Assembly: GCA_034667725.1 (NCBI GenBank)
Contig: JAXDQS010000001.1
Location: 1 to 64,000, forward strand
Length of the DNA stretch: 64,000 bases
Direction: 5' to 3'
Origin: Thermoplasmata archaeon
GTDB taxonomy: Archaea > Thermoplasmatota > E2 > JACPAO01 > JAHFTW01
The notes below the pieces were generated by a model, which saw nothing but the letters and a program-made list of their open reading frames with translations, had not been told where the DNA came from and made no database searches. Within the stretch, counting starts at the first letter, position 1, and each line of letters begins with the position of its first letter. The position numbers were made by a program, and so were the translations under genes. This document shows positions 1 to 64,000 of this stretch, piece by piece.

Positions 1-235
1 AGGGCCCCTAGTACGAGAGGAACAGGGCCTTGCAGCCACTAGTTTACCAGTTGTCCGACAGGGCACCGCTGGGCAGCCACGCTGTAAGGGATAAACGCTG
101 AAAGCATCTAAGCGTGAAACCCGCGTCAAGACGAGGCGACTTAGGACTCCCGTAGAAGACGGGTTTGATCGGAGGGGGGTGTACGCACCGAGGCAACGAG
201 GTGTTCAGCCCGCCCTTACGAAACGTCCATTCTGA
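1..235 (+). rRNA. rrl: 23S rRNA, 3' end (partial; 3' boundary approximate)
   Basis: Sarcin-ricin loop AGTACGAGAGGAAC at 10-23 (archaeal/eukaryal GGAAC form); conserved GATAAACGCTGAAAGCATCTAAGCGTGAAAC; CCGTAGAAGACGGGTTTGAT. Confidence 0.97.
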
Positions 236-372
236 CACAACTGAATGTCGATCCGGCTTCACCGCCGGCACTTCTGTGACTTCGACTTTCTGCTTCCAAA
301 AGGCTGCGTATGCATCGTGCATACTGTCGAGGAACCTCCCTGGAGGTTCCGAGACGGTGTGCCTTCACACTT

Positions 373-498
<126 letters not shown>

Positions 499-596
499 TC
501 CTCTCATTGCCGGGCTGCGTCTGCGTCTGGCTTCTTCCACGACGGATGGGGCTTCGGCCCCTCGTCCATTCGCTCCCCTCCAGATTGGAGCCTTCC

Positions 597-3500
597 ATGG
601 CGGTTTCCCGCTACTGCCCCCACGGCAACCTTCGCGCGTCCTGCAGCCTGTGCCGCGTGGACGCTGTCGCCGAGGCGCAGGCGCGGGCCGCCGCCAACCG
701 GGCCCGCGGCGAGTCCGGCCAGATGTCGCCGGTCGTCGGCGCCGAGCTGCCGTATCCTTGGCAGCGCTCGGCCTTCGAGGCGTGGCAGGCCGGCGGCCGC
801 GCCGGGCTGGTGGCGCTTTCCCTCGGGTTGCCGACGGGGGACCTGCCGTTCGCCATCATTGGCGAGGTCGTGAACGCCAACGCGTCGGCCAACGTCCTGG
901 TGGCGTGCGCCCGCGGCGAGGGCGACGACCTGCGCCAGATCCTGGCCGAGCGGTTCGGCCAGAAGCCGGGCACGCTCTTGGAGCACCACTTCCTCGAGCC
1001 GCGCAACGACGGCACCCTGGTCGTGGCCGACCTGCAGGAGCTCGAGACCATCGACCTGGCGTCCTGGGGCCGGTTCGCCTCCAACGGGCTTTTGGTCCTG
1101 TTGGACGCCGACGGCATCACCCAGGCCTTGGGCGAGCAGCTGCTGAACACGCCGTTCCGGCACCGCTTCAGCCTGAGCCGCCAGCCGTCCGCCATCGACC
1201 TGCTGTCGACGCGCCCCTGGAGCCGCGCCTTCGGCCCCGTGCTGTTCCGCTCCACCGAGGAGGAGGCCCGCGACCTGGGCGTGCTGCCTCGCATCCAGTA
1301 CCGGCTGCACGTCGAGATGCTCAAGCCCGAGGTCCAGCGCGGCTTCGCGTTCGGCCCCGAGGGCCCGTGGGAGCCGACCGACATCCCGACCCGCCTGCCC
1401 GCCGTCGAGGCCGGCCCGTTCTTCCGCAGCCGCGCCCGCGACGTCGCGACCCGCCGCACGCAGGAGCAACCGGGACTCGTCGTCATCCACGAGGGCGTCC
1501 CGTTCCCCGGCGCCGCCGCCACGCTGCGCCTCCCTGACCTTCCCGACCGCCACGCCGAGGCCCCCTCCGGCTGGCTCCTGGCCCAGCCCAACGCCGACGC
1601 CAAGGCCATCCTGCGCCTGGCCACGGTCGCGTTCAAGACGACCCAGAAGCCGGGCGCCGTCGAGGACGCCGTCGTCCTTCCCGTCCCCGCCGACCTGTGC
1701 CGCGTTCCCCCGTGGAACGACAAGTGGCGCCTGGCCGCCACCCAGATCGACCGCGTCGTCGCCGGCCTCCTGTTGGCCGAGGACCCCGGGAAGGCGATGA
1801 TGCCCGAGGACCTTGAGGCCCTCGTCGGCGTCGCCCTCGCCTTGCGCGGCCTGCCCGCGGACGAGCTCTACCGCCTCACGCCCGTCGTCGCCCAGGCTGC
1901 CCATGCCGCCCACGCCGACGAGCCCATCCCGCCCGAGAAGGTCCGCCAGGCCGCCCGCGCCGTCGGCGGCCTCGCGGCCTCGCTTCTGGTCGCGGCCGAG
2001 TCCGGCCCCCTCCATCTCCTCCGGCTCGCGCACCCCCGCTTCACGCCGGTGGCGCCCGACCTGCCGCACCCGTCGCTCTACGACGCCCGCCGCCACGCCT
2101 GGCGCGGGCGGGCGTTCGCCGCCCTCGCCGCCGCCGCGCGCGGCGCCGACCTGGTGACGGCGTGGGGCCGCTTCCCCGAGCTGCGCTTCGTGTTCCCCAG
2201 CAGCGCCCTGCTGGAGGCGGCGACCGCCTACTGCGCCAAGCACAAGCTGCGCGGCCCGCTCGACGACGCCAAGCTCACCCGCATCCCCGACAAGACCCGC
2301 ATCGCGGCCGGCGACCGCGGCGCCGCCGCCGGCGTCCTTGCCGAGTGGAACCAGGCGCTGGGCCTGGCCGAGGAGCACGAGCGCGAGTTCCTGGCGGACA
2401 TGCACGCCCGCCAGCCCGAGCGCGAGCGCCGCCGCGAAGGCGTCGCCCTGCCCAACCTGTTCGTGGCCGAGCGCGGCGCCGACTCGCTCACCCTGGAGGC
2501 CAAGGAGGGCCGGCTGCCGCTCACCAACATCGCGCCCGGCTCCGAGGTCGCCATCGTCGAGCACGGCGAGCGCTCCGAGCTGTGCCGCGGCCTGGTGTCG
2601 CGCATCACCAGCCGCCGGGTCGCCATCGAGTTCCCCGGCGGCGCGCCCCGCCACAACCTGCCCCGCGCCCTCACCGTCAACCTGGTGTTCGACGCCAAGG
2701 TGTTCGAGGCCTACCACGCCGCCGCCGCGGGCGCCGTGCGCGCGCTGTCCGCCACGACGCCGGTCGACGACGGCCCTGACGGCCTGCTGCGCGCCGCCCT
2801 CCTGGGAGAAACCGACCCGCCCGGCGAGATCCGCCAAGGGCTGTCGGGCGACGAGCCGCTCACCACGAGCCAGCGCGACGCCATCAACGGCGTCCTGTCC
2901 GGCGGCCGCGTCCGCCTGGTGCATGGCCCGCCCGGCACCGGCAAGACCCACACCCTCGTCCACCTCGCGATGGCGCTGGCGCGCGCCGGCCACTCCGTCC
3001 TGGTCACGGCCGACTCCAACGCCGCCGTCGACAACCTGGTGGTCGGGCTGCGCCGCAACGGCGGCCTGGTGGTGCGCGTCGGCCACGCCCCCAACATCCG
3101 CGACGAGGCTGCGTTGCCCGCCCGCATCGACCCGCTCGACGCCCCGCTGTTCGTGCGCTGGGCCGCCGAGCAGGGCATCGTGGTCGCGACCACCAACTAC
3201 GGCGCCTTCCGCTACATCGACCCCAAGGGCGGCATGACGCCGTTCATCTTCGACTACGTCATCCACGACGAGGCCGGGCAGGCGACCGCGCCGTCCTCGC
3301 TGTGCGCCGTGCTGCGCGGCCGCCGCCTGGTCCTGGCCGGCGACCCCAAGCAGCTGCCGCCCACCGTGGTGTCGATCGACGCCAAGGAAGCCGGCCTCGA
3401 CGTCACGCTGTTCGAGCGCATCGAGCAGCTCACCGGCCGCGACCGCACCCGCCTGCTGGACACCCAGTTCCGCATGCGCGAGCCCATCGTCGCGTTCAGC

Positions 3501-4622
3501 AACAAGCGCTACTACGAGTCCAGGCTGCAGACCGACCCCGGCGCCGCCGCCCAGGACGGCCTCCCCGACGTCCCCGCCGCCGCGTTCCAGCACGTCACCG
3601 GCCGCGAGAACGAGCGCGCCCGCAACGGCTCCATCTCCAACGACTTCGAGGTCGAGGCCATCGCCGTCCTGGTGGACAAGTTCCGCCCCGAGTGCCGCGA
3701 CCGCTCCTGGACCATCGCCGTCCTCACGCCCTACCAGGCGCAGCGCGAGGCCATCCGGCGCCGCCTCCCCGACATCGAGGTCAACACCGTCGACGGCGCC
3801 CAGGGCCGCGAATGGGATGTCGTGCTCTACTCGACCGTCCGCAGCAACCCGCAGCACCGCCTCGGCTTCCTCGAGGACGAGCGCCGCCTCAACGTCGCCG
3901 TCACCCGCGCCAAGCGCAACTTCGTCCTCGTCGGCGACGAACGCACCCTCAAGGACAACGCGGCGTTCTCCGACCTGCTCGACAGCCTGGAGAAGGTCCG
4001 GTTCCACTACCCCGACCCGCGCCCACAGGGCCGCGGCGGCGGGGAGTGGCAGGACCGCTTCGGCCGCCGCGGCCACGACCGCCGCGACCGGCGCGACGGC
4101 CCCCGCGAGGTGCGCGAGCCGCAGGAGACCCGGCCGCGCGCCCCGCCGCCCCAGCAGGCGCCCCGGCCGCAGCCGGTGGCGCCGCCGCCGCGCCCGCCTG
4201 CGCCCGAGCCGCCGCAGCGGATCCCCGACATCTTCCTCGACGGCGGCGGCCGGCGCCGCCGGCGCGGCCGCAAGCGCCCCACGGTGGAGGAGTTCGAGCT
4301 GCGCGAGCTGCCGCTGGTCGACCCGTTCGCCGTGCCGCGCCCGGAGCGCCGCAGCTTCGTGCTCGGCGCCGACGGGATGCCGACGGAGCCCGCCGCCAAG
4401 CCGAAGCGGGCCCGCAAGGCGGCCGAGCCGGCCGTCGCGACGAAGAAACCGCGCAAGGCCGTCGCCCAAACGACGCTCACCGTCGAGAAGCCGGCCAAGA
4501 AGGCCGCCGCGAAGAAGGCGGCGCCAAAGCCCGCGACCTGCCAAGCCACGACCAAGGCCGGGACGCCGTGCAAGCTCAAGCCGGTGGAAGGCACGAGCTA
4601 CTGCGCTCGTCACCAGTCTTGA
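597..4622 (+). CDS. Large multidomain superfamily 1B (UPF1/DNA2/NAM7-like) helicase with N-terminal Cys/His motif, degenerate SF2-like region and C-terminal C3H finger
   Basis: HGPPGTGKT, DEAGQA, LAGDPKQLPP, TLFER, TQFRM, LTPYQAQ, TVDGAQGRE, RLNVAVTRAK; ATG 597 follows GGAG at 587-590. Confidence 0.9.
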   Translation: MAVSRYCPHGNLRASCSLCRVDAVAEAQARAAANRARGESGQMSPVVGAELPYPWQRSAFEAWQAGGRAGLVALSLGLPTGDLPFAIIGEVVNANASANVLVACARGEGDDLRQILAERFGQKPGTLLEHHFLEPRNDGTLVVADLQELETIDLASWGRFASNGLLVLLDADGITQALGEQLLNTPFRHRFSLSRQPSAIDLLSTRPWSRAFGPVLFRSTEEEARDLGVLPRIQYRLHVEMLKPEVQRGFAFGPEGPWEPTDIPTRLPAVEAGPFFRSRARDVATRRTQEQPGLVVIHEGVPFPGAAATLRLPDLPDRHAEAPSGWLLAQPNADAKAILRLATVAFKTTQKPGAVEDAVVLPVPADLCRVPPWNDKWRLAATQIDRVVAGLLLAEDPGKAMMPEDLEALVGVALALRGLPADELYRLTPVVAQAAHAAHADEPIPPEKVRQAARAVGGLAASLLVAAESGPLHLLRLAHPRFTPVAPDLPHPSLYDARRHAWRGRAFAALAAAARGADLVTAWGRFPELRFVFPSSALLEAATAYCAKHKLRGPLDDAKLTRIPDKTRIAAGDRGAAAGVLAEWNQALGLAEEHEREFLADMHARQPERERRREGVALPNLFVAERGADSLTLEAKEGRLPLTNIAPGSEVAIVEHGERSELCRGLVSRITSRRVAIEFPGGAPRHNLPRALTVNLVFDAKVFEAYHAAAAGAVRALSATTPVDDGPDGLLRAALLGETDPPGEIRQGLSGDEPLTTSQRDAINGVLSGGRVRLVHGPPGTGKTHTLVHLAMALARAGHSVLVTADSNAAVDNLVVGLRRNGGLVVRVGHAPNIRDEAALPARIDPLDAPLFVRWAAEQGIVVATTNYGAFRYIDPKGGMTPFIFDYVIHDEAGQATAPSSLCAVLRGRRLVLAGDPKQLPPTVVSIDAKEAGLDVTLFERIEQLTGRDRTRLLDTQFRMREPIVAFSNKRYYESRLQTDPGAAAQDGLPDVPAAAFQHVTGRENERARNGSISNDFEVEAIAVLVDKFRPECRDRSWTIAVLTPYQAQREAIRRRLPDIEVNTVDGAQGREWDVVLYSTVRSNPQHRLGFLEDERRLNVAVTRAKRNFVLVGDERTLKDNAAFSDLLDSLEKVRFHYPDPRPQGRGGGEWQDRFGRRGHDRRDRRDGPREVREPQETRPRAPPPQQAPRPQPVAPPPRPPAPEPPQRIPDIFLDGGGRRRRRGRKRPTVEEFELRELPLVDPFAVPRPERRSFVLGADGMPTEPAAKPKRARKAAEPAVATKKPRKAVAQTTLTVEKPAKKAAAKKAAPKPATCQATTKAGTPCKLKPVEGTSYCARHQS

Positions 4623-4695
4623 GGGCGCACCGGGGGTCGCAGCGCGCGTGAGTGCGGCGCGCCGGCGCGAGGAGCGGCCCCCTCGTCGCGGGGGT

Positions 4696-4758
4696 CCAGG
4701 GGGCGGAGCCCCCTGGCCTGAGGAAGGCGGACAAACCGCCCGGAGGCGGTTTGTCCGC
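4696..4758. terminator. Two perfect hairpins between convergent genes (bidirectional terminator or REP-like element)
   Basis: CCAGGGGGC-GGA-GCCCCCTGG (4696-4716) and GCGGACAAACCGCC-CGGA-GGCGGTTTGTCCGC (4727-4758). Confidence 0.55.
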
Positions 4759-5358
4759 TCACCAGGGCACTTTCTTCAACCCCAGCCAGAACCCGATCCG
4801 GTTCACCAACAAATGCAGCGCCGGCGTCAGGACCAGGATGGTCGTCAGCACCAGCCAGTCGTCCAGGAGCGCGTGCCAGACCCAGCCTTCGGCCAAGAGG
4901 GGCGACCCAAGGACGAACGCCACCAGGGCGAACACCACGAAGTCGAGCTGGTCGAACGGGAACCAGGGGCCGCCGGACGCGATGCGCCGCCGCCGCTTGA
5001 AGTAGGACTTGACGGCGTCGCCGACCAGGGCCATCGCGCCCACGATGCCGCCAAAGAGGGCGATGCTCCACCACGGCGTCCCGAGGCTTGCGCCGTAGTC
5101 CCAGCCGTGCATGAAGGCCCAGTGCTGGGCGATCGCCGCTACGGCGACGGCCGTGAGGGCGCCGAATAGGGCGCCGCCGGCCAGCCCGCGCCAGGTCTTG
5201 CCGGCGCCGAGGACGCGGTGGCCGTCGGCGTGGACCCGGCCGCCGTCGATGGGCGCCGTCCATTGGGGGACGAGCTTGGCGACGAACACGGGCGCCATGT
5301 TGGCGAGGTAGGCGGGCAGGAACAGCCACAAGGCGTGGAGGATGCCTGCCCCTTCCAT
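4759..5358 (-). CDS. carS: CDP-archaeol synthase (CDP-2,3-bis-O-geranylgeranyl-sn-glycerol synthase)
   Basis: PAYLANMAPVF, PIDGG...LGAGKTWRG, GDAVKSYFKRR, FDQLDF, C-terminal LGLKKVPW. Confidence 0.93.
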   Translation of the reverse strand: MEGAGILHALWLFLPAYLANMAPVFVAKLVPQWTAPIDGGRVHADGHRVLGAGKTWRGLAGGALFGALTAVAVAAIAQHWAFMHGWDYGASLGTPWWSIALFGGIVGAMALVGDAVKSYFKRRRRIASGGPWFPFDQLDFVVFALVAFVLGSPLLAEGWVWHALLDDWLVLTTILVLTPALHLLVNRIGFWLGLKKVPW

Positions 5359-5393
5359 GGGCGGGTCCGACCTTGGCTGCGACGTAAGTCTTG

Positions 5394-5951
5394 CTACAGC
5401 CGCACGACGCCGTCGCACAGGGGCCGGACGGCGTCCAGCAGGGAGTCGCCGGCTTGCTTCTCCACCAGGACCAAGGCGGCGGGGATCTGCTGCATCCGGA
5501 GGCGGTTGACGAGGTTGTGCGTCAGCTCGGCCACGGCGGCGACACCGTTGTAGACCGTGAGCGTCGAGAGCGAGTCCACCACCAGGAAGCGTTCGCCCTG
5601 CGGCTGGCGGCGCAGCAGTTGTTCGGTGCGCATGGCGGTCTTCTCCAGCATGGTCGGGCTCTCGATGTAGAGCACGCCGGGCTCGGGCGGCGGCATGATG
5701 CCGGTCAGGCCGGAGACGCAGTCGACGTACTGGAGCGCGTCGCGGGGCACGCCGTCCTCGGCGAAGGCGTCGCGCAGGAAGTGGTGCGGCCGGTTGGCCG
5801 TCAGGTAGACGCCTTTGGGGAAGCGCTGCGTCAGCAGGCGCACGATGCGGTGGACCGCCTGCCGGTAGTCGGTGCTCGAGGTCACGACCAGCAGGATGCC
5901 GTCGTCGGGCCACTCCTGCAGCACCGGGCGCTGGGCCTGCATCGTGGTCAA
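5394..5951 (-). CDS. Degenerate KaiC/RAD55 (RecA-fold) pseudo-ATPase, DUF835/DUF7504-like
   Basis: VYLTANRP, YVDCVS, Walker-B-like LVVDSLSTL, CDGVVRL; no Walker A. Alternative ATG at 5942. Confidence 0.75.
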   Translation of the reverse strand: MTTMQAQRPVLQEWPDDGILLVVTSSTDYRQAVHRIVRLLTQRFPKGVYLTANRPHHFLRDAFAEDGVPRDALQYVDCVSGLTGIMPPPEPGVLYIESPTMLEKTAMRTEQLLRRQPQGERFLVVDSLSTLTVYNGVAAVAELTHNLVNRLRMQQIPAALVLVEKQAGDSLLDAVRPLCDGVVRL

Positions 5952-7006
5952 GCTCGCACCCCCGGGACCACGGGGACGATGCGGAAGCGGCAGTCAGCGT
6001 CCCCCACGGTCAGGCATGAGGCGCGCTCGACCCCCATAAGTCCTTGCGTGGCCACAGCCCCACGCAGCACGCCATGGCACAGCCGGCAGGCGTTGAGGCG
6101 GCGTTCGCGCACCGCGGCCTCGTCGCCATGCTTCGCGATGGCGCGGATCGGGCCGGCGAACGGGCACGCCGTCACGCGCAGCACTGGCAACGGGGACGCC
6201 TCGACCGTGCGGCCGCCCGCCTCCAGGATGGAGCGGGCCAGCTTGTACGGGCTGTCGGCGGGGAACATGGGGGCGAGCTTGACGCCCACCTTGCTGGCGC
6301 AGTCGTCGAGCAGCCTGTGCGCGGCCTCGGGCGGCATCACCTCGGTGAGGTAGTCGACGAACGCCACCAGGATCGCCATGTAGAAGTGGAGCGAGTCGGC
6401 CTCGCGCTGCTCGGGCGTCGGGGTCGCGAGCACTTGGCCGCCAGGGTCGGTGGCTTGGTCGCGCGGGGCGTCGCTGGTGACCAGGAAGTCGCACGAGCGG
6501 TCGCCGAACAGGATGCGGGAGCGCAGCTGGACTTGGTAGCCGGGCTGGCCGGGCTGCAGCAGGCCGTTGACCGAGCCTTGGTAGACGGCGCGGTGGAGCT
6601 GGCAGATCATGGCCCGCCCGAACGGGGTCTTGTGCTGGAACGCGGCCGCGAACTCGCAGGCGTGCAGCCGCTTGGTGGCCTGCTCCGGGCCGGCCTCGGC
6701 CATGGTGAACGGCGTGCTGGTGAGGGCGGAGACGAAGTTGAGCGGGGCCAAGGCGGACACGGCGCCGCGGGTGGCGTCGGTCTCGACGTAGTGGCGGCGG
6801 ATGTGGCGGGCGTTCTTGGCACCGAACCGCTCCAGGTAGGCGGGCATGGTGCCGAGCATGACGCCTTCGCCCAGCGCCTCGAAGCTGGCGTCCATGACGG
6901 TCGCGATCAGCTCCAGCACCGTGCGGGCGATGGCGGGCGGGGTGCCGGCGACGGTTGCCGCGGCCGAAGCTGCCGGAGTGGCTTCGGTCCCCTGTTGCCC
7001 CTCCAT
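5948..7006 (-). CDS. Tandem V4R/MetOD1-like Cys-rich domain protein
   Basis: Two copies of C(E/P)F...C..(H/C)...GDxxCxF: ACEF..ICQLH..GDRSCDF and ACPF..ACRLC..GDADCRF. Confidence 0.7.
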   Translation of the reverse strand: MEGQQGTEATPAASAAATVAGTPPAIARTVLELIATVMDASFEALGEGVMLGTMPAYLERFGAKNARHIRRHYVETDATRGAVSALAPLNFVSALTSTPFTMAEAGPEQATKRLHACEFAAAFQHKTPFGRAMICQLHRAVYQGSVNGLLQPGQPGYQVQLRSRILFGDRSCDFLVTSDAPRDQATDPGGQVLATPTPEQREADSLHFYMAILVAFVDYLTEVMPPEAAHRLLDDCASKVGVKLAPMFPADSPYKLARSILEAGGRTVEASPLPVLRVTACPFAGPIRAIAKHGDEAAVRERRLNACRLCHGVLRGAVATQGLMGVERASCLTVGDADCRFRIVPVVPGVRA

Positions 7007-7026
7007 ATGGCCGCCACTCCCACCCG

Positions 7027-7056
7027 CTATAAAAGGGACCTGCGACTTTTATATAT
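7027..7056. promoter_or_regulatory. Back-to-back TATA boxes (divergent promoter)
   Basis: TATAAAA at 7028-7034 (reads TTTTATAG on the minus strand, about 22-28 nt before ATG 7006) and TTTTATATAT at 7047-7056 upstream of GTG 7095; AT-rich island in GC-rich DNA. Confidence 0.75.
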
Positions 7057-7094
7057 CTAAGTCTCAGGCTCGACGCGCGTCGGCAGGTCTTGGA

Positions 7095-7622
7095 GTGAAG
7101 CGGATTCGGGTGTTGGTCCCTCCCCACGAGGGGCACGTCGAGGCGGTGGCCGCCCACGTGCGCCAGCTCCAGTCCGACGGGCATGCCGTGCTCTACCTCG
7201 CCGCCGACCGGCCCTATCCCACGCTCGAGAAGGCGTTCCAGCGCGCCAACGTGGACTCCTCCCAGGTGTTCTTCCTCGACGTCGTGAGCTGCCTCGACGG
7301 CCGCGTGCCCGCCAACCCGCCGCGCAACGCCCTGTTCCTGCAATCCCCGACGATGCTGGAGATGATGGCCATGCGCATCGAGCAGGTCGCCGGCCGCCTC
7401 GGCGCCAAGGCCTGCGTCGTCATCGACTCCCTCAACACGCTGGCGCTCTACAACGGCATCCCGCCGGTGCAGGAGTTCAGCCACTACCTCGCCAACCGCC
7501 TCCGCACGCAAGGCATCCCCGGGGACTTCGTGATCCGCGACACCCAGGAAGGCCGCCTGCTGCACGAGCGCGTGTCCGGCTTCACCGACGAACGCATCGA
7601 GATCGAACGAGGCCTTGCATGA
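7095..7622 (+). CDS. Degenerate KaiC/RAD55 pseudo-ATPase, paralogue of 5394-5951
   Basis: LYLAADRP, FLDVVS, SPTMLE, VVIDSLNTLALYNG, LANRLR; no Walker A. Confidence 0.75.
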   Translation: MKRIRVLVPPHEGHVEAVAAHVRQLQSDGHAVLYLAADRPYPTLEKAFQRANVDSSQVFFLDVVSCLDGRVPANPPRNALFLQSPTMLEMMAMRIEQVAGRLGAKACVVIDSLNTLALYNGIPPVQEFSHYLANRLRTQGIPGDFVIRDTQEGRLLHERVSGFTDERIEIERGLA

Positions 7623-8941
7623 ACCGAACGACCCTCCTCGCGACCGTGGCCCTGCTGCTTGTGCCCGTGCCCGGCGCCGCCCAAGAGCCCGAAGTCCGCT
7701 TCGTGGTCCTCGACCAGTTCGCCGACATCCAGGTCGCCGGCCTCGGCCTCCAGGCTTGCACCGGCGCCTCGCTGGAGCGCGACCTGGAGCGCCAGGCCGT
7801 CCATTTCCGCGAGGAGGACCCCGCGCCGCAGCAGGTCCCCGTGTTCACCCCAGGCTACGCCACGCGCGGCTGCGGCAACGTCACGCTGGAGATGCCCATC
7901 CCCGCCGGCACCGACCACCTGCACGTCCGCTTCCTGCAAGACCGCGTCATCAGCCTGTTCAGCGTCTTCCAGGAGGAGGTCAGCGCCGGCATCGACTTCG
8001 AGCAGACCGTCCAGGTCGCCCTCGACGGCGCCGAGCAGCCGCCCCTCACGCTGTTCCCCACCAACTCCACCGGCGCCCAGTCGACCATCTTCGAGGTCCC
8101 CGCCGTCCGGCCCGAAGGTGCCGGCACGCTGCGCGTCCGTTGGTCGATGGCCGATGCCGGCCAGGTGTTCGCGCCCGGGTTCCCGACCGGCAGTTCCTAC
8201 GCCTCGACCCTCGAGGGCATCATCGTCGAGTTCTCCGGCATCCCGCTTGCGGCCAACACCGCGCTGCGCGACGGCTCGGGCGGCGACCTCCAGGTGGACG
8301 AGCTGCGCGTCGCCGCCACCGTCACGGCCCGCTCCGAGGAGGGCTACCGCAACGACCTGCGCTTCCGCCTCGCCCCCGGCTGGGAGTTCATCCATGTGGA
8401 GGCGCCGGGCGGCGCGGTCCTCGACCAGGCGGGCACCCGGGTCGCCGCCGGCGAGGTCGGCTACGACCGCTTCAAGCCGCTGCGCGAGCAGGGCCAGGAC
8501 TACGTCCAGGTCACGGTCGCGGAGCCCATCCTGACCCGCCACGGCGACGGCCAGTACACGCTCGTGGTGCGGCGCGTGAGCGACCTCGACATCAACGAGG
8601 CGATGCTGCCCGTGGCCGTCGCGCTGCTGCTGTCGCCGCTGCCGTTCGCCCTGGTCGCCTACCTGCGCACCCGCGCCTACGAGCGCGAGGCGTTCGGCAG
8701 CTTCCGCCGCAGCGCCCGCTACCTCCGCCTCGCCCTGGTCGGCGCCCTCGTGTACTACCTCGTCGTGGTCGGCAGCGCGTTCGCCGGCAGCCGCCTGGCC
8801 CTCATGGCCGTCCTGCCGCTCTCGACCGAGGCCATCCTGCTCTACGTCCAGGTGCTGGTCGCCATCGCCGCGTTCATGGCCCTGGCGCTCGTGGCCCGCG
8901 AGCTCTACCGCATCACCCAGCCCAAGCCCGTGGAGCCCTGA
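7619..8941 (+). CDS. Membrane protein: signal peptide, ~300-aa extracellular beta-rich region, three C-terminal TM helices
   Basis: MNRTTLLATVALLLVPVPGAA signal; three hydrophobic C-terminal segments; ATGA overlap with upstream gene. Confidence 0.75.
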   Translation: MNRTTLLATVALLLVPVPGAAQEPEVRFVVLDQFADIQVAGLGLQACTGASLERDLERQAVHFREEDPAPQQVPVFTPGYATRGCGNVTLEMPIPAGTDHLHVRFLQDRVISLFSVFQEEVSAGIDFEQTVQVALDGAEQPPLTLFPTNSTGAQSTIFEVPAVRPEGAGTLRVRWSMADAGQVFAPGFPTGSSYASTLEGIIVEFSGIPLAANTALRDGSGGDLQVDELRVAATVTARSEEGYRNDLRFRLAPGWEFIHVEAPGGAVLDQAGTRVAAGEVGYDRFKPLREQGQDYVQVTVAEPILTRHGDGQYTLVVRRVSDLDINEAMLPVAVALLLSPLPFALVAYLRTRAYEREAFGSFRRSARYLRLALVGALVYYLVVVGSAFAGSRLALMAVLPLSTEAILLYVQVLVAIAAFMALALVARELYRITQPKPVEP

Positions 8942-8944
8942 GCC

Positions 8945-10198
8945 GTGCCAGAGGACGACGCGGCGCGCTACCGCAGCCTGTTCGAGCGCGTGCCGGTCGG
9001 CCTGTTCCGCACCCGCCCGGACGGCACCATCGAGGACGCCAACCCGGCCCTGGTGCGGATGCTCGGGCACGCCAACGAGGACGCGCTGCGCGCCGTCAAC
9101 CTGCGCGACCTCTACGTCGACCCCGACGACCGCCGCGTCCTGCTGGAGCGGCTGGAGCGCGAGGGGGCCGCCAGCTACGAGCTGCGGATGCGCCGCGCCG
9201 ACGGCGCCATCGTGTGGGTGCGCGGCAGCAGCCGCCTGGTGCGCGACGCCGACGGCAACCGCGTGCACTACGAGGGCCACCTTGAGGACATCACCGCGGA
9301 GCGCATCGCCGAGCAGGGCCTGCGTCTCGTGCAGGAGATGGCGTTGGAGCTCGAAGGCGCCGGCGACTTCCCCGCCGTCCTCGGCGCCAGCCTCCGCAAG
9401 ATCTGCCGCGCCGCCGGCTGGAGCTACGGCGAGGCCTGGGTCCCGAACCCCGAGGCCACCACGCTGGTCGCCAGCGAGTCGTGGTTCACCACCTCGGAGA
9501 AGGCGAAGAAGTTCCGCCACCTCAGCGCCAAGCTGGAGTTCCCCCCCGGCGTCGGCGCGGCCGGCCTCGCCTGGCAGACCCGCAAGACGGTGTGGTGGCC
9601 CGACGCCGTCCACGAGCCGCAGTTCCAGCGCGCCGCCGCCGCCAAGGCCGCCGGCTTCCGCGCGCTGTGCGCCGTCCCGGTGCTCAACGACGGCCGCCTG
9701 GTCGCCGTGCTGGTGTTCCTCACCGACGTGGCCCGCGACGCCGAGCGCTGGGTGCGCGTCGTCGAGTCCGTCGCCCGCCAGCTCGGCACCGTCATGGGCC
9801 GCCGCGTGGCGGAGGACGTGCTGCGCCGCCAGACCCGCGTGCTGGAGGCGCACCTGGAAGCGTCGCCCGACGGCGTGCTGGTGGTCTCGGACGCCGGCGA
9901 GGTGGTCGCCTGCAACCGCCGCCTGCTGGAGATGTGCGAGGTCGCGATGCTCGACGGCGCCACCTCGCCCTCGCGCTGGACCGGCCAGGCGCTGCTTGCC
10001 CTCGTGGACGACCCGGCCCGCTTCCAGGCCCGCGTCCGCTTCCTGTACGAGGACCCCGGCGAGGAGGACGAGCTGGTGGTGTCCGGGCGGCGGTTCCGGC
10101 GCACCGCGGTGCCCGTGCGCGACCTCGACGACTTCAGCTGGGGCCGCATCTGGACGTTCCGCGAGCTGCCGCCACGGAAGCCCCGTCCGGGACGCTAG
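8945..10198 (+). CDS. PAS-GAF-PAS sensor protein without kinase or output domain
   Basis: YRSLFERVPVG..DANPALVRMLG..RRADGAIVWV..EDIT (PAS/PAC); GLAWQTRK..CAVPVLNDGRLVAVL (GAF); LEASPDGVLVV..NRRL..GRIWTFRE (PAS). Confidence 0.88.
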   Translation: MPEDDAARYRSLFERVPVGLFRTRPDGTIEDANPALVRMLGHANEDALRAVNLRDLYVDPDDRRVLLERLEREGAASYELRMRRADGAIVWVRGSSRLVRDADGNRVHYEGHLEDITAERIAEQGLRLVQEMALELEGAGDFPAVLGASLRKICRAAGWSYGEAWVPNPEATTLVASESWFTTSEKAKKFRHLSAKLEFPPGVGAAGLAWQTRKTVWWPDAVHEPQFQRAAAAKAAGFRALCAVPVLNDGRLVAVLVFLTDVARDAERWVRVVESVARQLGTVMGRRVAEDVLRRQTRVLEAHLEASPDGVLVVSDAGEVVACNRRLLEMCEVAMLDGATSPSRWTGQALLALVDDPARFQARVRFLYEDPGEEDELVVSGRRFRRTAVPVRDLDDFSWGRIWTFRELPPRKPRPGR

Positions 10199-11001
10199 AC
10201 GATCCGCTCCAGCGTCTCCAGGTGGAACCCTTGCGGCGTGATGTCGTACGTCGAGACGCCGATGCCGTAGCTGCGGTTCTTGACTTTCTTCACCATCAAG
10301 AAGCGCTCGAACGTGGTGCCCTTGCGGGTGACCTCCAGCTCGATCAGGCAGTCCGCCAGCAGCTCCAGCCGCCGCTCCACCGTCGGCCCGTGGGCACCCT
10401 TGGACAGCACCAGCAGCAGAAGGCCGGCTTGCCGCGAGTTGGCGGCCTTGAGCGCCGTCAGCACCGACACGACGCGCTCGACGGGGTAGAGGTTGAGGAA
10501 GAAGTCGATGGAGTGGACGATGACCCGGTTGGGCGGGCGCAGCCGCGAGTACGGGTCCAGCAGCCGGCCGAGGTAGTCGGTGCCGGCGTCCGGGTCGTCG
10601 CCCGTGTGCTGGCGCGAGGGGCGCAGCAGGTCGAAGCTGGAGGTGCCCTCGACCAATTCGCGCGGGTCGAAGGTGCGCCGCGGCCCGCCTGCGGCCGAGC
10701 CGTCGCGGGCCTTCTGCTGCGCCTCCAGCATCGCGTCGGCGAACTGGGTCTGCAGGTCGACGACCTGGACGCGGCTGAAGTCCCAGCGGGCCTCGGCGAC
10801 CATGGCCTCGACCTCGCCGACCGACTCGTCGGTGGTGACGTAGATGACCTGCTCGTCGTGGCCGGCGGCGAACTGCTTGGCGAAGATCTCGGCGCCGGAG
10901 CCGGCGGGGGCCAAGAGCAGGGTGGTGAAGCCCCTGGGGAGCCCGCCCTTGAGGAACGCGTCCAGGGGCTCGATGCCGGTGCTGACCTTGTCGGCGGCCA
11001 T
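10195..11001 (-). CDS. KaiC/RAD55-family protein with inactivated Walker A
   Basis: STGIEPLDAFLKGGLPRG; P-loop APAGSGAE lacks KT; VTTDES; VIVHSID; ADCLIEL. Confidence 0.85.
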   Translation of the reverse strand: MAADKVSTGIEPLDAFLKGGLPRGFTTLLLAPAGSGAEIFAKQFAAGHDEQVIYVTTDESVGEVEAMVAEARWDFSRVQVVDLQTQFADAMLEAQQKARDGSAAGGPRRTFDPRELVEGTSSFDLLRPSRQHTGDDPDAGTDYLGRLLDPYSRLRPPNRVIVHSIDFFLNLYPVERVVSVLTALKAANSRQAGLLLLVLSKGAHGPTVERRLELLADCLIELEVTRKGTTFERFLMVKKVKNRSYGIGVSTYDITPQGFHLETLERIV

Positions 11002-11005
11002 CTGG

Positions 11006-11749
11006 TCACGCGCTCGTGTCGCCGAACTTCTTCAGGAGCGGGGCCAGGCTGATGCCGAACTCGGAGATGTCCATCATGAACTTGGCCCGGCTGTGGTCGG
11101 TGCCGCGCATCTTCATCACCTGGAGGGTGCGCACCAGGTCGTTGTGGCGCTCCATCTCGGACAGCAGGATGATGCCGTCGGCGATGAACTCCTCGACGCC
11201 GAACATGCTGTAGCGCAGCTCGCGCGGCGGGGTCTCGGAGGTCAGGAAGGTGGTGCACTCCAGCTGCGACAGGGCGAGGCCGAGGCGGAACACGAAGTCG
11301 CGGATGCGGCCTTGGTCCTCCAGGCGCTGGCAGATGGCCGTGATCGAGTCGATGACCAGCCGCTTGACCTTGTACTGCTTGACGATGCCCGCGATGGCCT
11401 CCACCAGCGCCTCGCCGTTCTGGAGGCGGTACTCGTTGACCGTCACCATCCCCATCTTGAGGAGCATGGCGCGCACGTCCACGAACCGGATGAGGCCCTG
11501 CGTCAGGAACTTGGGGTCGAGGAACTGGTACTCCTTGGCGTTGCGCTCCAGGACGTTGACCGGCTCGGTCACGGACAAGAACAGGCCCTGCTCGCCGCGC
11601 TCGGCGCCGTGGGCGAGGAACTCCAGGGTCAGGGTGGTCTTGCCCATGCCCGGGCCGCCCGCCAGCAGCACCACGTTCCCCAGCGGCAGCCCGCCGCGCA
11701 GGATCTGGTCCAGCTCGGTGATGCCGGTCTCGCAGCGTGCGATGGCCAT
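11006..11749 (-). CDS. Single-domain KaiC/RAD55-family ATPase (intact motifs)
   Basis: TGITELDQILRGGLP, GGPGMGKT, RLVIDSIT, GVEEFIADGIILL, KMRGTDH. Confidence 0.92.
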   Translation of the reverse strand: MAIARCETGITELDQILRGGLPLGNVVLLAGGPGMGKTTLTLEFLAHGAERGEQGLFLSVTEPVNVLERNAKEYQFLDPKFLTQGLIRFVDVRAMLLKMGMVTVNEYRLQNGEALVEAIAGIVKQYKVKRLVIDSITAICQRLEDQGRIRDFVFRLGLALSQLECTTFLTSETPPRELRYSMFGVEEFIADGIILLSEMERHNDLVRTLQVMKMRGTDHSRAKFMMDISEFGISLAPLLKKFGDTSA

Positions 11750-11773
11750 GGCCAGGTTCGCCAGTCCGCCCCC

Positions 11774-11781
11774 CTTATAAG
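11774..11781 (-). promoter_or_regulatory. TATA box for the KaiC-like gene pair (probably leaderless)
   Basis: CTTATAAG about 25-32 nt upstream of ATG 11749. Confidence 0.55.
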
Positions 11782-11788
11782 AAGCGAA

Positions 11789-13114
11789 TCAGGAGACCTG
11801 GACCGTTCCCTCGATGAGCCGCAGGTGCAGCGACCACAGGCTGACGCCGCCGGACGAGGCCAGCGTCAGCGTGGCCATGTCCCCGCTGCCGCCGACGGTC
11901 GCCGCCGCGCTTGCCCCCGCGACCAGCACCTGCTCCGCCAGGAACGACCGCCAGGCGGCGGCGTTCGGTGTCGTGAGCGTGAAGGTGGCGCCGGTGGCGG
12001 TGAGCACGACGTCCGAGCTTTCGGTGTGGCCGACCGTGATGGTCGCCGAGCGCGCGCCGGCAAGGGCGCCGCTGCCGTCGAGCTGCACCAGCGTCCATTG
12101 CAGGAAGCCGTCGCTGCCGTCGACGTCGAGCGCGAACGCCGGCTCGGCCACGACCGCCTGCCGCTCGCCCTGGGAGGCGACCACGGCGCCGCCCTCGAAC
12201 GACAGCGACTCGTCCACGAAGCTTTGGTACGACGGGTCGTACTCCAGCCGGCCGCCGGACTGGGTGAAGCTGTAGCTGCCCGACTGGCCGGTGCCGGTGC
12301 TCTGCATCCAGCCGTCCGTGTTCTCCCACACCGCGGAGTAGGTGCCGACGACCACCGCGCCGACGCCGCCGTCGGTGAACGTCAGGGTCAGGGGCGGCTC
12401 CAGCCGGGCCACCGCCGCCGCGAAGGTGTAGGCGGCCCCCGTCACGTCGATGCGGTAGAGCGGCAGGTCGTTGTTGATGTCGCACAGCAGCGGCTGGTAG
12501 GTCGTGCCCGAGGAGGTCGTGGTCTCCAGCCGCAACTCCGCCGTGTTGTCGCACGTGGTCGAGCCCGACTGGCCGGAGTGCAGCAGCCGCGCCGTCACCG
12601 TGCTGGCGCCGTCGGTGGCCGCCACCTGCACGAAGGCGTGGTCATTGTTGCCGACCACGGAGCTGGTGAGGCCGAGGACGATGCCGTGGACGCTCGCGAC
12701 CTCGGCGTGGACGTTGCCGGCCACGTCCATGTCGGGCGCGCCCTGCACGACGTTGTCCACCAGCCGCAGCACCGGGGAGGTGAAGCTCGCCGCCGCCCCG
12801 AAGCCGTCGTCGTCCTTGAGGTACGCGACCTCGGCGCTGGCGGGCGTCTGCTGGAGCATCGGCACGGTCGGCACGTCCATCGAGACGGACGCCGTGACCG
12901 GGCCGGCGTCGTCGCGCGACGACAGCGCCTCCAGGCTGGCGCGCACGCCCTGGAGCTGCCGGGCGACCTCGCGGTGGTGGTTGTGCTCGTTGTCCGCCTC
13001 CCACTCGGGCAGGGTCTGGATGGCGTAGAGCGCGAACACGGTGGTGAACAGGCCGAACAGCAGCACGGCGGCCACGACGCTGGAGACCCCCTCGTCGCCG
13101 GCGCGGCGGGTCAT
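11789..13114 (-). CDS. Large pilin-like protein (class III signal peptide), probable minor pilin
   Basis: MTRRAGDEG|VSSVVAAVLLFGLF..P.W...E..H; beta-rich body; ATGA overlap with upstream gene. Confidence 0.8.
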   Translation of the reverse strand: MTRRAGDEGVSSVVAAVLLFGLFTTVFALYAIQTLPEWEADNEHNHHREVARQLQGVRASLEALSSRDDAGPVTASVSMDVPTVPMLQQTPASAEVAYLKDDDGFGAAASFTSPVLRLVDNVVQGAPDMDVAGNVHAEVASVHGIVLGLTSSVVGNNDHAFVQVAATDGASTVTARLLHSGQSGSTTCDNTAELRLETTTSSGTTYQPLLCDINNDLPLYRIDVTGAAYTFAAAVARLEPPLTLTFTDGGVGAVVVGTYSAVWENTDGWMQSTGTGQSGSYSFTQSGGRLEYDPSYQSFVDESLSFEGGAVVASQGERQAVVAEPAFALDVDGSDGFLQWTLVQLDGSGALAGARSATITVGHTESSDVVLTATGATFTLTTPNAAAWRSFLAEQVLVAGASAAATVGGSGDMATLTLASSGGVSLWSLHLRLIEGTVQVS

Positions 13115-15129
13115 GTCGTCACCACGCGGGCATATTCGAGCGACAAGACGCCTTGCGTCGTGCCGGTGGGGGTCGCGTCCACGAACCGGATGCGCGGGGT
13201 GCCGCCGTTCTGCTCGGCGGCCGTGAGGACGTAGCTCCACTGGGCGAGGCTGGCGGCGCTCAGGGTCGAGCCGCGCGTCGTCCACGCCGCGCCGTCCCAG
13301 ACCTGGACGCTGAAGGTGTCGCCCGTGGTCTTGTAGCGCAGCCCAAGCGTCTGCGTGGTGCCCGACGGCAGCGTGCCGAAGTCGAGCTGGATGCTCATGC
13401 TCTGGGTCGCCGCGTAGGTGACCTCGGCCCAGGCGCGGTCGATGCGCCAGGTGCCGTCGGTGCCGGAGTTGCGGTCGGAGGCGACCTGCAAGACCAAGGC
13501 GTTGACGTCGGTCCAGCTCCACGAGCCGCCGCCAGGCCGCAGCGCGGTCACGGTGTAGCTGAGGGTCGTGTCCGAGGCGGCGCCCGTCAGGCGCGCGGAC
13601 GCGGTGCTGCAAGTGGCCGCGATGCAGGCGCGCAGGGTGAAGCCGTCGTTGCTGAAGCCCACGATCGAGACCTCGGCCTTCAGGACGACGGCCGTGATCG
13701 AGCCGGGGCTGCCGGACTGGTCCGCGAGGGTGTAGGCGACGGTGGCGCCATTGGTCGTCGTGGTCGCGTAGGCGTTGTCCGAGGCGAAGCCGTTGCTGGC
13801 GCTCGACCACGAGCCCGCGGAGCTGACGCCGCTGGCCGCCAGGGTCGCCGTCCCGCCGGCGCCGGAGGCCCCCTCGGCCAGGGTCGCGACGGCGTCGCTG
13901 TCGCTGGCGGACTGGAGGTTGGCGAAGCTGCCCACCGTGCCGGTCGTCGCCGTGCTGGACGAAGGGTAGGTCGGCGGGATGGTCTGGATGACGTCGGACT
14001 GGACGTCGGCCACGCCCGTCTGGGTCTGGCCGGAGGCGTCCTTCTGGCCGGTGAGGTAGTGCTCCAGCGTCTTGCCGGAGTTGCTGCCCCAGGATTGGCT
14101 CGGGATGGTGCCCCGCCACGTCGAGGTCCCGGTGCGCGTCATGGCGCCGGTGCTCGTGTACGCCGGGTTGGTGCCGCCGTTGATGCGGAAGTGGAGGGTC
14201 GGGTTGGTGGCCTGGTCCACGCCGTAGCAGTCGTCGGTGAGGACCGCGGTGACCGTGACCGCGCCGGTGGTGGTGATGGCGACGTCCGCCGGGTCCTTCG
14301 TCCAGGCCTGCACCGTCGGCGGCGCCGCGTCGGAGGGGCAGACGTCGTCGATCAAGTCCGACCGCACGCCGGCCACGCTGGCCTGCACGTTGGAGCCGAG
14401 GTCGCGCTGGCCGACGACGTAGTATTGCAGGGTCTTGCCTTTGGCGCTCAGGCCAGGGCTCGGGATGGTGCCTTCCCAGGTGTCGCCCGAGAGCTGGGCC
14501 ATCGCGCCCGCGTCGGTGTAGGCGGGCGCGGAGCCGCCGTTGAGGCGCCACCAGAGGTGCGGCGCGACCGACGCGTCGACGCCGTAGCAGCCGTCCGCGA
14601 AGGTGGCCGTCACCGTCACTGCGCCCGAGGAGGGCGCCGCCAGGTCGGTGGGCGACTGGACCCAGGTGCTGACGGTCGGCGGGTCGAGGTCGCCCGGGCA
14701 CGGGTCGGCGCCGCCGCGGGCGCCTTGCGCGACCAGCAGGAAGCCGTCGTTGACGAGCACCGCGCCGCGCACGTCCTGCGCCGACGAGTACTTGCAGCTG
14801 GCGTCGTCGCCTTGGATGCAGAGAATCTCGCCCAGCTCCCAGAAGGCGCCGACCGCCGCGGCGCCGGGCAGCGACGACAGCAGCACTTCTTTCTCGATGC
14901 CGCCGACGTTGACCAGCACGCGGCTGTTGCCGAGGGCCACGTCCTCGCCGCCCTTGTGCACCAGGAGCAGGGAGCCGTCGCCTTGCAGGGCGCCCACGTC
15001 GGCCCGCGGCTGGGTGGGCTGCGACTCGAAGTAGGACAGGACGCCGATGCTGACCGCCGTGAAGACCGCCACGGTGATGCCGAGCATCAGCACGGTGCCG
15101 ACGACGCTCGAGACGGCCTCCTCGTCCAT
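13111..15129 (-). CDS. Large type IV pilin/adhesin with tandem ~120-aa repeats
   Basis: MDEEA|VSSVVGTVLMLGITV, LVHKGGED pilin motif; two repeats CP.D..PPTV..CYGVD..W.GTIPS; Thr/Ser-rich. Confidence 0.85.
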   Translation of the reverse strand: MDEEAVSSVVGTVLMLGITVAVFTAVSIGVLSYFESQPTQPRADVGALQGDGSLLLVHKGGEDVALGNSRVLVNVGGIEKEVLLSSLPGAAAVGAFWELGEILCIQGDDASCKYSSAQDVRGAVLVNDGFLLVAQGARGGADPCPGDLDPPTVSTWVQSPTDLAAPSSGAVTVTATFADGCYGVDASVAPHLWWRLNGGSAPAYTDAGAMAQLSGDTWEGTIPSPGLSAKGKTLQYYVVGQRDLGSNVQASVAGVRSDLIDDVCPSDAAPPTVQAWTKDPADVAITTTGAVTVTAVLTDDCYGVDQATNPTLHFRINGGTNPAYTSTGAMTRTGTSTWRGTIPSQSWGSNSGKTLEHYLTGQKDASGQTQTGVADVQSDVIQTIPPTYPSSSTATTGTVGSFANLQSASDSDAVATLAEGASGAGGTATLAASGVSSAGSWSSASNGFASDNAYATTTTNGATVAYTLADQSGSPGSITAVVLKAEVSIVGFSNDGFTLRACIAATCSTASARLTGAASDTTLSYTVTALRPGGGSWSWTDVNALVLQVASDRNSGTDGTWRIDRAWAEVTYAATQSMSIQLDFGTLPSGTTQTLGLRYKTTGDTFSVQVWDGAAWTTRGSTLSAASLAQWSYVLTAAEQNGGTPRIRFVDATPTGTTQGVLSLEYARVVTT

Positions 15130-15227
15130 GGTCCTGCGTTTTTGACCCCCCTCCGGGGGAAAAGGGTTGCCGGTGGGGCCGTAGGCCATCCCCAAACGTC
15201 AAGACAGACCCGGTCTTGGAACGCTCA

Positions 15228-16178
15228 ATGGAGGAGCCGGAGGAGCGCACCACCGAGGAACTGGTGGCCGCGTTCCGGGCCCGCAAGAAGGCGCAGGTGC
15301 AGGCCGCGCGCGGGACGGCCCCCGAGCCCGAGCCTGCCCCCGCGCCCACGCCGGAGCCGGTCCCGGCGGCGCTTGCCCCCATCCCGCCGCCTCCGCCCGC
15401 CCGCGCCTTGGGCGAAATCCGCCCCGGCACGCCGCCGGGCAGCCCGCTCACCGTCCAGTCGCTCCGCCTGTCCGAGCGGCTGCTGGCCGACCGCCGCATC
15501 GCGGTGCGCGGCCTGCGCCAAGGCCGGATCGCAGGCGCCGCCCTGCTCCTCACGGGCCTCGCGCTCCTTCTGGTCGAGCGCTACTACGCATCGCGCGGCC
15601 CCGGCGTCGTCGTGCTCGCCGGCGTCCCGCTGCTGCCGACCGCCACGGCCCTTGCGCTGCTCGGCGCCGCGCTCATGGTCCTGTTCACCTTTGTCCCGAC
15701 GCGGCCGTCGCTGCCCGTCCGCCTGGCCGCCAGCCAAGGCGAGGAGTGGGACCGCGTCCAAGGCGAGCTGAAGGCCGTCGGCCTGCGCGTCCCCATCGGC
15801 TGGGCCGTCGTCGTCCTCGGCGTCCTGCTCGCGGCCGCCGCCCTCACCGTGTGGGCCGGCAAGCCTGCCAGCCGCTACGGCGCCGGCCTCGGGCTGCTGG
15901 TGGCTGCCGCCGGCCTCGGGCTGCTGCTGCACGCCTTGGCCAAGCGGGCCGCGCTGCACCGCCTCTACGTCCAGACGCTCGTGCTGTCCAGCCTGGAGCG
16001 CACCGGCCTCGGCCCGCAGCAGGCCCGCGACGGCCGGGTCGCGCCGGTGCTGCAAGCCCTCGACCAGCTCCTGGGCGCGCTGCCCGAGTCCACCGTCCGC
16101 CGGTTCCTCGCCACGCCCGAGGCCGAGCGCTACCTGGAGCTGATGGACGAGCTGGCGCAGGACGGCAAGGATGGCTGA
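15228..16178 (+). CDS. Four-TM membrane protein, first gene of the pilus assembly operon
   Basis: Pro-rich N-terminus, four hydrophobic segments, C-terminal helical LDQLLGALPESTVRRF; overlaps the ATPase start. Confidence 0.7.
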   Translation: MEEPEERTTEELVAAFRARKKAQVQAARGTAPEPEPAPAPTPEPVPAALAPIPPPPPARALGEIRPGTPPGSPLTVQSLRLSERLLADRRIAVRGLRQGRIAGAALLLTGLALLLVERYYASRGPGVVVLAGVPLLPTATALALLGAALMVLFTFVPTRPSLPVRLAASQGEEWDRVQGELKAVGLRVPIGWAVVVLGVLLAAAALTVWAGKPASRYGAGLGLLVAAAGLGLLLHALAKRAALHRLYVQTLVLSSLERTGLGPQQARDGRVAPVLQALDQLLGALPESTVRRFLATPEAERYLELMDELAQDGKDG

Positions 16179-18123
16179 CGAGGACGGCGAGCCCCAGCCC
16201 CACTCCCTGGCCGAGCGGCTGCGGCAGCTCAAGATGCGCGAGGCCAGCGAAGGCGACGAGGACGCCGTCCGCCGCGCCCTCCAGCACAAGGCCACCCTGT
16301 CCGAGCGCATGAAGGGGATGCTCGAGGAGCCTGCCGCCGTCGAGCCCGAGGAGGCGCGCTCGCTGGAGGCGCTGGCCGCGCGCACGCCGGCCGCGCCCAC
16401 GGTCGCGCAGCCAGGGCCCGTGGCGATGCCGGACGACGCCGGCGCCCTGCCGGCGGCCGACGAGGACGAGGCCGCGCGCTTCTCGCAGCGCCTGCGGGGG
16501 CTGCGCGCCGAGGAGCAGGCCGCCCAGCCGCCGACCCTGGCGGCGGAGGAGCGCAAGCGGCTGCTGCAATGGTTCCTCGGGCGCGAGACCCAGCAGGAGG
16601 GCAGCGGCTCGATCACGGCCATCCCGCCCTACGACGAGGCGCAGTGGGAGGAGGCCGAGTTCTACCCCATCGAGCCGCCGTTCAGCTTCGTCCGCATCCT
16701 CCGGAACCGCATCACGGGCGAGTTCCTCTACCAGGCCATCGAGCCGGAGCTGTCCGCGACCGAGCGGCAGGTGCTGGAGTTCGTGCAGGACGCCTTGGTG
16801 CGCGGCCTCAACGTGGACCCGGTGACCCTCAAGCAGGCGGCGCGCGAGCAGTACCTCCTGGAGGCGGTGCGGCAGATCCTGCGCGACTACCGCATCCGCA
16901 TCGACGGGGTGGGGCAGGCCCGCATCGAGTACTATGTCCGCCGCGACTTCATCGGCCTCGGCCCGATCCACCCGGTCATGGTGGACCCGCGCATCGAGGA
17001 CATCTCGTGCGACGGCCCCGGCGAGGGCCTGTTCATCTTCCACCGCAACTACGAGTCGATCCCCTCCAACATCCGCTTCCCCTCCGACGGCGCCCTCGAC
17101 GCCTTCGTCATCCGGCTGGCGCAGCGCTCGGGCAAGGCCATCTCGATCTCCGACCCCATCCTGGACGCGGCGCTTCCGGACGGCTCCCGCCTGCAAGCCA
17201 CGCTGGGCCGCGAGGTCACCCAGAACGGCAGCACCTTCACCATCCGGCGCTTCAAGCCCGACCCGTTCACCCCCATCGACCTGCTGCGGTTCGGCACCAT
17301 GTCGGTCGAGATGCTGGCGTGGTTCTGGATGACCGTGCAGAAGGGCCACTCGATGATCTTCTCGGGCGGCACCGCCTCCGGCAAGACCACGGCCCTGAAC
17401 GCCATCGCGCAGTTCATCCCGCCCGCGGCCAAGGTGGTCTCGATCGAGGACACCCGCGAGGTCAACCTCCCCCACAAGAACTGGATCAAGGCGGTCACGC
17501 GCGCGGGCGCCACCGGCGAGGGCGTCGGCGAGATCGGGATGTTCGAGCTCTTGAAGGCGAGCCTGCGCCAACGCCCCGAGTTCATCCTGGTGGGCGAGGT
17601 GCGCGGCATCGAGGCCACCGTCGCGTTCCAGGCCATGGCCACCGGCCACACCGTGTTCTCGACGATGCACGCCGACTCCGCCCGCAGCGTCGTCTACCGC
17701 CTGGAGAACGAGCCCATCAACATCCCGCGCCTGGTGCTGCAGGCCCTCGACATCATCGCCATCCAGGCCCAGGCCCGCGTCCACGGCAAGCGCGTCCGCC
17801 GCATCAAGGAGGTCGTCGAGCTGGTCGGCATGGACCCCGCCACCAAGGAGCTCCTGACCAACACCGTGTTCAAGTGGGACCAGGCCGCCGACCGGTTCGA
17901 GTTCAGCGGCCGCAGCTACCTCCTCGACCGCATGGCCAACGACCGCAACTGGACGCGCGAGCAGATGCAGGCCGAGTTCCGCCGCCGCCAGCGCGTCCTG
18001 CAGCGCCTGATGGAGCGCACCGGCGTCAGCGTCGAGCAGCTGACGGAGCTCATCAAGGCCTACTACCGCGACCCCGACGGGCTGGAGGCCCTCCTCATGG
18101 CCGAGGGGGCGCCGGCCGCGTGA
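16171..18123 (+). CDS. Type IV pilus assembly ATPase (archaeal PilB/FlaI, VirB11 family)
   Basis: IEDISCDG, FTIRRF, GGTASGKTT, SIEDTRE, LRQRPEFILVGEVRG, AMATGH, STMHA. Confidence 0.95.
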   Translation: MADEDGEPQPHSLAERLRQLKMREASEGDEDAVRRALQHKATLSERMKGMLEEPAAVEPEEARSLEALAARTPAAPTVAQPGPVAMPDDAGALPAADEDEAARFSQRLRGLRAEEQAAQPPTLAAEERKRLLQWFLGRETQQEGSGSITAIPPYDEAQWEEAEFYPIEPPFSFVRILRNRITGEFLYQAIEPELSATERQVLEFVQDALVRGLNVDPVTLKQAAREQYLLEAVRQILRDYRIRIDGVGQARIEYYVRRDFIGLGPIHPVMVDPRIEDISCDGPGEGLFIFHRNYESIPSNIRFPSDGALDAFVIRLAQRSGKAISISDPILDAALPDGSRLQATLGREVTQNGSTFTIRRFKPDPFTPIDLLRFGTMSVEMLAWFWMTVQKGHSMIFSGGTASGKTTALNAIAQFIPPAAKVVSIEDTREVNLPHKNWIKAVTRAGATGEGVGEIGMFELLKASLRQRPEFILVGEVRGIEATVAFQAMATGHTVFSTMHADSARSVVYRLENEPINIPRLVLQALDIIAIQAQARVHGKRVRRIKEVVELVGMDPATKELLTNTVFKWDQAADRFEFSGRSYLLDRMANDRNWTREQMQAEFRRRQRVLQRLMERTGVSVEQLTELIKAYYRDPDGLEALLMAEGAPAA

Positions 18124-19028
18124 AGGCGAAGCCGAAGCCGGAGCCGCGCGACGGCACGCCGCCGCCCACCGAGGCGACCCGCGTCTTCCTGCGCTGGTTC
18201 GGCGGCCTCGCGGGCAAGCACCTCGCCAAGCACCCGCAGCTCGGCGTCAAGCTGCTGAAGGCCCGCAACCCGCTGGTGCCGCGCGCCTACCTCGCCGCCA
18301 CCTACGGCCACATGGCCACCGCGTTCGCCGGCGGCCTGGTGCCGCTGCTGCTCTATGCCCTCGTGTCCGGCGGCCGGATGGACGTCCGCCTCGCCGTCCC
18401 GTTCGCGGCCCTCCCGTTCCTGCTGGCCATCATGGTGTACAGCTTCGACCTGCTGCGCCCCGACCTGGAGATCACGAGCCGCAAGCGCAACCTGGAGCAG
18501 AGCCTGCCGTACGCGCTCAACTTCATGGCGAGCATGGCCGCGGCCGGCGTCGTGGCGGTGGAGATCTTCGGCTCGCTGGCCCAGCAGAAAGTGTACGGCG
18601 AGGTCGCGAAGGAGGCCGCGTGGATCTACCGCGACGTCCGCCTGTTCAGCAAGGACCTGGTCACCGTCCTCCAGGAGGCCGCGCGCCGCAGCCCGAGCCA
18701 GCAGTTCGAGGAGTTCCTGCAAGGCAGCGTCAACACCATCACCTCCGGCGGCGACCTCAAGCTCTACCTGCTTGCCAAGTCGGAGCAGTTCACCCAGGAG
18801 AACCGCCGCAAGCAGAAGGCGTTCCTGGAGTCGCTCGGCGTCATGGCCGAGTCCTACGTCGTCGTCGCCGCCGCGGCCCCGCTGTTCTTGATCGTCATCC
18901 TCAGCGTCATGGGCCTCTTGTCCAAAGGCGTCGACCCGACCCTGATGCTCAACGTCCTCATCCTGGTGGCGCTGCCGACCATCCACGCCTCGTTCTCGTT
19001 CGTCCTGCGCAGCCTGAGGCCCGACTGA
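18120..19028 (+). CDS. Pilus platform membrane protein (T2SS F / TadC / FlaJ-like)
   Basis: LPYALNFMASMAAAG, YGEVAKE, SPSQQFEEFL..SGGDL, LGVMAESY; GTGA overlap. Confidence 0.9.
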   Translation: MKAKPKPEPRDGTPPPTEATRVFLRWFGGLAGKHLAKHPQLGVKLLKARNPLVPRAYLAATYGHMATAFAGGLVPLLLYALVSGGRMDVRLAVPFAALPFLLAIMVYSFDLLRPDLEITSRKRNLEQSLPYALNFMASMAAAGVVAVEIFGSLAQQKVYGEVAKEAAWIYRDVRLFSKDLVTVLQEAARRSPSQQFEEFLQGSVNTITSGGDLKLYLLAKSEQFTQENRRKQKAFLESLGVMAESYVVVAAAAPLFLIVILSVMGLLSKGVDPTLMLNVLILVALPTIHASFSFVLRSLRPD

Positions 19029-20830
19029 TGGAGCGCTTCCGCCGCGTGCTGTGGACCCTGGTCGCCGCCGCGGCCGCCGCCGGCGTGGCCGCCGCCGCCA
19101 GCCCCGGCCTGCCGCGCCGCCTCGGCCTCCTGCTGCTGCTCGCCATCGGCCTCGGCCTGGCCTGGCTGGCGGCCAGCCGCAAGGCCGTGCCCGACGCCAA
19201 GCATGTGCTGGGCGGCGCCGGCTATGGCGCCCCGAGGTCGCGCCGCGTCGGCCTGCTGCACGCCGCCATCACGGTCCTCTACAACGCCGGCATCGTGGTC
19301 GTCGTCCTAGCCACCCTCGCCCGCCTCGGCGCCGTCGAGGCCGCGTTCCCGCCCGGCGTGCTGGCCGCGTTCCCGCTCGCCCTGGCCGGCTTCGTCGTCC
19401 TCCTGGCCCTCGCCGCCAAGTGGCGGGTCGAGGAGCGCGGCGGCGCGGTGCACGCCTGGTTCACGCGGCTGCACGCCTGGGTCCTCGGCGCCCTCGCAGC
19501 CCCCGTCGCCCTCCTGGGCCTCGCGCTGCTGGCGCGGCCCGCCGTGCGGCTCCCGGTGGTGGGCGAGCTGGGCGAGGCCGACCTCAGCGTCCTGGTGCTG
19601 GTGGCGCTCCTCGGGGTCGCGACCCACCTGTTCCTCACCGTGCAGCTGCCCACGGTGATGGACCTCTACCTCGGCGCCCGCCGCAGCCTGCGCCGCCGCC
19701 GCGAGGGCGCGCCCACGGGCACGCCGCCGGTCGTGTACGCGGCGCTCTTGGCCCTCGGCGCCACGGCGGCCCTCGGGTTCCTGCTCTGGCAGCTCAACGT
19801 CCCCGCCCAGCTGGGCAACTTCCGCGACCAGCGCGTGGCGCTGCTCCTGATCCTGTTCCCGATCGGCGTCGCGGCGTTCCTCGGCGTGTCCGCGCTCCAG
19901 ATCATGCGCGAGTCGCGCCGCGGCCTCTACAAGAAGAAGGTCCCGCTCCAGGTCCGCAACGCCATCGTCGTCTACGGCCTCGCCGCCGTCGCCGGCCTCG
20001 CCTGCGCCGTGCTCCTGGGCATGGTGCTCACCGGCAGCATCGACAGCGTCGGCCCGCTGCCCGCCGACCTCGACACCGCCAAGGACCTCATCATGCTCGC
20101 AGTGCTCCTGACCGCGGCGCCCATCGGCCTGTTCCTCCAGCGCCAGAACCGCCGCGTCGACGACATCGAGAGCCGCCTGCCCGACTTCCTCAACGACCTC
20201 GCCGAGTCGCGCCGCGCCGGCCTCACCCTCGCCGCCTCCCTCCAGAGCACCGCCTTGGCCGACTACGGCGGCCTCACGCCCGAGATCCGCAAGATGGCCA
20301 ACCAGGTGTCGTGGGGGCTCGCGTTCAACGACGCCTTGGAGCAGTTCGCCGCCCGCGTCAAGACCAACCTGGTGGCGCGCAGCACCAGCCTCGTCATCGA
20401 GGCCTCGCGCACCGGCGGCTCGGTGGCGGAGATCCTCAAGGCCGCCGCCAAGGACGCCTACGAGATCCGGGCCCTCACCCAGGAGCGCCGCGTCTCGATG
20501 CTCAACTACCTCCTGGTCATCTACGTCGTGTTCTTCGTCTTCATGGGCGTCATCGCCGTGCTCGACAGCCAGTTCATCCCGCACGTGCTGGCCGCCAACA
20601 AGGCCGTCGGCGAGACCGCGGCCGCCGGCAGCAGCCCCGTCGGCGGCGGGCCCACCATCGACGAGGGGGCGCTCCGCTTCACCTACTACATGGCCGCCGT
20701 CGTGCAGGCCATCGGCAACGGCATCGTGGCCGGCATCCTGTCCGAGGGCCGCGTCACCGCCGGGCTGCGGCACGTGGCCATCATGACGGTGGTGGCCTGG
20801 CTGGTGTTCCGGTTCCTGCTGGCGTTCTGA
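19028..20830 (+). CDS. Second pilus platform protein (T2SS F) with long multi-TM N-terminal extension
   Basis: IESRLPDFLNDLAES..AGLTL, DYGGLTPEI..QVSWG, EASRTGG, GLRH; about 10 hydrophobic segments before the F domain. Confidence 0.88.
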   Translation: MERFRRVLWTLVAAAAAAGVAAAASPGLPRRLGLLLLLAIGLGLAWLAASRKAVPDAKHVLGGAGYGAPRSRRVGLLHAAITVLYNAGIVVVVLATLARLGAVEAAFPPGVLAAFPLALAGFVVLLALAAKWRVEERGGAVHAWFTRLHAWVLGALAAPVALLGLALLARPAVRLPVVGELGEADLSVLVLVALLGVATHLFLTVQLPTVMDLYLGARRSLRRRREGAPTGTPPVVYAALLALGATAALGFLLWQLNVPAQLGNFRDQRVALLLILFPIGVAAFLGVSALQIMRESRRGLYKKKVPLQVRNAIVVYGLAAVAGLACAVLLGMVLTGSIDSVGPLPADLDTAKDLIMLAVLLTAAPIGLFLQRQNRRVDDIESRLPDFLNDLAESRRAGLTLAASLQSTALADYGGLTPEIRKMANQVSWGLAFNDALEQFAARVKTNLVARSTSLVIEASRTGGSVAEILKAAAKDAYEIRALTQERRVSMLNYLLVIYVVFFVFMGVIAVLDSQFIPHVLAANKAVGETAAAGSSPVGGGPTIDEGALRFTYYMAAVVQAIGNGIVAGILSEGRVTAGLRHVAIMTVVAWLVFRFLLAF

Positions 20831-20885
20831 CCTCGGGACGGGCGGTGAACCTTATGGCCCCCGCCCGGAGTGGGATGGCGTGGCC

Positions 20886-21341
20886 ATGGACCCCAAGGAG
20901 GGCAGGAAGGCGGTCCTGCTTGCCAGCGGCCTGGCCGCCCTCCTGGCGGGCGCCGGCCTGCTGCTGTACGGCCTGGCCCCCGCCGAGGCCATGCTCGACC
21001 TGTTCGGGGACTTCAAGAACGTCCAGCCCGACAGCATCCAGAACATGATGGACGAGCTGGGCGCCCGCGTCTGGTTGGACGCCCTCGGCGCCGCCCTCCT
21101 GGTCGCCGGCATCGTCGTGGCCAAGGTCGCCCTCAAGCCGCCCAAGCCCAAGTCCATCGAGGAGCAGGTCAACGAGGCGGTCGAGGCGCGCCTGGCCGCC
21201 ATGCCCAAGCCCACCCCGGTGGACGTTCCCCCGCCCGCCCCAAAAGCGCCGCCCTTGCCCCCTGCCGGCCCCCGTTGCCCGAAGTGCGGCCGCCTCAAGA
21301 TCGCCGGCGGCAAGCTGTGCCGCCAGTGCGACATGGCCTGA
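20886..21341 (+). CDS. Two-TM membrane protein with C-terminal zinc ribbon
   Basis: Two hydrophobic segments, Pro-rich linker, CPKCG...LCRQC. Confidence 0.7.
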   Translation: MDPKEGRKAVLLASGLAALLAGAGLLLYGLAPAEAMLDLFGDFKNVQPDSIQNMMDELGARVWLDALGAALLVAGIVVAKVALKPPKPKSIEEQVNEAVEARLAAMPKPTPVDVPPPAPKAPPLPPAGPRCPKCGRLKIAGGKLCRQCDMA

Positions 21342-21380
21342 CAAGCAAGCCTATGGCCTAGGGCGGCGGTTCCAGCCCCC

Positions 21381-22649
21381 GTGCCGGAGCCCGAGCGCAA
21401 GGTCCGCGACGAGCGCGAGGAGCGCGCCTGGCAGAAGGCCGCCGAGCTGCGCGCCAAGCTCGAGCGCAAGCGCCAGGAGGACGCCGACAAGGAGCGGCAG
21501 CGCCTCGCCGAGGCCGACGCCGCGCGGCTGGAGCGCGAGCGCCAAGCCCGCGCCGAGGACGAGGCCCGCCAGGCCGCCGAGCGCGCCGGGCAGGAGCGCC
21601 TGCGCAAGGAGCGCGACGCCGCGCAAGCCGAGGCCGAGCGCGTCGAGCGCGAGCGCCGGGCCGCGGAGGCGCGGGAGGCCGAACGGCTCGCCCAGGAGGC
21701 CCAGCGCGCCGAGGCCGCGCGCCTGGCCGCCGAGGAGGTCCGCCGCAAGGCCGAGCTGGAGAAGCAGAAGGCCGCGCGCGACGCCGCCGCCCGCGCCGCC
21801 GCCGAGGCGCGCGAGGCGGAGCGGCTCGACCGCGAACGGCGCCGCGCAGAGGAGCTCGCCCGCCAGGAGGTTGCCAAGCAGGAGGCCGCCCGCCGCAAGG
21901 AGGAGCTGCGGCTTGCCCAGGAGGCCGAGAAGGAGGCCGCCAAGGCCGCCCTCGCCAAGGCCCGCGCCGACGCCGAGGCCGCCCGCCAGGCCGAGGTGGC
22001 CCGCCGCGCCGCCGAGGCGGAGCGCAAGGCCGCCGAGCAGCGCGAGCGCGAGGAGCGGCAGCGCCTGGCCGCTATTGCCGCCGCCCAGGAAACGCAGGCC
22101 GAGAAGGCCAAGGTCGACCGGTCCGCCGAGGCGGCCCGCCTAGACGCCGCCCAGCAGCAGGAGAAGGAGCGCCAGGCCCGCGCCGCCGCCCGCCAGGACC
22201 AGGAGCGCCGCCGCGAGGCCGAACGCGCCGCGGAGCGCGAGCGCCGGGTCGTCGAGGCGCGCGAGCGCGAGGCCGCCAAGGCCAAGGCCGAGCAGGCCGC
22301 GCAAGGGGAGCGGCTACGCCACGAGGCCGAGCGCAAGCAGGCCGAGGAGGCGTCGGCCGCCGCCCGCAAGAAGCAGGAGGCCGCGGCGCGCAAGCAGTGG
22401 GAGTCGGAGCGCAAGTCCGCGGAGGCGGCGGCCGAGAAGACGCGGCAGGAGGCCCGCGAGCGCGAGGCCCGGCTGCGCGAGATGGCCGCGGCGCTGCAGC
22501 CGGCCGAGGTGCTGGACCCGCAGCCGCCCAAGGCGCCGGGCGCCAGGACGACGGCGAAGCCCGGCGAGGTCCGGGCCCGGTGCAAGGCGTGCGGGCATCT
22601 CGAGGAACGCAAGGCCGCGTTCTGCTCGGTGTGCTCGGCGCCGCTTTGA
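21381..22649 (+). CDS. Long Ala/Glu/Arg-rich alpha-helical protein with C-terminal zinc ribbon
   Basis: About 370 aa of E/R/A/K/Q without Pro, then CKACG...FCSVC. Confidence 0.75.
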   Translation: MPEPERKVRDEREERAWQKAAELRAKLERKRQEDADKERQRLAEADAARLERERQARAEDEARQAAERAGQERLRKERDAAQAEAERVERERRAAEAREAERLAQEAQRAEAARLAAEEVRRKAELEKQKAARDAAARAAAEAREAERLDRERRRAEELARQEVAKQEAARRKEELRLAQEAEKEAAKAALAKARADAEAARQAEVARRAAEAERKAAEQREREERQRLAAIAAAQETQAEKAKVDRSAEAARLDAAQQQEKERQARAAARQDQERRREAERAAERERRVVEAREREAAKAKAEQAAQGERLRHEAERKQAEEASAAARKKQEAAARKQWESERKSAEAAAEKTRQEAREREARLREMAAALQPAEVLDPQPPKAPGARTTAKPGEVRARCKACGHLEERKAAFCSVCSAPL

Positions 22650-22666
22650 CGGCGGCGGGCGTTGAG

Positions 22667-22750
22667 TGCAGGAGATCGGATTCGAACCGATGAACCACGA
22701 AGGACTAGCCCCTCAAGCTAGCGCCGTTGGCCAAGCTTGGCAACTCCTGC
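22667..22750 (-). tRNA. tRNA-Leu(GAG)
   Basis: Reverse complement GCAGGAG...CTAGC TT GAG GG GCTAG, long variable arm, ATCGG TTCGAAT CCGAT, CTCCTGC A; no CCA. Confidence 0.96.
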
Positions 22751-22793
22751 GGTTGGCGGATGGGGAAAAGGGCGACCGGGGGTCCGGCCTGAG

Positions 22794-22875
22794 CGCGGGG
22801 GGTGAGATTCGAACTCACGCGGGAAATCCCACCGCCTTAGCAGGGCGGCGCGCTACCGGGCTATGCGACCCCCGC
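22794..22875 (-). tRNA. tRNA-Ser(GCT)
   Basis: Reverse complement GCGGGGG...CCGCC CT GCT AA GGCGG, variable arm GGGATTTCCC, GTGAG TTCGAAT CTCAC, CCCCCGC G; no CCA. Confidence 0.96.
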
Positions 22876-23176
22876 AGGGTTCGGCGGGGTCTAGCCCGCC
22901 TGTCGTCGCGACTTGGGCGTCCCTTTTGAACGGTTCGGTGGGGCGGGAGCGGACGGGGGCGGCCGTTTTTGACCGGGCAATCGGCAGCCATAGGATACGC
23001 TGGACGGTGAAGACGCGCGGCACCATGCCTTGGACCTTGTCGGGTGGTCCAAGGCCTCCGCAAGCACGCCGTCCACCTCGTGGGCGACGGCAACCTGGTC
23101 CGTGACCCCATCGCCTGGGCCGCTGGCGGATGAGGTTCCCAGCAGGCTTACGGCGACCTGCCCGGTGGCCGGCTTG

Positions 23177-25516
23177 GTGGACCCCCCGAACCGCCCGGAG
23201 CCTGGCACTGCGCCGCCCGAGGCCGAAGGGGAGGTCCGCCTGGCCCGCGAGATCACGCTCGTGGACGCCACCATGATGGGGGTTGGCGCGCTGATGGGCG
23301 GCGGCGTGTTCGTGCTCTTGGGCCTCGCCACGGCCCAGGCCGGGCCGGCGGTGCTGCTGGCGCTGTTCCTCAACGGCTTCATCACGATTCCGACGCTCCT
23401 GGTGTACGCGGAGCTGGGGTCGGCGTCCGACGACGCCGGCGGCGGCTACCTCTGGGTCAAGCAGGGCCTGGGGCAGCCGTTCGGGTTCCTGGGCGGCTGG
23501 CTGTCCTGGTTCAGCCACGTCATCGCGTGCGCCCTCTACTCGATCGCGTCGGCGGCGTTCATCGTGGTGCTGCTGGGCTTCGCGGGCTGGCTGCCGGAAG
23601 GGGGCATCGAGGAGCTGCGCCCCCTGGCCTTGACCATCGCGGCGCTGTTCATCTTCCTCAACTTCATCGGGGTCAAGATCGGCATCAAGGCCGAGAACGT
23701 CATCAACACCGTCGTCCTGGTGGCGGTGCTGGCGTTCATCGGCGTCGGCCTGTGGAAGGTGTCGCAGGCCCCCGACCTTGCCCAGTTCAACCTCTCGCCC
23801 TTCTGGCCGGCGGGCTCGTCCGCGGTCGTCAACCTCTCCAACGTGTTCCTGGCGATGGGCATCACGTTCATCGCGTTCGAGGGCTACGAGATCATCTCGC
23901 AGACGTCGGAGGAAATCCAGGACCCGCGCCGCAACATCCCGCGCGCCATCTGGTTCTCGTTCCTGATCGCCTGGGGCATCATGCTCCTGGTGACCTTCAT
24001 CGCGCTGGCGGCGACCTACAACCCGGACCCGACCCTCCAGAGCTGGCACTACCTCGGCGACCTGCACGAGCGCGCCCTCATCACCGCCGCCGGGGGCATC
24101 CTGCCCTACGGTGCCGTCCTCATCGCCGGCTGCGCCCTGCTGCTGCAGCTCACCGCGCTCAACGCCACCATCTACTCCTCCAGCCGGGTCAGCTTCGCCA
24201 TGGGCCGCGACGGCCAGCTGCCCCGCTTCTTCGGGCGGGTCCACCGCAAGCGCCGCACCCCGCACACCGCCGTCCTCGGCTCCGGCGTGCTGGTGCTGCT
24301 GATGGCGCTGTTGCCGATCCACCATGTCGCGGTGTCCGCCGACGTCATGTTCCTGCTGCTGTTCCTGCTGGTCAACCTGAGCTACATCAAGCTCCGCAAG
24401 GTCATCCCGCAGGAGAAGTTCGGCTTCAAGGCGCCGTTCTTCCCGTACATCCCGATCATCGGGATCTTCACCAAGTTCTTCCTGGCCATCTACCTCTGGA
24501 AATACTCGCAGGTGGCCTGGTACGTCACCGGGCTGTGGATCGCGCTCGGGCTGGTGTTCTACTACCTGTGGGTGCGGCGCCGCGAGGCCGCCGTCCCGGT
24601 CCCCATCGTGCCGCTGGCGGCACCGCTGCCGATGGCGCCCGGCCGCACCCGCAAGGCGTTCCGCGTCGTCGTCCTCTTGTCCAGCCCCGCCCCGAGCACG
24701 GCGCGCGCGCTGGCCCGCACCGCGGCCACCGTCGCCGAGGCGCTCGACGGCGAGGTCGTCCTCCTCCAGCCGGTGGTGGTGCCCGAGTTGACGCCGCTCA
24801 CGGAGGGCCAGCGGTTCTACAAGGACCGGAGCCTCCTCCAGCAGGCGCGGGCCGCCGTCGGGTCCACGGTGCCCGCGACGACGGTGGTGCGCATCGGCCA
24901 CAACCTCGACGCCCTGGTGCGCGAGACGGTGCGCGAGGAGGGCGCCAGCCTGCTCCTGATGAGCGGCCAGGCGCGCGCCACCGTCGGCCAGCCCACCAGC
25001 CCGCTGCTGGCGTACCCACCGTGCGACGTGGCGGTGCTGCGGCTGAAGAAGCCCGACGTGACGGCCGAGAACGTCCTGGTCACGGCCTACTCCGGCCCGC
25101 ACGCCCCGCTCGGCATCCGGCTGGGCACCGCGCTGGCCCGCGCCTCCAAGGGCAAGCTGCTGCTGTACCACGCCACCGGGCCGGAGGAGAACGTCGAGGC
25201 CGCCGAGGCCCGCGGGCAGGCGCTCCTGGCCCAGAACGCGGTGCCGGGTTCCATGACGGGGCTGCGCACCGAGCCAGGCCCCGCCGTCCGCAAGGTGCTC
25301 GACCAGTCGCGCGGCCATGACCTCGTGGTCGTCGGCGCCAGCGCCATGCCCAAGTGGTGGCGCAAGGGTGTCCTGGGCCCCCGGACGCAGGAGATCACCG
25401 ACCGGGTGGCCGGCAACGTGCTCATCGTCCGCAGCGGCCAAGGCATGGGCGGGCCGGGCGGCAACTGGCTGGGGCGGCGGCTGATGCAGGTCCGGCGGTA
25501 TTTCCAGGCCGACTAG
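23177..25516 (+). CDS. APC-family amino acid permease fused to two USP-like domains (start uncertain)
   Basis: GVGALMGGGVF, YAELGS..GGGY, FIAFEGYE..SEEIQDPRRNIPRA, SSRVSFAMGRDG; C-terminal SGPHA and HDLVVVGA USP-like motifs. Confidence 0.88.
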   Translation: MDPPNRPEPGTAPPEAEGEVRLAREITLVDATMMGVGALMGGGVFVLLGLATAQAGPAVLLALFLNGFITIPTLLVYAELGSASDDAGGGYLWVKQGLGQPFGFLGGWLSWFSHVIACALYSIASAAFIVVLLGFAGWLPEGGIEELRPLALTIAALFIFLNFIGVKIGIKAENVINTVVLVAVLAFIGVGLWKVSQAPDLAQFNLSPFWPAGSSAVVNLSNVFLAMGITFIAFEGYEIISQTSEEIQDPRRNIPRAIWFSFLIAWGIMLLVTFIALAATYNPDPTLQSWHYLGDLHERALITAAGGILPYGAVLIAGCALLLQLTALNATIYSSSRVSFAMGRDGQLPRFFGRVHRKRRTPHTAVLGSGVLVLLMALLPIHHVAVSADVMFLLLFLLVNLSYIKLRKVIPQEKFGFKAPFFPYIPIIGIFTKFFLAIYLWKYSQVAWYVTGLWIALGLVFYYLWVRRREAAVPVPIVPLAAPLPMAPGRTRKAFRVVVLLSSPAPSTARALARTAATVAEALDGEVVLLQPVVVPELTPLTEGQRFYKDRSLLQQARAAVGSTVPATTVVRIGHNLDALVRETVREEGASLLLMSGQARATVGQPTSPLLAYPPCDVAVLRLKKPDVTAENVLVTAYSGPHAPLGIRLGTALARASKGKLLLYHATGPEENVEAAEARGQALLAQNAVPGSMTGLRTEPGPAVRKVLDQSRGHDLVVVGASAMPKWWRKGVLGPRTQEITDRVAGNVLIVRSGQGMGGPGGNWLGRRLMQVRRYFQAD

Positions 25517-25726
25517 CCCGTTTTCCAGTGGAAGCCAAGGTCAGGCCATGGCGATGCTTGCAGGTCGGCTTTTGATCACATGCGGCACAAATGCTTGCCC
25601 CTCCCGTTTGCGTGGGTTAAGCAAGGCCTGTTCCAGGCCCCCTTGGCGGCCGGTTTTTCGGGAATTTGTCCAGCCGCTTTTGGGCTCGCTTGGACCCTGT
25701 TCATTCAACCCATTGTCGCGTAGCAA

Positions 25727-25756
25727 CTCGAAGGCGCAATTCCTTCGAGCTTTTTT
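25727..25756 (+). terminator. Hairpin followed by T-run
   Basis: CTCGAAGG-CGCAATT-CCTTCGAG then CTTTTTT. Confidence 0.5.
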
Positions 25757-25774
25757 GACGTCAAGATATATATC
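25755..25774 (+). promoter_or_regulatory. TATA box with adjacent upstream palindrome
   Basis: TTGACGTCAA (25755-25764) then GATATATATC (25765-25774), about 26-35 nt before ATG 25800. Confidence 0.6.
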
Positions 25775-25799
25775 GAACGGTTTCGTTCCGACCCATGGG

Positions 25800-26153
25800 A
25801 TGCACAAAGACGAGCTGCTGCAGCTTCACAGCTTGCTCTGCCAGATGAAGCGATACTTCGAGGAGTGTGGGATGCCGTTGGTGGGGGAGTTCAAGGAATA
25901 CGATTCCTTGTCGGTCTCCCCCCAGCACATCCACAAGTCCAAGACCGACCACAAGCGCGCCGTCTTCCTCTTGGGGAAGGGGCTCTCCGAGGTCGTGATG
26001 CAGGGGAACCCGGACCACCAGGCCCGCCTGCGCGAGCGCTTCATCCGGCTGGCCACCGCCGCCACCGCGGACGACGACGAGGAGGAGGCGACCCTGCGCG
26101 ACCCGCGGGACCGCAACCTCCCGGCGTTCGCGCTGGCTGCGTTGAGCCACTGA
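25800..26153 (+). CDS. UPF0058 family protein
   Basis: MHKDELLQLH...YDSLSVSPQHIHKSKTDHKRAVFLLG. Confidence 0.92.
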   Translation: MHKDELLQLHSLLCQMKRYFEECGMPLVGEFKEYDSLSVSPQHIHKSKTDHKRAVFLLGKGLSEVVMQGNPDHQARLRERFIRLATAATADDDEEEATLRDPRDRNLPAFALAALSH

Positions 26154-26222
26154 GCAGACGCTGGGAACACTGCGGCCGACCACGCCAAAGGGGGCCTTGC
26201 CGCCCTACGCACCGACGGACGC

Positions 26223-26660
26223 CTACAAGGAGCGCTGCATCCGGATGGCGTCGCCGCCGTCCGAGTACACGTGCGTCTCGAGGCCGTCCGGGTAGAAGCC
26301 GTGCCGTCGGTAGAACGCCAGCGCGGCGCCGTCGTCCGCGCGCACTTCCAGGCGCAGCTTGAACGCCCCGGCGCGCGCCAGCTCCTGGCGCACGTTCGAC
26401 AGCAAGGCGGATCCGATGCCCTCGCCGCGGCGCTCGCGGTCCACCGCCAACGCCAGCAGGTGGCCCTCGCACTCCTTCTGGTCGGCCACGGCGAAGCCCA
26501 CGACCGCGTTGGTCGGGATGTCGCGGGCGATCAGGAAGGGGCCGCCCTTGCCCATCTGATGCTCGAGCCATGCGGGGTCGTAGCGTTCCCGCAGCGAGCG
26601 GAGCGCCAGGTTGGCCACCTGCCCCGCATCCGCCATCCGAATGGGTTCGACGACGAGCAT
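26223..26660 (-). CDS. GNAT N-acetyltransferase (RimI/Ard1-like)
   Basis: LAVDRERRGEGIGSALL, LEVRADD..ALAFYRRHGF, YSDGGDAIRM. Confidence 0.9.
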   Translation of the reverse strand: MLVVEPIRMADAGQVANLALRSLRERYDPAWLEHQMGKGGPFLIARDIPTNAVVGFAVADQKECEGHLLALAVDRERRGEGIGSALLSNVRQELARAGAFKLRLEVRADDGAALAFYRRHGFYPDGLETHVYSDGGDAIRMQRSL

Positions 26661-26717
26661 CCCTTTCGAATCCTCCTTCAACCTAGATAGGCCTTGGGGG
26701 CCCCTGTTCTTAACAGG

Positions 26718-27080
26718 TCAAGAGGCCATCTGAACATGTTCGATGAGCTTGCCGGCCTTGATGGCCTCCTGGGCGCGGCGCCGGTTGTCCTCCAGCGCGG
26801 GGGCGCCGACGTGGCGCGGGCTCACGAAGAAGTAGCAGGTGCGGCAGTCCTTGAGGCTGCAACGGGCGTCGATGAGGCCCTCGTCCTTGAGGCGCTTGAC
26901 CGCGAAGCGGATGGTGCGCGCCGGCATGCCCGTGGACTGGCGCAGGTCGGTGTGGGTCAGGGGGCCGCGCTCGCGCACGACGCCGAAGACCCGCTGGGCC
27001 GAGTCCGGCAATTTTCCAAGGGTGATGGGATCGACCTGCACCTGTTCTGCCGGGAAGCGCAGGAACTCGTACTCGGGCAT
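26718..27080 (-). CDS. Small winged-helix (MarR-like) transcription regulator
   Basis: LPDSAQRVF..GPLTHTDL..MPARTIRFAVKRLKDEGLI; wing RCSLKDCRTCYF. Confidence 0.85.
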   Translation of the reverse strand: MPEYEFLRFPAEQVQVDPITLGKLPDSAQRVFGVVRERGPLTHTDLRQSTGMPARTIRFAVKRLKDEGLIDARCSLKDCRTCYFFVSPRHVGAPALEDNRRRAQEAIKAGKLIEHVQMAS

Positions 27081-27126
27081 GAGGACCCGAACACCGCGGG
27101 TGGGGAAAAGCGCGTCGCAGCGTATC

Positions 27127-27510
27127 TCAAACGACGGTGGCCAACCGCACGATTTCCTCGCCGCCATCCCTGATGCGCAGCAGCCAGGTCCCCGCCGGAA
27201 GCTCCGAACGGAGGCCCAAAACCTGCCCAACGACCACGGTCCCCGCGGGCCGCTCCAAATAGAAGCCCGCGTGGTCCGCGCCCGAGGGGTCGAGCAATTC
27301 GACCGTCAAATCCTCCCAAGCGAGGTCGCCGCGCACCTGCGTCACCTGGAACGCCCGGCCGCCGTCGCGCTCCACCTGCTGCAACGCGAGCTCGGGGCCC
27401 GCGACATCCACGGCGGCGAAGAAGACGAAGGCCGTGGCTCCCGCGGCCACCAGCGCGATGACGACGATGACCGCCAACGGGGACGCCGCCAGCTCCCGGT
27501 CTCCCTGCAC
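27127..27510 (-). CDS. Small pilin-like protein
   Basis: DRELA|ASPLAVIVVIALV hydrophobic N-terminus; DLAWEDLTV resembles LVWGDVEI and LDWSEVRL of the pilins at 42.8-43.7 kb. Confidence 0.6.
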   Translation of the reverse strand: MQGDRELAASPLAVIVVIALVAAGATAFVFFAAVDVAGPELALQQVERDGGRAFQVTQVRGDLAWEDLTVELLDPSGADHAGFYLERPAGTVVVGQVLGLRSELPAGTWLLRIRDGGEEIVRLATVV

Positions 27511-27561
27511 GGCCGCCGCACCGGCCCGCGACGCTTAGATGTGGCGCCGCCTCGCCCGCCC

Positions 27562-28764
27562 ATGCAGGGGGGCGTGGCCATCGTGGGCGCGGGCGCGGTC
27601 GGCGCCAGCGCGGCGCTCCACCTGGCGCGGGCAGGCGTCCCGGTCACGGTGCTGGAAAAGGAGCCGGGCCCCGCCCGCCACCAGAGCGGCCGCAACTCCG
27701 GCGTCGTCCACGCCGGCTACAACGCCAAGCCGGGCACCGACAAGGCCCGCTACTGTGTCGCCGGCAACCGCGAGCTGCGCCGCTACCTCCAGGAGAAGGG
27801 GCTCCCGATCCTGGAGGGCGGCATCCTGGTGGTGGCCCGCACCGAGGCCGAGCGCGCGACCCTCGCGGAGCTCCAGCACCGGGCCCGCGCCAACGGGGTC
27901 GCCAACCGGATGCTCGACGCGGCCGGCATCCACGAGCGCGAGCCGCACGCCCAGGGCATCGAGGCCCTGTGGGCGCTGGAGGCCGCCAGCCTGGACGCGC
28001 CCGCCTACGTCGCGGCCCTGGTGGACGACGCCAAGGCGGCGGGGGCGGAGTTCCGCTTCGGCGTCCGGGTCCGCTCCTGGAGCGAGGACCCCGCCGCCGG
28101 GGTGCGCGTGGCCACCGACCAGGGGACGGTCGAGGCCGACGTGATGGTCAACGCCGCCGGCCTGCACGCCGACCGGGTCGCGGCGGCGCTGTGCAAGGAC
28201 TTGCGGGTGGTGCCGTTCCGCGGCTTCTACGCCGAGCTGCGGCCGGAGCGCACGGGCCTGGTGCGCAGCCACATCTACGCGGCCCCCGACCTGCAGTTCC
28301 CCTTCTTGGGCGTCCACCTCAGCCGCCGCACCGACGGCCGCGTGATGGTGGGCCCCGGCGCGATGCTCGCCCTGGGCAGGGAGGCCTACCGCACCTTCGG
28401 CATGTCCGCCCGCGACCTCGGCTCCCTCCTGTCGTGGCCCGGGTTCTGGCGCATGATGGCCGACCGCCAGATGCTGCGCCTGGCCCGCACCGAGCTTGCC
28501 AAGTCGCTCCGGCTCAAGGCCATCTGGAAGGAGGCCCGCCTCCTGGTGCCCGAGGTCCAGCCGCAGGACCTGGTGCGGGCCCACGCCGGCAACCGCGCCC
28601 AACTGGTGGACCGGCGCGGCAAGCTGGTGGACGACATCGTGGTGCGCGAGACCGGGCGGACGGTCCACGTCCTGAACGCGGTGTCGCCGGGCCTCACCTG
28701 CAGCCTCCCGTTCGGGGCGGAGCTGGCGCGGCGGGCCGAGGAAAAACTGTCGCAAGGCCGATAA
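27562..28764 (+). CDS. lhgO: L-2-hydroxyglutarate oxidase-like FAD oxidoreductase
   Basis: IVGAGAVG, HQSGRNSGVVHAG, NAAGLHADRVA, PFRG, FPFLGVH, HVLNAVSPGLTCSL. Confidence 0.85.
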   Translation: MQGGVAIVGAGAVGASAALHLARAGVPVTVLEKEPGPARHQSGRNSGVVHAGYNAKPGTDKARYCVAGNRELRRYLQEKGLPILEGGILVVARTEAERATLAELQHRARANGVANRMLDAAGIHEREPHAQGIEALWALEAASLDAPAYVAALVDDAKAAGAEFRFGVRVRSWSEDPAAGVRVATDQGTVEADVMVNAAGLHADRVAAALCKDLRVVPFRGFYAELRPERTGLVRSHIYAAPDLQFPFLGVHLSRRTDGRVMVGPGAMLALGREAYRTFGMSARDLGSLLSWPGFWRMMADRQMLRLARTELAKSLRLKAIWKEARLLVPEVQPQDLVRAHAGNRAQLVDRRGKLVDDIVVRETGRTVHVLNAVSPGLTCSLPFGAELARRAEEKLSQGR

Positions 28765-28786
28765 CCCGCTCCCTGCTGGGCCGCCT

Positions 28787-29707
28787 GTGAAGGTCCTGGT
28801 GACCGGCGGCGCCGGTTTCATTGGAAGCAACCTGGTGCACCGGCTGCACGCGCGCGGCCACCAGCCGACCGCGGTGGACAGCCTGTTCCTCGGCAAGCAG
28901 GAGAACCTGCCGTCCCAGGCGCCGTTCGTGAAGCTCGACTGCGCCGACCCCGCCTTCCTGGAGACGTTCAAGGGCACCAAGTGGGACGCCGTCGTCCACC
29001 TCGCGGGGGCCTCGAGCGCGCCGATGTTCGAGGACGACCCGCTCTTGGCCGGGCAGGCCGTCGCCGCCTTCCAGAACTCGCTCGAGGTCGCCCGCGGCTG
29101 CGGCGCCAAGGTCGCCTTCGCCAGCACCTCCAGCCTCTACGCCCGCAGCCCCAAGCCGTTCCGCGAGGACATGCACGTGACCCCGGGCACCCTCTACGAG
29201 TTCAGCAAGCTCGCCATGGAGGAGCTGGGCGCCGCCTACAACGCCCGCTACGGCCTCGACGTGTCCGCGTTCCGGTTCTTCTCGGTCTACGGCCCCCGCG
29301 AGCGCCACAAGGGCCGGTTCGCCAACATCGTCAGCCAGTTCATGTGGGACCTCCAGGCCGGCAAGTCCCCCGTCCTGTACGGCGACGGCCGCCAGACCCG
29401 CGACTTCACCCACGTCGAGGACCTCCTGGACGGCATCGAGCTGTGCCTCGCCCGCACCAAGGGCTTCCAGGTCTACAACATCGGCACCGGCATCGAGCAC
29501 GACTTCAACCAGGTGGTGGCGATGCTCAACGACGCCCTCGGCACCAGCGTCCAGCCGAGCTACGTCCCCAACCCGGTGCGCAACTACGTCGCCGAGACCC
29601 TGGCCGACAACACCAAGCTCACCAAGCTCGGCTGGAAGCCGAAGATCGCCCTCAAGGAAGGCATCGCCCGCCTGGCCGCGCCCGCGGCGGCGGTGAAGCG
29701 CGCGTGA
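28787..29707 (+). CDS. NAD-dependent nucleotide-sugar epimerase/dehydratase
   Basis: VTGGAGFIGS, ASTSSLY, YEFSK, RFFSVYGP, GDGRQTRDF. Confidence 0.92.
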   Translation: MKVLVTGGAGFIGSNLVHRLHARGHQPTAVDSLFLGKQENLPSQAPFVKLDCADPAFLETFKGTKWDAVVHLAGASSAPMFEDDPLLAGQAVAAFQNSLEVARGCGAKVAFASTSSLYARSPKPFREDMHVTPGTLYEFSKLAMEELGAAYNARYGLDVSAFRFFSVYGPRERHKGRFANIVSQFMWDLQAGKSPVLYGDGRQTRDFTHVEDLLDGIELCLARTKGFQVYNIGTGIEHDFNQVVAMLNDALGTSVQPSYVPNPVRNYVAETLADNTKLTKLGWKPKIALKEGIARLAAPAAAVKRA

Positions 29708-30567
29708 AGGGCATCCTGCTTGCAGGCGGGACCGGCACCCGCCTCTACCCGAGCACCCGCGTCGTCTCGAAGCAGCTCCTGCCCATCTACGACAAGCCGA
29801 TGGTGTTCTACCCGTTGAGCACCCTGATGCTGGCGGGCGTCCGCGACATCTTGGTCATCAGCACCCCGCGCGACCTGCCAATGTACCAGGAGCTTCTAGG
29901 CGACGGCGCCGACCTCGGCGTCCGCCTCACCTACCGCGTGCAGGAGAAGCCCGGCGGCCTCGCCCAGGCGTTCCTGGTCGGCGCCGACTTCGTGGGCGAG
30001 GAGCCCGTCGCCCTCGTGCTCGGGGACAACATCTTCCACGGCGCTGGACTGAGCGGGCTCTTGCAGGACGCCGTGCGCTCCAACCACGGCGCCACCATCT
30101 TCGGCTACCACGTCGCCGACCCGCAGCGCTATGGCGTGGCCGAGACCGACGCCCAAGGCAAGGTCGTGTCGCTGGAGGAGAAGCCGGCCAAGCCCAAGAG
30201 CGACCTCGCCGTCGTCGGCCTCTACCTCTACGACGGCACCGTCGTCGCCAAGGCCAAGGCCCTCAAGCCCAGCGCCCGCGGCGAGCTGGAGATCACCGAC
30301 CTCAACCGGGCGTACCTGGAGGAGGGCCGCCTCAAGCTGGTCCCGTTCGCGCGCGGCACGGCCTGGCTGGACACGGGGACGCACCAGTCCCTGCTGGAGG
30401 CCTCGCAGTACATCGCCACCATCGAGCACCGGCAAGGCTGGAAGGTGGCGTGCCTGGAGGAGGTGGCGTGGCGCATGGGTTATATCGCGCGCGCCGACCT
30501 CGAACGCCTCGCGCAGCGCTACACCGGCGAGTACCGCGCCTACCTGGACGGGCTCGCCAAGCGCTGA
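29704..30567 (+). CDS. rmlA: Glucose-1-phosphate thymidylyltransferase
   Basis: KGILLAGGTGTRLYP..SKQLLPIYDKPM, LGDNIF, EEKP, SARGELEITD, WLDTGT. Confidence 0.96.
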   Translation: MKGILLAGGTGTRLYPSTRVVSKQLLPIYDKPMVFYPLSTLMLAGVRDILVISTPRDLPMYQELLGDGADLGVRLTYRVQEKPGGLAQAFLVGADFVGEEPVALVLGDNIFHGAGLSGLLQDAVRSNHGATIFGYHVADPQRYGVAETDAQGKVVSLEEKPAKPKSDLAVVGLYLYDGTVVAKAKALKPSARGELEITDLNRAYLEEGRLKLVPFARGTAWLDTGTHQSLLEASQYIATIEHRQGWKVACLEEVAWRMGYIARADLERLAQRYTGEYRAYLDGLAKR

Positions 30568-30576
30568 GGGACCTCC

Positions 30577-31143
30577 ATGCCGTTCACGTTCACGCCGGAT
30601 CCGGACCTGAAGCCCGTCGTCCTCGTCGAGCCCCGCGCCTTCGGCGACAACCGCGGCTGGTTCATGGAGACCTACAAGCGCAGCGACTTCGAGCGCGCCG
30701 GCATCCTCGGCGACTTCCGCCAGGACAACCACTCCTTGAGCAAGGGCAAGGGCATCCTGCGCGGCCTCCATTTCCAGAACGACCCGAAGGCGCAGGGCAA
30801 GCTGGTGCGCGTCGGCCGCGGCGCCATCTGGGACGTGGTCGTGGACCTCCGCAAGGGCTCCCCCACCTACCGCCGCTGGAAGGCGTTCGAGCTGACCGCG
30901 GACAACCGCCGCATCCTCTGGGTGCCGCCCGGCTTCGGCCACGGCTTCTGCACCTTGAGCGACGAGGCCGAGGTCATCTACAAGACCACCAACGAGTACG
31001 ACGCCGCCCTCGACCGCTCGGTGCGCTGGGACGACCCCGACCTCGGCGTCCAATGGCCCGTCAAGGATCCCATCCTCTCCGAGAAGGACCTGAAGGCCCC
31101 GCCGCTTGCCAAGTCGGACGTGAACTTCCAGGCGGGCGCCTGA
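30577..31143 (+). CDS. rmlC: dTDP-4-dehydrorhamnose 3,5-epimerase
   Basis: DNRGWFME, QDNHSLS..LRGLHFQ..QGKLVR, DLRKGSPT, PPGFGHGF, WDDP. Confidence 0.96.
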   Translation: MPFTFTPDPDLKPVVLVEPRAFGDNRGWFMETYKRSDFERAGILGDFRQDNHSLSKGKGILRGLHFQNDPKAQGKLVRVGRGAIWDVVVDLRKGSPTYRRWKAFELTADNRRILWVPPGFGHGFCTLSDEAEVIYKTTNEYDAALDRSVRWDDPDLGVQWPVKDPILSEKDLKAPPLAKSDVNFQAGA

Positions 31144-32153
31144 TGCACGTCCTCGTCACCGGCGGCGCCGGCTACATCGGGACCGTCATGACGGACCTCC
31201 TCTTGGCGCAAGGCCACGAGGTCACGGTGCTGGACCGCTTCTTCTTCGGCGACACCTTGGCCGACCTCCAGGCCCACCCGCGCCTCCGCCTGGTGCGCGC
31301 CGACGTCCGCAAGGTCGAGCCCAGCCACTTCGCCGGCGTCCACGCTGTGCTGGACCTCGCCGCCCTCAGCAACGACCCCGCCGGCGAGCTGGACCCCCAG
31401 AAGACCCTCCAGATCAACCACGAAGGCCGCGCCCGCGTCGCCCGCAAGGCCAAGGAGGCCGGCGTCGGCCGCTACGTCGTCGCCACCTCCTGCTCGATCT
31501 ACGGCTTCCAGGACGACGTGGTGGACGAGACCTCCAAGTCGAACCCGCTCACCACCTACGCCGAAGCCAACGGACTGGTCGAGCAGAGCAACCTCCCCCT
31601 GGCCTCCGGCGACTTCTGCGTCACCGCCCTCCGCCAAGCCACGGTGTATGGCGCCAGCCGCCGCATGCGCTTCGACCTCGCCGTCAACGCCATGGCGCTC
31701 GCCATCCACAAGACCGGCGGGCTCAAGCTGATGCGCGACGGCACCCAATGGCGCCCGTTCGTCCACGTCCGCGACACCTGCCGCGCCTTCATCCAAGTCC
31801 TCGGCACTCCGGAGAAGAAGGTCAACGGCGAAATCTTCAACGTCGGCTCCGCCGCCCAGAACGTCCAGCTCCAGCAGCTTGCCGAGCAGGTCGCCAAGGG
31901 CTGCGGCGTCCCCCTCAAGTTCGACTGGTACGGCGACGGCGACCACCGCAGCTACCGCGTCAGCTTCGACAAGATCGAGCGCGTCCTCGGCTACCGCACC
32001 GAGTGGACCCCCGAGACCGGCGCCCGCGAGATCGCCCTCCAGTTGCGCTCCGGCCGCCTCGCCGACGCCCCGCCGACCCGCACCGTCGAATGGTACAAGC
32101 ACCTCATCGCGACGCAACCGCAGGAGCTCGCCGCCGATGGCCCCATCCTCTGA
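31143..32153 (+). CDS. Extended SDR nucleotide-sugar epimerase/dehydratase
   Basis: VTGGAGYIG, LAALSNDP, SCSIYG, YAEAN, RMRFDLAVN, WRPFVHVRD. Confidence 0.9.
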   Translation: MHVLVTGGAGYIGTVMTDLLLAQGHEVTVLDRFFFGDTLADLQAHPRLRLVRADVRKVEPSHFAGVHAVLDLAALSNDPAGELDPQKTLQINHEGRARVARKAKEAGVGRYVVATSCSIYGFQDDVVDETSKSNPLTTYAEANGLVEQSNLPLASGDFCVTALRQATVYGASRRMRFDLAVNAMALAIHKTGGLKLMRDGTQWRPFVHVRDTCRAFIQVLGTPEKKVNGEIFNVGSAAQNVQLQQLAEQVAKGCGVPLKFDWYGDGDHRSYRVSFDKIERVLGYRTEWTPETGAREIALQLRSGRLADAPPTRTVEWYKHLIATQPQELAADGPIL

Positions 32154-32988
32154 GCGCATCGTCGTCCTCGGCGCCACCGGCCAGCTCGGCACCGACGTCG
32201 TCCAGGCCGCCCGCGGGCGCGGCCTGACGGTCGTTGGGCTCGCCACCGCGGGCGCCGACGTGACCCGGCCGGAGAGCCTCGCCGCGGCGTTCGCGGCGCA
32301 CAAGCCGACCCTGGTCGTCAACTGCGCCGCGTTCCACCAGGTGGACAAGTGCGAGGACGACCCGGCGCAGGCGTTCGCGGTGAACGCCGTCGGCGCGCTC
32401 CACGCCGCCCGCGCCGCCAAGGCGGCGGGCGCGCGGACGGTGTACGTCAGCACCGACTACGTGTTCGACGGCCGCAAGCCCGTGGGCAGCGCATACGCCC
32501 CCGAGGACGCGCCCGGCCCGCTCAACGTCTACGGCGCCAGCAAGCTCGCCGGCGAGCAGCTGACCCGGCAAGCCGACCCGGCGGCCCTCGTGGTCCGGGT
32601 CGCCAGCCTGTTCGGCAAGGCCGGCAGCCGCGGCAAGGGCGGCAACTTCGTCGAGAACATCTTGCGGAAAGCCAAGGCAGGCGAGCCCGTCAGCGTCGTG
32701 GCCGACCAATGGATGAGCCCCACCTGGACCGTGGACGCCGCCGCCCAGATCCTGGACGCAGCGCTTGCCGGCAGGACGGGCACCATGCACGCCACCAGCG
32801 GCGGCTCCTGCTCCTGGTGGGCCTTCGCCCAGGAAGCGGTTCGCGCCGCCGGCCTGGAGGTCGTCGTCAAGCAGGGCTCGGTCAAGGACTGGCCCAGCAA
32901 GGCGCAACGGCCCGCGAACTCGGCGCTGGCCGGCGGGGACGACCAAGGCTGGGTCCGCGCGGTCAAGGCCTACGTGCGGTCCGGGTGA
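32137..32988 (+). CDS. rmlD: dTDP-4-dehydrorhamnose reductase
   Basis: GATGQLG, NCAAFHQVDKCE, STDYVFDG, NVYGASKLAGE, RPANSAL. Confidence 0.93.
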   Translation: MAPSSERIVVLGATGQLGTDVVQAARGRGLTVVGLATAGADVTRPESLAAAFAAHKPTLVVNCAAFHQVDKCEDDPAQAFAVNAVGALHAARAAKAAGARTVYVSTDYVFDGRKPVGSAYAPEDAPGPLNVYGASKLAGEQLTRQADPAALVVRVASLFGKAGSRGKGGNFVENILRKAKAGEPVSVVADQWMSPTWTVDAAAQILDAALAGRTGTMHATSGGSCSWWAFAQEAVRAAGLEVVVKQGSVKDWPSKAQRPANSALAGGDDQGWVRAVKAYVRSG

Positions 32989-33755
32989 CCACCGTGCTTG
33001 GAATCCCGCGGCAGCTCCTGTGGAACCTCGTGCTGCGCGAGGTCCGCCTGAGCCACCGCCGGATGGGGCTCGGCATCCTCTGGACGTTCATCAATCCCCT
33101 CGCGCTCATCCTGATCTATTTCCTGGCGTTCCGCTATGTCCTCGGCGTCCAGCCGACCCCGGAGTACGGCCTGTTCCTGACCTTGGGCATCCTGCACTGG
33201 GACCTGTTCAACCGCATCGTCACGCGAGCGCCGGAGTCCATTGTCGCCAACGGGAGCCTCATCGACAAGGTGGCGTTCCCGCGCATCGTCCTGCCGGCTT
33301 CGGTGGCCGTCTCCGAGCTGGTCCAGCACGGGTTCGTGCTGGCCGCGTTCGTGTTTTTCTACTACCCCTTGGGAGGCAAGCTGTGGGCGGGGGTCGCGCT
33401 GTACCCCGTCATCCTGCTGCTCGGCTGGATGTTCTGCCTGGGCCTGGCGATGCTGCTGGCGGCCCTCACGGTGTTCGCCCGCGACCTCATCCATGTCGTG
33501 GCCATCATGATGCGGGTCGGCTTCTTCCTGACGCCGGTCATCTACGACTTCACCCGGGTCGCGGAGCCTTGGCAGACCATCCTGGCCCTCAACCCGTTCG
33601 CGGGCTATCTGGAGGGCATCCGCAGCGTCCTCTACCGCCAGTCCTACCCGAGCCTTGCCACATGGGCCCTCATGGTCTTTGCCGCGGCCGCCACCCTCGC
33701 GCTCGGCAAGTGGGTCTTCGAACGCACCCAGCGCCGCTTCACGGAGTTCCTGTGA
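32985..33755 (+). CDS. wzm: Polysaccharide ABC exporter permease
   Basis: LGILWTFINPL, LIDKVAFPR, RDL..FFLTPVIY, LNP. Confidence 0.9.
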   Translation: MTTVLGIPRQLLWNLVLREVRLSHRRMGLGILWTFINPLALILIYFLAFRYVLGVQPTPEYGLFLTLGILHWDLFNRIVTRAPESIVANGSLIDKVAFPRIVLPASVAVSELVQHGFVLAAFVFFYYPLGGKLWAGVALYPVILLLGWMFCLGLAMLLAALTVFARDLIHVVAIMMRVGFFLTPVIYDFTRVAEPWQTILALNPFAGYLEGIRSVLYRQSYPSLATWALMVFAAAATLALGKWVFERTQRRFTEFL

Positions 33756-34465
33756 TGGAGCCGGTCATCGAGCTGGCGCACGTGAGCAAGCGCTTCGTCC
33801 GCCGCACCGAAGGCAGCCGGCCGTTCCGGGACTTGCTGCGACTGGGCCAGCCCGCCGAGGCCGACCGCTACCTCTGGGCCCTGCGGGACGTCAGCCTCCG
33901 CATCCACCAAGGCGAGGCCGTCGGCATCCTGGGCCGCAACGGCGCCGGCAAGAGCACCATGCTGAAGATCATCGCCGGCACCATGCAGCCGACCTCGGGC
34001 AAGGTCACGGTCCGTGGCACCATCGCGCCCCTCTTGCAGTTGGGCGCGGGCTTCACGCCGCAGCTTTCCGGCCGCGAGAACCTGTTCCTCAATGCCTCGT
34101 TCTACGGCCTGACCCGCCGCCAAGTGGTCGCGCTGTACGACGACATCGTGGAGTTCGCCGAGCTGCGCGACTTCATGGAGATGCCTCTGGGCCACTATTC
34201 AAGCGGGATGCAGATGCGCCTGGGCTTCGCCATCGCGATCCACCTCAAGGCCGACATTCTGCTGGTGGACGAGGCCTTGGCGGTCGGCGACCAGGCATTC
34301 CAGCGCAAATGCCTGGAGAAGGTGCGCGAGCGCCGGCAGGACGGCTGCACTTTGGTGCTGGTGTCCCATTCGCCCGAGACCATCGCGCAGTTCTGCGAGC
34401 GCAGCGTCGTCGTCGAGGGCGGCCTGGTCGTGCCGGGCAAGGCGGGCGGGCCCCTTGGCGACTGA
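33755..34465 (+). CDS. wzt: Polysaccharide ABC exporter ATPase, no C-terminal carbohydrate-binding domain
   Basis: WALRDVS, GRNGAGKST, LSGREN, YSSGMQMRLGF, LLVDE, VSH; 236 aa. Confidence 0.92.
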   Translation: MEPVIELAHVSKRFVRRTEGSRPFRDLLRLGQPAEADRYLWALRDVSLRIHQGEAVGILGRNGAGKSTMLKIIAGTMQPTSGKVTVRGTIAPLLQLGAGFTPQLSGRENLFLNASFYGLTRRQVVALYDDIVEFAELRDFMEMPLGHYSSGMQMRLGFAIAIHLKADILLVDEALAVGDQAFQRKCLEKVRERRQDGCTLVLVSHSPETIAQFCERSVVVEGGLVVPGKAGGPLGD

Positions 34466-35549
34466 AGCCCGCGCCGAGCCCCGCAATTTTGGCTTGGACG
34501 TGCTGCGCTGCTTCGCGATCGGCGCAGTCCTCGTCTCTCACCTCGGCACCCACTTTTTTCAGCCCTTCCACCCCGGCTTGCATCCGTTTCTGGTCGGCGC
34601 CTCCGTCGTCGGGGTCGAGGCGTTCTTTGTCCTGAGCGGCTTCTTGATCGGCGGCATCCTGCTGCGGCAGTTCGCGCCCGGCCGCCCCGCGTCGTTGCCG
34701 CAGGCCCGCGACTTCTGGGTCCGACGCTGGTTCCGGACCCTGCCGAACTACTATCTGTTCGTCGCGGTCAACGCCATCGTCTTCTGGACGGGCCTGACCC
34801 CCTACCCCATGCGGCCAGAATATCTGCTGTTCCTGCAGAACCTTTGGACGTTCCCGCCGGGGCCGTTCGGCGAGTCCTGGTCCCTGTCCGTGGAGGAGTT
34901 CTTCTACCTCCTGTTGCCGCTGTTGATCCTGCTGGCCTGCTGGCTCGTGCGGGCCCGCCAGGCCGCGCTGCTCGCTGCCGCCTTCGCCCTCATGGCGGTC
35001 CCGACCGTCGCACGGCTTGCGCTTGCAGCGGCCGGGACGGAGCCGCAGCCTTGGAACGAGGGCACGCGCTCGGTCGTCCTGCTGCGCCTGGACGCCCTCG
35101 GCTACGGCGTGCTGGGCGCCATGGCCGCCGCCTGGCGGCCCGCCCTATGGAACGCCCACTGCGGTGCGAGAGCCGTCGTCGGCGTGGCGCTGGCGGCGGT
35201 CGGGGTCTGGCTCTGCGTGCGACTGTTCTTCGGCCTGGACGCCCCGCTTGCCTACCTCCTGAGCCTTCCGCTCGTCTCGGCCGGCATCCTGCTCACGCTT
35301 CCCTGGCTGGAGGCGATCCGCCCCTGGGGCCGGACGTCACGGGCGGCGGTGACGGCGACGAGCAAGTATGCCTACTCGCTGTATCTCTGCCATACGCCTC
35401 TGGCCTACTTGGTGCTGGCGACCATGGGCGCGGGTCCGCTGCAAAGCCTGGTCTGGTTGGGGGCCGCCTACGCGGTGGCCGCGCTGGTGTTCCACGGCTT
35501 CGAGCGACCGACGACGGCGCTGCGCGAGCGGTTTGCCAAGCGTGCCTAA
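34455..35549 (+). CDS. Acyltransferase 3 family membrane O-acyltransferase
   Basis: GLDVLR, GVEAFFVLSGFLI, RRWFRTLP, SWSLSVEEFFY, YSLYLCH. Confidence 0.92.
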   Translation: MATEARAEPRNFGLDVLRCFAIGAVLVSHLGTHFFQPFHPGLHPFLVGASVVGVEAFFVLSGFLIGGILLRQFAPGRPASLPQARDFWVRRWFRTLPNYYLFVAVNAIVFWTGLTPYPMRPEYLLFLQNLWTFPPGPFGESWSLSVEEFFYLLLPLLILLACWLVRARQAALLAAAFALMAVPTVARLALAAAGTEPQPWNEGTRSVVLLRLDALGYGVLGAMAAAWRPALWNAHCGARAVVGVALAAVGVWLCVRLFFGLDAPLAYLLSLPLVSAGILLTLPWLEAIRPWGRTSRAAVTATSKYAYSLYLCHTPLAYLVLATMGAGPLQSLVWLGAAYAVAALVFHGFERPTTALRERFAKRA

Positions 35550-37138
35550 CGGCGCCACCGCGGCAACCGGAGCGCCGCCTCCAGGTCGCCGAGCAGGCTG
35601 CCGTCGCCATAGCCCGGCGACGACTGGGCGGCCCGCAGGTGGCGCAAGGCCTTGCGGCGCTTGCCGAGCGCCAGCCACGCCTGGCCGAGGGCGTGGTGGG
35701 TCCGCGCCAAGGTCACCGGCTCCACCGCCATCGCCTGCGGCGGCGCCAGCACTTGCTGGAGCGCCTGGATGGCCTGCTGGGGCCGGCCAAGCCGGAGGTC
35801 CAGCCAGCCGGCGTGGAACAGCGCCCAAGGGAGAAGCTGCTGGGCCTCCGCGGTGAAGAACACGTCGTGGCCCACAAGGGCAGACTGGACGGCGGCCGCG
35901 GCATGGAAGCCGCGGCAGGCGCGCTCTTGGTCGCCGTCGGCGTTCAGGGCCAGCATGGCGTCGTGGTACAGCAGGTTCCCGATGCAGTAAGGCAAGTGGC
36001 GCCCCCAATCGGAGAACGACGTGGCCAGGCGTGCCCGGCGTTGCGCCTCCGCCGGCTCGCAGGCGCCCGGCCCGTGGACCGCCTCTGCGGCGGCCTTGGC
36101 CTCGCGCAGGGCGGCGCGGGTGGCGTCGTGGCGGCCGGCGTGGCCGTGCTCGCCGGCCAGGCGGGTGGCGACGCCCAGGCGCAGGCGGTCAGGAGTCTTG
36201 TCCTCGGCCAGGAAGCGTTCCAGGTACGACAGGTATTCCGGCCCGTGCCCGCCGAGCCGGGGCGTCGCGAACGGCTTGCGGCTGGCGAACGCGATGAGAC
36301 GGTCGTTGCGAGGCAAGACCACGACGTGCGCGAAGCCGGCGCGCCGCAACAGGCCGGCGAGGCTGTCGGCCCCGAACAGCAGGACATGGTAACCGGGCGA
36401 GAGGTTCGGCACCAGGGTGGCCAGGTCCGAGCCAGAATCGGCCACTTGGGCGTTGGGCGTCGTGAGCACCAGCAGCCCGTCGGGCGCCAGGTAGTCTCCG
36501 AGCAGCCGGGCCAGGTCGACCGGGGTGGAAACGTGCTCGATGACCTCGGAGCAGAACACGAAGTCGAACGTGCGGCCATGGAGCGCGGGCACGTCCTGGA
36601 CGTAGGCGTGGTGGATGTCGAGCCCAAGCCGCGCACGCCCTTCGCGGCCGAAGTAGCCTGGCTCGCAGCCGACGACCGCCGTGCCCCAGAGCCGGCGGGC
36701 CGCGTCCAAGGCCAAGCCGTAGCCGCAACCGACCTCCAGCATGGAGCGGAACGGCCGGGCCGCACGGGCCGTGGCGACCAGGTCCACCATGAAGCTGATC
36801 CCGGCGCCCCATTCGACGTAATGCTGCAGGCCGCTCTCCTGCGCGAAGTAGTCCGAGGCCGCTTCGGCGCCTTGGTCGTAGGCGGGCAGCCGGAACGGAT
36901 GGAAGTAGACGCTGCCGCACGGGCAGGCGTAGAGGTCGAGGCGGCCTTGGTCGAGCACGGAGGCGACCGACAGGACCTGGGGCTTTGGCGTGGCGTCGCC
37001 GCACGCCGGGCAGCCTCCGGCAGGCTTCGGGGCCTTGCTTCGAGCCCAGCGCAGCCCGAGCGTCTCGGGCCGCATCCCCACGGAGGACTGCTCCGCCTGC
37101 ACGCCGTCCGGACCCCAGGCCAGCATAAGGCTGCTCAC
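35546..37138 (-). CDS. Class I SAM-dependent methyltransferase with N-terminal Cys motif and TPR-like C-terminus
   Basis: CPAC..CPCG, LEVGCGYG, FDFVFCSEVIEHV, LTTPN; GTGA overlap with upstream gene. Confidence 0.82.
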   Translation of the reverse strand: MSSLMLAWGPDGVQAEQSSVGMRPETLGLRWARSKAPKPAGGCPACGDATPKPQVLSVASVLDQGRLDLYACPCGSVYFHPFRLPAYDQGAEAASDYFAQESGLQHYVEWGAGISFMVDLVATARAARPFRSMLEVGCGYGLALDAARRLWGTAVVGCEPGYFGREGRARLGLDIHHAYVQDVPALHGRTFDFVFCSEVIEHVSTPVDLARLLGDYLAPDGLLVLTTPNAQVADSGSDLATLVPNLSPGYHVLLFGADSLAGLLRRAGFAHVVVLPRNDRLIAFASRKPFATPRLGGHGPEYLSYLERFLAEDKTPDRLRLGVATRLAGEHGHAGRHDATRAALREAKAAAEAVHGPGACEPAEAQRRARLATSFSDWGRHLPYCIGNLLYHDAMLALNADGDQERACRGFHAAAAVQSALVGHDVFFTAEAQQLLPWALFHAGWLDLRLGRPQQAIQALQQVLAPPQAMAVEPVTLARTHHALGQAWLALGKRRKALRHLRAAQSSPGYGDGSLLGDLEAALRLPRWRR

Positions 37139-38886
37139 TTCAGGCGGGGCAGCATCGGCTCCGACAGGAACCATGCGAGGGCGGGGTTCGCGTACGGGTC
37201 CGCCGCCGGCACCAACGAGCGGTCTGCGCGTGCAGCCTCGTGGAACAGGCCGCCATCGAAGGGGCGCGGCTGGCCCGGGCGGACCGCCTTTGCGCACGGC
37301 GTGAACATGGCGTGCTGGCCAGCTTGGCGGGCCCGCAGGCAGAAGACCGCAAGCATCTCGTCCAGGTCGGCGCTGGCAGGGGTGCCTTGCGCAGCCAGCG
37401 CCGTCGCGGGAATGGCCACAAGGTCGGGCGCGACCACGAGGTGGCGGCGATACCACGTCGTCGAGCCGAACAGGCTGAAGTGGTCCTGCATCCCCTCGAA
37501 CAGCGGCACCGCGGAGCCGGTCGGCCCGAGCACGCGGCCGGTCGCCACGATGTTGCCGTCCGGGTAGTGCACGGCGCCGGCCACGGCCGCGGCGCCTGGC
37601 CGGCGGGTCCAGCGCTCCAGCTCCTCCAGCCAGTCCGCATCCTGGACCAAGAGGTCGTCGGCAAGCAGGGCCACCATGCCGTCGGCCTGGGTGCGGGCTG
37701 CGTCCCACGGGACGGCCGAGGTCGGCTGGACGCGCGGGTCGCCCACGGCCAGCGCGGCCTGCCAGCGGGGGTCGCCGGGCGTGGCGGGGACCAACGCGCG
37801 CCACCGAGGGTGCCGGGTGGTCTTGCACAACGCACGCAGGCAGGCGGCCAGCCGGGCGGGCGGCGACGAACCCCAGACGACGACCAGGACGTTCGCGGGC
37901 GGAGTCGTCCAGGTGGAGCGGATGAGGCCGGGATGGTGGGCGTCCACCTTGGGCTCAGGAACCCCGAGGCGCTCCAAGTGGCGCCGGATGGCGGCCTCTT
38001 GGCTGAGGTAGACCTTTGGCTTGGCCGCGCCGGAGCTTGCCGTCGAGGCGGGCACCATGCGCCAATGGTACAGGACGCGGGGGACATGCGCGACCGCGTC
38101 GGTCCGCTCGGTGAGCCGGAACGCCAGGTCCCAGTCCTGCGACCCGTCGGTGGCGGGGTCGAAGCCGCCCAGGTCCCGCACCAGCCGCGCCCGGAAGACG
38201 GAGTGCATGAGATAGTTGGCGCACAGCAGCGTCTCGGGCGACCAGCCGGGCTTGAACCAGGGCTCCAGATGGCGGGTGCCGTCGGCAGAGACCTTGTCCT
38301 CGTCGACGTACACGATGTCCAGGCTGCGGTCCGCCACGATGCGTTCGGCGACCAGGAAAACGAAGTCGGGCGCGATGACGTCGTCGTGGTCGAGGATGGC
38401 CACGTAGTCGCCCGTCGCGAGGGCCAAGGCGGCGTTGGAGTTGCCCGAGATGCCGAGGTTCTCGGGCAGGAACACGGTCTTGATCCGCCGGTCTTCGGCG
38501 GCATGGCGGGCCATGATGTCGCGCAGGCGCTGGTCCTTGGAGCAGCCGTCGGCCAGGCAGAGTTCCCAATGCGGCGCGCTCTGGGCGCGGACGCTCTGGA
38601 TGGTCGCCTCGAGCACGCTCGGCGCGACGTTCCAGACTGGCGTGAGGAAGCTGATGCGGGGCGGGTCGTCCCAGGACGCGGCCACGCTGGCCTGACGGGC
38701 GAGCTCCGCGGCCGTGGGCTGCTTCTTGGCCAGCCACTCCTCGTAGCGGCGCCACGAAATCAAGAAACGGCGTTGGATCTCCAAGCCGATCCATCGTCTG
38801 GTCTTGCGCGCAAGAGGCCTCGGGCCCTCAGCGCGCAGGACACGCCAGGCTTGGCCTGCCAGGACGGGGAGGTCTCGGAGCCTCAA
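37135..38886 (-). CDS. GT2 glycosyltransferase (one intact and one degenerate GT2 domain)
   Basis: ISFLTPVWN, WELCLADG, GISGNSN, LDHDD, YVDED, GSQDWDL, LYHWR; TTGA overlap start. Confidence 0.88.
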   Translation of the reverse strand: MRLRDLPVLAGQAWRVLRAEGPRPLARKTRRWIGLEIQRRFLISWRRYEEWLAKKQPTAAELARQASVAASWDDPPRISFLTPVWNVAPSVLEATIQSVRAQSAPHWELCLADGCSKDQRLRDIMARHAAEDRRIKTVFLPENLGISGNSNAALALATGDYVAILDHDDVIAPDFVFLVAERIVADRSLDIVYVDEDKVSADGTRHLEPWFKPGWSPETLLCANYLMHSVFRARLVRDLGGFDPATDGSQDWDLAFRLTERTDAVAHVPRVLYHWRMVPASTASSGAAKPKVYLSQEAAIRRHLERLGVPEPKVDAHHPGLIRSTWTTPPANVLVVVWGSSPPARLAACLRALCKTTRHPRWRALVPATPGDPRWQAALAVGDPRVQPTSAVPWDAARTQADGMVALLADDLLVQDADWLEELERWTRRPGAAAVAGAVHYPDGNIVATGRVLGPTGSAVPLFEGMQDHFSLFGSTTWYRRHLVVAPDLVAIPATALAAQGTPASADLDEMLAVFCLRARQAGQHAMFTPCAKAVRPGQPRPFDGGLFHEAARADRSLVPAADPYANPALAWFLSEPMLPRLK

Positions 38887-39920
38887 ACGTCGCGGTCGAG
38901 CCGGCGCAAGGCCTTGGACGTTTGCCGCGCGGCCTGCAGGACGCCGCGGCCGGAGAGCAGCAGCCCGCGCCGCCGCAGCTCCTTGTCGGACACCGTTCGC
39001 CTTGCCTGGATCGCGGCCCGTTGCTGCAGCGCCGCCGGCATGGCCCCCAAGCCAGCCAGCGTGCCCCGCAGGCACGCAGCGGCGTGGCGGGGGCGGCCGC
39101 GCGCAAGCAGCGCGGCGGCCCGCGCGAGGTTGAGGCCAACCGACGCGGCCGCGGGCAGCACGGGGCGGGCGCGGTTCTTCAGCAAGGAGGCGAACCGGGT
39201 GCGGGTGCCCCAGTACAAGGTCGTCGCGGACTGCCTGCGGGTGGAGGCGCCGTAGCGGTGCCAGACGACGCTGCCAGGGGCGTGGAGGCAGCGGCCGCCT
39301 GCAAGCCAGACGCGGTGGCAGAAGTCGGCGTCCTCGGTGTAGAGGAAGAACGCAGGGTCGAAGCCGCCGTGGGCAAGGAAGGCGTCGCGCCGGAACAAGG
39401 CGGCCCCGCCGCAGACGGCGCCCGTCTCGCCCACGGATTCCCCTGCATGGGACGAGGCCGGCTCTCCAAGGCCGAGGTCGAGGCCGCCGCCCAAGGGCGA
39501 CAGGACGGCGCCGGCGTGGTGCAGCAACGGCATCGCAGCGGGCCGGTCACGCCACAGCAGGAGCCGAGAGCCCACGGCCGCCGCGTCGGGATGGAGGTCC
39601 GCCGCCTCCACCAACGTTCTCAGCCAGTCCCGCTCGGCCCGCGTGTCGTTGTTCAGCAGCACGACGCAAGGGGTCTGCACCATAGCGATGGCTTGGTTCA
39701 TCGCCTTGGCGAAGCCGAGGTTCTCGCCGCAGTCGTGCAGGCGGACCTTGGGGAACCGCGTGCGGACGAACGCCTGCGAGCCGTCGGTGGAGCCGTTGTC
39801 CCACACCAATACGTCGAACGGTTCGTGGATGTCCTGGGCAAGGACCGCGTCGAGGCACTCCTGCAGGTGGTGGCGGCCGTTCCAGTTCAGGACGATGACC
39901 GTGATGCGCGGCCCGGCCAT
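38883..39920 (-). CDS. GT2 glycosyltransferase (WbbL-like)
   Basis: IVLNWNG, DNGSTDGS, NLGFAKAMN, LLNNDT, GGFDPAFFLYTEDADF. Confidence 0.92.
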   Translation of the reverse strand: MAGPRITVIVLNWNGRHHLQECLDAVLAQDIHEPFDVLVWDNGSTDGSQAFVRTRFPKVRLHDCGENLGFAKAMNQAIAMVQTPCVVLLNNDTRAERDWLRTLVEAADLHPDAAAVGSRLLLWRDRPAAMPLLHHAGAVLSPLGGGLDLGLGEPASSHAGESVGETGAVCGGAALFRRDAFLAHGGFDPAFFLYTEDADFCHRVWLAGGRCLHAPGSVVWHRYGASTRRQSATTLYWGTRTRFASLLKNRARPVLPAAASVGLNLARAAALLARGRPRHAAACLRGTLAGLGAMPAALQQRAAIQARRTVSDKELRRRGLLLSGRGVLQAARQTSKALRRLDRDV

Positions 39921-39970
39921 GTCGTCGCTTGGGGACGGATGGCGGGCACTTAAGAGTGGGATGGTTGGCC

Positions 39971-40996
39971 ATGCCCGTGGCAGGGCCCGCGCCGAAGGTC
40001 TCCATCCTCATCGCCACCTACGACGGCGCCCGCTTCATCCCCGACCTGGCCGCTTCGCTGGCGCGGCAGGAGGGTCCGGCGTTCGAGGTCGTCGTGGTGG
40101 ACAACGCCTCGCGCGACGGCACCGCCGACGAGGTCGCGCGCCTCATGCCGACGGCCCGCGTCATCCGGTCCGACCGCAACCTCGGCTTCTGCGGCGGCAA
40201 CAACCTCGCGGCCCGCAACGCGGCGGGCGAGCTCCTGGTGCTGCTGAACCAGGACACCGAGGTCCGGCCGGGGTGGCTTGCGCATCTGGTGGCGGCGGTC
40301 GAGGCCGACCTGACCGTCGGCGTGGCCCAGTCGAAGGTGCTGCTGCACCGCGACCCGACCATCCTCAACTCCGTCGGCTGCGGCTTCAACTACCTGTTCT
40401 TCGGCTGGGCCGACCGCAACGGCCAGAAGGACGACGTCGAGGGGCCGCCGTTCGAGGTGCCGTACTGCCAAGGCGCGTCGCTCATCATCCGGCGGGCGCT
40501 GTACGAGGAGCTGGGCGGCTTCGACGAGCCGTTCTTCATGTACCACGACGACCTTGAGCTGGGCCTGAAGGCGCGGCTGGCGGGGAAGCGCTGCGTCTGC
40601 GTGCCCGACTCCGTGGTGCTGCACAAATACAACGAGGCGTCGCCGCCCCAGAAGCTGTACCTGCTGGAGCGCAACCGGCACCTCATGATGTGGAAATACT
40701 ATGGTCGCTGGACCCGGTTCCTGCTGTGGCCGCTCAACGCCCTGATGGACGGCGGCATCTTCCTGCTTGCCATCCCGCAGCAGTGGTGGCGGGAGAAGCT
40801 GCGGGCCCACCGCGACGCCCGCCGGATGCTCAAGGCCGCCCGCGGCCCCAGCCCGCACCATCCCTACACCGACGCCCAGCTGGTGCGGCTCTTGGGCTGC
40901 CGGTTCGAGGCGGGCGCCGTGGCCCCAAGCTTCAACCAGAAGGTCGCGCGGTTCCTGATGCGGGCCTACTATCCCATCGTCAAAGCCCTCGCTTAA
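39971..40996 (+). CDS. GT2 glycosyltransferase (WbbL-like)
   Basis: VDNASRDGT, NLGFCGGNN, LLNQDT, GGFDEPFFMYHDDLEL. Confidence 0.92.
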   Translation: MPVAGPAPKVSILIATYDGARFIPDLAASLARQEGPAFEVVVVDNASRDGTADEVARLMPTARVIRSDRNLGFCGGNNLAARNAAGELLVLLNQDTEVRPGWLAHLVAAVEADLTVGVAQSKVLLHRDPTILNSVGCGFNYLFFGWADRNGQKDDVEGPPFEVPYCQGASLIIRRALYEELGGFDEPFFMYHDDLELGLKARLAGKRCVCVPDSVVLHKYNEASPPQKLYLLERNRHLMMWKYYGRWTRFLLWPLNALMDGGIFLLAIPQQWWREKLRAHRDARRMLKAARGPSPHHPYTDAQLVRLLGCRFEAGAVAPSFNQKVARFLMRAYYPIVKALA

Positions 40997-42744
40997 TCAG
41001 GCTGGACGGTGAAGCCGCCGAAGGTGAACAGCGCCTTCCACACCAAGCGATGCAGGGCTTCGAACGGCGCCGCGACGCCGGGCAACGTCACGACGGGCTC
41101 GTGGTAGCGCGCCGTGGTGAGCTGGAGGAGCAGTTGCAAGCCGAACGCCAGCGCGACGCCGGCCACCACCAAGTTCCGCGACCAGTCCCGCGCCCACGCC
41201 AGCGACGCCAGGATCGCCAACGCCACCGCCAGCCCGCCGTACCGGAACAGCACCACGTGCTCGCTGGCATGGTTGTAGTCCGACCAGTAGCCGAGCAGCG
41301 CCTGGTGCAGCGCCCAGGTCGGGACGATGGCCAAGGGCAGCAGCGCCGCCACGCCGCCGGCCACCGCCCGCGCCGCCGGCCGCAGCGGCACGCCGGCGAA
41401 CAGGGCTTGGGCGGCGGGCGCGGCCAGCAGCGTCAGCAGCGGCCACAGGGTCGAGGCGTAGCGGATGTCGTAGCCGCCGCCGGGCTCCAGCAGGAACCGT
41501 CCCATGAACAGCACGAGGACGGCGGCGTAGGCCGCCGCGAGCAGCCGCCAGTCGCTGGGCAGCACGCGCCGCCAGGGGCGGTGGGCAAGCGCCGCGAACG
41601 CCAGCACCACGAACGGCGCCACCGACAGGAACGAGAACGCCGGGTCCACGTCGGACAAGCGGGTCCACACCAGGCTCTGCGCGATGGCCGACAAGCCGCC
41701 GGCCGGATCCGCCACCAAGGAATGCGAGAAGTAGCCGCCCTCCTCCAACGCCGCGAGGGACTGGACCGCGTACGCGCCGGCAGGAGGCGCTGTCGCGAAC
41801 ACCGGGAACTGCGGGCCCACCCCTTCCGCCCGCAACAGGTGCTGCTGCGCGACGAACGCGAGGAACCCGAGGCCGAAGCCGGCGAGGGCGGCGGCAGCGC
41901 GCGGCATCCAATGGCGGGGGGCTTGGCGCAGGCCGCGCAGGCCGACGACGCCGAGGCCGAAGGCCAGGAACAGGCCGAGCACCAGCTCGTTCCAGCAGGC
42001 CAAGCCCGCCACCCCGAAGGCCGCGAAGGTGCGCGCGACCGGGGTGCGGTGGCCGTCGCGGTAGAGCCAGGCCGCAAGGGTCAGCAGGAAGGTGGCGAGG
42101 GCGTGGTACTTGGCCGACAGCGCCCAGAACGCCATCGGGGTCGCGAACGCGTACGCCAGGACGAGGCCGAGCCGGACGTTGGCGGACACCCGGCCTTCCA
42201 GGAGGCGCCACAGCAGGGCGGCCGTCGCGGCGTGCGCGGCCAGCGACACCAGCTGGAGGGCCGCGAACTCCAGGAACGGCGAGCCCGGTGCGGGCTGCGG
42301 CCAAAGCATGGGCGTGGCCACGAACAGCAGCGGCACCGCGGGCAGCAGCCGGCCGGCCCGGCCGAGCAGGGACTGCTTTCGCTCCCACGCGGCCGCCACC
42401 ACCCACGGCACGATGCAGGCGAGCGCGATGGCGCCCTGGGTCCCAAGGGCTGCCGCCGCCAGGCGCAGGAGCAGAAGGGCGGGCACGGCGGCCACGCTCA
42501 ACATCGTCGAGGCGATGGGCGCCGCCGGCGGGTCGCCGGGATGCGGCACGACCCATTGGCCCACCACGGGGTCCGCCAGCACAGGCCCGTAGCCGGCCGG
42601 CAGGTCGTCGCGCAGCGCCAAGTGCCCTTCCATGACGCTGGTCAGGCTGGCGGCCTGGACGACCTCGTCGTCCATGAGGATGCCCGGCCGCCACAGCAGC
42701 AGCAGGGCGCACAGGACCAGGAGCCCGAGCCGGCGCGCCTGCAC
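40993..42744 (-). CDS. Polytopic membrane protein, possible GT-C-fold glycosyltransferase
   Basis: More than 10 hydrophobic segments; acidic DDE after the first TM; YAFATPMAFW, GGYDIRY loop motifs. Confidence 0.6.
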   Translation of the reverse strand: MQARRLGLLVLCALLLLWRPGILMDDEVVQAASLTSVMEGHLALRDDLPAGYGPVLADPVVGQWVVPHPGDPPAAPIASTMLSVAAVPALLLLRLAAAALGTQGAIALACIVPWVVAAAWERKQSLLGRAGRLLPAVPLLFVATPMLWPQPAPGSPFLEFAALQLVSLAAHAATAALLWRLLEGRVSANVRLGLVLAYAFATPMAFWALSAKYHALATFLLTLAAWLYRDGHRTPVARTFAAFGVAGLACWNELVLGLFLAFGLGVVGLRGLRQAPRHWMPRAAAALAGFGLGFLAFVAQQHLLRAEGVGPQFPVFATAPPAGAYAVQSLAALEEGGYFSHSLVADPAGGLSAIAQSLVWTRLSDVDPAFSFLSVAPFVVLAFAALAHRPWRRVLPSDWRLLAAAYAAVLVLFMGRFLLEPGGGYDIRYASTLWPLLTLLAAPAAQALFAGVPLRPAARAVAGGVAALLPLAIVPTWALHQALLGYWSDYNHASEHVVLFRYGGLAVALAILASLAWARDWSRNLVVAGVALAFGLQLLLQLTTARYHEPVVTLPGVAAPFEALHRLVWKALFTFGGFTVQPD

Positions 42745-42778
42745 GCCCGGGCCAGCCGGCGGGCCCAGATAAGGCGCG

Positions 42779-43162
42779 TCAGCGGAACTCGCCGAAGTAG
42801 AGCACCGACTCGTCGGGGTCGTGCACCAAGGTCACGGTGCCCGGGCTGCTGCACACCACTTCGTCGCCGGCCTCGATCGGGCCAGCCGGGAGCACGCACG
42901 CCGCCGAGCCGCCCAGCCGGACCTCGGACCAGTCGAGCGGCCCGCCGGGGACCGAGACCACCTGGAGCCGGCCGCCGGGACCGTCCGGGTCCGGGAACGC
43001 CTGGAAGGTCGCCTTCTGCTCGGGGGCGTCCTGCTGGTCAGTGAACTCGTTGGTGAAGAACACCACGGCCACGCCGACGACGACCACGATGCCCACCATG
43101 AGGACGACGGCCACGTTGGCCGAGACCGCCTCCTGGTCGCCGCGGAACCGAGGGGACGCCAC
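42779..43162 (-). CDS. Type IV pilin (minor paralogue)
   Basis: RGDQEA|VSANVAVVLMVGIVV; AAC..AGDEVVC Cys pair shared with the neighbouring pilin. Confidence 0.85.
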   Translation of the reverse strand: MASPRFRGDQEAVSANVAVVLMVGIVVVVGVAVVFFTNEFTDQQDAPEQKATFQAFPDPDGPGGRLQVVSVPGGPLDWSEVRLGGSAACVLPAGPIEAGDEVVCSSPGTVTLVHDPDESVLYFGEFR

Positions 43163-43221
43163 GGCCCGCCGAGGCTGGCGGCTCGTGATAGGCGTTGCTG
43201 GAGGGTTCCGCGTTGCCGCGA

Positions 43222-43268
43222 CACAAAACAGGGTTGGGAAAGGGAAGAGGGAGGGGGAGAAGGAAACC
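43222..43268 (-). terminator. Pyrimidine/T-rich tract downstream of the major pilin
   Basis: Minus strand reads TTTCCTTCTCCCCCTCCCTCTTCCCTTTCCCAACCCTGTTTTGTG. Confidence 0.45.
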
Positions 43269-43282
43269 TTCACGCCGCGCGC

Positions 43283-43693
43283 TTAGAACTGCGCGGTGTA
43301 GATGAGGGTGTTCGTCGGGATGTAGCGGACGTAGAACGGGCCGTCGCCATCGGTGGCGCTGCAGACGATGACGTCGCCGGCATCCAGGGCGCCGGTCGGC
43401 TTGGTGCAGGCCGCGGTGCCGGAGGTGTTCTTGATCTCGACGTCGCCCCAGACGAGGCCGTTGTCAGGGGCGCCCTGGACGGCGATGACCGTCAAGGTGC
43501 CGCCAGCCAGGCTGGAGTCCGACTGCTTGTTGAACGTGATCGAGGGGCTCTGGTCCTCCTGGTTGCCCGCGAGGCGGGTGACGAGGACGAAGACGACCGC
43601 CGCGAGGACGACCGTGATGGCGACCATCAGGATGACGCCGATGACGGGCGACACGGCCTCGTCGTTGTTGCTGAACGCTTGGTTTGCCTTCAT
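43283..43693 (-). CDS. Archaeal type IV pilin (probable major pilin)
   Basis: NNDEA|VSPVIGVILMVAITVVLAAVV; GGAGG SD; TATATA near 43742-43747; NTS sequon. Confidence 0.93.
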   Translation of the reverse strand: MKANQAFSNNDEAVSPVIGVILMVAITVVLAAVVFVLVTRLAGNQEDQSPSITFNKQSDSSLAGGTLTVIAVQGAPDNGLVWGDVEIKNTSGTAACTKPTGALDAGDVIVCSATDGDGPFYVRYIPTNTLIYTAQF

Positions 43694-43894
43694 TGTGATT
43701 CCTCCCTGGCTTACAGGGCATTCGCGCTGAGTTTCACCCGCTATATAGCGCTTGCTGGATGATTTCGCGTGGAACTCTAGTTCTTCCAGAGGAATCCTCG
43801 GCTTTCGCTTCTCCAGGCGGCGTGCCCTCCTGTTACCCTCTTGCCGAAGCGCCGATGGAAAGCCTTCAAGCCCTGGCACGGAGGAGGGGGGCCT

Positions 43895-44689
43895 GTGACC
43901 AGCGCCGGCGAGGTGGAGCAGTTCGCCTACTGCGCCCACAACTGGCTCCTGGCCCGGCACGGCGTCGAGGGGAACCTGCCCGGCACCCAGCGCGGCATCG
44001 AGGAGCACCGGGCCGCCGGCGCCGCGTTGGCCTCCTCCCAGCGCGAGGAGCGCGACTTCCGCGCCGGCCTTGCCTGGTCGCTGCGCATCAGCCTGGTCGG
44101 CTTGTCCATCCTGCTGGTGGTCCTCGCCGTCGCCCTGTTGGAGAACTCCCTGGTGAGCCTTCTGGCCTTGGCGGTCGCCCTGCTGGTGCTGCTGGCCTCC
44201 AGCGCCTTGCTGACGGTCGCCCTTGCCAGCCAGGTCCGGGCCCGCCGCATCCAGCGCGCCGCCCACCTCGTGCCCGGCCAAGTGCTCCAGGACGACCTCG
44301 GCGCCCAAGCCCCCCTGCTCGAAGACCCGACGTGGGGCATCTCCGGCCGCCCCGACTACCTGCTGCAGACCCGCAGCGGCACCGTGCCCGTCGAGGTCAA
44401 GACCGGCCGCACGCCGGACGCGCCCTACCGCAGCCACGCCCTGCAGCTCGCCTGCTACCTCCGCCTGGTGGAGGCCACCTCCGGCCGCGCGCCGGAGTAC
44501 GGGTTCCTGAGCTACCCGGGCGGGACGTTCCGGGTCGAATGGGACGACGCCTTGCGCGAGGACCTGCGCCAGACGGTCGAGCGGCTCGCCGTCGCCCGCG
44601 CCAGCGGGGTCGCCGACCGCGACCACGACCAGCCCGGCCGGTGCCGCGGCTGCGCGCGCCGGGCCGCCTGCGACCAGCGGCTGGCTTGA
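43895..44689 (+). CDS. Solo Cas4-like PD-(D/E)XK nuclease with inserted two-TM hairpin
   Basis: SAGEVEQFAYC, GRPDY, VEVK, QLACY, CRGCARRAAC (four Fe-S-type Cys); two hydrophobic helices in the middle; GTG preceded by GGAGGAGG. Confidence 0.88.
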   Translation: MTSAGEVEQFAYCAHNWLLARHGVEGNLPGTQRGIEEHRAAGAALASSQREERDFRAGLAWSLRISLVGLSILLVVLAVALLENSLVSLLALAVALLVLLASSALLTVALASQVRARRIQRAAHLVPGQVLQDDLGAQAPLLEDPTWGISGRPDYLLQTRSGTVPVEVKTGRTPDAPYRSHALQLACYLRLVEATSGRAPEYGFLSYPGGTFRVEWDDALREDLRQTVERLAVARASGVADRDHDQPGRCRGCARRAACDQRLA

Positions 44690-44771
44690 AGCCCGGCGGA
44701 CGCGCCAACGCCTGCCCGACTTCGCGCCGCCCTGCCGCAGGACCATGCCGGACCCACGGCTGCCTGGGCCC

Positions 44772-45173
44772 ATGCGGTTCCTCACTGTCCAGGAAGTCTT
44801 GTGGATGCACGCGTTCCTGCTGCACCGGGACGGCGGCGAGCCTGGGATGCTCAACCTGGGCCTTCTGGACGCCGCCCTCGACCGCTGCCGGTTCGGCCCG
44901 TTCGCGCAGCCGCCCGACCTGGCCGCCCGCGCCGCCTTCCTGATGCGCGGCATCTGCCAGGACCACCCGTTCGTGGACGGCAACAAGCGCACCTCGGTGG
45001 AAGCCCTGGACACGTTCCTGCGCGAGAACGGGATGCCGCTGGTTTGGTCGCGCCCCGAGGCGGTCGCGTTCGCGCTCTCCGTCGCGTTGGGCATGGACAT
45101 CGACGGCACCACCGCCTGGATTCGCCGCCGGATACCAAACCTCCAAACGGTCGAACGAGGTGATGCCCCATGA
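44772..45173 (+). CDS. doc: Doc (death-on-curing) family Fic-domain toxin
   Basis: FLTVQEVLWMH, GLLDAALDR, HPFVDGNKRT; alternative ATG at 44745. Confidence 0.9.
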   Translation: MRFLTVQEVLWMHAFLLHRDGGEPGMLNLGLLDAALDRCRFGPFAQPPDLAARAAFLMRGICQDHPFVDGNKRTSVEALDTFLRENGMPLVWSRPEAVAFALSVALGMDIDGTTAWIRRRIPNLQTVERGDAP

Positions 45174-45304
45174 TGACGGGCGCGTTCCAATGCTCTCCCC
45201 AGGAGGAGGCCATCCTGGCCGGGATGGACCCCATCACCCGCCGGCACTTCCTCGAGTCCTACGAGCAGAACAAGGACGCGCTGCGCGACCTGGCGCGCCT
45301 CTGA
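45170..45304 (+). CDS. 44-aa putative antitoxin (not in the ORF track)
   Basis: MMTGAFQCSPQEEAILAGMDPITRRHFLESYEQNKDALRDLARL; ATGA overlap with doc; GAGGTGA SD at 45157-45163; GC3-rich codons. Confidence 0.72.
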   Translation: MMTGAFQCSPQEEAILAGMDPITRRHFLESYEQNKDALRDLARL

Positions 45305-45380
45305 TTTCCATCCCGCGCCCCCATCGCTTTCACCGCGCCCTGCCGGACCTTCATCGCCTTTCCGGCGCGATGGGGGTCCC

Positions 45381-46409
45381 ATGCCCGCGGACTACCGCAA
45401 CGACGCCGTGCACCCCATGCTGTCGCGGGCCCGGCCGCTGTCCCAGACCACGCTCGGCAGCGACGGGCCCGGCAGGTCCTCCTACGGCGACTGCGCCATC
45501 CAGGAGTCCACCGGCGCGGGCGGCCTCACCGACTTCACCTTCGGGGGCAGCCAGGCCGGGGTCGCCTGGTCGGTCAACCCCTACGCCGGCTGCCTGCACG
45601 CCTGCAGCTACTGCTACGTGCCCGACACGCTCCATGCCGAGCGCCGCAACTGGGGCACCCGCGTCATCGTCAAGCGCGACCTTCCGACCCGCCTCGCGTT
45701 GGCGGTCGCGCGCAGCGCCAAGCTCACCTGCTACTTCTCCACCGCCACCGACCCGTACCAGAGCGTCGAGGCGGAGCACCAGATCACCCGCCGCTGCCTG
45801 GAGGTCCTCGTCCGCAAGGACTGGCCGGTCGAAATCCTGACCCGCAGCCCATTGGTGCTCCGGGACCTCGACCTCCTCCAGCAGTTGAGCATGGTGCGGG
45901 TCGGGTTCAGCATCCCCACGATGGACGACGGCCTGCGCCGCGTCCTGGAGCCCGCCGCCCCCGCCATCCCGGCCCGGCTGCGCGCGCTGCGGAAGCTGTC
46001 GGACCAAGGCATCCCGACGTTCGCCAACTACACGCCGGCCTGCCCGCCGACGACCCATGACGCGCCCGCGGTCGCCCGGACGTTCCTGGACGCCGGCGCC
46101 CAATGGGTCAACTCGACGCGCTGGAAGCGGCGCGCCACCACCATCGGCCCGCTGTGGGAGCGGCTGCGCGGCACGGAATGGGAGCACCTGCCCGCGTTCT
46201 TCGCCAGCAAGCCCCGCCAGAACGCCTGGCACGACGAGCTGGGCAAGGCGTTCCGCAAGCTCGGCCTGCCGCTCGGCACCTCGTTCTACAACCCGCCGTT
46301 CGAGTTCCTGCAAGCCCAGGACGTCGGCCCAAAGCAGGCGACCCTCCAGGAAATCCGCGTCCCGGTCCACGCCCACCCCCAGCCCCGCCGCCCGCGGCAG
46401 GCGGCCTGA
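45381..46409 (+). CDS. Radical SAM protein, spore photoproduct lyase-like (Rv2578c-like) family
   Basis: NPYAGCLHACSYCY, STATDPYQ, ILTRSPLVLRDLDLL, LEP.A..RL. Confidence 0.9.
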   Translation: MPADYRNDAVHPMLSRARPLSQTTLGSDGPGRSSYGDCAIQESTGAGGLTDFTFGGSQAGVAWSVNPYAGCLHACSYCYVPDTLHAERRNWGTRVIVKRDLPTRLALAVARSAKLTCYFSTATDPYQSVEAEHQITRRCLEVLVRKDWPVEILTRSPLVLRDLDLLQQLSMVRVGFSIPTMDDGLRRVLEPAAPAIPARLRALRKLSDQGIPTFANYTPACPPTTHDAPAVARTFLDAGAQWVNSTRWKRRATTIGPLWERLRGTEWEHLPAFFASKPRQNAWHDELGKAFRKLGLPLGTSFYNPPFEFLQAQDVGPKQATLQEIRVPVHAHPQPRRPRQAA

Positions 46410-46434
46410 AGAAGGAGCGCCGGCTGGCCGCCGC

Positions 46435-47343
46435 GTGGCCCCGCGCCGCGGCCTCCTGTTGGGAGCCTTCGCCGTCATCTACCTCGTATGGGGCAGCACC
46501 TACCTCGGCATCCTGTGGGCCATCGAGACGATGCCTCCGATGCTGATGGCGGGCGCGCGGTTCCTGACTGCCGGCGGCATCCTGTGGCTGCTCGCGCGCC
46601 CCAAGCCCGGCGAGCCGACGCGCCCGACTCGGCGCGACTGGGCCTGGGCCGTCGTCCTCGGCTTCCTGATGCTGCTCTTGGGCAACGGCCTGCTGTCGAT
46701 CGCGGAGAGCGAGATGCCGACCGGGGTCGCGGCCCTCCTCATCGCCACCGTGCCGCTGTGGATGGTCGTGCTGGAGGCCCTGCACTTGCGCAAGGTCCCG
46801 CGCCCGCTGGTCGCCGTCGGCCTGGCGCTCGGCTTCGCGGGCGTCGCCCTGTTGGCCACCTCGAAGGACGGCTGGGCCAGCGGCGCGGTCAACTTCGCCT
46901 TCGTCGCCGGCGTCCTGGTCGGCTCGCTGGCGTGGGCCATGGGCTCGCTCGTGTCGCGCCGCAGCCCGATCCGCCTGCCGCTGCTGCGGAGCGTCGCGCT
47001 CCAGATGCTGTGCGGCGGCGCCCTGATGCTGGCGCTGGGGCTTGCGCTCGGCGAGCACCGCGGCTTCGACCTTGCGGCCATCACCCTGCGCTCCGCCGCC
47101 GCCTGGCTCTACCTCGTCACCTTCGGCAGCGTCCTCGCCTTCACCGCCTATTCTTGGGTGCTGCGCCAGGTCCCGGCGGCCGTCGCCGGCACCTACGCCT
47201 TCGTGAACCCGATCGTCGCGGTCGCCATCGGCGCCCTCGTGCTGCAGGAGCCGTTCGGGCTGCGCACGGCCCTCGCGGGCGTGCTGGTCGTGGCGGCCGT
47301 GATGGCGATCACCTACAGCAAGGCGAAGGCCGCCCCCGCCTGA
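46435..47343 (+). CDS. EamA/DMT family transporter
   Basis: IYLVWGSTY, ARFLTAG, YLVTFGS..FTAY, YAFVNPIVAV. Confidence 0.92.
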   Translation: MAPRRGLLLGAFAVIYLVWGSTYLGILWAIETMPPMLMAGARFLTAGGILWLLARPKPGEPTRPTRRDWAWAVVLGFLMLLLGNGLLSIAESEMPTGVAALLIATVPLWMVVLEALHLRKVPRPLVAVGLALGFAGVALLATSKDGWASGAVNFAFVAGVLVGSLAWAMGSLVSRRSPIRLPLLRSVALQMLCGGALMLALGLALGEHRGFDLAAITLRSAAAWLYLVTFGSVLAFTAYSWVLRQVPAAVAGTYAFVNPIVAVAIGALVLQEPFGLRTALAGVLVVAAVMAITYSKAKAAPA

Positions 47344-47386
47344 CGGCAAACACCACCGTTATCCCCCCGTCTTCGTTGCTTGGGCC

Positions 47387-49285
47387 GTGCCTGAGACCCT
47401 CGTGCCCGACACCTCCGTCCTCGTGGACGGCCGCATCACGGAGCTGGTGCTGTCGGGGGAGTTCCCGCGCGCGGACATCCGCGTGCCGCGCGCCGCGCTG
47501 GCGGAGCTGGAGGCGCAGGCCAACCGCGGCCTGGAGTCCGGGGTCGCCGGCCTCGACGAGCTGGCCGCCCTCCAGGAGATGGCCAAGGCCGGCCAATGCA
47601 CCATCGAGTTCGCGGGCGACCGCCCCCACGTCCGGGAGGTGATGGAGGCCCGCTCGGGCGCCATCGACGCCCGCATCCGCGAGCTGGCCGTCGAGGTGGA
47701 CGCCATCTTCGTCACCTCCGACCGCATCCAGGCGCACGCCGCCGCCGCGCAGGGCCTCCGCCACCACTACCTGCGGCCCCGCCACCGCCAGACCGACCTC
47801 ACCACGCTCAAGCTCTGGGAGTTCTTCGACCCGGAGACCATGAGCGTCCACCTCAAGTCGGAGTGCGTCCCGATGGTCAAGCGGGGCCAGCCGGGCGCCG
47901 TCCGCTACGAGCCGCACCGCCGCGGCGCCACCGCGATGCCGCACAAGGACCTGCGCGCCATCCAGAAGGAGTGCCTCGAGTTCGCGCGCCGCGACGACGA
48001 CTCGTTCATCGAGATGGAGAAGCACGGCTGCACCGTCATCCAGCTCGGCCCGATGCGCATCACCATGGCCCAGCCGCCGTTCGCCGACGGCCTGGAGCTC
48101 ACCGCCGTCCGCCCCATCACCAAGAAGTCGATCGAGCACTACAAGCTCGACCGCGAGCTGTTCGAGCGCATCGAAGGCCACAGCCGCGGCGTGTTCATCG
48201 CCGGCCCGCCCGGCTCCGGCAAGTCGACCTTCGCCGCCGCCGTCGCCGAGCACCTGCACGGCCTCGCCCGCGTCGTCAAGACCATGGAGCAGCCCCGCGA
48301 CCTGCAAGTGCCGCGCGAGGTCACCCAGTACGGCGCCTTGGACCGCGACATGAAGTGGACCGGCGACGTCATCCTCCTGGTCCGCCCCGACCACGTCCTC
48401 TACGACGAGGTGCGCACCACCGAGGACTTCCGCGTCTTTGCCGACATGCGCCTTGCCGGCGTCGGCCTCATCGGCGTCACCCACGCCAACCGCGCCATCG
48501 ACGCCGTGCAGCGCCTCATCGGCCGCGTCGAGCTTGGCATGATCCCCCAGATCGTGGACACCGTGCTGTTCGTCGAGGCCGGCAAGATCGCGCAGGTGCT
48601 GGAGCTGACCTTCACCGTCAAGGTGCCGTCCGGCATGACCGACGCCGACCTCGCCCGCCCCGTCGTCCTCGTCACCGACGTCCGCACCGCCCGCCCCGTG
48701 TTCGAGCTGTACACCTACGGCGAGCAGGTCGTCGTCATGCCGCTGGACCAGGAGATGCGCAAGGACCCGGCCAGCCAGCTCGCCGAACGGCAACTCAGCA
48801 CCATGCTCCGCAAGTACGTCCAAGGCCGCATGGAGGTCCAGGTGCGCGGCAACCGCGCCACCGTCATGGTGCCCGAGTCCGAGGTGCCCGGCCTCATCGG
48901 CAAGGGCGGCCGCAACGTCCAGATGCTGGAGAACAAGCTCGGCATCGGCCTCCAGATCCAGGCGCTGCCCGACCGCCCCACCGGACGCTGGGAGCGCAAG
49001 GACGCCAAGGACGACTACCAAGAGGAGATGGAGGCCGCCCGCGCGGCCGCCAAGGAGGACGACCAGCGGGGCGGCGTGCGCATCAAGCGCACCGGCACCA
49101 ATGTGTTCGTCCTCGTGGGCACGCCCGGCCTGTGGCGCATCGAGGTCGAGGGCGCCGTCGTCGGCGAGGGCATCGCCTCGAAGGACGGCAAGGTCCGCTT
49201 CAAGGCCAAGTCCGCCGAGGGCGAGGCCCTGGTCGAGGCCACCAAGCGCGGCTTCATCGTGTCGGCCGAGCGTCTGGAAGACTAG
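47387..49285 (+). CDS. PINA: PIN domain, P-loop ATPase and KH domain
   Basis: VPDTSVLVDG, ELEAQAN, TMSVHLK, GPPGSGKSTF, KTMEQPRDL, LLVRPD..YDEVR, IGKGGRNV. Confidence 0.92.
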   Translation: MPETLVPDTSVLVDGRITELVLSGEFPRADIRVPRAALAELEAQANRGLESGVAGLDELAALQEMAKAGQCTIEFAGDRPHVREVMEARSGAIDARIRELAVEVDAIFVTSDRIQAHAAAAQGLRHHYLRPRHRQTDLTTLKLWEFFDPETMSVHLKSECVPMVKRGQPGAVRYEPHRRGATAMPHKDLRAIQKECLEFARRDDDSFIEMEKHGCTVIQLGPMRITMAQPPFADGLELTAVRPITKKSIEHYKLDRELFERIEGHSRGVFIAGPPGSGKSTFAAAVAEHLHGLARVVKTMEQPRDLQVPREVTQYGALDRDMKWTGDVILLVRPDHVLYDEVRTTEDFRVFADMRLAGVGLIGVTHANRAIDAVQRLIGRVELGMIPQIVDTVLFVEAGKIAQVLELTFTVKVPSGMTDADLARPVVLVTDVRTARPVFELYTYGEQVVVMPLDQEMRKDPASQLAERQLSTMLRKYVQGRMEVQVRGNRATVMVPESEVPGLIGKGGRNVQMLENKLGIGLQIQALPDRPTGRWERKDAKDDYQEEMEAARAAAKEDDQRGGVRIKRTGTNVFVLVGTPGLWRIEVEGAVVGEGIASKDGKVRFKAKSAEGEALVEATKRGFIVSAERLED

Positions 49286-49288
49286 GCG

Positions 49289-50716
49289 CTACGCGGCGCG
49301 CACGCGGCCGCCGAACAACGACGGCCCCTCCGCCAGGTAGGCCACCGACAGCGTCTGGTCGCGGCTGGTCTGGGCGTCGAGCTGGTCCGGGATGCGGCAC
49401 GCCGCCGAGGTGCAGCCGTCGGTGAACGCGACCCACACCCGGCCGTCGGGCGCCCGCACCATGTCGATGAAGTCCAGCAGGTTGCGGTTGCCGTCCTTCT
49501 CGCCGCGGGCGAGCGCGATGCTGCCACGCTGCACCGGGTCGTTGGACGGCGTCGCCTGCTGCGTCACGAAGGTCGGGTCGGGGCCGTCGGCGTCCAGGCT
49601 GAGGCCGACGAACAGGTGCCACTCGGTCGCGGCGCCCGCGTCGTCCGGCCCCTTGTTGGTCTCGCGGTTGCCCAGGAAGGCGTAGGCGATGCGGCCGTCG
49701 GCGCCGGCCACCAGGCCCGCGAACGCGGCGCCCTTGACGTCCGGCGGCGACACCACGAACGGCCCCTCGACGGTGGCGAAGCCGTCGTGGCTGCGCAGCA
49801 GCTGCATCCGTTGGTCCTCGCCGCGGAACAGGTAGTAGGCCGTGCCGTCCGGCGTCGTAGCCACTTCCGGGTCGAGCTCGCGCTGCACCACCCCGAGGTC
49901 GCGGCGGGCCCAGGTCAGGCCGCCGTCGGTGCTGACCGCGACACGCGCCTCCTGGCACGCGAAGCCATAGGGCAGGTAGATGGTGCCGTCGCCGGCGTGG
50001 TGCTGGACGCCGTTGAGGCCGCCGCAGTCGCCGAGCGGGGCGATGGCCAGCGGCAGCGGCAGGCCGCCGGAGGGGACGTCGTCCACCAGCACGTCCTGGA
50101 GGAAGGTGAGGCCGCCGTCGCGGCTCATGGCGCAGCGGGTCGAGGAGAGGTGGTTGTAACAGAGGCTGACCAGGCGGGGATACGCGCCCGGCAGCGGGCC
50201 CGCCATCGGCCCCGACGCCAGCTTCTGGTGGTCGACGTCGGTCGTCGGGCACACCATCGGCGTCTCGCTCCAGGTCTCGCCGTCGTCGTCGCTCACCGCC
50301 AGCGTGCGGCAGTGGCGCGCGGGGTGGATGTGGACCGCGAACGCGCGGCCGGCCTCCGGGTCCACCCACAGGTAGGGGTCGCGGTTGTCGCCTTGGTCGC
50401 GGATCACGTGGACCGGCTGCCAGCTGTGCCCGAGGTCCTGCGAGCGCACGATGGTCTCGAACGCGAGGGCCAGCACGGTGCCGTCGGAGGTCACTCCGAG
50501 GGTCGGCTCGGCGCCGTCGAACGGGGTCGCGACCAAGGCCAGTCGGAAGCCGTCGCCGAAGGCGGCCGGCAAGTCGGTCGCCACGGCGCGGCCGTCGCGC
50601 GAGCGGTGCACCGTGAGGCGCGCGTCGCTCACCACCGGCGGCGTCTCGACGACGTCGGTGCCGCAGCCCGCCAACAGGAGGGCCAGCACGGCGACGAGGG
50701 CGGGCGCGGCGCGCAC
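49289..50716 (-). CDS. Lipoprotein with BNR/Asp-box repeats (sialidase-like beta-propeller)
   Basis: Lipobox LLLAGC; SQDLGHSW, SDDDGETW, SRDGGLTF, STDGGLTW, SHDGFAT. Confidence 0.85.
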   Translation of the reverse strand: MRAAPALVAVLALLLAGCGTDVVETPPVVSDARLTVHRSRDGRAVATDLPAAFGDGFRLALVATPFDGAEPTLGVTSDGTVLALAFETIVRSQDLGHSWQPVHVIRDQGDNRDPYLWVDPEAGRAFAVHIHPARHCRTLAVSDDDGETWSETPMVCPTTDVDHQKLASGPMAGPLPGAYPRLVSLCYNHLSSTRCAMSRDGGLTFLQDVLVDDVPSGGLPLPLAIAPLGDCGGLNGVQHHAGDGTIYLPYGFACQEARVAVSTDGGLTWARRDLGVVQRELDPEVATTPDGTAYYLFRGEDQRMQLLRSHDGFATVEGPFVVSPPDVKGAAFAGLVAGADGRIAYAFLGNRETNKGPDDAGAATEWHLFVGLSLDADGPDPTFVTQQATPSNDPVQRGSIALARGEKDGNRNLLDFIDMVRAPDGRVWVAFTDGCTSAACRIPDQLDAQTSRDQTLSVAYLAEGPSLFGGRVRAA

Positions 50717-50739
50717 ACCGACAGAAGCCGGCGGCGCCG

Positions 50740-51471
50740 CTACAATGCTTGCGGTGCCGGACGGCGCAGCAGCGCCACGACCACCGCGGCGATGCAGGTC
50801 GCCGCCAACAGCGCCACGCCGTACACCAGGTTGCCGGCCACCCCGGTCGGCACCGGCGGCGGCGCCACCAGGTCGCAGCGCGCGTCCGCGCCGAGAGCGC
50901 CAGAGGCGCCGCACGCCGGGCCGGCGGGGTCGGGCCCCTGGCCGTCCGCAACACCGTCGCCGTCGGTGTCCACCGTGCGCGGGTCGAGGTTGCGGCCCAG
51001 CTCGTCGCCGTCGGCAAGGCCGTCGCCGTCGGAGTCGGCGCGGTCGGGGTGGAGGCCGCGGTCGGCCTCCCAGCCGTCGGCGAGGCCGTCGCCGTCCGAG
51101 TCCCCCGCGAACGGGCTGGCGTGCGCCTGGACCTCGCGCCACGCCGCCATGCCGTCATGGTCGAGGTCGAGGAAGCTCCAGGCGACGACGCCGGCCACGA
51201 GCACCAGGCTGGCCCACAGCAGGCCCTCCACGACGCGCGTCGGGTCGCGGGCCGGCAGCGCCGCGCCCTCGAACCCGCGGCCCGCGTGGCGCGGGTCCGC
51301 GGTCGGGCGCAGCAGCTCGGCCGGGGTGGTGGTCTCGACCGCCTTCTCCGACTGCCACGCGACCTGGCTGGACACTTGGGGCAGGTCGCCGTTGCACCGG
51401 AGGCACCGCGTCCGCTGGGCCAGCGCGTCGACGCGCGCGCCGCAGTGGGGGCAGTCGTACTCGCGGAGCAA
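50740..51471 (-). CDS. Membrane protein: zinc ribbon, TM, DxDxDG Ca-binding repeats, TM
   Basis: CPHCG..CLRC; two hydrophobic segments enclosing DLDHDG, DSDGDG x2 and DTDGDG; start uncertain. Confidence 0.7.
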   Translation of the reverse strand: MLREYDCPHCGARVDALAQRTRCLRCNGDLPQVSSQVAWQSEKAVETTTPAELLRPTADPRHAGRGFEGAALPARDPTRVVEGLLWASLVLVAGVVAWSFLDLDHDGMAAWREVQAHASPFAGDSDGDGLADGWEADRGLHPDRADSDGDGLADGDELGRNLDPRTVDTDGDGVADGQGPDPAGPACGASGALGADARCDLVAPPPVPTGVAGNLVYGVALLAATCIAAVVVALLRRPAPQAL

Positions 51472-51496
51472 CGGGGCTAGGACCGCGGCCGCCGGT

Positions 51497-53359
51497 TCAA
51501 GACTTCGCTTTCCGGCGCCGCCACCCCGCGGCCGCCGCGGCCCCGATCGGGGCTGCCACCAGGGCGGCGCCAGCCCAGCCGAGCGTGCCGGTGGCCACCG
51601 AGGCGGGCGGCGGGGCGGGCACGGCAAGCGGGGCGGTCGGCGTGAAGGCCCGGGTCGCCGACACGATGGGCTGGAGGTCCGGGGCGATGGTGGCAAACTC
51701 GCCGCAGGCGCGGGTGCCGTTCTCGGGCTCGAACTTGGCGGTCCACACCTCGGCGGCGGAGGCGCCCTCGGCCAGGCGGGTAAGCGGCGCGGCGGGCGGG
51801 CAGGCGAGATAGTCGGACACCGTGCGCCACTCGCTGGGCAGAAGGTAGAGAGAGGCGCCGGACTCGTAGCTCATCATCGACGCGGCGGCGTTGCCCTGGT
51901 CATCCGGCGGCAATCCGGCAAGGCACTCGGGCTCGTGCGGGTGGCAGAGGCCAAGGTTGTGGCCCAGCTCATGGCCGATGACATGGGTCAGCCACGGCAG
52001 GTCGAACTCGGCGGCCGGCGTCATCGGGCGCACCTTGCCGTCGGGCAGCACGAGGACGGGGATGCTGTGCGTCCACCAGCCGTCCCAGGCGGCGTAGGCG
52101 CCACCCCAGTTGGAGCCGCTGACCCGGATTTGCGGCGGGTCGCCCGAGCCCGCGGCCCAGTTGCCCGGCTCGGCCTCCTGGCTGTAGCGCATCGTGAAGG
52201 TGTCGCCGGCGGTGCTGGTGGCCCGCAGCACGAAGGCGTCCGAGTAGTCCGCCGCCGCCAGCATCCCGCGCAACTGGCCGACGCCGGCGTGGCGCACCTG
52301 CGACTGGTCGATGTGCGGGTTGAGGACCATGATGTTGACGTAGGGATGCGCACCGAAGCGGGCCTTCGCGAGCACCGCCTGGTAGTAGGGGTCGGCCACG
52401 TCGAGGCCGAGCGGCGCCAACCGGTCGGAGGGGAGGCTCACGACGGTCTCGGTCCACGACATCGTGATGCCGCCGTCGCGCGCGAACAGCTCCACGACGC
52501 GCTGGTAGGCCGGCGCGAAGCCCTGGCCGCCCGCCATCCGCGCCGAGTCGGGGCCCTGCACGCGCACGAACTCCACCAGGAGGTCGGGGCGGCCGGGCTC
52601 CGGGTCGAAACCGTCCCACGGCACCGGCGGTGCGCCGGTCTCCCATGCGTCCGGGATGCCGTCGCCGTCGTCGTCGCGCGACGCGGGCGCCTGCTGGTCC
52701 GCGAACAGCTTGGTGACCGCGTCCGGCAGCCCCGCGTCCAGCGAGTCGCCCCGAAGCGGGCTGAACGGGGCGGACTCCTGTGCGTCGGACAGGCCGTCGC
52801 CGTCGCAGTCGCTCCGGTGGACGCACGCCGCCGCGCCCTCGGCGCCGTCGAGCACGCCGTCGCCGTCCGCGTCCGGCTTGCAGCGGTCGGCCAGCGCCTC
52901 GTCGGCGTCCGGGCGGCCGTCGGCGTCGTCGTCGGCCTGCACGGCGGCCAGCACGCCGTCGCCGTCGCAATCGACCAGCTCCTGGGCGTCGGACAGGCCG
53001 TCGCCGTCGGAGTCGCCGGCGAGCGGGTCGGTGCCCTCGCCGAGCTCGACGCGGTCCGGCACGCCGTCCGCGTCCGAGTCCGGCCGGCCGACGTCGGTGC
53101 CGGCGGCCCGCTCGTCGCGGTCGCCCACGCCGTCGTCGTCCGAGTCGGCGCGCGCCGGGTTGGACTGGTGGGCAGCTTCGTCGCCGTCGCCAAGCCCGTC
53201 GCCGTCGGAGTCGGGGTAGCGCCAACTGGTGCCGCGGCCCAGCTCCTCGCGGGTGGCGAGGCCGTCGCCGTCCACGTCCGCGAGGTAGAGGGTCCCGCCC
53301 ACGACGAGGCTGGCCAAGGCGAGGGCGGCCACGGCGGCGACGGCGGGGTGCAGGCGCAA
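51497..53359 (-). CDS. Surface metzincin-type zinc protease with thrombospondin-type-3-like DxDxDG repeats and C-terminal membrane anchor
   Basis: N-terminal hydrophobic segment; about 10 DxDxDG motifs; HELGHNLGLCH; Met-turn SMMSY; TM plus RRRKAKS. Confidence 0.85.
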   Translation of the reverse strand: MRLHPAVAAVAALALASLVVGGTLYLADVDGDGLATREELGRGTSWRYPDSDGDGLGDGDEAAHQSNPARADSDDDGVGDRDERAAGTDVGRPDSDADGVPDRVELGEGTDPLAGDSDGDGLSDAQELVDCDGDGVLAAVQADDDADGRPDADEALADRCKPDADGDGVLDGAEGAAACVHRSDCDGDGLSDAQESAPFSPLRGDSLDAGLPDAVTKLFADQQAPASRDDDGDGIPDAWETGAPPVPWDGFDPEPGRPDLLVEFVRVQGPDSARMAGGQGFAPAYQRVVELFARDGGITMSWTETVVSLPSDRLAPLGLDVADPYYQAVLAKARFGAHPYVNIMVLNPHIDQSQVRHAGVGQLRGMLAAADYSDAFVLRATSTAGDTFTMRYSQEAEPGNWAAGSGDPPQIRVSGSNWGGAYAAWDGWWTHSIPVLVLPDGKVRPMTPAAEFDLPWLTHVIGHELGHNLGLCHPHEPECLAGLPPDDQGNAAASMMSYESGASLYLLPSEWRTVSDYLACPPAAPLTRLAEGASAAEVWTAKFEPENGTRACGEFATIAPDLQPIVSATRAFTPTAPLAVPAPPPASVATGTLGWAGAALVAAPIGAAAAAGWRRRKAKS

Positions 53360-53460
53360 GCGGGGCCCGCTGGGGGCCGGCAGGCTAGAGCTTGGCGGTC
53401 TGAGGCAGGTTGCCTGCCGCCCGCGCCTTCAAGACCCCTCCCTGTGTCCCGAAGGTCGCC

Positions 53461-54918
<1,458 letters not shown>

Positions 54919-54993
54919 CGGCGTCCAAGCCAACGCCTGCACGGGTTCACCCACCTCCACGCAGACTTAATCCGGGTTCGCCCTCGCCCTCCT

Positions 54994-56562
54994 GTGCCCC
55001 AGGAGGACGTCGGCCGCATCACCGGCGACTCGGTGACCGAGCTGCGGTTCCGCGTCGGCCCCGACGAGCCGGTCCACCTGGGCGAGATTCTGGTGGCCGC
55101 CGGCGAGGGCGCCGCGCCGTTCTACCTTCGCGTCGTGGACTTGGAGTATGGCGCCGAGGCCCGCGACGCCGCCTGGGGCGAGCGCGTGGCCGGCGCCCTC
55201 ATGGCGGCGCCCGGCACGGAGCCCCTGGTGCTGTTCGACCGCGCCGAGCGGCTGTTCAAGGTCGCGGTGGCCGCCCCGCTCGGCTACCTCCAGGCCGACG
55301 GGCGGTTCCGCAAGCCGAAGACCATCCCGCCGCACTTTGCCGCGGTGCGGCGCCCCGTGGCGGGCGACTTCGCGTTCCTGGCGCCGCGGCCCGGCGACCT
55401 GGAGCTTGGGTTCCTCCGCAGCGGCGACGAGGCCCTGCCCGACCGCCTCGGGCTCGACCCGAAGGCGCTCGCGCAGCACTTGGGCATCTTCGCGACCACC
55501 GGGATGGGCAAGTCGAACCTCCTCAAGGTGCTGGCCGCAAGCTGCCTCGACTCCGGCCGCGTGGGGCTCCTGATCCTCGACCCGCACGGCGAGTACGCCG
55601 ACGGCGGCGCGAACGTCCACCCCGACGGCCGGCCGCACAAAGGGCTGCTGCACCACCCGCGCCAAGACCGGCTGCACGTCTACTCCAGCCGCGCGGTGCT
55701 CGGGTTTGCGGGCCGCGTCCATGACTTGGCGGTGAGCGCCGGCGAGATCAAGGCGGCCGACTTCGCCAACGTCTACGACCTCACGGGCCCGCAGGAAGAG
55801 GCCATCTGGGCCGTGTCGAACAAGTTCCGCGACCAGTGGCTGCTGCAACTGGCGAACCTGGACCTCGACCAACTCATGGCATCACTCGGCAACCGCTTCA
55901 TGGAGGGCACCCTCAACGTCCTCCAGCGCCGCGCCCAGCAGGTGCTCCGCCAGCCGTCGATCCACACCGACACGGGCCTCTCGACGACCAAGCAGATCCT
56001 GAACCACCTCGGCGCCGGCCACGTCGTCCTCGTGGACACCTCGGGCCTGTTCCCGCAAGAAGAACTGCTGGTGTCCGCGGTGCTGGCCCGCAGCCTGCTG
56101 GAACGCCACCGCGACGCCGCCCGCCGCCCCGAGGAGTTCCGCGCCCTGCCGCCCGTCTGCGTCACCTTGGAGGAGGCCCAGCGCGTCCTCAACGCCCGCG
56201 GCGGATCGAGCAACATCTTCGCCCAGATCGCCCGCGAAGGCCGCAAGTTCAAGGTCGGCCTCGGCGCCGTCACCCAGCAGCCCCGCCTCCTGTCCGACGA
56301 GCTCCTGAGCCAGCTCAACACGCTGTTCATCCTGGGCCTCGCGGACCCGACCGACCGCGAGCGCGTCAAGGCCGGCGCCCGCCAAGACCTCAGCCAAGTC
56401 CACAAGGAGCTGCAGATGATGGAGCCCGGCGAGGCCTTGGTCACGACCCCCGGCGCCCCGTTCGCGCTGCCCCTGAAGGCGCACCTGTTCGAGGACCGCA
56501 TCCTGGAGGCCAAGCCCGTCGCGCAGCTTGCCGCGCCCAAGGTGGACGCCGGCTTCTTCTGA
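54994..56562 (+). CDS. herA: HerA DNA translocase/helicase
   Basis: N-terminal HAS-barrel-like region; HLGIFATTGMGKSN, DPHGEY, EEAQR, IAREGRKF, TQQP; directly upstream of mre11-rad50. Confidence 0.92.
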   Translation: MPQEDVGRITGDSVTELRFRVGPDEPVHLGEILVAAGEGAAPFYLRVVDLEYGAEARDAAWGERVAGALMAAPGTEPLVLFDRAERLFKVAVAAPLGYLQADGRFRKPKTIPPHFAAVRRPVAGDFAFLAPRPGDLELGFLRSGDEALPDRLGLDPKALAQHLGIFATTGMGKSNLLKVLAASCLDSGRVGLLILDPHGEYADGGANVHPDGRPHKGLLHHPRQDRLHVYSSRAVLGFAGRVHDLAVSAGEIKAADFANVYDLTGPQEEAIWAVSNKFRDQWLLQLANLDLDQLMASLGNRFMEGTLNVLQRRAQQVLRQPSIHTDTGLSTTKQILNHLGAGHVVLVDTSGLFPQEELLVSAVLARSLLERHRDAARRPEEFRALPPVCVTLEEAQRVLNARGGSSNIFAQIAREGRKFKVGLGAVTQQPRLLSDELLSQLNTLFILGLADPTDRERVKAGARQDLSQVHKELQMMEPGEALVTTPGAPFALPLKAHLFEDRILEAKPVAQLAAPKVDAGFF

Positions 56563-56568
56563 GGTCCC

Positions 56569-57690
56569 ATGCGCGCCGTCCGCCTCTTCCACACCAGCGA
56601 CACCCACCTCGGGCACTCGCAGTACGCGCGCACCGACGCCCACGGCCTCAACCAGCGCGCCCAGGACATCGCCACCGCGTTCCTCGCTGTCATCGACCAC
56701 GCCGTTGCCGAGAAGCCGGACCTGTTCGTCCATGCGGGCGACCTGTTCGATGGTGTTCGCCCCGGCAACCGCGCCCTCGCCACCGCCATGGATGGCTTCG
56801 CCCGCCTCGCGCGCGCCGGCGTCCCCACCGTCGTCATCGCGGGCAACCACGAGCACCCGAAGCTCCGGGAGACCGGCTCGCCGTTCCGCATCTTCGACGG
56901 CCACCTGCCCGGCGTCCGGTTCGTCTACAAGGGCGCCCGCGAGACCCTGGAGCTTCCCGGCGGCGTCCGGGTCCACGCCGTCCCGCAATGCCAGGACAAC
57001 GACACCCTTGGCCGCGAGATTCGCGAGGCCCCCGTCGCCGCGGACGGCATCGACATCCTGGTCGCGCACGGCGGTGTCGCCAGCCTGCCCGCGTTCTCGC
57101 ACGCCGAGGCCAACGAACTGACCCTGGAGCCCGCCTGGTTCCGGCCGTTCCACTACGTCGCCCTCGGCCACTACCACGGCGCCCAGGAGGTCGCGCCCAA
57201 CGCCTGGTACTGCGGCGCCCTCGAGCGCGTCAGCATCGCCGAGGCCGGCCAGGAGAAGGGCTTCCTCGACGTGCTGGTCACGCGCGCGTCGGCCAAGCCC
57301 GCGTTCCGTCCGCTGCGCACCCGCCCGTACGTCGACCTGCCCGGCCTCGACTGCAAGGGCCAGCCCGCCGACGCCATCCAGCACCAAGCGCTCGGCGCCA
57401 TCGCGCGCGTCCCCGACGGCGCCGTCGCCCGCCTCCGCCTCAAGGAGCTGGACCCGTCGCTCCGCGGCGGCCTCGACCTGCGCGCCCTCCGGCAAGCCGG
57501 CGACCGTCTCGTCCACCTGGAGGTCCGCCCCGAGTGGGCCGACGGCGGCCTCGACGTGCGCGGCGGCACCGAACTGGGTGGCTTGGCGGCCGAGTTCGAC
57601 GCCTTCGCCGCCCACCAGCCGGTCGAAGGCGTGGACCGCGCCCGCCTGCTGGAGCTGGCCCACGCCGCACTCCGGGGGGACCCGCTGTGA
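56569..57690 (+). CDS. mre11: Mre11 nuclease
   Basis: SDTHLG, AGDLFD, AGNHE, AHG, YVALGHYH. Confidence 0.92.
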   Translation: MRAVRLFHTSDTHLGHSQYARTDAHGLNQRAQDIATAFLAVIDHAVAEKPDLFVHAGDLFDGVRPGNRALATAMDGFARLARAGVPTVVIAGNHEHPKLRETGSPFRIFDGHLPGVRFVYKGARETLELPGGVRVHAVPQCQDNDTLGREIREAPVAADGIDILVAHGGVASLPAFSHAEANELTLEPAWFRPFHYVALGHYHGAQEVAPNAWYCGALERVSIAEAGQEKGFLDVLVTRASAKPAFRPLRTRPYVDLPGLDCKGQPADAIQHQALGAIARVPDGAVARLRLKELDPSLRGGLDLRALRQAGDRLVHLEVRPEWADGGLDVRGGTELGGLAAEFDAFAAHQPVEGVDRARLLELAHAALRGDPL

Positions 57691-59741
57691 GGCTGCGCCG
57701 CCTTGTCCTCCAGAACTACCGCCGCTACCGCGACGCCGACCTGGCGTTCCCCGACGGCGTCCTCGCCATCGTCGGCCGCAACGGCAGCGGCAAGTCCACC
57801 CTGCTGGAGGCCATCGGCTTCGCGCTGTTCGGCGCCGACGCGATGCGCACCGCCAAGGAGCACCTGCGCAGCGACCAGGCCGGCCCCGGCGACGCCGTGC
57901 GCGTCGAGCTGGAGGCCGAGGTCGGCGGCCAACGGCTGCGCGTCGTGCGCGAGCTGCGCGGCAAGGGCCTGACCCCGACCTGCACCCTCGAGGTCGACGG
58001 CCAGGTCCTCGTGCCGGGCGGCGGCGGCTCGAACGCGGCCGCCACCCAGGAGGTCGAGCGCCGCCTCGGCGTCGACTGGGAAGGCTTCTGCAGCACCGTC
58101 GTTGCCCGCCAAGGCGAGCTTGCCCGGCTTGCCGCCAAGAAGCCCGCCGAGCGCAAGCAGCTCCTGCTGCGGATGCTCGGCGTCGACCAGGTCCAAGACG
58201 CCATCGCGCGCGCCCGCGAGGCCCGCGGCAAGGCCGAGGCGGCGCTCCTGGCCCTGCGCGCCACCGCCCTCGACCCGCATCACCTCGCCGCCGAGCTCGC
58301 CGCTGCGCGCGGCGAGGCCCAGGCGGCGGCGCTGGCAAGCGACACGGCCGCGCAGCGCGCCGTCGCGGCGCACGCCGCGCGCGAGGCTGCCGAGGCGGCG
58401 CGGCGGGCCGCCGACCAGCTGGCGCAGGCCCGCAAGCAGCGCGACGACCTCGCCGCCTGGGTCGCGGAGGCCACCACGGCGGCCGCCGAGCTCGGCCGGC
58501 TCGCTCCGCTCGCCGAGGCGTTGCCGGCGGCCGAGGCGGCGCTGCAAGCCGCGGTGGCGCAGGATGCGGCGCACAAGGCATGGGCGCAGCAGGCGCGGTT
58601 GGTGGAGCGCCAGCGGCGCATCGTGGCGCAGGCCCAGCCCGCCACCGCGTCGGGCGAGGATCCGGCGCTGCTGCGGCACCGCATCGCGGAGGCGCAGGAG
58701 CGACTCACGCACTTGGCGCACTTGGGCGGCGACGCGCCCTGCCCAACCTGCGACCGGCCGCTTGCGGGCACGGTCGAGGCGCTGCGGGCGCGGCTGGAGG
58801 CCAGCGTGGCCCAGTGGACGGCGGGCTTGCAGGCGGCCGAGGCGCGCCAGCGGCACGAGCGCGAGGCGCGCAAGCTCGCCGACCTGGAGGAGCACCTTGG
58901 ATCCGCGGTCCCGGCGGTGGACCTTGCGCCGCTCCAGTCCGCGGTGCAGCAGGCCCGCGCCGCCCGCGAGGCGCTGGCGCACGCGCAGGCCGGCGCTGCG
59001 CGCGCGGCCCCGCTTGCGGCGCAGCTGCGCGAGGCGGACGAACGCCTCGCCCTTCTGCAGGCGCCGGCCGTGGTGCCGGACCTGGCCGCCGCCCGCGCCG
59101 AGGAGGAGGCGGCGCGCCGGGCCGCCGCGCAGGCGACCGCCCGCGCCCACGCGGCCGGCCTTGCGGTCGCGCGGCTGGAGGAGCGGGTCGCGGTCGCGCA
59201 CCAGCAGCAGGCGCAGGCGCGGGAGGCGGAGGCGGCGCTGCGGCTGTGGACGGCGCTCGCGGACGGGAGGCAAGGCGGGCTGCTGGAGCGGTTCCGCGAC
59301 CATCTGGTGTCCCGGGTCGGGCCGGCGGTCAGCCACGAGGCCAGCCGCCTGATGGGGACGTTCACGGGCGGCCGCTACTCCGAGGTGCTGCTGGACGAAT
59401 CGTTCGAGGTTTACTTGGCGGACGGCGGCACGCACTACACGCTCGACCGGTTCAGCGGCGGCGAGGCAGACCTGGTGCACCTTGCCTTGCGGCTTGCGGT
59501 GAGCCGGCTGCTGGCGGAGCGCTCGGGTGGCGCGGAGCTGCGGATGCTGGCGCTGGACGAGGTGTTCGGCAGCCTGGACCGCGAGCGGCGCGACCTCGTC
59601 GTGCAGGCGCTGCACCAGTTGGGCGGCTTGTATGCCCAAGTGCTCGTCATCTCCCACCTGGAAGGGCTGGAGGAGATGCTGGACGACGCCATCCTCGTGG
59701 AGGAGGCCGCCGGCGCGGCCCGCCTCATGCACAACGCCTAA
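57687..59741 (+). CDS. rad50: Rad50 ATPase
   Basis: GRNGSGKST, RQGE, zinc hook CPTC, FSGGE, LDEVFGSLD, ISH; GTGA overlap. Confidence 0.92.
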   Translation: MRLRRLVLQNYRRYRDADLAFPDGVLAIVGRNGSGKSTLLEAIGFALFGADAMRTAKEHLRSDQAGPGDAVRVELEAEVGGQRLRVVRELRGKGLTPTCTLEVDGQVLVPGGGGSNAAATQEVERRLGVDWEGFCSTVVARQGELARLAAKKPAERKQLLLRMLGVDQVQDAIARAREARGKAEAALLALRATALDPHHLAAELAAARGEAQAAALASDTAAQRAVAAHAAREAAEAARRAADQLAQARKQRDDLAAWVAEATTAAAELGRLAPLAEALPAAEAALQAAVAQDAAHKAWAQQARLVERQRRIVAQAQPATASGEDPALLRHRIAEAQERLTHLAHLGGDAPCPTCDRPLAGTVEALRARLEASVAQWTAGLQAAEARQRHEREARKLADLEEHLGSAVPAVDLAPLQSAVQQARAAREALAHAQAGAARAAPLAAQLREADERLALLQAPAVVPDLAAARAEEEAARRAAAQATARAHAAGLAVARLEERVAVAHQQQAQAREAEAALRLWTALADGRQGGLLERFRDHLVSRVGPAVSHEASRLMGTFTGGRYSEVLLDESFEVYLADGGTHYTLDRFSGGEADLVHLALRLAVSRLLAERSGGAELRMLALDEVFGSLDRERRDLVVQALHQLGGLYAQVLVISHLEGLEEMLDDAILVEEAAGAARLMHNA

Positions 59742-59764
59742 CCTCAAGGCATGGTTGCGCGCGC

Positions 59765-61141
59765 GTGGACGAAGGGGACGCGGTCCAGTTGGCCCGCCGG
59801 ATGGGGGCAAGCCACGCCGAGGTGCGCGTCGAGTCGGTGCGCGAGCAACGGATGCAGTTGCAGGACGGCGACCTCAACGGGCTCACCGCCGGCACCGAGA
59901 CCGGCTTCGCGGTCCGCGTCCTCGTGCATGGCGCCTGGGGCTTCGCGTCGTCCAACGACCTGTCGCGCGAGTCCTGGAAGGCCACCGTCGAGCAGGCCGT
60001 CGCGCTTGCCAAGGCCACGCCGAAGGAGCAGCCGGTCGTCCTGGCCGACGCGCCGTCGCTGCGCGGCTCGGTCCATTGGAAGCCCAAGAAGGACCCGGCC
60101 AGCGTCCCGGTCGAGGAGAAGCTCGCGCTGCTGCGCGACATGGAGCGCCAGGTGCGGGGGTTGCCGGAAATCCGCAACGTCACCACCGCCTACTCCGACG
60201 CCACCATCGAGAAGCGCTTCGTCGACTCCGGCGGCGCCGACCTGCGCTGGAGCCTGGTGCGCAGCGTCGCGCAAGCGCACTTCACCGCCAAGCGCGACGG
60301 CGTCCTGGCAGGCCGCAGCAGCCGGGTGGGCGGCACCAAGGGCTGGGAGCTGTTCGCCGACGAGGACCCGGTGTCGAAGGCCGTGGCCGCCGCTGCCAGC
60401 ACGGTCGCGGCGCTCGGGGCCCCCGCCGCCAAGGGCGGCCGCCGCACCGTCGTCATCGACCCCGAGCTGGCCGGCGTGTTCGCGCACGAGGCCGTCGGGC
60501 ACGCCAGCGAAGCCGACCTCGTGACCGCCGGCGAATCGTGCTTCAAGGGCCGCATCGGCGCCAAGCTCGGCATCGACGGCCTCTCGATCCGCGACGACTC
60601 CACCGTCCCCGGCGCCTTCGGGTCGTTCCCCTACGACGACAACGGGGTCGCGGGCAGCCGCAAGACCATCCTGGAGGACGGCGTCCTGGTCGGCTACCTG
60701 TGCGACCGCGAGCACGCCGCCGCCTTGGGGATCGCGCCCAACGGGGCCGCCCGCGCCCAGGACTTCCACAGCCGCCCCCTCGTCCGCATGAGCAACACGC
60801 TGATCGACGCCGGCGACATGCCCGAGGACGAAGTCTTCGCGGGCATCAAGGACGGCGTCTTCTGCAAGGGCTCGCGCGGCGGCCAGGTGGACTGCGCCCG
60901 CGGCACCTTCCTGTTCAACGCCCAGGAGGCCTACCGCATCGAGGACGGCGCCGTCACGACCCCGCTGCGGGACGTCAGCCTCACCGGCGACATCCTGAGC
61001 ACGTTGCTGAACATCGACGGCCTCGGCGATACCGCCCGGATGGGGGACCCCGGCTACTGCGGCAAGGGCCAGTGGGTCCCCGTGTGCGACGGCGGCCCCT
61101 TGGTGCGCATCCAGAAGTGCCTCCTTGGCGGTGCCGCATGA
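59765..61141 (+). CDS. tldD: TldD metalloprotease
   Basis: GAWGFAS, HEAVGHASEAD, YDDNG, GAARAQ..PLVRMSNT, CGKGQWVPV. Confidence 0.93.
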   Translation: MDEGDAVQLARRMGASHAEVRVESVREQRMQLQDGDLNGLTAGTETGFAVRVLVHGAWGFASSNDLSRESWKATVEQAVALAKATPKEQPVVLADAPSLRGSVHWKPKKDPASVPVEEKLALLRDMERQVRGLPEIRNVTTAYSDATIEKRFVDSGGADLRWSLVRSVAQAHFTAKRDGVLAGRSSRVGGTKGWELFADEDPVSKAVAAAASTVAALGAPAAKGGRRTVVIDPELAGVFAHEAVGHASEADLVTAGESCFKGRIGAKLGIDGLSIRDDSTVPGAFGSFPYDDNGVAGSRKTILEDGVLVGYLCDREHAAALGIAPNGAARAQDFHSRPLVRMSNTLIDAGDMPEDEVFAGIKDGVFCKGSRGGQVDCARGTFLFNAQEAYRIEDGAVTTPLRDVSLTGDILSTLLNIDGLGDTARMGDPGYCGKGQWVPVCDGGPLVRIQKCLLGGAA

Positions 61142-62481
61142 GCGAGGACGCCAGCCTGCTCTTGAGCCGCGCCGAGCGCCTGGTCGAGCGCCTCCGCCGC
61201 CACGCCGACCAGGTCGAGGTCTACCTGGAGTCCGGCGCCAGCCTCGACGTCGAGCTGGAGAAGGGCGCCATCGCCAGCACTGGCTTCAGCCGCAGCGCCG
61301 GCGGCGCTGTCCGCGTCGTGCAAGGCGGCCGTCTCGGCTTCGCCTACTTCACCCAGGACACGCAGGCCCCCGCCGCGCTGGAGCAGGCGCTGCGCCAGTC
61401 GCGCCACGCCACCGTGCTCGGCTACAGCCTCCCGTCCCCGGGCAAGGCGCCTGCCCTCGTCGGCCGCTGGGACCCCGCCGTCGCGGCGCTCCAGGTGCCC
61501 GACGTGCTGGGGCTCGCGCGCGACCTGCTGCAAGGCGCCGCCGAGGCCGCGCCGCAGGCGACGGTCAGCGGCGGTGGCGCCAGCCTGTCGGCGGCCGCCT
61601 GCGCCATCGTCAGCTCGCTCGGCGTCGCGGTCGCGGACCAGGCGACGTCCGCCTCCGGCGGCGCGTCGCTGGTGCTGGAGGAGGGCGAGCGCAGCCTGTC
61701 CGCCAGCGAGTCGCTGGGCTCGCACCGCCTCGACCTCGACGGCCGCGCCATCGCCGCCAAGGCGGCCGAGACCGTGCTGTCGCTCCGCAAGCCCAAAGCC
61801 GTTGACGCCGGCGGGCGCTTCGGGTTGCTGCTGCACCCGGAGGCCGCCAGCGAGCTGGTGGCCGGCCTGGTGGTGTCCGCGGCCGGCGGCGACGACGCGA
61901 TGCGCGGCAAGACCGTCTGGAGCGGCAAGCTCGGCACGGAGGTCGCGCACCCGTCGCTTTCGGTCCGCGACGATCCGCACGCGCCCGGCGCCATCGGCGC
62001 GGTGCCGTTCGATGACGAGGGTGTCCCGTGCGCGCCGCTTGCGATCCTGGACGGCGGCGTGCTGCGGCACTACCTGTTCGACTCGTGGGACGGCCACCGC
62101 CACAAGCAGCCGACGACGGCGAGCGCGGTGCGCGACGACTTCAAGGTCCGCCCCGGCACCGACACGCACCACCTCGTGGTCAGCGCCGCCGGCGCCCGCC
62201 CGTGGGACGCCTTGGTGGCCGGCATGGACGACGGCTTCGTGGTCGAGTCGGTGCTGGGCGCCCACACCGCCAACGTCACCACCGGCGACTTCTCGGTCAC
62301 GGCCCCGAACGTATGGCGGGTCCGCAAGGGCGCCATTGAGGGCCCCGTCTCGGAGATCGCGTTCGCCGGCAACCTGCCCAAGCTGCTGCAGCAACTGGCG
62401 GGCTGCGGCTCGGAGCCCAAGCGGATGTCCGGGATGCAGATGCCGCCGCTGCTGTTCGCGGACGTCGACGTTTCGGTCTGA
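61138..62481 (+). CDS. pmbA: PmbA/TldE, non-catalytic partner of TldD
   Basis: PFDDEGVP, GAHTANVTTGDFS; no HExxxH; ATGA overlap with tldD. Confidence 0.9.
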   Translation: MSEDASLLLSRAERLVERLRRHADQVEVYLESGASLDVELEKGAIASTGFSRSAGGAVRVVQGGRLGFAYFTQDTQAPAALEQALRQSRHATVLGYSLPSPGKAPALVGRWDPAVAALQVPDVLGLARDLLQGAAEAAPQATVSGGGASLSAAACAIVSSLGVAVADQATSASGGASLVLEEGERSLSASESLGSHRLDLDGRAIAAKAAETVLSLRKPKAVDAGGRFGLLLHPEAASELVAGLVVSAAGGDDAMRGKTVWSGKLGTEVAHPSLSVRDDPHAPGAIGAVPFDDEGVPCAPLAILDGGVLRHYLFDSWDGHRHKQPTTASAVRDDFKVRPGTDTHHLVVSAAGARPWDALVAGMDDGFVVESVLGAHTANVTTGDFSVTAPNVWRVRKGAIEGPVSEIAFAGNLPKLLQQLAGCGSEPKRMSGMQMPPLLFADVDVSV

Positions 62482-62538
62482 GCCCACGTTCGATTTCCCC
62501 CTAACAAAACGCAAACCGTTATCTCCGCCCAGGAAGGC

Positions 62539-63330
62539 ATGGGGTCCGTGGCCAAGATCACGCTGGACGCCGAGACCTTCCGGGCCCTGGCGAGCAGCAC
62601 CCGCCTCACCGTCCTGCGCGCGCTCGACGTCCGCCGCAAGACCCTGACCGAGCTGGCCAAGGACTTGGCGCTCAACAAGGCCACCGTCCACGAGCACCTG
62701 CAGATCCTCACGCAGAGCGGGCTCGTGGCCAAGAAAGACGAAGGCCGCAAGTGGATTTACTACGAACTCACCTGGCGCGGCCAGAAAATCCTGCACCCGC
62801 AGGAGACCACCACCTTCAGCGTCCTCCTGGGCCTCGGCGTCATCGCGGCCGGCGGCGGCGTCGCCATGCTGGGCCGCGCCCTCGACTTCTGGCTCCAGGA
62901 GCACCCGTTGCTGGACCCCACCACAGACCCGGCCTCCGACCCCACCCAAGACGGGAACGAGCGCGTCGGGCTCGCGATGGACCAGTCGACCAGCGGCACC
63001 TCCACGGCGGCAGCCCCCGCCGCCGGCAGCGGCACCGCCAGCAGCAGCGCGCCCCCGCAGACCTCGACGGGCGCCCAATCGGCCACCGGCACGTACTCCG
63101 ACCACGACGCGAGCTCGAGCGCGGCGCAAGGGTTCGCCGCCGAGACCACGACCTCGCCTCCGGAAAGCCCGCCCGACACGGACGCAGGCTTCTTCGATGA
63201 AGGCGGCTGGCTGGCCATCGCCCTGCTGGCGTTCTCCGCCTTGGCCGTGACCCTGGCGGCCCTGCTGCGCCGCCGCCTGCGGCCGGCGCCGTTCGTGCCC
63301 CCGGCCGGACCGGAAACGGAAACGCCATGA
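62539..63330 (+). CDS. Membrane-anchored ArsR-like wHTH regulator
   Basis: FRALASSTRLTVL..TLTELA..KATVHEHL..GRKWIYYELT; TM, Ser/Thr/Asp-rich linker, TM, RRR. Confidence 0.85.
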   Translation: MGSVAKITLDAETFRALASSTRLTVLRALDVRRKTLTELAKDLALNKATVHEHLQILTQSGLVAKKDEGRKWIYYELTWRGQKILHPQETTTFSVLLGLGVIAAGGGVAMLGRALDFWLQEHPLLDPTTDPASDPTQDGNERVGLAMDQSTSGTSTAAAPAAGSGTASSSAPPQTSTGAQSATGTYSDHDASSSAAQGFAAETTTSPPESPPDTDAGFFDEGGWLAIALLAFSALAVTLAALLRRRLRPAPFVPPAGPETETP

Positions 63331-63352
63331 ACGGCCCCGGGCTGGGTCGCGC

Positions 63353-63823
63353 ATGGCCTTCGAGATGCAGGTCGTGAGCCACGCCCCGCTCACCGGCGAG
63401 ACCGACCCGCAGCGCCTCGCCAAGGTGCTGTTCTCGATGATCGGCTACACGGCCCGCAAGGGCCCCGACCACGGCATCTCGTTCAAGCTGTTCTACGACT
63501 GCTTCCTGCTGCACCCCACGAAGGAATGGACCGTCGAGGAGCTGGCGGCGGCGTGCGGCACCACGATGCCGAGCATCTACCGCCACCTGAACAAACTGAA
63601 GGACTACGACTTGGTCGAGGACCTGATGGTCGGCGGCGACGAGGAGGAGGGCGGCGGCGACCGCAAGCGCGCCTTCCGGCTGCGCTACGGCGACCTGGGC
63701 AAGGCGTGGAACTTCGCCGAGGCGCACTTCCAGCTCGCGATCGAGAACTACCGCAAGTCGGTGGACCACCTGGAGGCGCTGCTGCGGGACGCGCGCAACC
63801 GGGTGAGCGTGCCGGCGCAGTAG
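63353..63823 (+). CDS. Winged-helix DNA-binding protein
   Basis: WTVEELAAACGTTMPSIYRHLNKLKDYDLVE. Confidence 0.8.
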   Translation: MAFEMQVVSHAPLTGETDPQRLAKVLFSMIGYTARKGPDHGISFKLFYDCFLLHPTKEWTVEELAAACGTTMPSIYRHLNKLKDYDLVEDLMVGGDEEEGGGDRKRAFRLRYGDLGKAWNFAEAHFQLAIENYRKSVDHLEALLRDARNRVSVPAQ

Positions 63824-63825
63824 CC

Positions 63826-63850
63826 AAAAAAAGGAAAGAGGGAAGGAGGA
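63826..63850 (-). terminator. T-rich terminator for the minus-strand gene
   Basis: Minus strand reads TCCTCCTTCCCTCTTTCCTTTTTTT. Confidence 0.5.
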
Positions 63851-63864
63851 CCGGGGTCGCCTGC

Positions 63865-64000
63865 CTAGCAGGTCGGGGCCTGGGCGTAGGCCGAGGGCGC
63901 GATCGAGACCGTGCCGCCGAGGCCGCTGAAGGCGCGGGTGATGACCTGGACGTTCAGGTTGCTCGGGCACTTCGGGCCGTCGCCGTCGCCCATGATGTCG
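63865..64000 (-). CDS. C-terminal end of an unknown protein (truncated by window edge)
   Basis: ...DIMGDGDGPKCPSNLNVQVITRAFSGLGGTVSIAPSAYAQAPTC*; GC3-rich codons. Confidence 0.6.
   Translation of the reverse strand, partial: DIMGDGDGPKCPSNLNVQVITRAFSGLGGTVSIAPSAYAQAPTC

Follow-up and report, generated by a model that had tools for sequence, protein, structure and literature searches.

A KaiC-like ATPase gene set rearranged beside a predicted type IV pilus locus in a Thermoplasmata archaeon

Makarova, Galperin and Koonin reportedly proposed in mBio in 2017 that archaeal KaiC-like ATPases and inactivated KaiC partners are signal-transduction hubs. KaiC/inactivated-KaiC signalling in archaea is thus an already proposed theme, and the locus described here is a variant of it. 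A single-domain KaiC-like ATPase, inactivated KaiC-fold paralogues and sensors of the PAS, GAF and V4R types are found at the locus as in such hubs, with no histidine kinase. What sets the locus apart is a defined set of three paralogues kept throughout one phylum, with one member duplicated and each copy overlapping a different sensor-type gene. Elongator Elp4/5/6 and Rad51-paralogue complexes are hetero-oligomers of RecA-fold paralogues, some of which are inactive. The locus is similar in keeping together several RecA/KaiC-fold paralogues, most of them without ATPase motifs. Common descent with Elp4/5/6 is evidenced at the superfamily level and not past it.

KaiC families were reported to be associated with archaeal type IV pilus (T4P) loci (PMC4858521), and CirA, a KaiC-like protein, represses motility in Haloferax (PMC10983859). 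Like the present genes, the published pilus-locus KaiC genes lie in or beside operons of pilins, ATPases and TadC, and they are predicted regulators. The second component was mostly not predictable in the published survey, whereas here the linked genes encode three pseudo-ATPase partners as well as three proteins of the sensor type. The archaellum cannot be assembled without ArlH, a KaiC-like protein and binding partner of ArlI (cited in PMC4858521; 10.1101/2021.03.19.436134). The locus resembles that of ArlH (FlaH) in having a single-domain KaiC fold beside a FlaI-family ATPase and a platform protein, and the model of one product, g1, matches FlaH (4yds). However, ArlH acts as one protein. 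The locus has instead an active/dead pair plus candidate adaptors.

Gene content and transcription units

The window, the whole stretch of DNA analysed, covers 64,000 nucleotides of a Thermoplasmata archaeon contig (C1:1-64000). A preliminary description had placed a stretch of seven genes in it. All seven ORFs (g1-g7) are real, with third-position GC values of 0.93-0.99. They are divided between the two strands, making up three or more transcription units, and one start, that of g3, probably lies elsewhere than first described. The gene on the minus strand at 5948..7006 (g2) overlaps the next one at 5394..5951 (g1) by 4 bp between its stop and the g1 start. A CarS gene at 4759-5358 comes next after g1. 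On the plus strand, the stop of g3 (7095..7622) overlaps the start of g4 (7619..8941) by 4 bp, and g5 (8945..10198) begins 3 nt past g4. The g3 start is most likely GTG 7095 rather than 6846, as chosen from an orthologue alignment. The remaining two genes, g7 (11006..11749) and g6 (10195..11001), are on the minus strand and separated by 4 nt.

The divergent genes g2 and g3 are separated by a putative promoter region (7007..7094, assigned to neither strand) with two TATA-like boxes at 7027-7035 and 7045-7060. Another TATA-like box (11775..11783, minus strand) sits about 30 nt 5' of the ATG of g7, the KaiC gene, within the 39-nt gap between this gene and pilin 2. Only three A/T-rich 8-mer sites were found across 4.5-21 kb (16.5 kb, 72% GC), and these are the two sites at the g2/g3 region and the one before the KaiC start. 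The KaiC pair has its own TATA box, a promoter element of its own.

The gene identities in the preliminary description were correct, as judged from profile scores, motifs and predicted folds. It had named one intact KaiC-like ATPase and one with a dead P-loop (GSGAE), two Walker-A-less RecA-fold paralogues, which are the DUF7504 pair, a tandem Cys-rich V4R-like protein, and a membrane protein, and all of these were recovered. For its PAS-GAF-PAS protein without an output domain, PAS and GAF stood, and the third PAS is found as a second PAS_8 stretch. The absence of HATPase, REC and KaiB was reproduced as well.

The protein of g7 (247 aa) is an intact single-domain CI-type KaiC-like ATPase. It scored 191 bits against PF06745 (KaiC; gathering cut-off 26.6 bits) and carries the Walker A motif GPGMGKT. 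Across 15 orthologues there is no variation in Walker A, TEP, the catalytic Glu (E62), the Walker B Asp (D134) or KMRG. Identities among KaiC orthologues are 47-77%. Its profile aligned with the CI domain of cyanobacterial KaiC with an E of 3e-46, and the Walker motifs and the KxRG motif are common to both. Identification as circadian KaiC was rejected. The protein has one domain, and its scores were 120.6 vs 546 bits for TIGR02655 and 162.8 vs 408 for NF006799. The positions of S431/T432 in KaiC CII are the invariant E187/F188 in g7, as in CI (alignment read by eye). Unlike cyanobacterial KaiC, g7 is without these sites, and a search of the genome (90% complete) gave no match to KaiB (PF07689). 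The second gene of the pair, g6 (KaiC', 268 aa), has an insertion of about 60 aa and scored 68.4 bits against PF06745, also above the cut-off. Its P-loop is degenerate, reading G-S-G-A-E in place of an intact Walker A. The Thr-to-Glu change is invariant in 15 orthologues, and the position is acidic phylum-wide. The inactivation of the KaiC' P-loop appears to be ancient and conserved. KaiC' matches occur once per genome, the gene of the window included. Pfam matches of g6 and g7 to PAXNEB (Elp4) were weak. Neither g7 nor g6 was accepted as ArlH (NF052589; 34.6 and 28.6 bits vs a cut-off of 215).

The DUF7504 proteins are g1 (DUF7504a, 185 aa) and g3 (DUF7504b, about 175 aa). Against PF24336 (cut-off 27 bits), g1 scored 36.8 bits and g3 25.8 bits, just below the cut-off. 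The two are clear paralogues with 39% identity, and g3 forms a separate clade in a quick tree. Neither has a P-loop in the orthologue alignment. The AF2 model of g1 (pLDDT 94) matched KaiC-like PH0284 in Foldseek with an E of 2.7e-6 and a TMq of 0.70, and TMq values were 0.6-0.7 for PH0284, KaiC and FlaH. The alignment of DUF7504 with KaiC by hhalign reached only 62% probability. From the model, g1 is predicted to have a KaiC/RecA fold lacking the nucleotide-binding loop, and g3 would be a second KaiC-fold paralogue of this kind.

Homologues of the g2 product (352 aa) are rare, with just 30 found in a set of 5.8 billion proteins. Its AF2 model (pLDDT 92.6) gave Z scores of 11.1 for PoxR, 11.0 for Bet3 (residues 26-181), 10.4 for DmpR (residues 208-352) and 8.8 for the MJ1460 V4R, and a Foldseek E of 1.6e-4 against Bet3. 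Both halves are predicted to adopt the V4R/Bet3 fold. The single sequence scored 14.1 bits each against V4R PF02830 and MetOD1 PF18546, under the cut-offs of 31 and 23.8. When the family was searched at E up to 1, MetOD1 was matched by 23 of 26 members (best E 5e-5), ATC_hydrolase by 18/26 and V4R by 6/26. Seven Cys are invariant, at sequence positions 117, 135 and 172 in the first half and 281, 307, 310 and 339 in the second, grouped along the sequence as 117/135/172 and 281/307(310)/339. MetOD1, V4R and ATC hydrolase were each described with three conserved Cys (PMC5847659; Galperin et al. 2018), and the group in each half is a candidate for a similar metal-site cluster. The protein is similar in both halves, with Z of 10-11, to the V4R/MetOD1/ATC-hydrolase/H-NOX sensor fold of the phenol sensors PoxR, MopR and DmpR. 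Unlike these and MetOD1 sensors, it is a stand-alone tandem without REC, HTH or AAA+ output, and its Pfam matches are under the cut-offs.

The membrane protein g4 (440 aa) has a signal peptide, an ectodomain and three C-terminal TM helices, as read by eye from the translation and the alignment. No Pfam or NCBIfam match was found for it, the Atlas was uninformative, and its ectodomain lies outside known families. In the alignment of eight orthologues, the TM region and the predicted cytoplasmic loop RAFEREAFGGFRRSARNLR are the conserved part and the ectodomain varies.

The last of the sensor-type proteins, g5 (417 aa), has no output domain. Its matches were PAS_9 with 57.6 bits, GAF_2 with 41.7 bits and two PAS_8 stretches. 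The PAS and GAF assignments are solid as profile matches, and the second PAS_8 stretch is the evidence for the putative third domain. No HATPase_c or REC match was found in C1:1-64000, and the nearest REC is at C1:82916. The rest of the genome carries 25 HATPase_c and 24 REC genes. With these present, g5 may lie outside the KaiC module by chance of location, either serving one of the 25 histidine kinases elsewhere or acting as a stand-alone ligand binder. Such a role is possible, with a likelihood somewhat short of even. The gene is missing from four other-genus loci which retain everything else, and where present its identity is just 32-34% vs 65-77% for the KaiC pair. On the other side, its slot after g4, convergent on KaiC', is kept in three same-genus loci and at one contig edge from another genus, and the 3-nt distance from g4 in the window also argues for a connection.

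The KaiC trio and the neighbouring pilus genes

Among 63 other loci sampled across Thermoplasmatota, 55 have the genes in the single order KaiC-DUF7504-KaiC' on one strand. One copy of KaiC' is carried by 120 of the 197 genomes from the host's class and by 125/301 of the phylum sample. The core of the locus is an ancient phylum-wide trio, KaiC-DUF7504-KaiC', and g7 and g6 are orthologous to its single-copy genes KaiC and KaiC'. The canonical order is absent from the window and from the host's family. The DUF7504 genes are duplicated and lie 2.6-5 kb from the KaiC pair in separate units. What is new here is this rearrangement, with the KaiC pair placed after pilins and DUF7504 moved out and doubled. 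In loci at the order level the KaiC pair is retained, and DUF7504 was not seen nearby in the loci fetched.

The preliminary description had regarded scattering of the genes in relatives as contrary to its reading. They are not scattered, and the local architecture is kept in nine genomes of the host's family and three metagenome contigs. Its seven-gene self-contained module is not fixed, however. The trio is the core, and g2, g4 and g5 are each lost in some loci retaining the rest. The V4R gene, for instance, is absent from the three same-genus genomes which carry the module. The PAS-GAF and V4R genes are variable accessories. In another family, a MetOD1/V4R-like fourth gene is found within the trio operon in 15-17 loci, its V4R link being a language-model lead with sub-threshold Pfam matches and a non-significant hhalign result. 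This gene suggests that V4R-type partners may recur.

The KaiC pair had also been described as downstream of and co-oriented with two pilins, and this is so, all four genes being on the minus strand. Pilin 2 (11789..13114, 441 aa) is of the DUF7289 type (PF23960, 33.8 bits), and pilin 1 (13111..15129, likely start ATG 15129) matches archaeal Pilin_N (PF07790, 48.6 bits). Class III signal peptides were read by eye from both translations. A divergent pilus-machinery operon on the plus strand is headed by a membrane protein gene (15216..16178, GC3 0.94) that has no match in Pfam and adjoins the ATPase gene in relatives too. The ATPase (16171..18123) belongs to the PilB/FlaI family of pilus assembly ATPases (T2SSE, 137 bits). 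It was rejected as ArlI (420 bits vs a cut-off of 550), and with it an ArlH-type archaellum operon context. Two TadC/T2SSF-type platform genes follow on the same strand, at 18120-19028, found via frame-specific GC3 of 0.96-1.0 and translation, and at 19028-20830 (T2SSF, 67 bits). Pilins, FlaI/PilB-family ATPase and TadC/T2SSF platform together form a predicted archaeal type IV pilus locus of the adhesion type. Elsewhere in the genome, an ArlH-like gene (205 bits, cut-off 215) lies beside ArlI (568 bits, cut-off 550) on contig 7. A weak KaiC-like gene was also seen at another T4P-type locus on contig 3.

Proposed mechanism and competing explanations

It is evenly balanced, in our judgement, whether the locus is a version of the Thermoplasmatota KaiC trio elaborated in one lineage, with adaptors, a hetero-oligomer and a pilus output as its presumed parts. 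DUF7504 would have left the trio operon and duplicated, one copy (g1) overlapping g2 and the other (g3) overlapping g4, which is followed by g5. The pseudo-KaiC copies may be adaptors, each of which would bring one kind of sensor to a hetero-oligomer of KaiC and KaiC'. Depending on its nucleotide state, this hetero-oligomer would control how active the adjoining PilB/TadC machinery is or whether it assembles, an effect modelled on ArlH acting on ArlI. The analysis itself shows which genes are present, their folds and motif states, the overlaps, the promoter elements, the conservation and the co-occurrence, and from these we infer the protein contacts, the way the signal runs and the role of the pilus as output.

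Alternatively, the trio may be a general regulatory or ATPase complex with a non-pilus output (e.g. transcription, envelope, DNA transactions). The sensors would feed the trio, the pilus would be a mere neighbour, and the position after the pilins would be gene order inherited in a variable surface-gene island. We regard this as rather unlikely. In its favour, the trio is phylum-wide and its neighbours change. A pilin adjoins the trio in 0/43 loci of three further families in the host's class (f4, f8, f9), where the trio lies beside PdxS/PdxT in 24 loci and beside a RadA-like gene, read from its N-terminal sequence, in 11. No pilin is next to the trio in two complete low-GC genomes (L074, L075) either. 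With the trio pilin-less in the 43 loci, controlling the pilus cannot be what it does in general. The separate TATA box of the KaiC pair fits the same explanation, as does the 5-26 kb stretch, which is present or absent as one block within the genus.

On the other hand, a pilin or pilin-like gene is directly upstream in at least two deep lineages. Pilin orthologues directly precede KaiC in every host-order locus long enough to show it, and a pilin-like gene is upstream on the same strand in 8/20 loci from other classes, calls beyond the host's order being made on the N-terminal motif, as the pilin 2 HMM did not reach them. Genomes of the same genus that have no module are also devoid of pilus genes at this site. 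Within the host's family, genomes have either both the module and an orthologue of the pilus ATPase or neither. KaiC' is carried by 10/10 family relatives with a PilB orthologue (at least 63% identity) and by none of the remaining 14. This perfect match is weak functional evidence because the genes are physically linked and the genomes related. KaiC-like genes at the other T4P-type loci of the genome, on contigs 7 and 3, also speak against a general complex. The pilus control proposed in the preliminary description thus draws support from the pilin link in the host's order and in the other classes, and the three same-class families speak against it.

It is improbable that KaiC/KaiC' serves the pilus motor as a structural part needed for assembly, in the manner of an ArlH ring beneath the ATPase, instead of as a signalling hub, with the genes for DUF7504, V4R, membrane and PAS-GAF proteins unrelated or part of a separate system. 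In favour of this reading, the essential, ArlI-binding ArlH offers a precedent (PMC4858521; 10.1101/2021.03.19.436134), and no other part of the locus is as closely linked to the pilins as the KaiC pair, even at the order level without DUF7504 nearby. Against it, DUF7504 is located between the two KaiC genes in 55/63 loci elsewhere and therefore belongs with them, the overlapping g3-g4 and g2-g1 stay beside the pair in nine genomes, and the pair persists in lineages without adjacent pilus genes.

The elaborated trio also has a more demanding form, to which we give a small chance. KaiC, KaiC' and the DUF7504 proteins would be obligate partners in one hetero-oligomeric ring, or in several stacked on each other, with one live and two to three dead subunit types, comparable to Elp4/5/6. 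The dead subunits would dock the V4R tandem, the membrane receptor and the PAS-GAF protein via paralogue-specific sites, and the assembly would gate the T4P ATPase independently of any kinase. If this is true, the trio found throughout Thermoplasmatota would amount to a signalling machine of its own kind in archaea, and this locus would be its most informative natural dissection.

Gene arrangement and putative promoters

The source genome is 2.32 Mb in size with 72% GC and 90% completeness, and the window is the start of its contig 1. Gene calling was carried out with third-position GC (GC3) because the high GC content fills every frame with ORFs. All seven ORFs of the preliminary description were real by this measure; the gene starts used for the locus are inferred ones. 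On the minus strand, g2 (5948–7006, 352 aa) overlaps g1 (5394–5951, 185 aa) by 4 bp. On the plus strand, g3 (7095–7622, about 175 aa) overlaps g4 (7619–8941, 440 aa) by 4 bp, and g5 (8945–10198, 417 aa) follows after 3 nt. Back on the minus strand, the gene of KaiC (g7, 11006–11749, 247 aa) is separated by 4 nt from that of KaiC' (g6, 10195–11001, 268 aa), which converges on g5 with a 4-bp overlap. To the right of g7 are located pilin 2 (11789–13114, minus strand) and then pilin 1 (13111–15129, minus strand), followed by a divergent plus-strand operon of a membrane protein, a FlaI/PilB-family ATPase and two TadC-type genes. The pilus platform protein is encoded by two consecutive TadC/T2SSF-type genes (18120–19028, about 302 aa, and 19028–20830, both plus strand). 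The first of them, whose GTG start overlaps the ATPase stop, was masked by a longer spurious ORF and was revealed only by frame-specific GC3. Each of the next two genes (20880–21341 and 21381–22649, plus strand) ends in a C-terminal CxxC...CxxC zinc-ribbon-like motif. A membrane helix is also present in one of the two products; the other, of 422 aa, is rich in Glu, Arg and Ala and resembles a coiled coil. No significant Pfam family was obtained for either.

A large SF1 helicase gene and a CDP-archaeol synthase (CarS) gene (4759–5358, minus strand, 104 bits) lie to the left of g1. The latter, passed over by the GC3 filter, follows g1 after 35 nt, and the gap contains no A/T-rich element. Its slot beside the module is the same in eight loci of relatives, some of them lacking g1 and g2, which makes the gene a probable stable housekeeping anchor.

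Eight-mers with at least seven A/T occur 31 times in the whole window and at only three sites in the 16.5 kb between 4.5 and 21 kb. Two sites are in the 88-bp divergent spacer between g2 and g3. The third is 30 nt upstream of the KaiC ATG, within the 39-nt gap after pilin 2. In our reading, these sites are putative archaeal TATA boxes. If this is right, the KaiC pair can have its own transcription, though it lies directly downstream of the pilins and is co-oriented with them. The pilin–KaiC arrangement noted earlier stands, with this TATA-like box as a qualifier.

KaiC-fold and sensor-type proteins

The product of g7 is an ATPase with a full KaiC domain (PF06745, 191 bits). Walker A, the T-E-P motif with the catalytic Glu, the Walker B Asp and K-M-R-G are invariant in 15 orthologues. 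The family profile matched the CI domain of solved KaiC with an E value of 3e-46, and the phosphorylated Ser/Thr positions of CII are Glu and Phe in our reading of the alignment. Therefore, g7 is a CI-type ATPase and not a clock protein. A circadian clock KaiC was ruled out by the single domain, the missing CII phosphosites and the lack of any KaiB gene in the 90% complete genome. ArlH was ruled out as well: the KaiC of the locus stays far under the threshold score, and contig 7 carries a better candidate pair of ArlH and ArlI. In that archaellum-type locus, an ArlH-like gene (L031:9132–9863 in the fetched contig 7 locus; 205 bits, just below the cut-off of 215) stands beside ArlI, which scores 568 bits and exceeds its cut-off. 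At 420 bits, the ATPase of the window stays below the ArlI cut-off of 550, which makes the locus a pilus system rather than an archaellum.

The KaiC domain of g6 scored 68 bits and its P-loop is G-S-G-A-E. Orthologues vary at the Walker Lys position, and all 15 of those aligned have the Thr-to-Glu change. Elsewhere in the phylum, Glu or Asp was found at the Thr site in 20 of 20 sampled loci. The inactivation of KaiC' is old and has been maintained; it is not a recent decay. The PF06745 scores and the motif alignments bear out the pairing of one intact and one dead-P-loop (GSGAE) KaiC.

Of the two remaining KaiC-fold proteins, g1 is above the DUF7504 cut-off and g3 is just below it, yet its paralogy to g1 is clear. 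For g1, the AF2 model (pLDDT 94) matched KaiC-like PH0284, KaiC and FlaH at TMq 0.6–0.7 and has no nucleotide loop. The description of two Walker-A-less RecA-fold paralogues agrees with the DUF7504 match of g1, the paralogy of g3 and the fold of the g1 model. A quick tree of DUF7504 (SH-aLRT support) gave three clades, namely the g3 type, the g1 type and an in-operon type, and cannot tell whether g1 or g3 is the original copy.

As first described, the window has no HATPase or REC domain and no KaiB. Domain searches of the window gave zero matches to HATPase_c and REC, against 25 and 24 in the genome, and KaiB is absent genome-wide. A second strong KaiC-domain gene (146 bits) is located on contig 1 at about 278–283 kb, directly after a histidine kinase/receiver cluster, and is linked to two-component parts unlike the KaiC of the window. 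On contig 3, a weak 214-aa KaiC-like gene (L030:9736–10380) was seen near a pilus locus. Among the five FlaI/PilB-family ATPase matches of the genome, at least three have a KaiC-fold neighbour.

No Pfam match above threshold was obtained for g2. Its AF2 model (pLDDT 92.6) consists of two V4R/Bet3-fold domains, matching PoxR (Z 11.1), Bet3 (Z 11.0, first half), DmpR (Z 10.4, second half) and an annotated V4R protein (Z 8.8). Seven Cys are invariant in 26 homologues. The model and the invariant Cys uphold its description as a tandem Cys-rich V4R-like protein. Family matches to MetOD1, ATC hydrolase and V4R were mostly below cut-off; these domains have been treated as related, with a common three-Cys cluster (Galperin et al., PMC5847659). 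Scanning metagenomes with the g2 alignment recovered three loci only. For g4, a signal peptide, an ectodomain and three TM helices were read from the sequence. Its ectodomain belongs to no recognisable family and varies among eight orthologues, in which conservation is seen in the membrane region and in a short cytoplasmic loop. An Atlas search gave a low-confidence model with zero feature matches, and a word-based homologue search found three proteins only. A same-genus genome has two tandem g4 copies (L012:9355–12080), the second of which, as first delimited, has an in-frame stop. g5 is a PAS and GAF protein without an output domain, as had been proposed, and its further PAS is only weakly supported.

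Conservation of the trio and linkage with the pilus locus

Of 197 genomes of the class, 120 (96 of 108 in one family) have a single full-length match to the KaiC' profile. In a phylum-wide sample, a match was obtained in 125 of 301 genomes (41 of 42 in one family and 8 of 8 in another). A scan of genome contigs with KaiC' found four loci only. KaiC, DUF7504 and KaiC' stand in that order on one strand in 55 of 63 loci fetched, and three of the eight non-conforming loci are cut by a contig end. No further neighbour gene is constant. At its core, the module is therefore an ancient trio. In the family of the window, the DUF7504 member left the operon and doubled, and each copy overlaps a different sensor-type gene. 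Three dead KaiC-fold proteins are retained alongside a live one, and the dead states are ancient.

A fourth gene (about 188 aa) stands between DUF7504 and KaiC' in 15–17 loci. A protein language model called it MetOD1/V4R-like (scores 0.91–0.93), and three members gave sub-threshold MetOD1 matches. Comparison with the g2 family by hhalign was not significant (1% probability), and a PDB profile search gave zero matches. This assignment is a weak lead, not a finding. In loci L034–L073 from another family of the class, RadA-recombinase-like (11 loci) and PdxS/PdxT-like (24 loci) N-termini were recognised by eye on the same strand downstream of the trio, and a protein of about 114 aa of unknown kind directly follows KaiC' in 18 loci. 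L050, from a single-contig 1.8-Mb genome, keeps KaiC' and a truncated DUF7504 without KaiC, which may reflect decay of the trio in this lineage.

Within the family and order, the window proteins were compared by tblastn with loci fetched from relatives, several of which are fragmented assemblies. In three same-genus genomes, the gene order is helicase, DUF7504 gene(s), g4, g5, KaiC', KaiC, pilin 2, pilin 1, membrane protein and ATPase; g2 was not found in them by tblastn. The divergent arrangement of g1, g2 and g3 recurs in five other-genus genomes of the family and three metagenome contigs. g4 is also present in three of these five genomes and one of the three contigs, and g5 is missing in four of the five. 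In one genome, the KaiC slot is filled by a diverged, P-loop-intact KaiC. Three genomes from a second family of the order keep TadC-ATPase / pilin 1-pilin 2-KaiC-KaiC', with no DUF7504 nearby in the fetched loci. The neighbourhood is thus kept in relatives, with g2, g4 and g5 each missing in some loci. Identity to same-genus orthologues drops from core to periphery: 75–77% for KaiC, 66–70% for KaiC', 52–61% for g3, 40–45% for g1, 35–37% for g4, 32–34% for g5 and 33–45% for the pilins.

No module genes were found in nine of 12 same-genus genomes. In the three of these nine that were inspected, other genes follow the helicase, and the module and the pilus genes are both gone from the site. Among 24 family relatives, the ten with a PilB orthologue (at least 63% identity) are exactly the ten with KaiC'. 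The KaiC-fold set thus adjoins, and comes or goes with, the pilus locus. Because the genes are linked and the genomes related, this match is only suggestive of function.

In the order of the window, the pilins are the immediate upstream neighbours of the KaiC pair. Outside the order, pilin-like genes were called by the N-terminal motif only, which is weak evidence. In other classes, an upstream same-strand gene with a class III-type N-terminus was found in eight of 20 loci (356–655 aa, about 370 aa in seven of the eight), and the pilin 2 HMM did not reach these genes. The same motif revealed no pilin-like neighbour in three other families of the class of the window (43 loci), nor in loci from two complete low-GC genomes. 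A first, stricter motif was discarded, as it mostly matched an unrelated small membrane protein. With eight of 20 loci in other classes against none of 43 in the three families, the pilin link is recurrent but not universal, and possibly ancestral. The main rival explanation is that the trio has another, general role and the pilus is merely a neighbour. We consider this rather unlikely.

Possible mechanism and significance

At least g2 and g4 probably work in one functional system with the KaiC-fold proteins. In such a system, KaiC and KaiC' would form a mixed oligomer, with g1 and g3 as adaptors. g1 would dock the V4R tandem g2, and g3 would dock g4 through the conserved cytoplasmic loop of the latter. 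The PAS-GAF protein g5 may be an optional extra input. The complex could act on the PilB/TadC machine through its nucleotide state, a proposal modelled on ArlH and ArlI. The pilus as the output of the module is somewhat less likely than not, and for the reading as a whole we hold the chances to be even.

KaiC-like ATPases have been proposed as the main native signalling hubs of archaea. To our knowledge, almost no archaeal KaiC-like ATPase has a known partner, input or output. The hub proposal of 2017 reportedly extends to inactivated KaiC and sensor domains as companions of KaiC. KaiC families within or close to archaeal T4P operons have been described, mostly without a predictable second component (Makarova et al. 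2016, PMC4858521), and CirA of Haloferax is a KaiC-like protein able to repress motility (PMC10983859). The locus of the window is neither ArlH, nor a clock KaiC, nor a two-component system. It fits the hub idea and adds a concrete, unusually complete wiring diagram. Explicit candidates are a live KaiC paired with a dead KaiC, an adaptor-like pseudo-KaiC (g1) overlapping a V4R-type sensor, a second pseudo-KaiC (g3) overlapping a membrane protein that is followed by PAS-GAF, and the adjacent pilus ATPase. The source organism is uncultured. The three core genes are conserved, one copy each, in well over 100 genomes of Thermoplasmatota, of which several are closed assemblies on a single contig. 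Therefore, a result on one trio member would carry over to the whole phylum, and work on the trio would also test the idea of pseudo-ATPase paralogues as adaptors.

Follow-up and report, generated by a model that had tools for sequence, protein, structure and literature searches.

A Cas4-family nuclease of Thermoplasmatota with a predicted transmembrane hairpin inside its catalytic fold

Introduction

Cas4 proteins form a well-studied family of soluble nucleases. Within the window, the whole stretch of 64,000 nucleotides of a Thermoplasmata archaeon that was analysed, one gene encodes a protein that carries the motifs of this family but has two hydrophobic segments between the first of them and the rest. 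This raises the question of whether a Cas4-like enzyme can be built into the membrane without losing its active site and, if so, which DNA it would meet there. We found no description of a membrane-embedded Cas4 in the open-access full-text literature searched (Cas4 with membrane, pili and Thermoplasmata-related topics), and none is given in the accessible parts of PMC5704561, PMC4158269 and PMC13621843.

Results

The gene and its family assignment

The gene and the parts of its product are as follows.

43895–44689, + strand: gene for the predicted membrane-anchored Cas4-family nuclease, 264 aa (open reading frame and translation; GTG start, TGA stop included)
43895–44029, + strand: N-terminal module, residues 1–45, predicted cytoplasmic, with the putative first Fe–S ligand Cys13 (43931–43933) and the conserved His38 (44006–44008)
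44066–44140, + strand: predicted transmembrane helix 1, residues 58–82 (Kyte–Doolittle 19-residue mean up to 2.66; within model helix H28-83)
44141–44152, + strand: predicted outer hairpin loop of 4 residues (83–86, ENSL), from alignment and model
44153–44230, + strand: predicted transmembrane helix 2, residues 87–112 (Kyte–Doolittle mean up to 2.62; within model helix H86-122)
44267–44629, + strand: RecB/Cas4 catalytic core, residues 125–245 (Pfam and NCBIfam alignments cover residues 118–260)
44354–44356, 44393–44395, 44399–44401 and 44444–44458, + strand: catalytic residues D154, E167, K169, and Q184 with Y188, respectively
44642–44671, + strand: C-terminal Fe–S cysteine triad C250-x2-C253-x5-C259, invariant in 30 homologs

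An SD-like GGAGG run, GGAGGAGGGGGG, lies at 43880–43891 upstream of the GTG start. Homologs share the start position (M[PT]SAGEVEQ), and an independent contig carries a call of the same protein. All of the Cas4/RecB motifs are present (Cys13, His38, D154, E167-x-K169, Q184-x3-Y188 and C250-x2-C253-x5-C259), and the letters that the earlier note on this DNA had picked out (AYC, RPD, EVK, QLACY and the CxxCx5C pattern, here C250-RG-C253-ARRAA-C259) are found as it described them. In the alignment of 30 homologs, the four cysteines C13, C250, C253 and C259 are invariant, as are S3, A4, Y12, W17 and G23 of the N-terminal module and D154, Q184 and Y188 of the core; H38 and E167-V-K169 are nearly so. 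We take His38 to be the metal-binding histidine of Cas4 motif I. A weak HMMER alignment pairs the N-terminal module with the YC...W...RG..H segment of Pcal_0546 (PDB 4r5q).

Two Pfam models match above their cut-offs, PDDEXK_1 (PF12705; 2.3e-9, 38 bits against a cut-off of 22) and Cas_Cas4 (PF01930; 1.6e-7, 32 bits against 22.7), and the equivalog model of the CRISPR-associated Cas4, TIGR00372, gives 50.2 bits, below its cut-off of 65. PADLOC-DB 2.0 returns domain-level matches only (Cas4 and DruK nuclease models) and no system-specific defence model with partners. By its profile matches, its motifs, its four cysteines and its fold, which is described below, the protein belongs to the Cas4 family, and binding of the cluster is predicted.

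The hairpin and the topology of the fold

The Kyte–Doolittle 19-residue means lie at 2.2–2.66 across residues 57–112 (nt 44066–44230), and both hydrophobic segments follow the N-terminal Cys/His module and precede the catalytic core, in agreement with the earlier note, which had placed two hydrophobic helices at about 44070–44230 between the first cysteine and the other motifs. The AlphaFold2 model (pLDDT 91, pTM 0.85; pLDDT 95–96 for residues 1–20) likewise bears out the proposal, with a complete Cas4 domain from which a long helical hairpin, H28-83/H86-122, protrudes. VIA-align superposes the model on the Cas4 structure 7mi4_A with Z 19.9 and an rmsd of 2.8 over 176 residues, spanning model residues 1 to 264. 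The Cas4 structures 8d3l and 4ic1 superpose as well, Z over the Cas4 structures running from 19.9 to 13.5, and Foldseek aligns the model with 8d3q (E 4.7e-5). The fold neighbours of the core are Cas4, AdnA, Exo5, Dna2 and MGME1. The hairpin superposed alone finds only generic helical hairpins, for example those of soluble ROP and of chemoreceptors.

The mean number of K+R residues is 4.3 in the N-terminal flank of the hairpin and 4.1 in the C-terminal flank, against 0.6 in the 4-residue loop. This distribution follows the positive-inside pattern, and we therefore place the nuclease in the cytoplasm. The argument that both termini must lie on the same side of the membrane is supported in three ways: the N-terminal Cys/His module and the C-terminal core form a single Cas4 domain in the model, the flanks are positive-inside, and the helix numbers in the family are even (see below). 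An N-in/C-in topology, for which the positive-inside rule and the logic of the Fe–S cluster are the sole grounds, is strongly supported as a prediction. The same superposition, flanks and even helix numbers bear on the suggestion of a nuclease tethered to the cytoplasmic face, and on the model a membrane-tethered, cytoplasm-facing enzyme is well supported. The architecture itself, with its catalytic and cluster residues intact, is strongly supported.

Distribution, helix number and split forms

A family match was found in 285 of the 401 Thermoplasmatota genomes searched, with many families at 90–100%, and the same architecture recurs in 121 near-full-length homologs; the hairpin is for these reasons more than a chance occurrence. 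Public annotations name the homologs "Cas4". A family profile search finds a single copy in the window's own genome. The PF01930 search of that genome missed even the nuclease gene itself and is therefore uninformative on paralogs. In an exhaustive search the best 150 relatives are almost all membrane-bearing forms. We have strong support for a family that is CRISPR-independent, mostly single-copy and nearly universal in Thermoplasmatota.

Of the 177 members with the N-terminal cysteine, 162 have an even number of inserted helices by a crude hydropathy count: two in 125, four in 26 and eight in 11. The odd counts in the remaining members are explainable as miscounts of this crude method. A 4-TM homolog is modelled with four long helices (pLDDT 84). 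An even number of helices between the Cys/His module and the RecB core, together with K/R-rich flanks, defines what on its sequences appears to be a membrane-embedded Cas4-like family. Pfam shows no known channel or transporter domain (that of ComEC, for example) in the multi-TM inserts, only weak, sub-threshold DUF matches. In a FastTree phylogeny of 149 nuclease cores the architectures cluster (40 changes, compared with 83 in shuffles); with 12 of 146 branches starred, the tree is too poorly resolved to order the gains and losses of helix pairs.

In Anaerolineales (Chloroflexota), and in one archaeal family from the class of the window's genome, two genes encode the protein, with the break exactly at the hairpin loop, so that the N-terminal module is encoded by a gene of its own. 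The two halves are predicted to bind each other, with an ipSAE of 0.64 against 0.00 for the best control; among solved complexes 58 of 80 attain the mark used, among mismatched pairs 2 of 110. The contacts coincide to at least 96% between the three runs, the partner pLDDT is at least 75, and in the model TM1 contacts TM2 while Cys15 of the N-terminal piece touches residues beside the corresponding cysteine triad. The prediction included a 4Fe-4S cluster, and the pass may in part reflect likeness to solved Cas4 structures.

Discussion

Proposed function

The explanation that we prefer, and to which we give about an even chance, is an integral-membrane, cytoplasm-facing Cas4-family nuclease whose hairpin tether confines its activity to membrane-proximal DNA. 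The enzyme has the PD-(D/E)XK/RecB fold with a predicted four-cysteine Fe–S cluster, and the fold is interrupted by a predicted transmembrane hairpin with an outer loop of four residues. The N-terminal module (Cys13, His38) and the core (D154, E167-x-K169, Q184-x3-Y188, C250/C253/C259) are both predicted to be cytoplasmic and to rejoin as a normal Cas4 domain just a few helical turns below the membrane. Like characterised Cas4 proteins it would be expected to cut or resect DNA ends or single-stranded DNA with Mn2+/Mg2+, and the tether would let it cut only DNA lying at the membrane's inner face, sparing the bulk of the chromosome.

The most likely substrate, with a probability that we would put somewhat below even, would be DNA that crosses or contacts the membrane, whether incoming foreign, transforming or viral. 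The role would then be either uptake and processing or an innate barrier, two that are not separable here. That the enzyme acts on DNA entering the cell, as the earlier note had suggested, is possible. Against such a role stands the character of the gene, a near-core gene of vertical inheritance that in other clades lies among housekeeping genes, and which for these reasons is unlike typical defence genes. Further points against it are that no conserved channel or partner protein accompanies the nuclease across the archaeal loci examined, that neither ComEC nor DprA was found in the 90%-complete genome, and that the adjacency to pilin genes described below is specific to one lineage. The gene is not in a defence island. 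The 10 neighbouring genes have no PADLOC cas or defence match except weak Fic-domain matches for a Doc toxin.

A wider proposal, which we consider unlikely, is a constitutive "gate" nuclease of Thermoplasmatota (in its split form, of Chloroflexota) that would cut or resect any DNA emerging through the cytoplasmic membrane and that, in the window's lineage, would have a physical link with type IV pili. Were this so, the family would correspond in archaea to the spatial self/non-self discrimination of SNIPE-like systems, or it would supply the cytoplasmic processing step that is missing from archaeal DNA uptake.

Alternative explanations

The first alternative, which we regard as only somewhat unlikely, is a housekeeping role at the membrane, directed at the DNA of the cell itself: ends, flaps or trapped DNA would be resected or trimmed in repair, replication termination, segregation or division. 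The related nucleases AddB, Dna2, Exo5 and MGME1 do such work in solution. A gene near-universal and mostly single-copy in its phylum is what this would lead one to expect, and in most clades it stands among housekeeping genes (outside the closest clade, ribosomal protein S2, Dus, TIM, GlmS and D-aminoacyl-tRNA deacylase); around the 4-TM, 8-TM, marine and Chloroflexota forms the neighbours vary from clade to clade and are again mostly housekeeping. In Anaerolineales the split form and a translin-like gene are closely packed in an operon-like row, beside nadK and a RecN-like SMC gene, and nucleases of repair and replication are among the nearest fold neighbours. However, nadK and recN commonly stand together in bacteria, and their adjacency here may carry no meaning. 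We know of no repair pathway that requires its nuclease to be embedded in the membrane. Tethered so closely and with so short an outer loop, the enzyme would, moreover, be kept from most of the nucleoid.

The immediate neighbours of the gene in the window suggest a second alternative.

42779–43693, − strand: two archaeal type IV pilin genes (42779–43162 and 43283–43693), divergent from the nuclease gene (Pfam Pilin_N 9.3e-16 and 5.8e-4; TIGR02537 match)

The nuclease could belong to a pilus-coupled DNA-entry module and process DNA brought in by the adjacent type IV pilus, as in natural transformation; this we hold to be improbable. The genome has only six pilin-like ORFs, and two of them adjoin the nuclease gene on its upstream side. 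In the closest clade, 14 of 20 loci have pilins within four genes of the nuclease, arranged in several ways; at locus L024 they are co-directional on both sides of the nuclease gene, and at L009, L014, L016 and L018 PilC/PilB-type genes lie directly downstream of it. Outside this lineage, however, pilins adjoin the gene at 1 of 17 loci in the other 2-helix families and at none of the 26 loci from other archaeal clades or the 21 from Chloroflexota. The gene of a housekeeping lipid enzyme, CDP-archaeol synthase (CarS), is almost as persistent a neighbour (11 of 20 closest-clade loci), and the pilin adjacency therefore looks like plain synteny. The pilin and nuclease genes form no operon, since they are mostly divergent or convergent, and neither ComEC (PF03772) nor DprA was found in the 90%-complete genome. 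It is doubtful that the pilins and the nuclease form one system. A larger unit of pilin, Cas4, Doc and radical SAM genes was considered as a module and rejected: Doc recurs in only three related loci and the radical SAM gene is not conserved beside homologs.

We give very little weight to a third alternative, in which the two helices make up a stalk that is a soluble coiled coil, or the target is RNA, as in membrane-tethered RNA decay by RNase Y or RNase E. The likeness of the isolated hairpin to soluble hairpins would suit a stalk. The translin family binds RNA and single-stranded DNA, and the operonic translin-like gene of the Anaerolineales split form would suit RNA; translin was not found in the window's own genome. 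But the two segments are almost charge-free over ~25 residues each and strongly hydrophobic, with Kyte–Doolittle means above 2.2, so that a soluble coiled coil does not fit, and the Cas4-family enzymes that have been characterised are all DNases (PMC12501428, PMC5704561).

Finally, it is hardly credible that this is a canonical Cas4 of CRISPR adaptation which simply moved away from its cas operon: the Pfam Cas_Cas4 and PADLOC Cas4 models do match the core and homologs are publicly annotated as "Cas4", but the TIGR00372 score falls short, the near-universal presence of the family in the phylum does not depend on CRISPR, its best 150 relatives are almost all membrane-bearing, and neither Cas1 (PF01867) nor a CRISPR array was found in the 90%-complete genome. 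The absence of an array or other cas gene from the window, as first noted from the sequence, holds both among the 10 neighbours (PADLOC) and in a k-mer scan, which extended over the rest of the genome. The CRISPR-like candidates of that scan are 75-bp tandem repeats without unique spacers.

Significance

A membrane-proximal Cas4-family nuclease, the reading that we prefer, would need its Fe–S cluster and active site to assemble across a membrane anchor, and in the split forms from two polypeptides, which is unusual for the Cas4 family. The family is nearly universal in Thermoplasmatota, an abundant phylum of archaea to which the marine Group II belongs. An unrecognised and probably important DNA transaction therefore seems to be located at the archaeal membrane. 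If the enzyme does act on membrane-crossing DNA, it bears on how archaea without CRISPR handle incoming DNA and on how archaeal DNA uptake is completed. The public label "CRISPR-associated Cas4" on members of the family misleads surveys of CRISPR systems.

Comparison with known systems

The CRISPR-associated Cas4 proteins (PF01930/TIGR00372; the Cas4–Cas1 complex 7mi4, the type I-C Cas4 8d3l, SSO0001 in 4ic1 and Pcal_0546 in 4r5q) share the fold of the window's nuclease, its RecB motifs D, ExK and QxxxY, its 1+3 cysteine Fe–S pattern and the N-terminal YC...W...H module. The protein described here differs in having ~85 residues that form the predicted two-helix transmembrane hairpin inside the fold, in lacking a Cas1, Cas2 or CRISPR context, and in being near-core in its phylum rather than travelling with cas operons.

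With the Solo-Cas4 proteins of Hudaiberdiev et al. 2017 (PMC5704561) and Rentz et al. 2025 (PMC12501428), it shares a position outside cas loci, four conserved cysteines and an expected metal-dependent DNase activity. The Solo-Cas4 of M. mazei is a soluble oligomer of about 318 kDa that carries a bound [4Fe-4S] cluster and uses Mn2+/Mg2+ to cleave DNA (PMC12501428). The 2017 survey makes no mention of a membrane-embedded or hydrophobic insertion, and the word "membrane" occurs there solely in the name of an unrelated gene in a figure legend. The described solo-Cas4 proteins are soluble, whereas the protein of the window is a predicted integral membrane protein.

The likeness to SNIPE (Saxton et al. 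2026, PMC13190303) is one of proposed mechanism only. SNIPE is a membrane-bound anti-phage nuclease in E. coli whose tether to the cytoplasmic face spares host DNA, phage DNA being cut during injection. It has an unrelated fold (GIY-YIG with DUF4041) and a single N-terminal transmembrane helix, and is a bacterial accessory defence gene (PMC13190303). The nuclease of the window is not a member of the SNIPE family: Pfam gives only PDDEXK_1 and Cas_Cas4 for it, DUF4041 and GIY-YIG being absent, and it is a near-core archaeal gene, known from sequence alone, with its predicted hairpin inside the catalytic fold.

To ComEC and the competence nucleases EndA and NucA the likeness is in the idea only, a nuclease coupled to the membrane where DNA crosses it, with no relation in sequence or fold. 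Bacterial competence nucleases act outside the cytoplasmic membrane, whereas the nuclease domain described here is predicted to be cytoplasmic. Its 8-TM relatives resemble a polytopic membrane module fused to a nuclease.

Gene, motifs and family assignment

The nuclease is encoded by a single open reading frame:

43895–44689, + strand, membrane-embedded Cas4-type nuclease of 264 residues, with a GTG start 4 nt after a GGAGGAGGGGGG run

The N-termini of its homologs (M[PT]SAGEVEQ...) coincide with this start, so the shorter of the possible starts, as chosen in the earlier note, is correct and an upstream TTG is not needed. All of the motifs listed there are present: AYC (Cys13), RPD (D154), EVK (E167 and K169), QLACY (Q184 and Y188) and C250-x2-C253-x5-C259. 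The hydrophobic region (nt 44066–44230) is also as described, residues 57–112 having Kyte–Doolittle values of 2.2–2.66 as 19-residue means. Two Pfam profiles, PDDEXK_1 (2.3e-9) and Cas_Cas4 (1.6e-7), pass their cut-offs, both spanning just residues 118–260. The observation as a whole, from reading frame and motifs to hydrophobic helices and profile matches, is thus confirmed. The N-terminal module comprises more than the first cysteine: His38 is nearly invariant in the homolog alignment, and a weak HMMER alignment to Pcal_0546 matches up YC...W...RG..H. Both fit the motif-I metal-binding histidine of Cas4, described for SSO0001 (PMC13621843).

Motifs, profile scores and fold together make the protein a domain-level member of the Cas4 family. 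As a CRISPR-associated Cas4 it fails the tests of equivalog score (50.2 for TIGR00372 'cas4', below the cut-off of 65) and of cas context; PADLOC matches are to domain-level Cas4 and DruK only.

Structure and topology

With 30 homologs as input, AlphaFold2 gives a model of pLDDT 91 and pTM 0.85 that contains a single long helical hairpin (residues 28–83 and 86–122). The first 20 residues have a pLDDT of 95–96, indicating that the N-terminus is packed onto the core. The top Foldseek matches are Cas4, Dna2, AdnA, MGME1 and Exo5. In VIA-align, 176 residues between model positions 1 and 264 superpose on Cas4 in 7mi4_A (Z 19.9, rmsd 2.8), whereas the hairpin taken alone resembles nothing but generic helical hairpins. 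The protein thus has an entire Cas4 domain into which ~ 85 residues are inserted. There is strong support for an intact set of Cas4 catalytic and cluster-binding residues.

In the 30 homologs, Lys + Arg average 4.3 and 4.1 in the two 17-residue flanks of the hairpin, compared with 0.6 in the loop of ~ 4 residues. The positive-inside rule places both ends, and hence the whole nuclease, in the cytoplasm, in agreement with the cytoplasmic assembly of Fe–S clusters. Charged residues are almost absent from both hydrophobic segments, which argues against a soluble coiled coil in place of membrane helices. A true transmembrane hairpin with N-in/C-in topology is therefore strongly supported and, as the part exposed on the outside is near nil, the hairpin is an anchor rather than a sensor.

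Helix number across the family

A word-indexed search brought up 121 relatives, nearly all of 257–297 residues, with a query coverage of 100%; those that are named come from Thermoplasmatota MAGs and are labelled 'Cas4' or 'PD-(D/E)XK nuclease'. Searched exhaustively, 1.84 billion cluster representatives yielded 932 matches at E ≤ 0.001, the best 150 of which are membrane-bearing almost throughout. Forms of ~ 265 residues have two hydrophobic helices, those of ~ 325 residues have four and those of 480–600 residues have eight, while forms of ~ 172 residues have one helix at the start and no N-terminal cysteine. The two-helix variant is the form found in the lineage of the window. A four-helix representative was modelled with four long helices (pLDDT 84).

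A crude hydropathy count was made for the 177 proteins with the N-terminal Cys motif ahead of the first helix: 125 have two helices, 26 have four and 11 have eight. Of the 15 that remain, nine read as having one helix because an Arg or Glu puts the first helix of a two-helix protein below threshold, in five the core's hydrophobic QxxxY helix gives a false extra peak, and one reads as having no helix. The helix numbers are therefore even, as expected from the earlier argument that the Fe–S 'staple' demands termini on the same side of the membrane, and this is the strongest comparative support for that reasoning. A tree of 149 nuclease cores has low resolution. The architectures cluster on it (40 label changes versus 83 in shuffles), and helix number must change several times along it.

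Genes split at the hairpin loop

The ~ 172-residue forms are halves. In Anaerolineales and Chloroflexia, an ORF of 78–83 residues lies directly 5′ of one of 169–172 residues, and the gene is also split in a low-GC family of archaea from the class to which the window belongs, the two ORFs there being in-frame with a lone stop followed at once by an ATG:

L034:9705–9941 and 9953–10462, split pair, Anaerolineales/Chloroflexia
L058:9696–9938 and 9941–10456, split pair, Anaerolineales/Chloroflexia
L094:289–555 and 559–1083, split pair, low-GC archaeal family
L096:227–487 and 491–1021, split pair, low-GC archaeal family

The short ORF carries RASEIG..LYC...W...G...H and then TM1, and the long ORF carries TM2, the nuclease core and CxxCx5C, so the split point is the hairpin loop. 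A complex of the two halves, predicted with the 4Fe–4S cluster included, reached an ipSAE of 0.64, versus 0.00 for the best of three controls, and passed a mark whose pass rate is 58 of 80 among solved complexes and 2 of 110 among mismatched pairs. Contacts agreed between runs to at least 96% and the partner pLDDT was at least 75. In the predicted complex TM1 touches TM2, and Cys15 of the N-terminal piece touches residues 148–150, 155 and 159 of the C-terminal piece, beside the triad C156/C159/C165. This prediction is consistent with pairing rather than a demonstration of binding, and its passing the mark may be owed in part to resemblance to solved Cas4 structures.

The Anaerolineales pairs are tightly packed, with overlapping or near-abutting ORFs (L045:1229–3479, L034:9042–10462, L058:9059–10456), and lie behind translin-like (PF01997, 4.4e-7) and DUF3467 genes and ahead of genes for NAD kinase (nadK), a B-box zinc-finger protein and a RecN-like SMC protein.

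Distribution and independence from CRISPR

At E ≤ 1e-10 the family profile has a match in 285 of the 401 Thermoplasmatota genomes sampled; among the 271 of high quality, 182 have one. These tallies take in one unpublished genome (G383), used only as one count. In many GTDB families all or nearly all genomes have the gene (f1 16/18, f4 16/16, f5 56/59, f21 15/15, f29 62/62), and a few families mostly lack it (f9 2/48, f6 0/4). In the window's own genome (2.32 Mb, 90% complete) the gene is single-copy. Neither Cas1 nor, by a k-mer scan, a CRISPR-like array was found in this genome, which bears out and extends the earlier report that the window holds no array or cas genes. The k-mer candidates were rejected as non-coding tandem repeats of 75–76 bp, with three to four units and no unique spacers; they lie outside the window in opposite orientations (G000:C7:17790–18090 and G000:C3:8135–8400), with a G + C content seemingly below that of the genome. 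Defence models matched none of ten neighbouring genes, save for weak Fic-domain matches to a Doc toxin. The gene is thus near-core and vertically inherited, neither a cas nor a defence-island gene, and conservation independent of CRISPR is strongly supported across the family.

Gene neighbourhood

The features around the gene are as follows:

~18516–20563, + strand, T2SSF (PilC-like) locus
30001–42744, cell-surface glycan cluster, upstream of the pilins
42779–43162, divergent, upstream, archaeal type IV pilin (Pilin_N 5.8e-4; TIGR02537)
43283–43693, divergent, upstream, archaeal type IV pilin (Pilin_N 9.3e-16; TIGR02537)
44772–45173, + strand, Doc (death-on-curing, Fic-fold) toxin (PF02661 3.8e-11; TIGR01550 above cut-off)
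45381–46409, + strand, radical SAM protein (related to the PA0069 and Rv2578c families, 146 and 103 bits, far under cut-offs)
47387–49285, + strand, 632-residue PIN, PilT/T2SSE-like ATPase and KH protein (PRK13764, 717 bits, above cut-off)

The whole genome has only six ORFs with the pilin N-terminus profile. Of the 20 loci of the closest clade, 14 have pilins no more than four genes from the nuclease gene; pilins make up 28 of 134 near genes versus 8 of 136 farther ones. Their arrangement varies, from divergent upstream to co-directional on both sides (L024), and in four loci (L009, L014, L016, L018) PilC/PilB-type genes are immediately downstream. In other GTDB families with the same two-helix protein a pilin is nearby in 1 of 17 loci, in the window's order, and none was found near the gene in 26 loci of other archaeal clades or 21 Chloroflexota loci. 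The gene for CDP-archaeol synthase, a lipid enzyme without plausible ties to pili or DNA, adjoins in 11 of the 20 closest-clade loci, nearly as persistently as the pilins. Of four T2SSF loci in the genome (the others being G000:C3:22543–23743, C3:107076–108558 and C7:24618–25724), the window's own is ~ 23 kb upstream, so that the adjacent pilins are away from their assembly genes. ComEC and DprA were not found in this 90%-complete genome. The pilin adjacency is real yet lineage-restricted and indistinguishable from conserved synteny, and we consider a functional link of the nuclease to the pilus very doubtful.

Other clades have housekeeping neighbours: TIM with a class-V aminotransferase and an RHH protein, ribosomal protein S2 with Dus, GlmS, D-aminoacyl-tRNA deacylase, or L7Ae. 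The Doc gene immediately follows the nuclease gene and precedes a small ORF running to ~ 45304 (a 44-residue ORF is called there in related contigs); it occurs in just three related loci, and is thus probably part of an inserted toxin–antitoxin pair. In relatives the radical SAM gene is not kept beside the nuclease gene. The 632-residue protein is also related to PINA, an ATPase of Holliday-junction branch migration, at 391 bits against a cut-off of 800. The glycan cluster has two glycosyltransferases of family 2 (identified by Pfam on L001, an identical contig), an 11-TM protein of 583 residues without family and, by eye, dTDP-sugar enzymes and ABC-transporter genes. In one four-helix clade, the gene directly 5′ of the nuclease (L048:2228–4231, + strand; same place in L039, L049, L062, L066 and L078) encodes a 667-residue protein with lamin-tail, two PLD-like (PLDc_2) and PKD domains, which may be a surface phosphodiesterase or nuclease.

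Proposed role and comparison with known systems

By analogy with characterised relatives such as the [4Fe–4S] Solo-Cas4 of M. mazei, which carries out metal-dependent DNA cleavage or resection (PMC12501428), the nuclease would cleave or resect DNA with metal. The end of TM2 is ~ 10 residues ahead of the first core strand, which would place the active site close beneath the membrane, with membrane-proximal DNA alone in reach; on this geometry the tether would limit the enzyme to DNA near the membrane. Together with the precedent of SNIPE, this favours DNA that lies at the membrane or crosses it as the putative substrate, a tentative assignment to which we give somewhat less than an even chance, half of it for a role in processing imported DNA and half for an innate barrier. 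Ranked after it is a housekeeping action on the cell's own DNA, for which the near-core distribution speaks and which we regard as somewhat less likely. The reading offered in the earlier note, of a tethered nuclease acting on DNA as it enters the cell, is supported in part.

We found no open-access literature on a Cas4 with inserted membrane helices or on split membrane-anchored halves. The membrane-embedded Cas4 is a surprising structure, phylum-wide and apparently undescribed. A parallel to its proposed mechanism is SNIPE, for which it has been found by experiment that a membrane tether can spare the chromosome and direct a nuclease to DNA under injection, the protein being toxic without its TM (PMC13190303). 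SNIPE and ComEC are unrelated to the nuclease, and the likeness is one of mechanism only.
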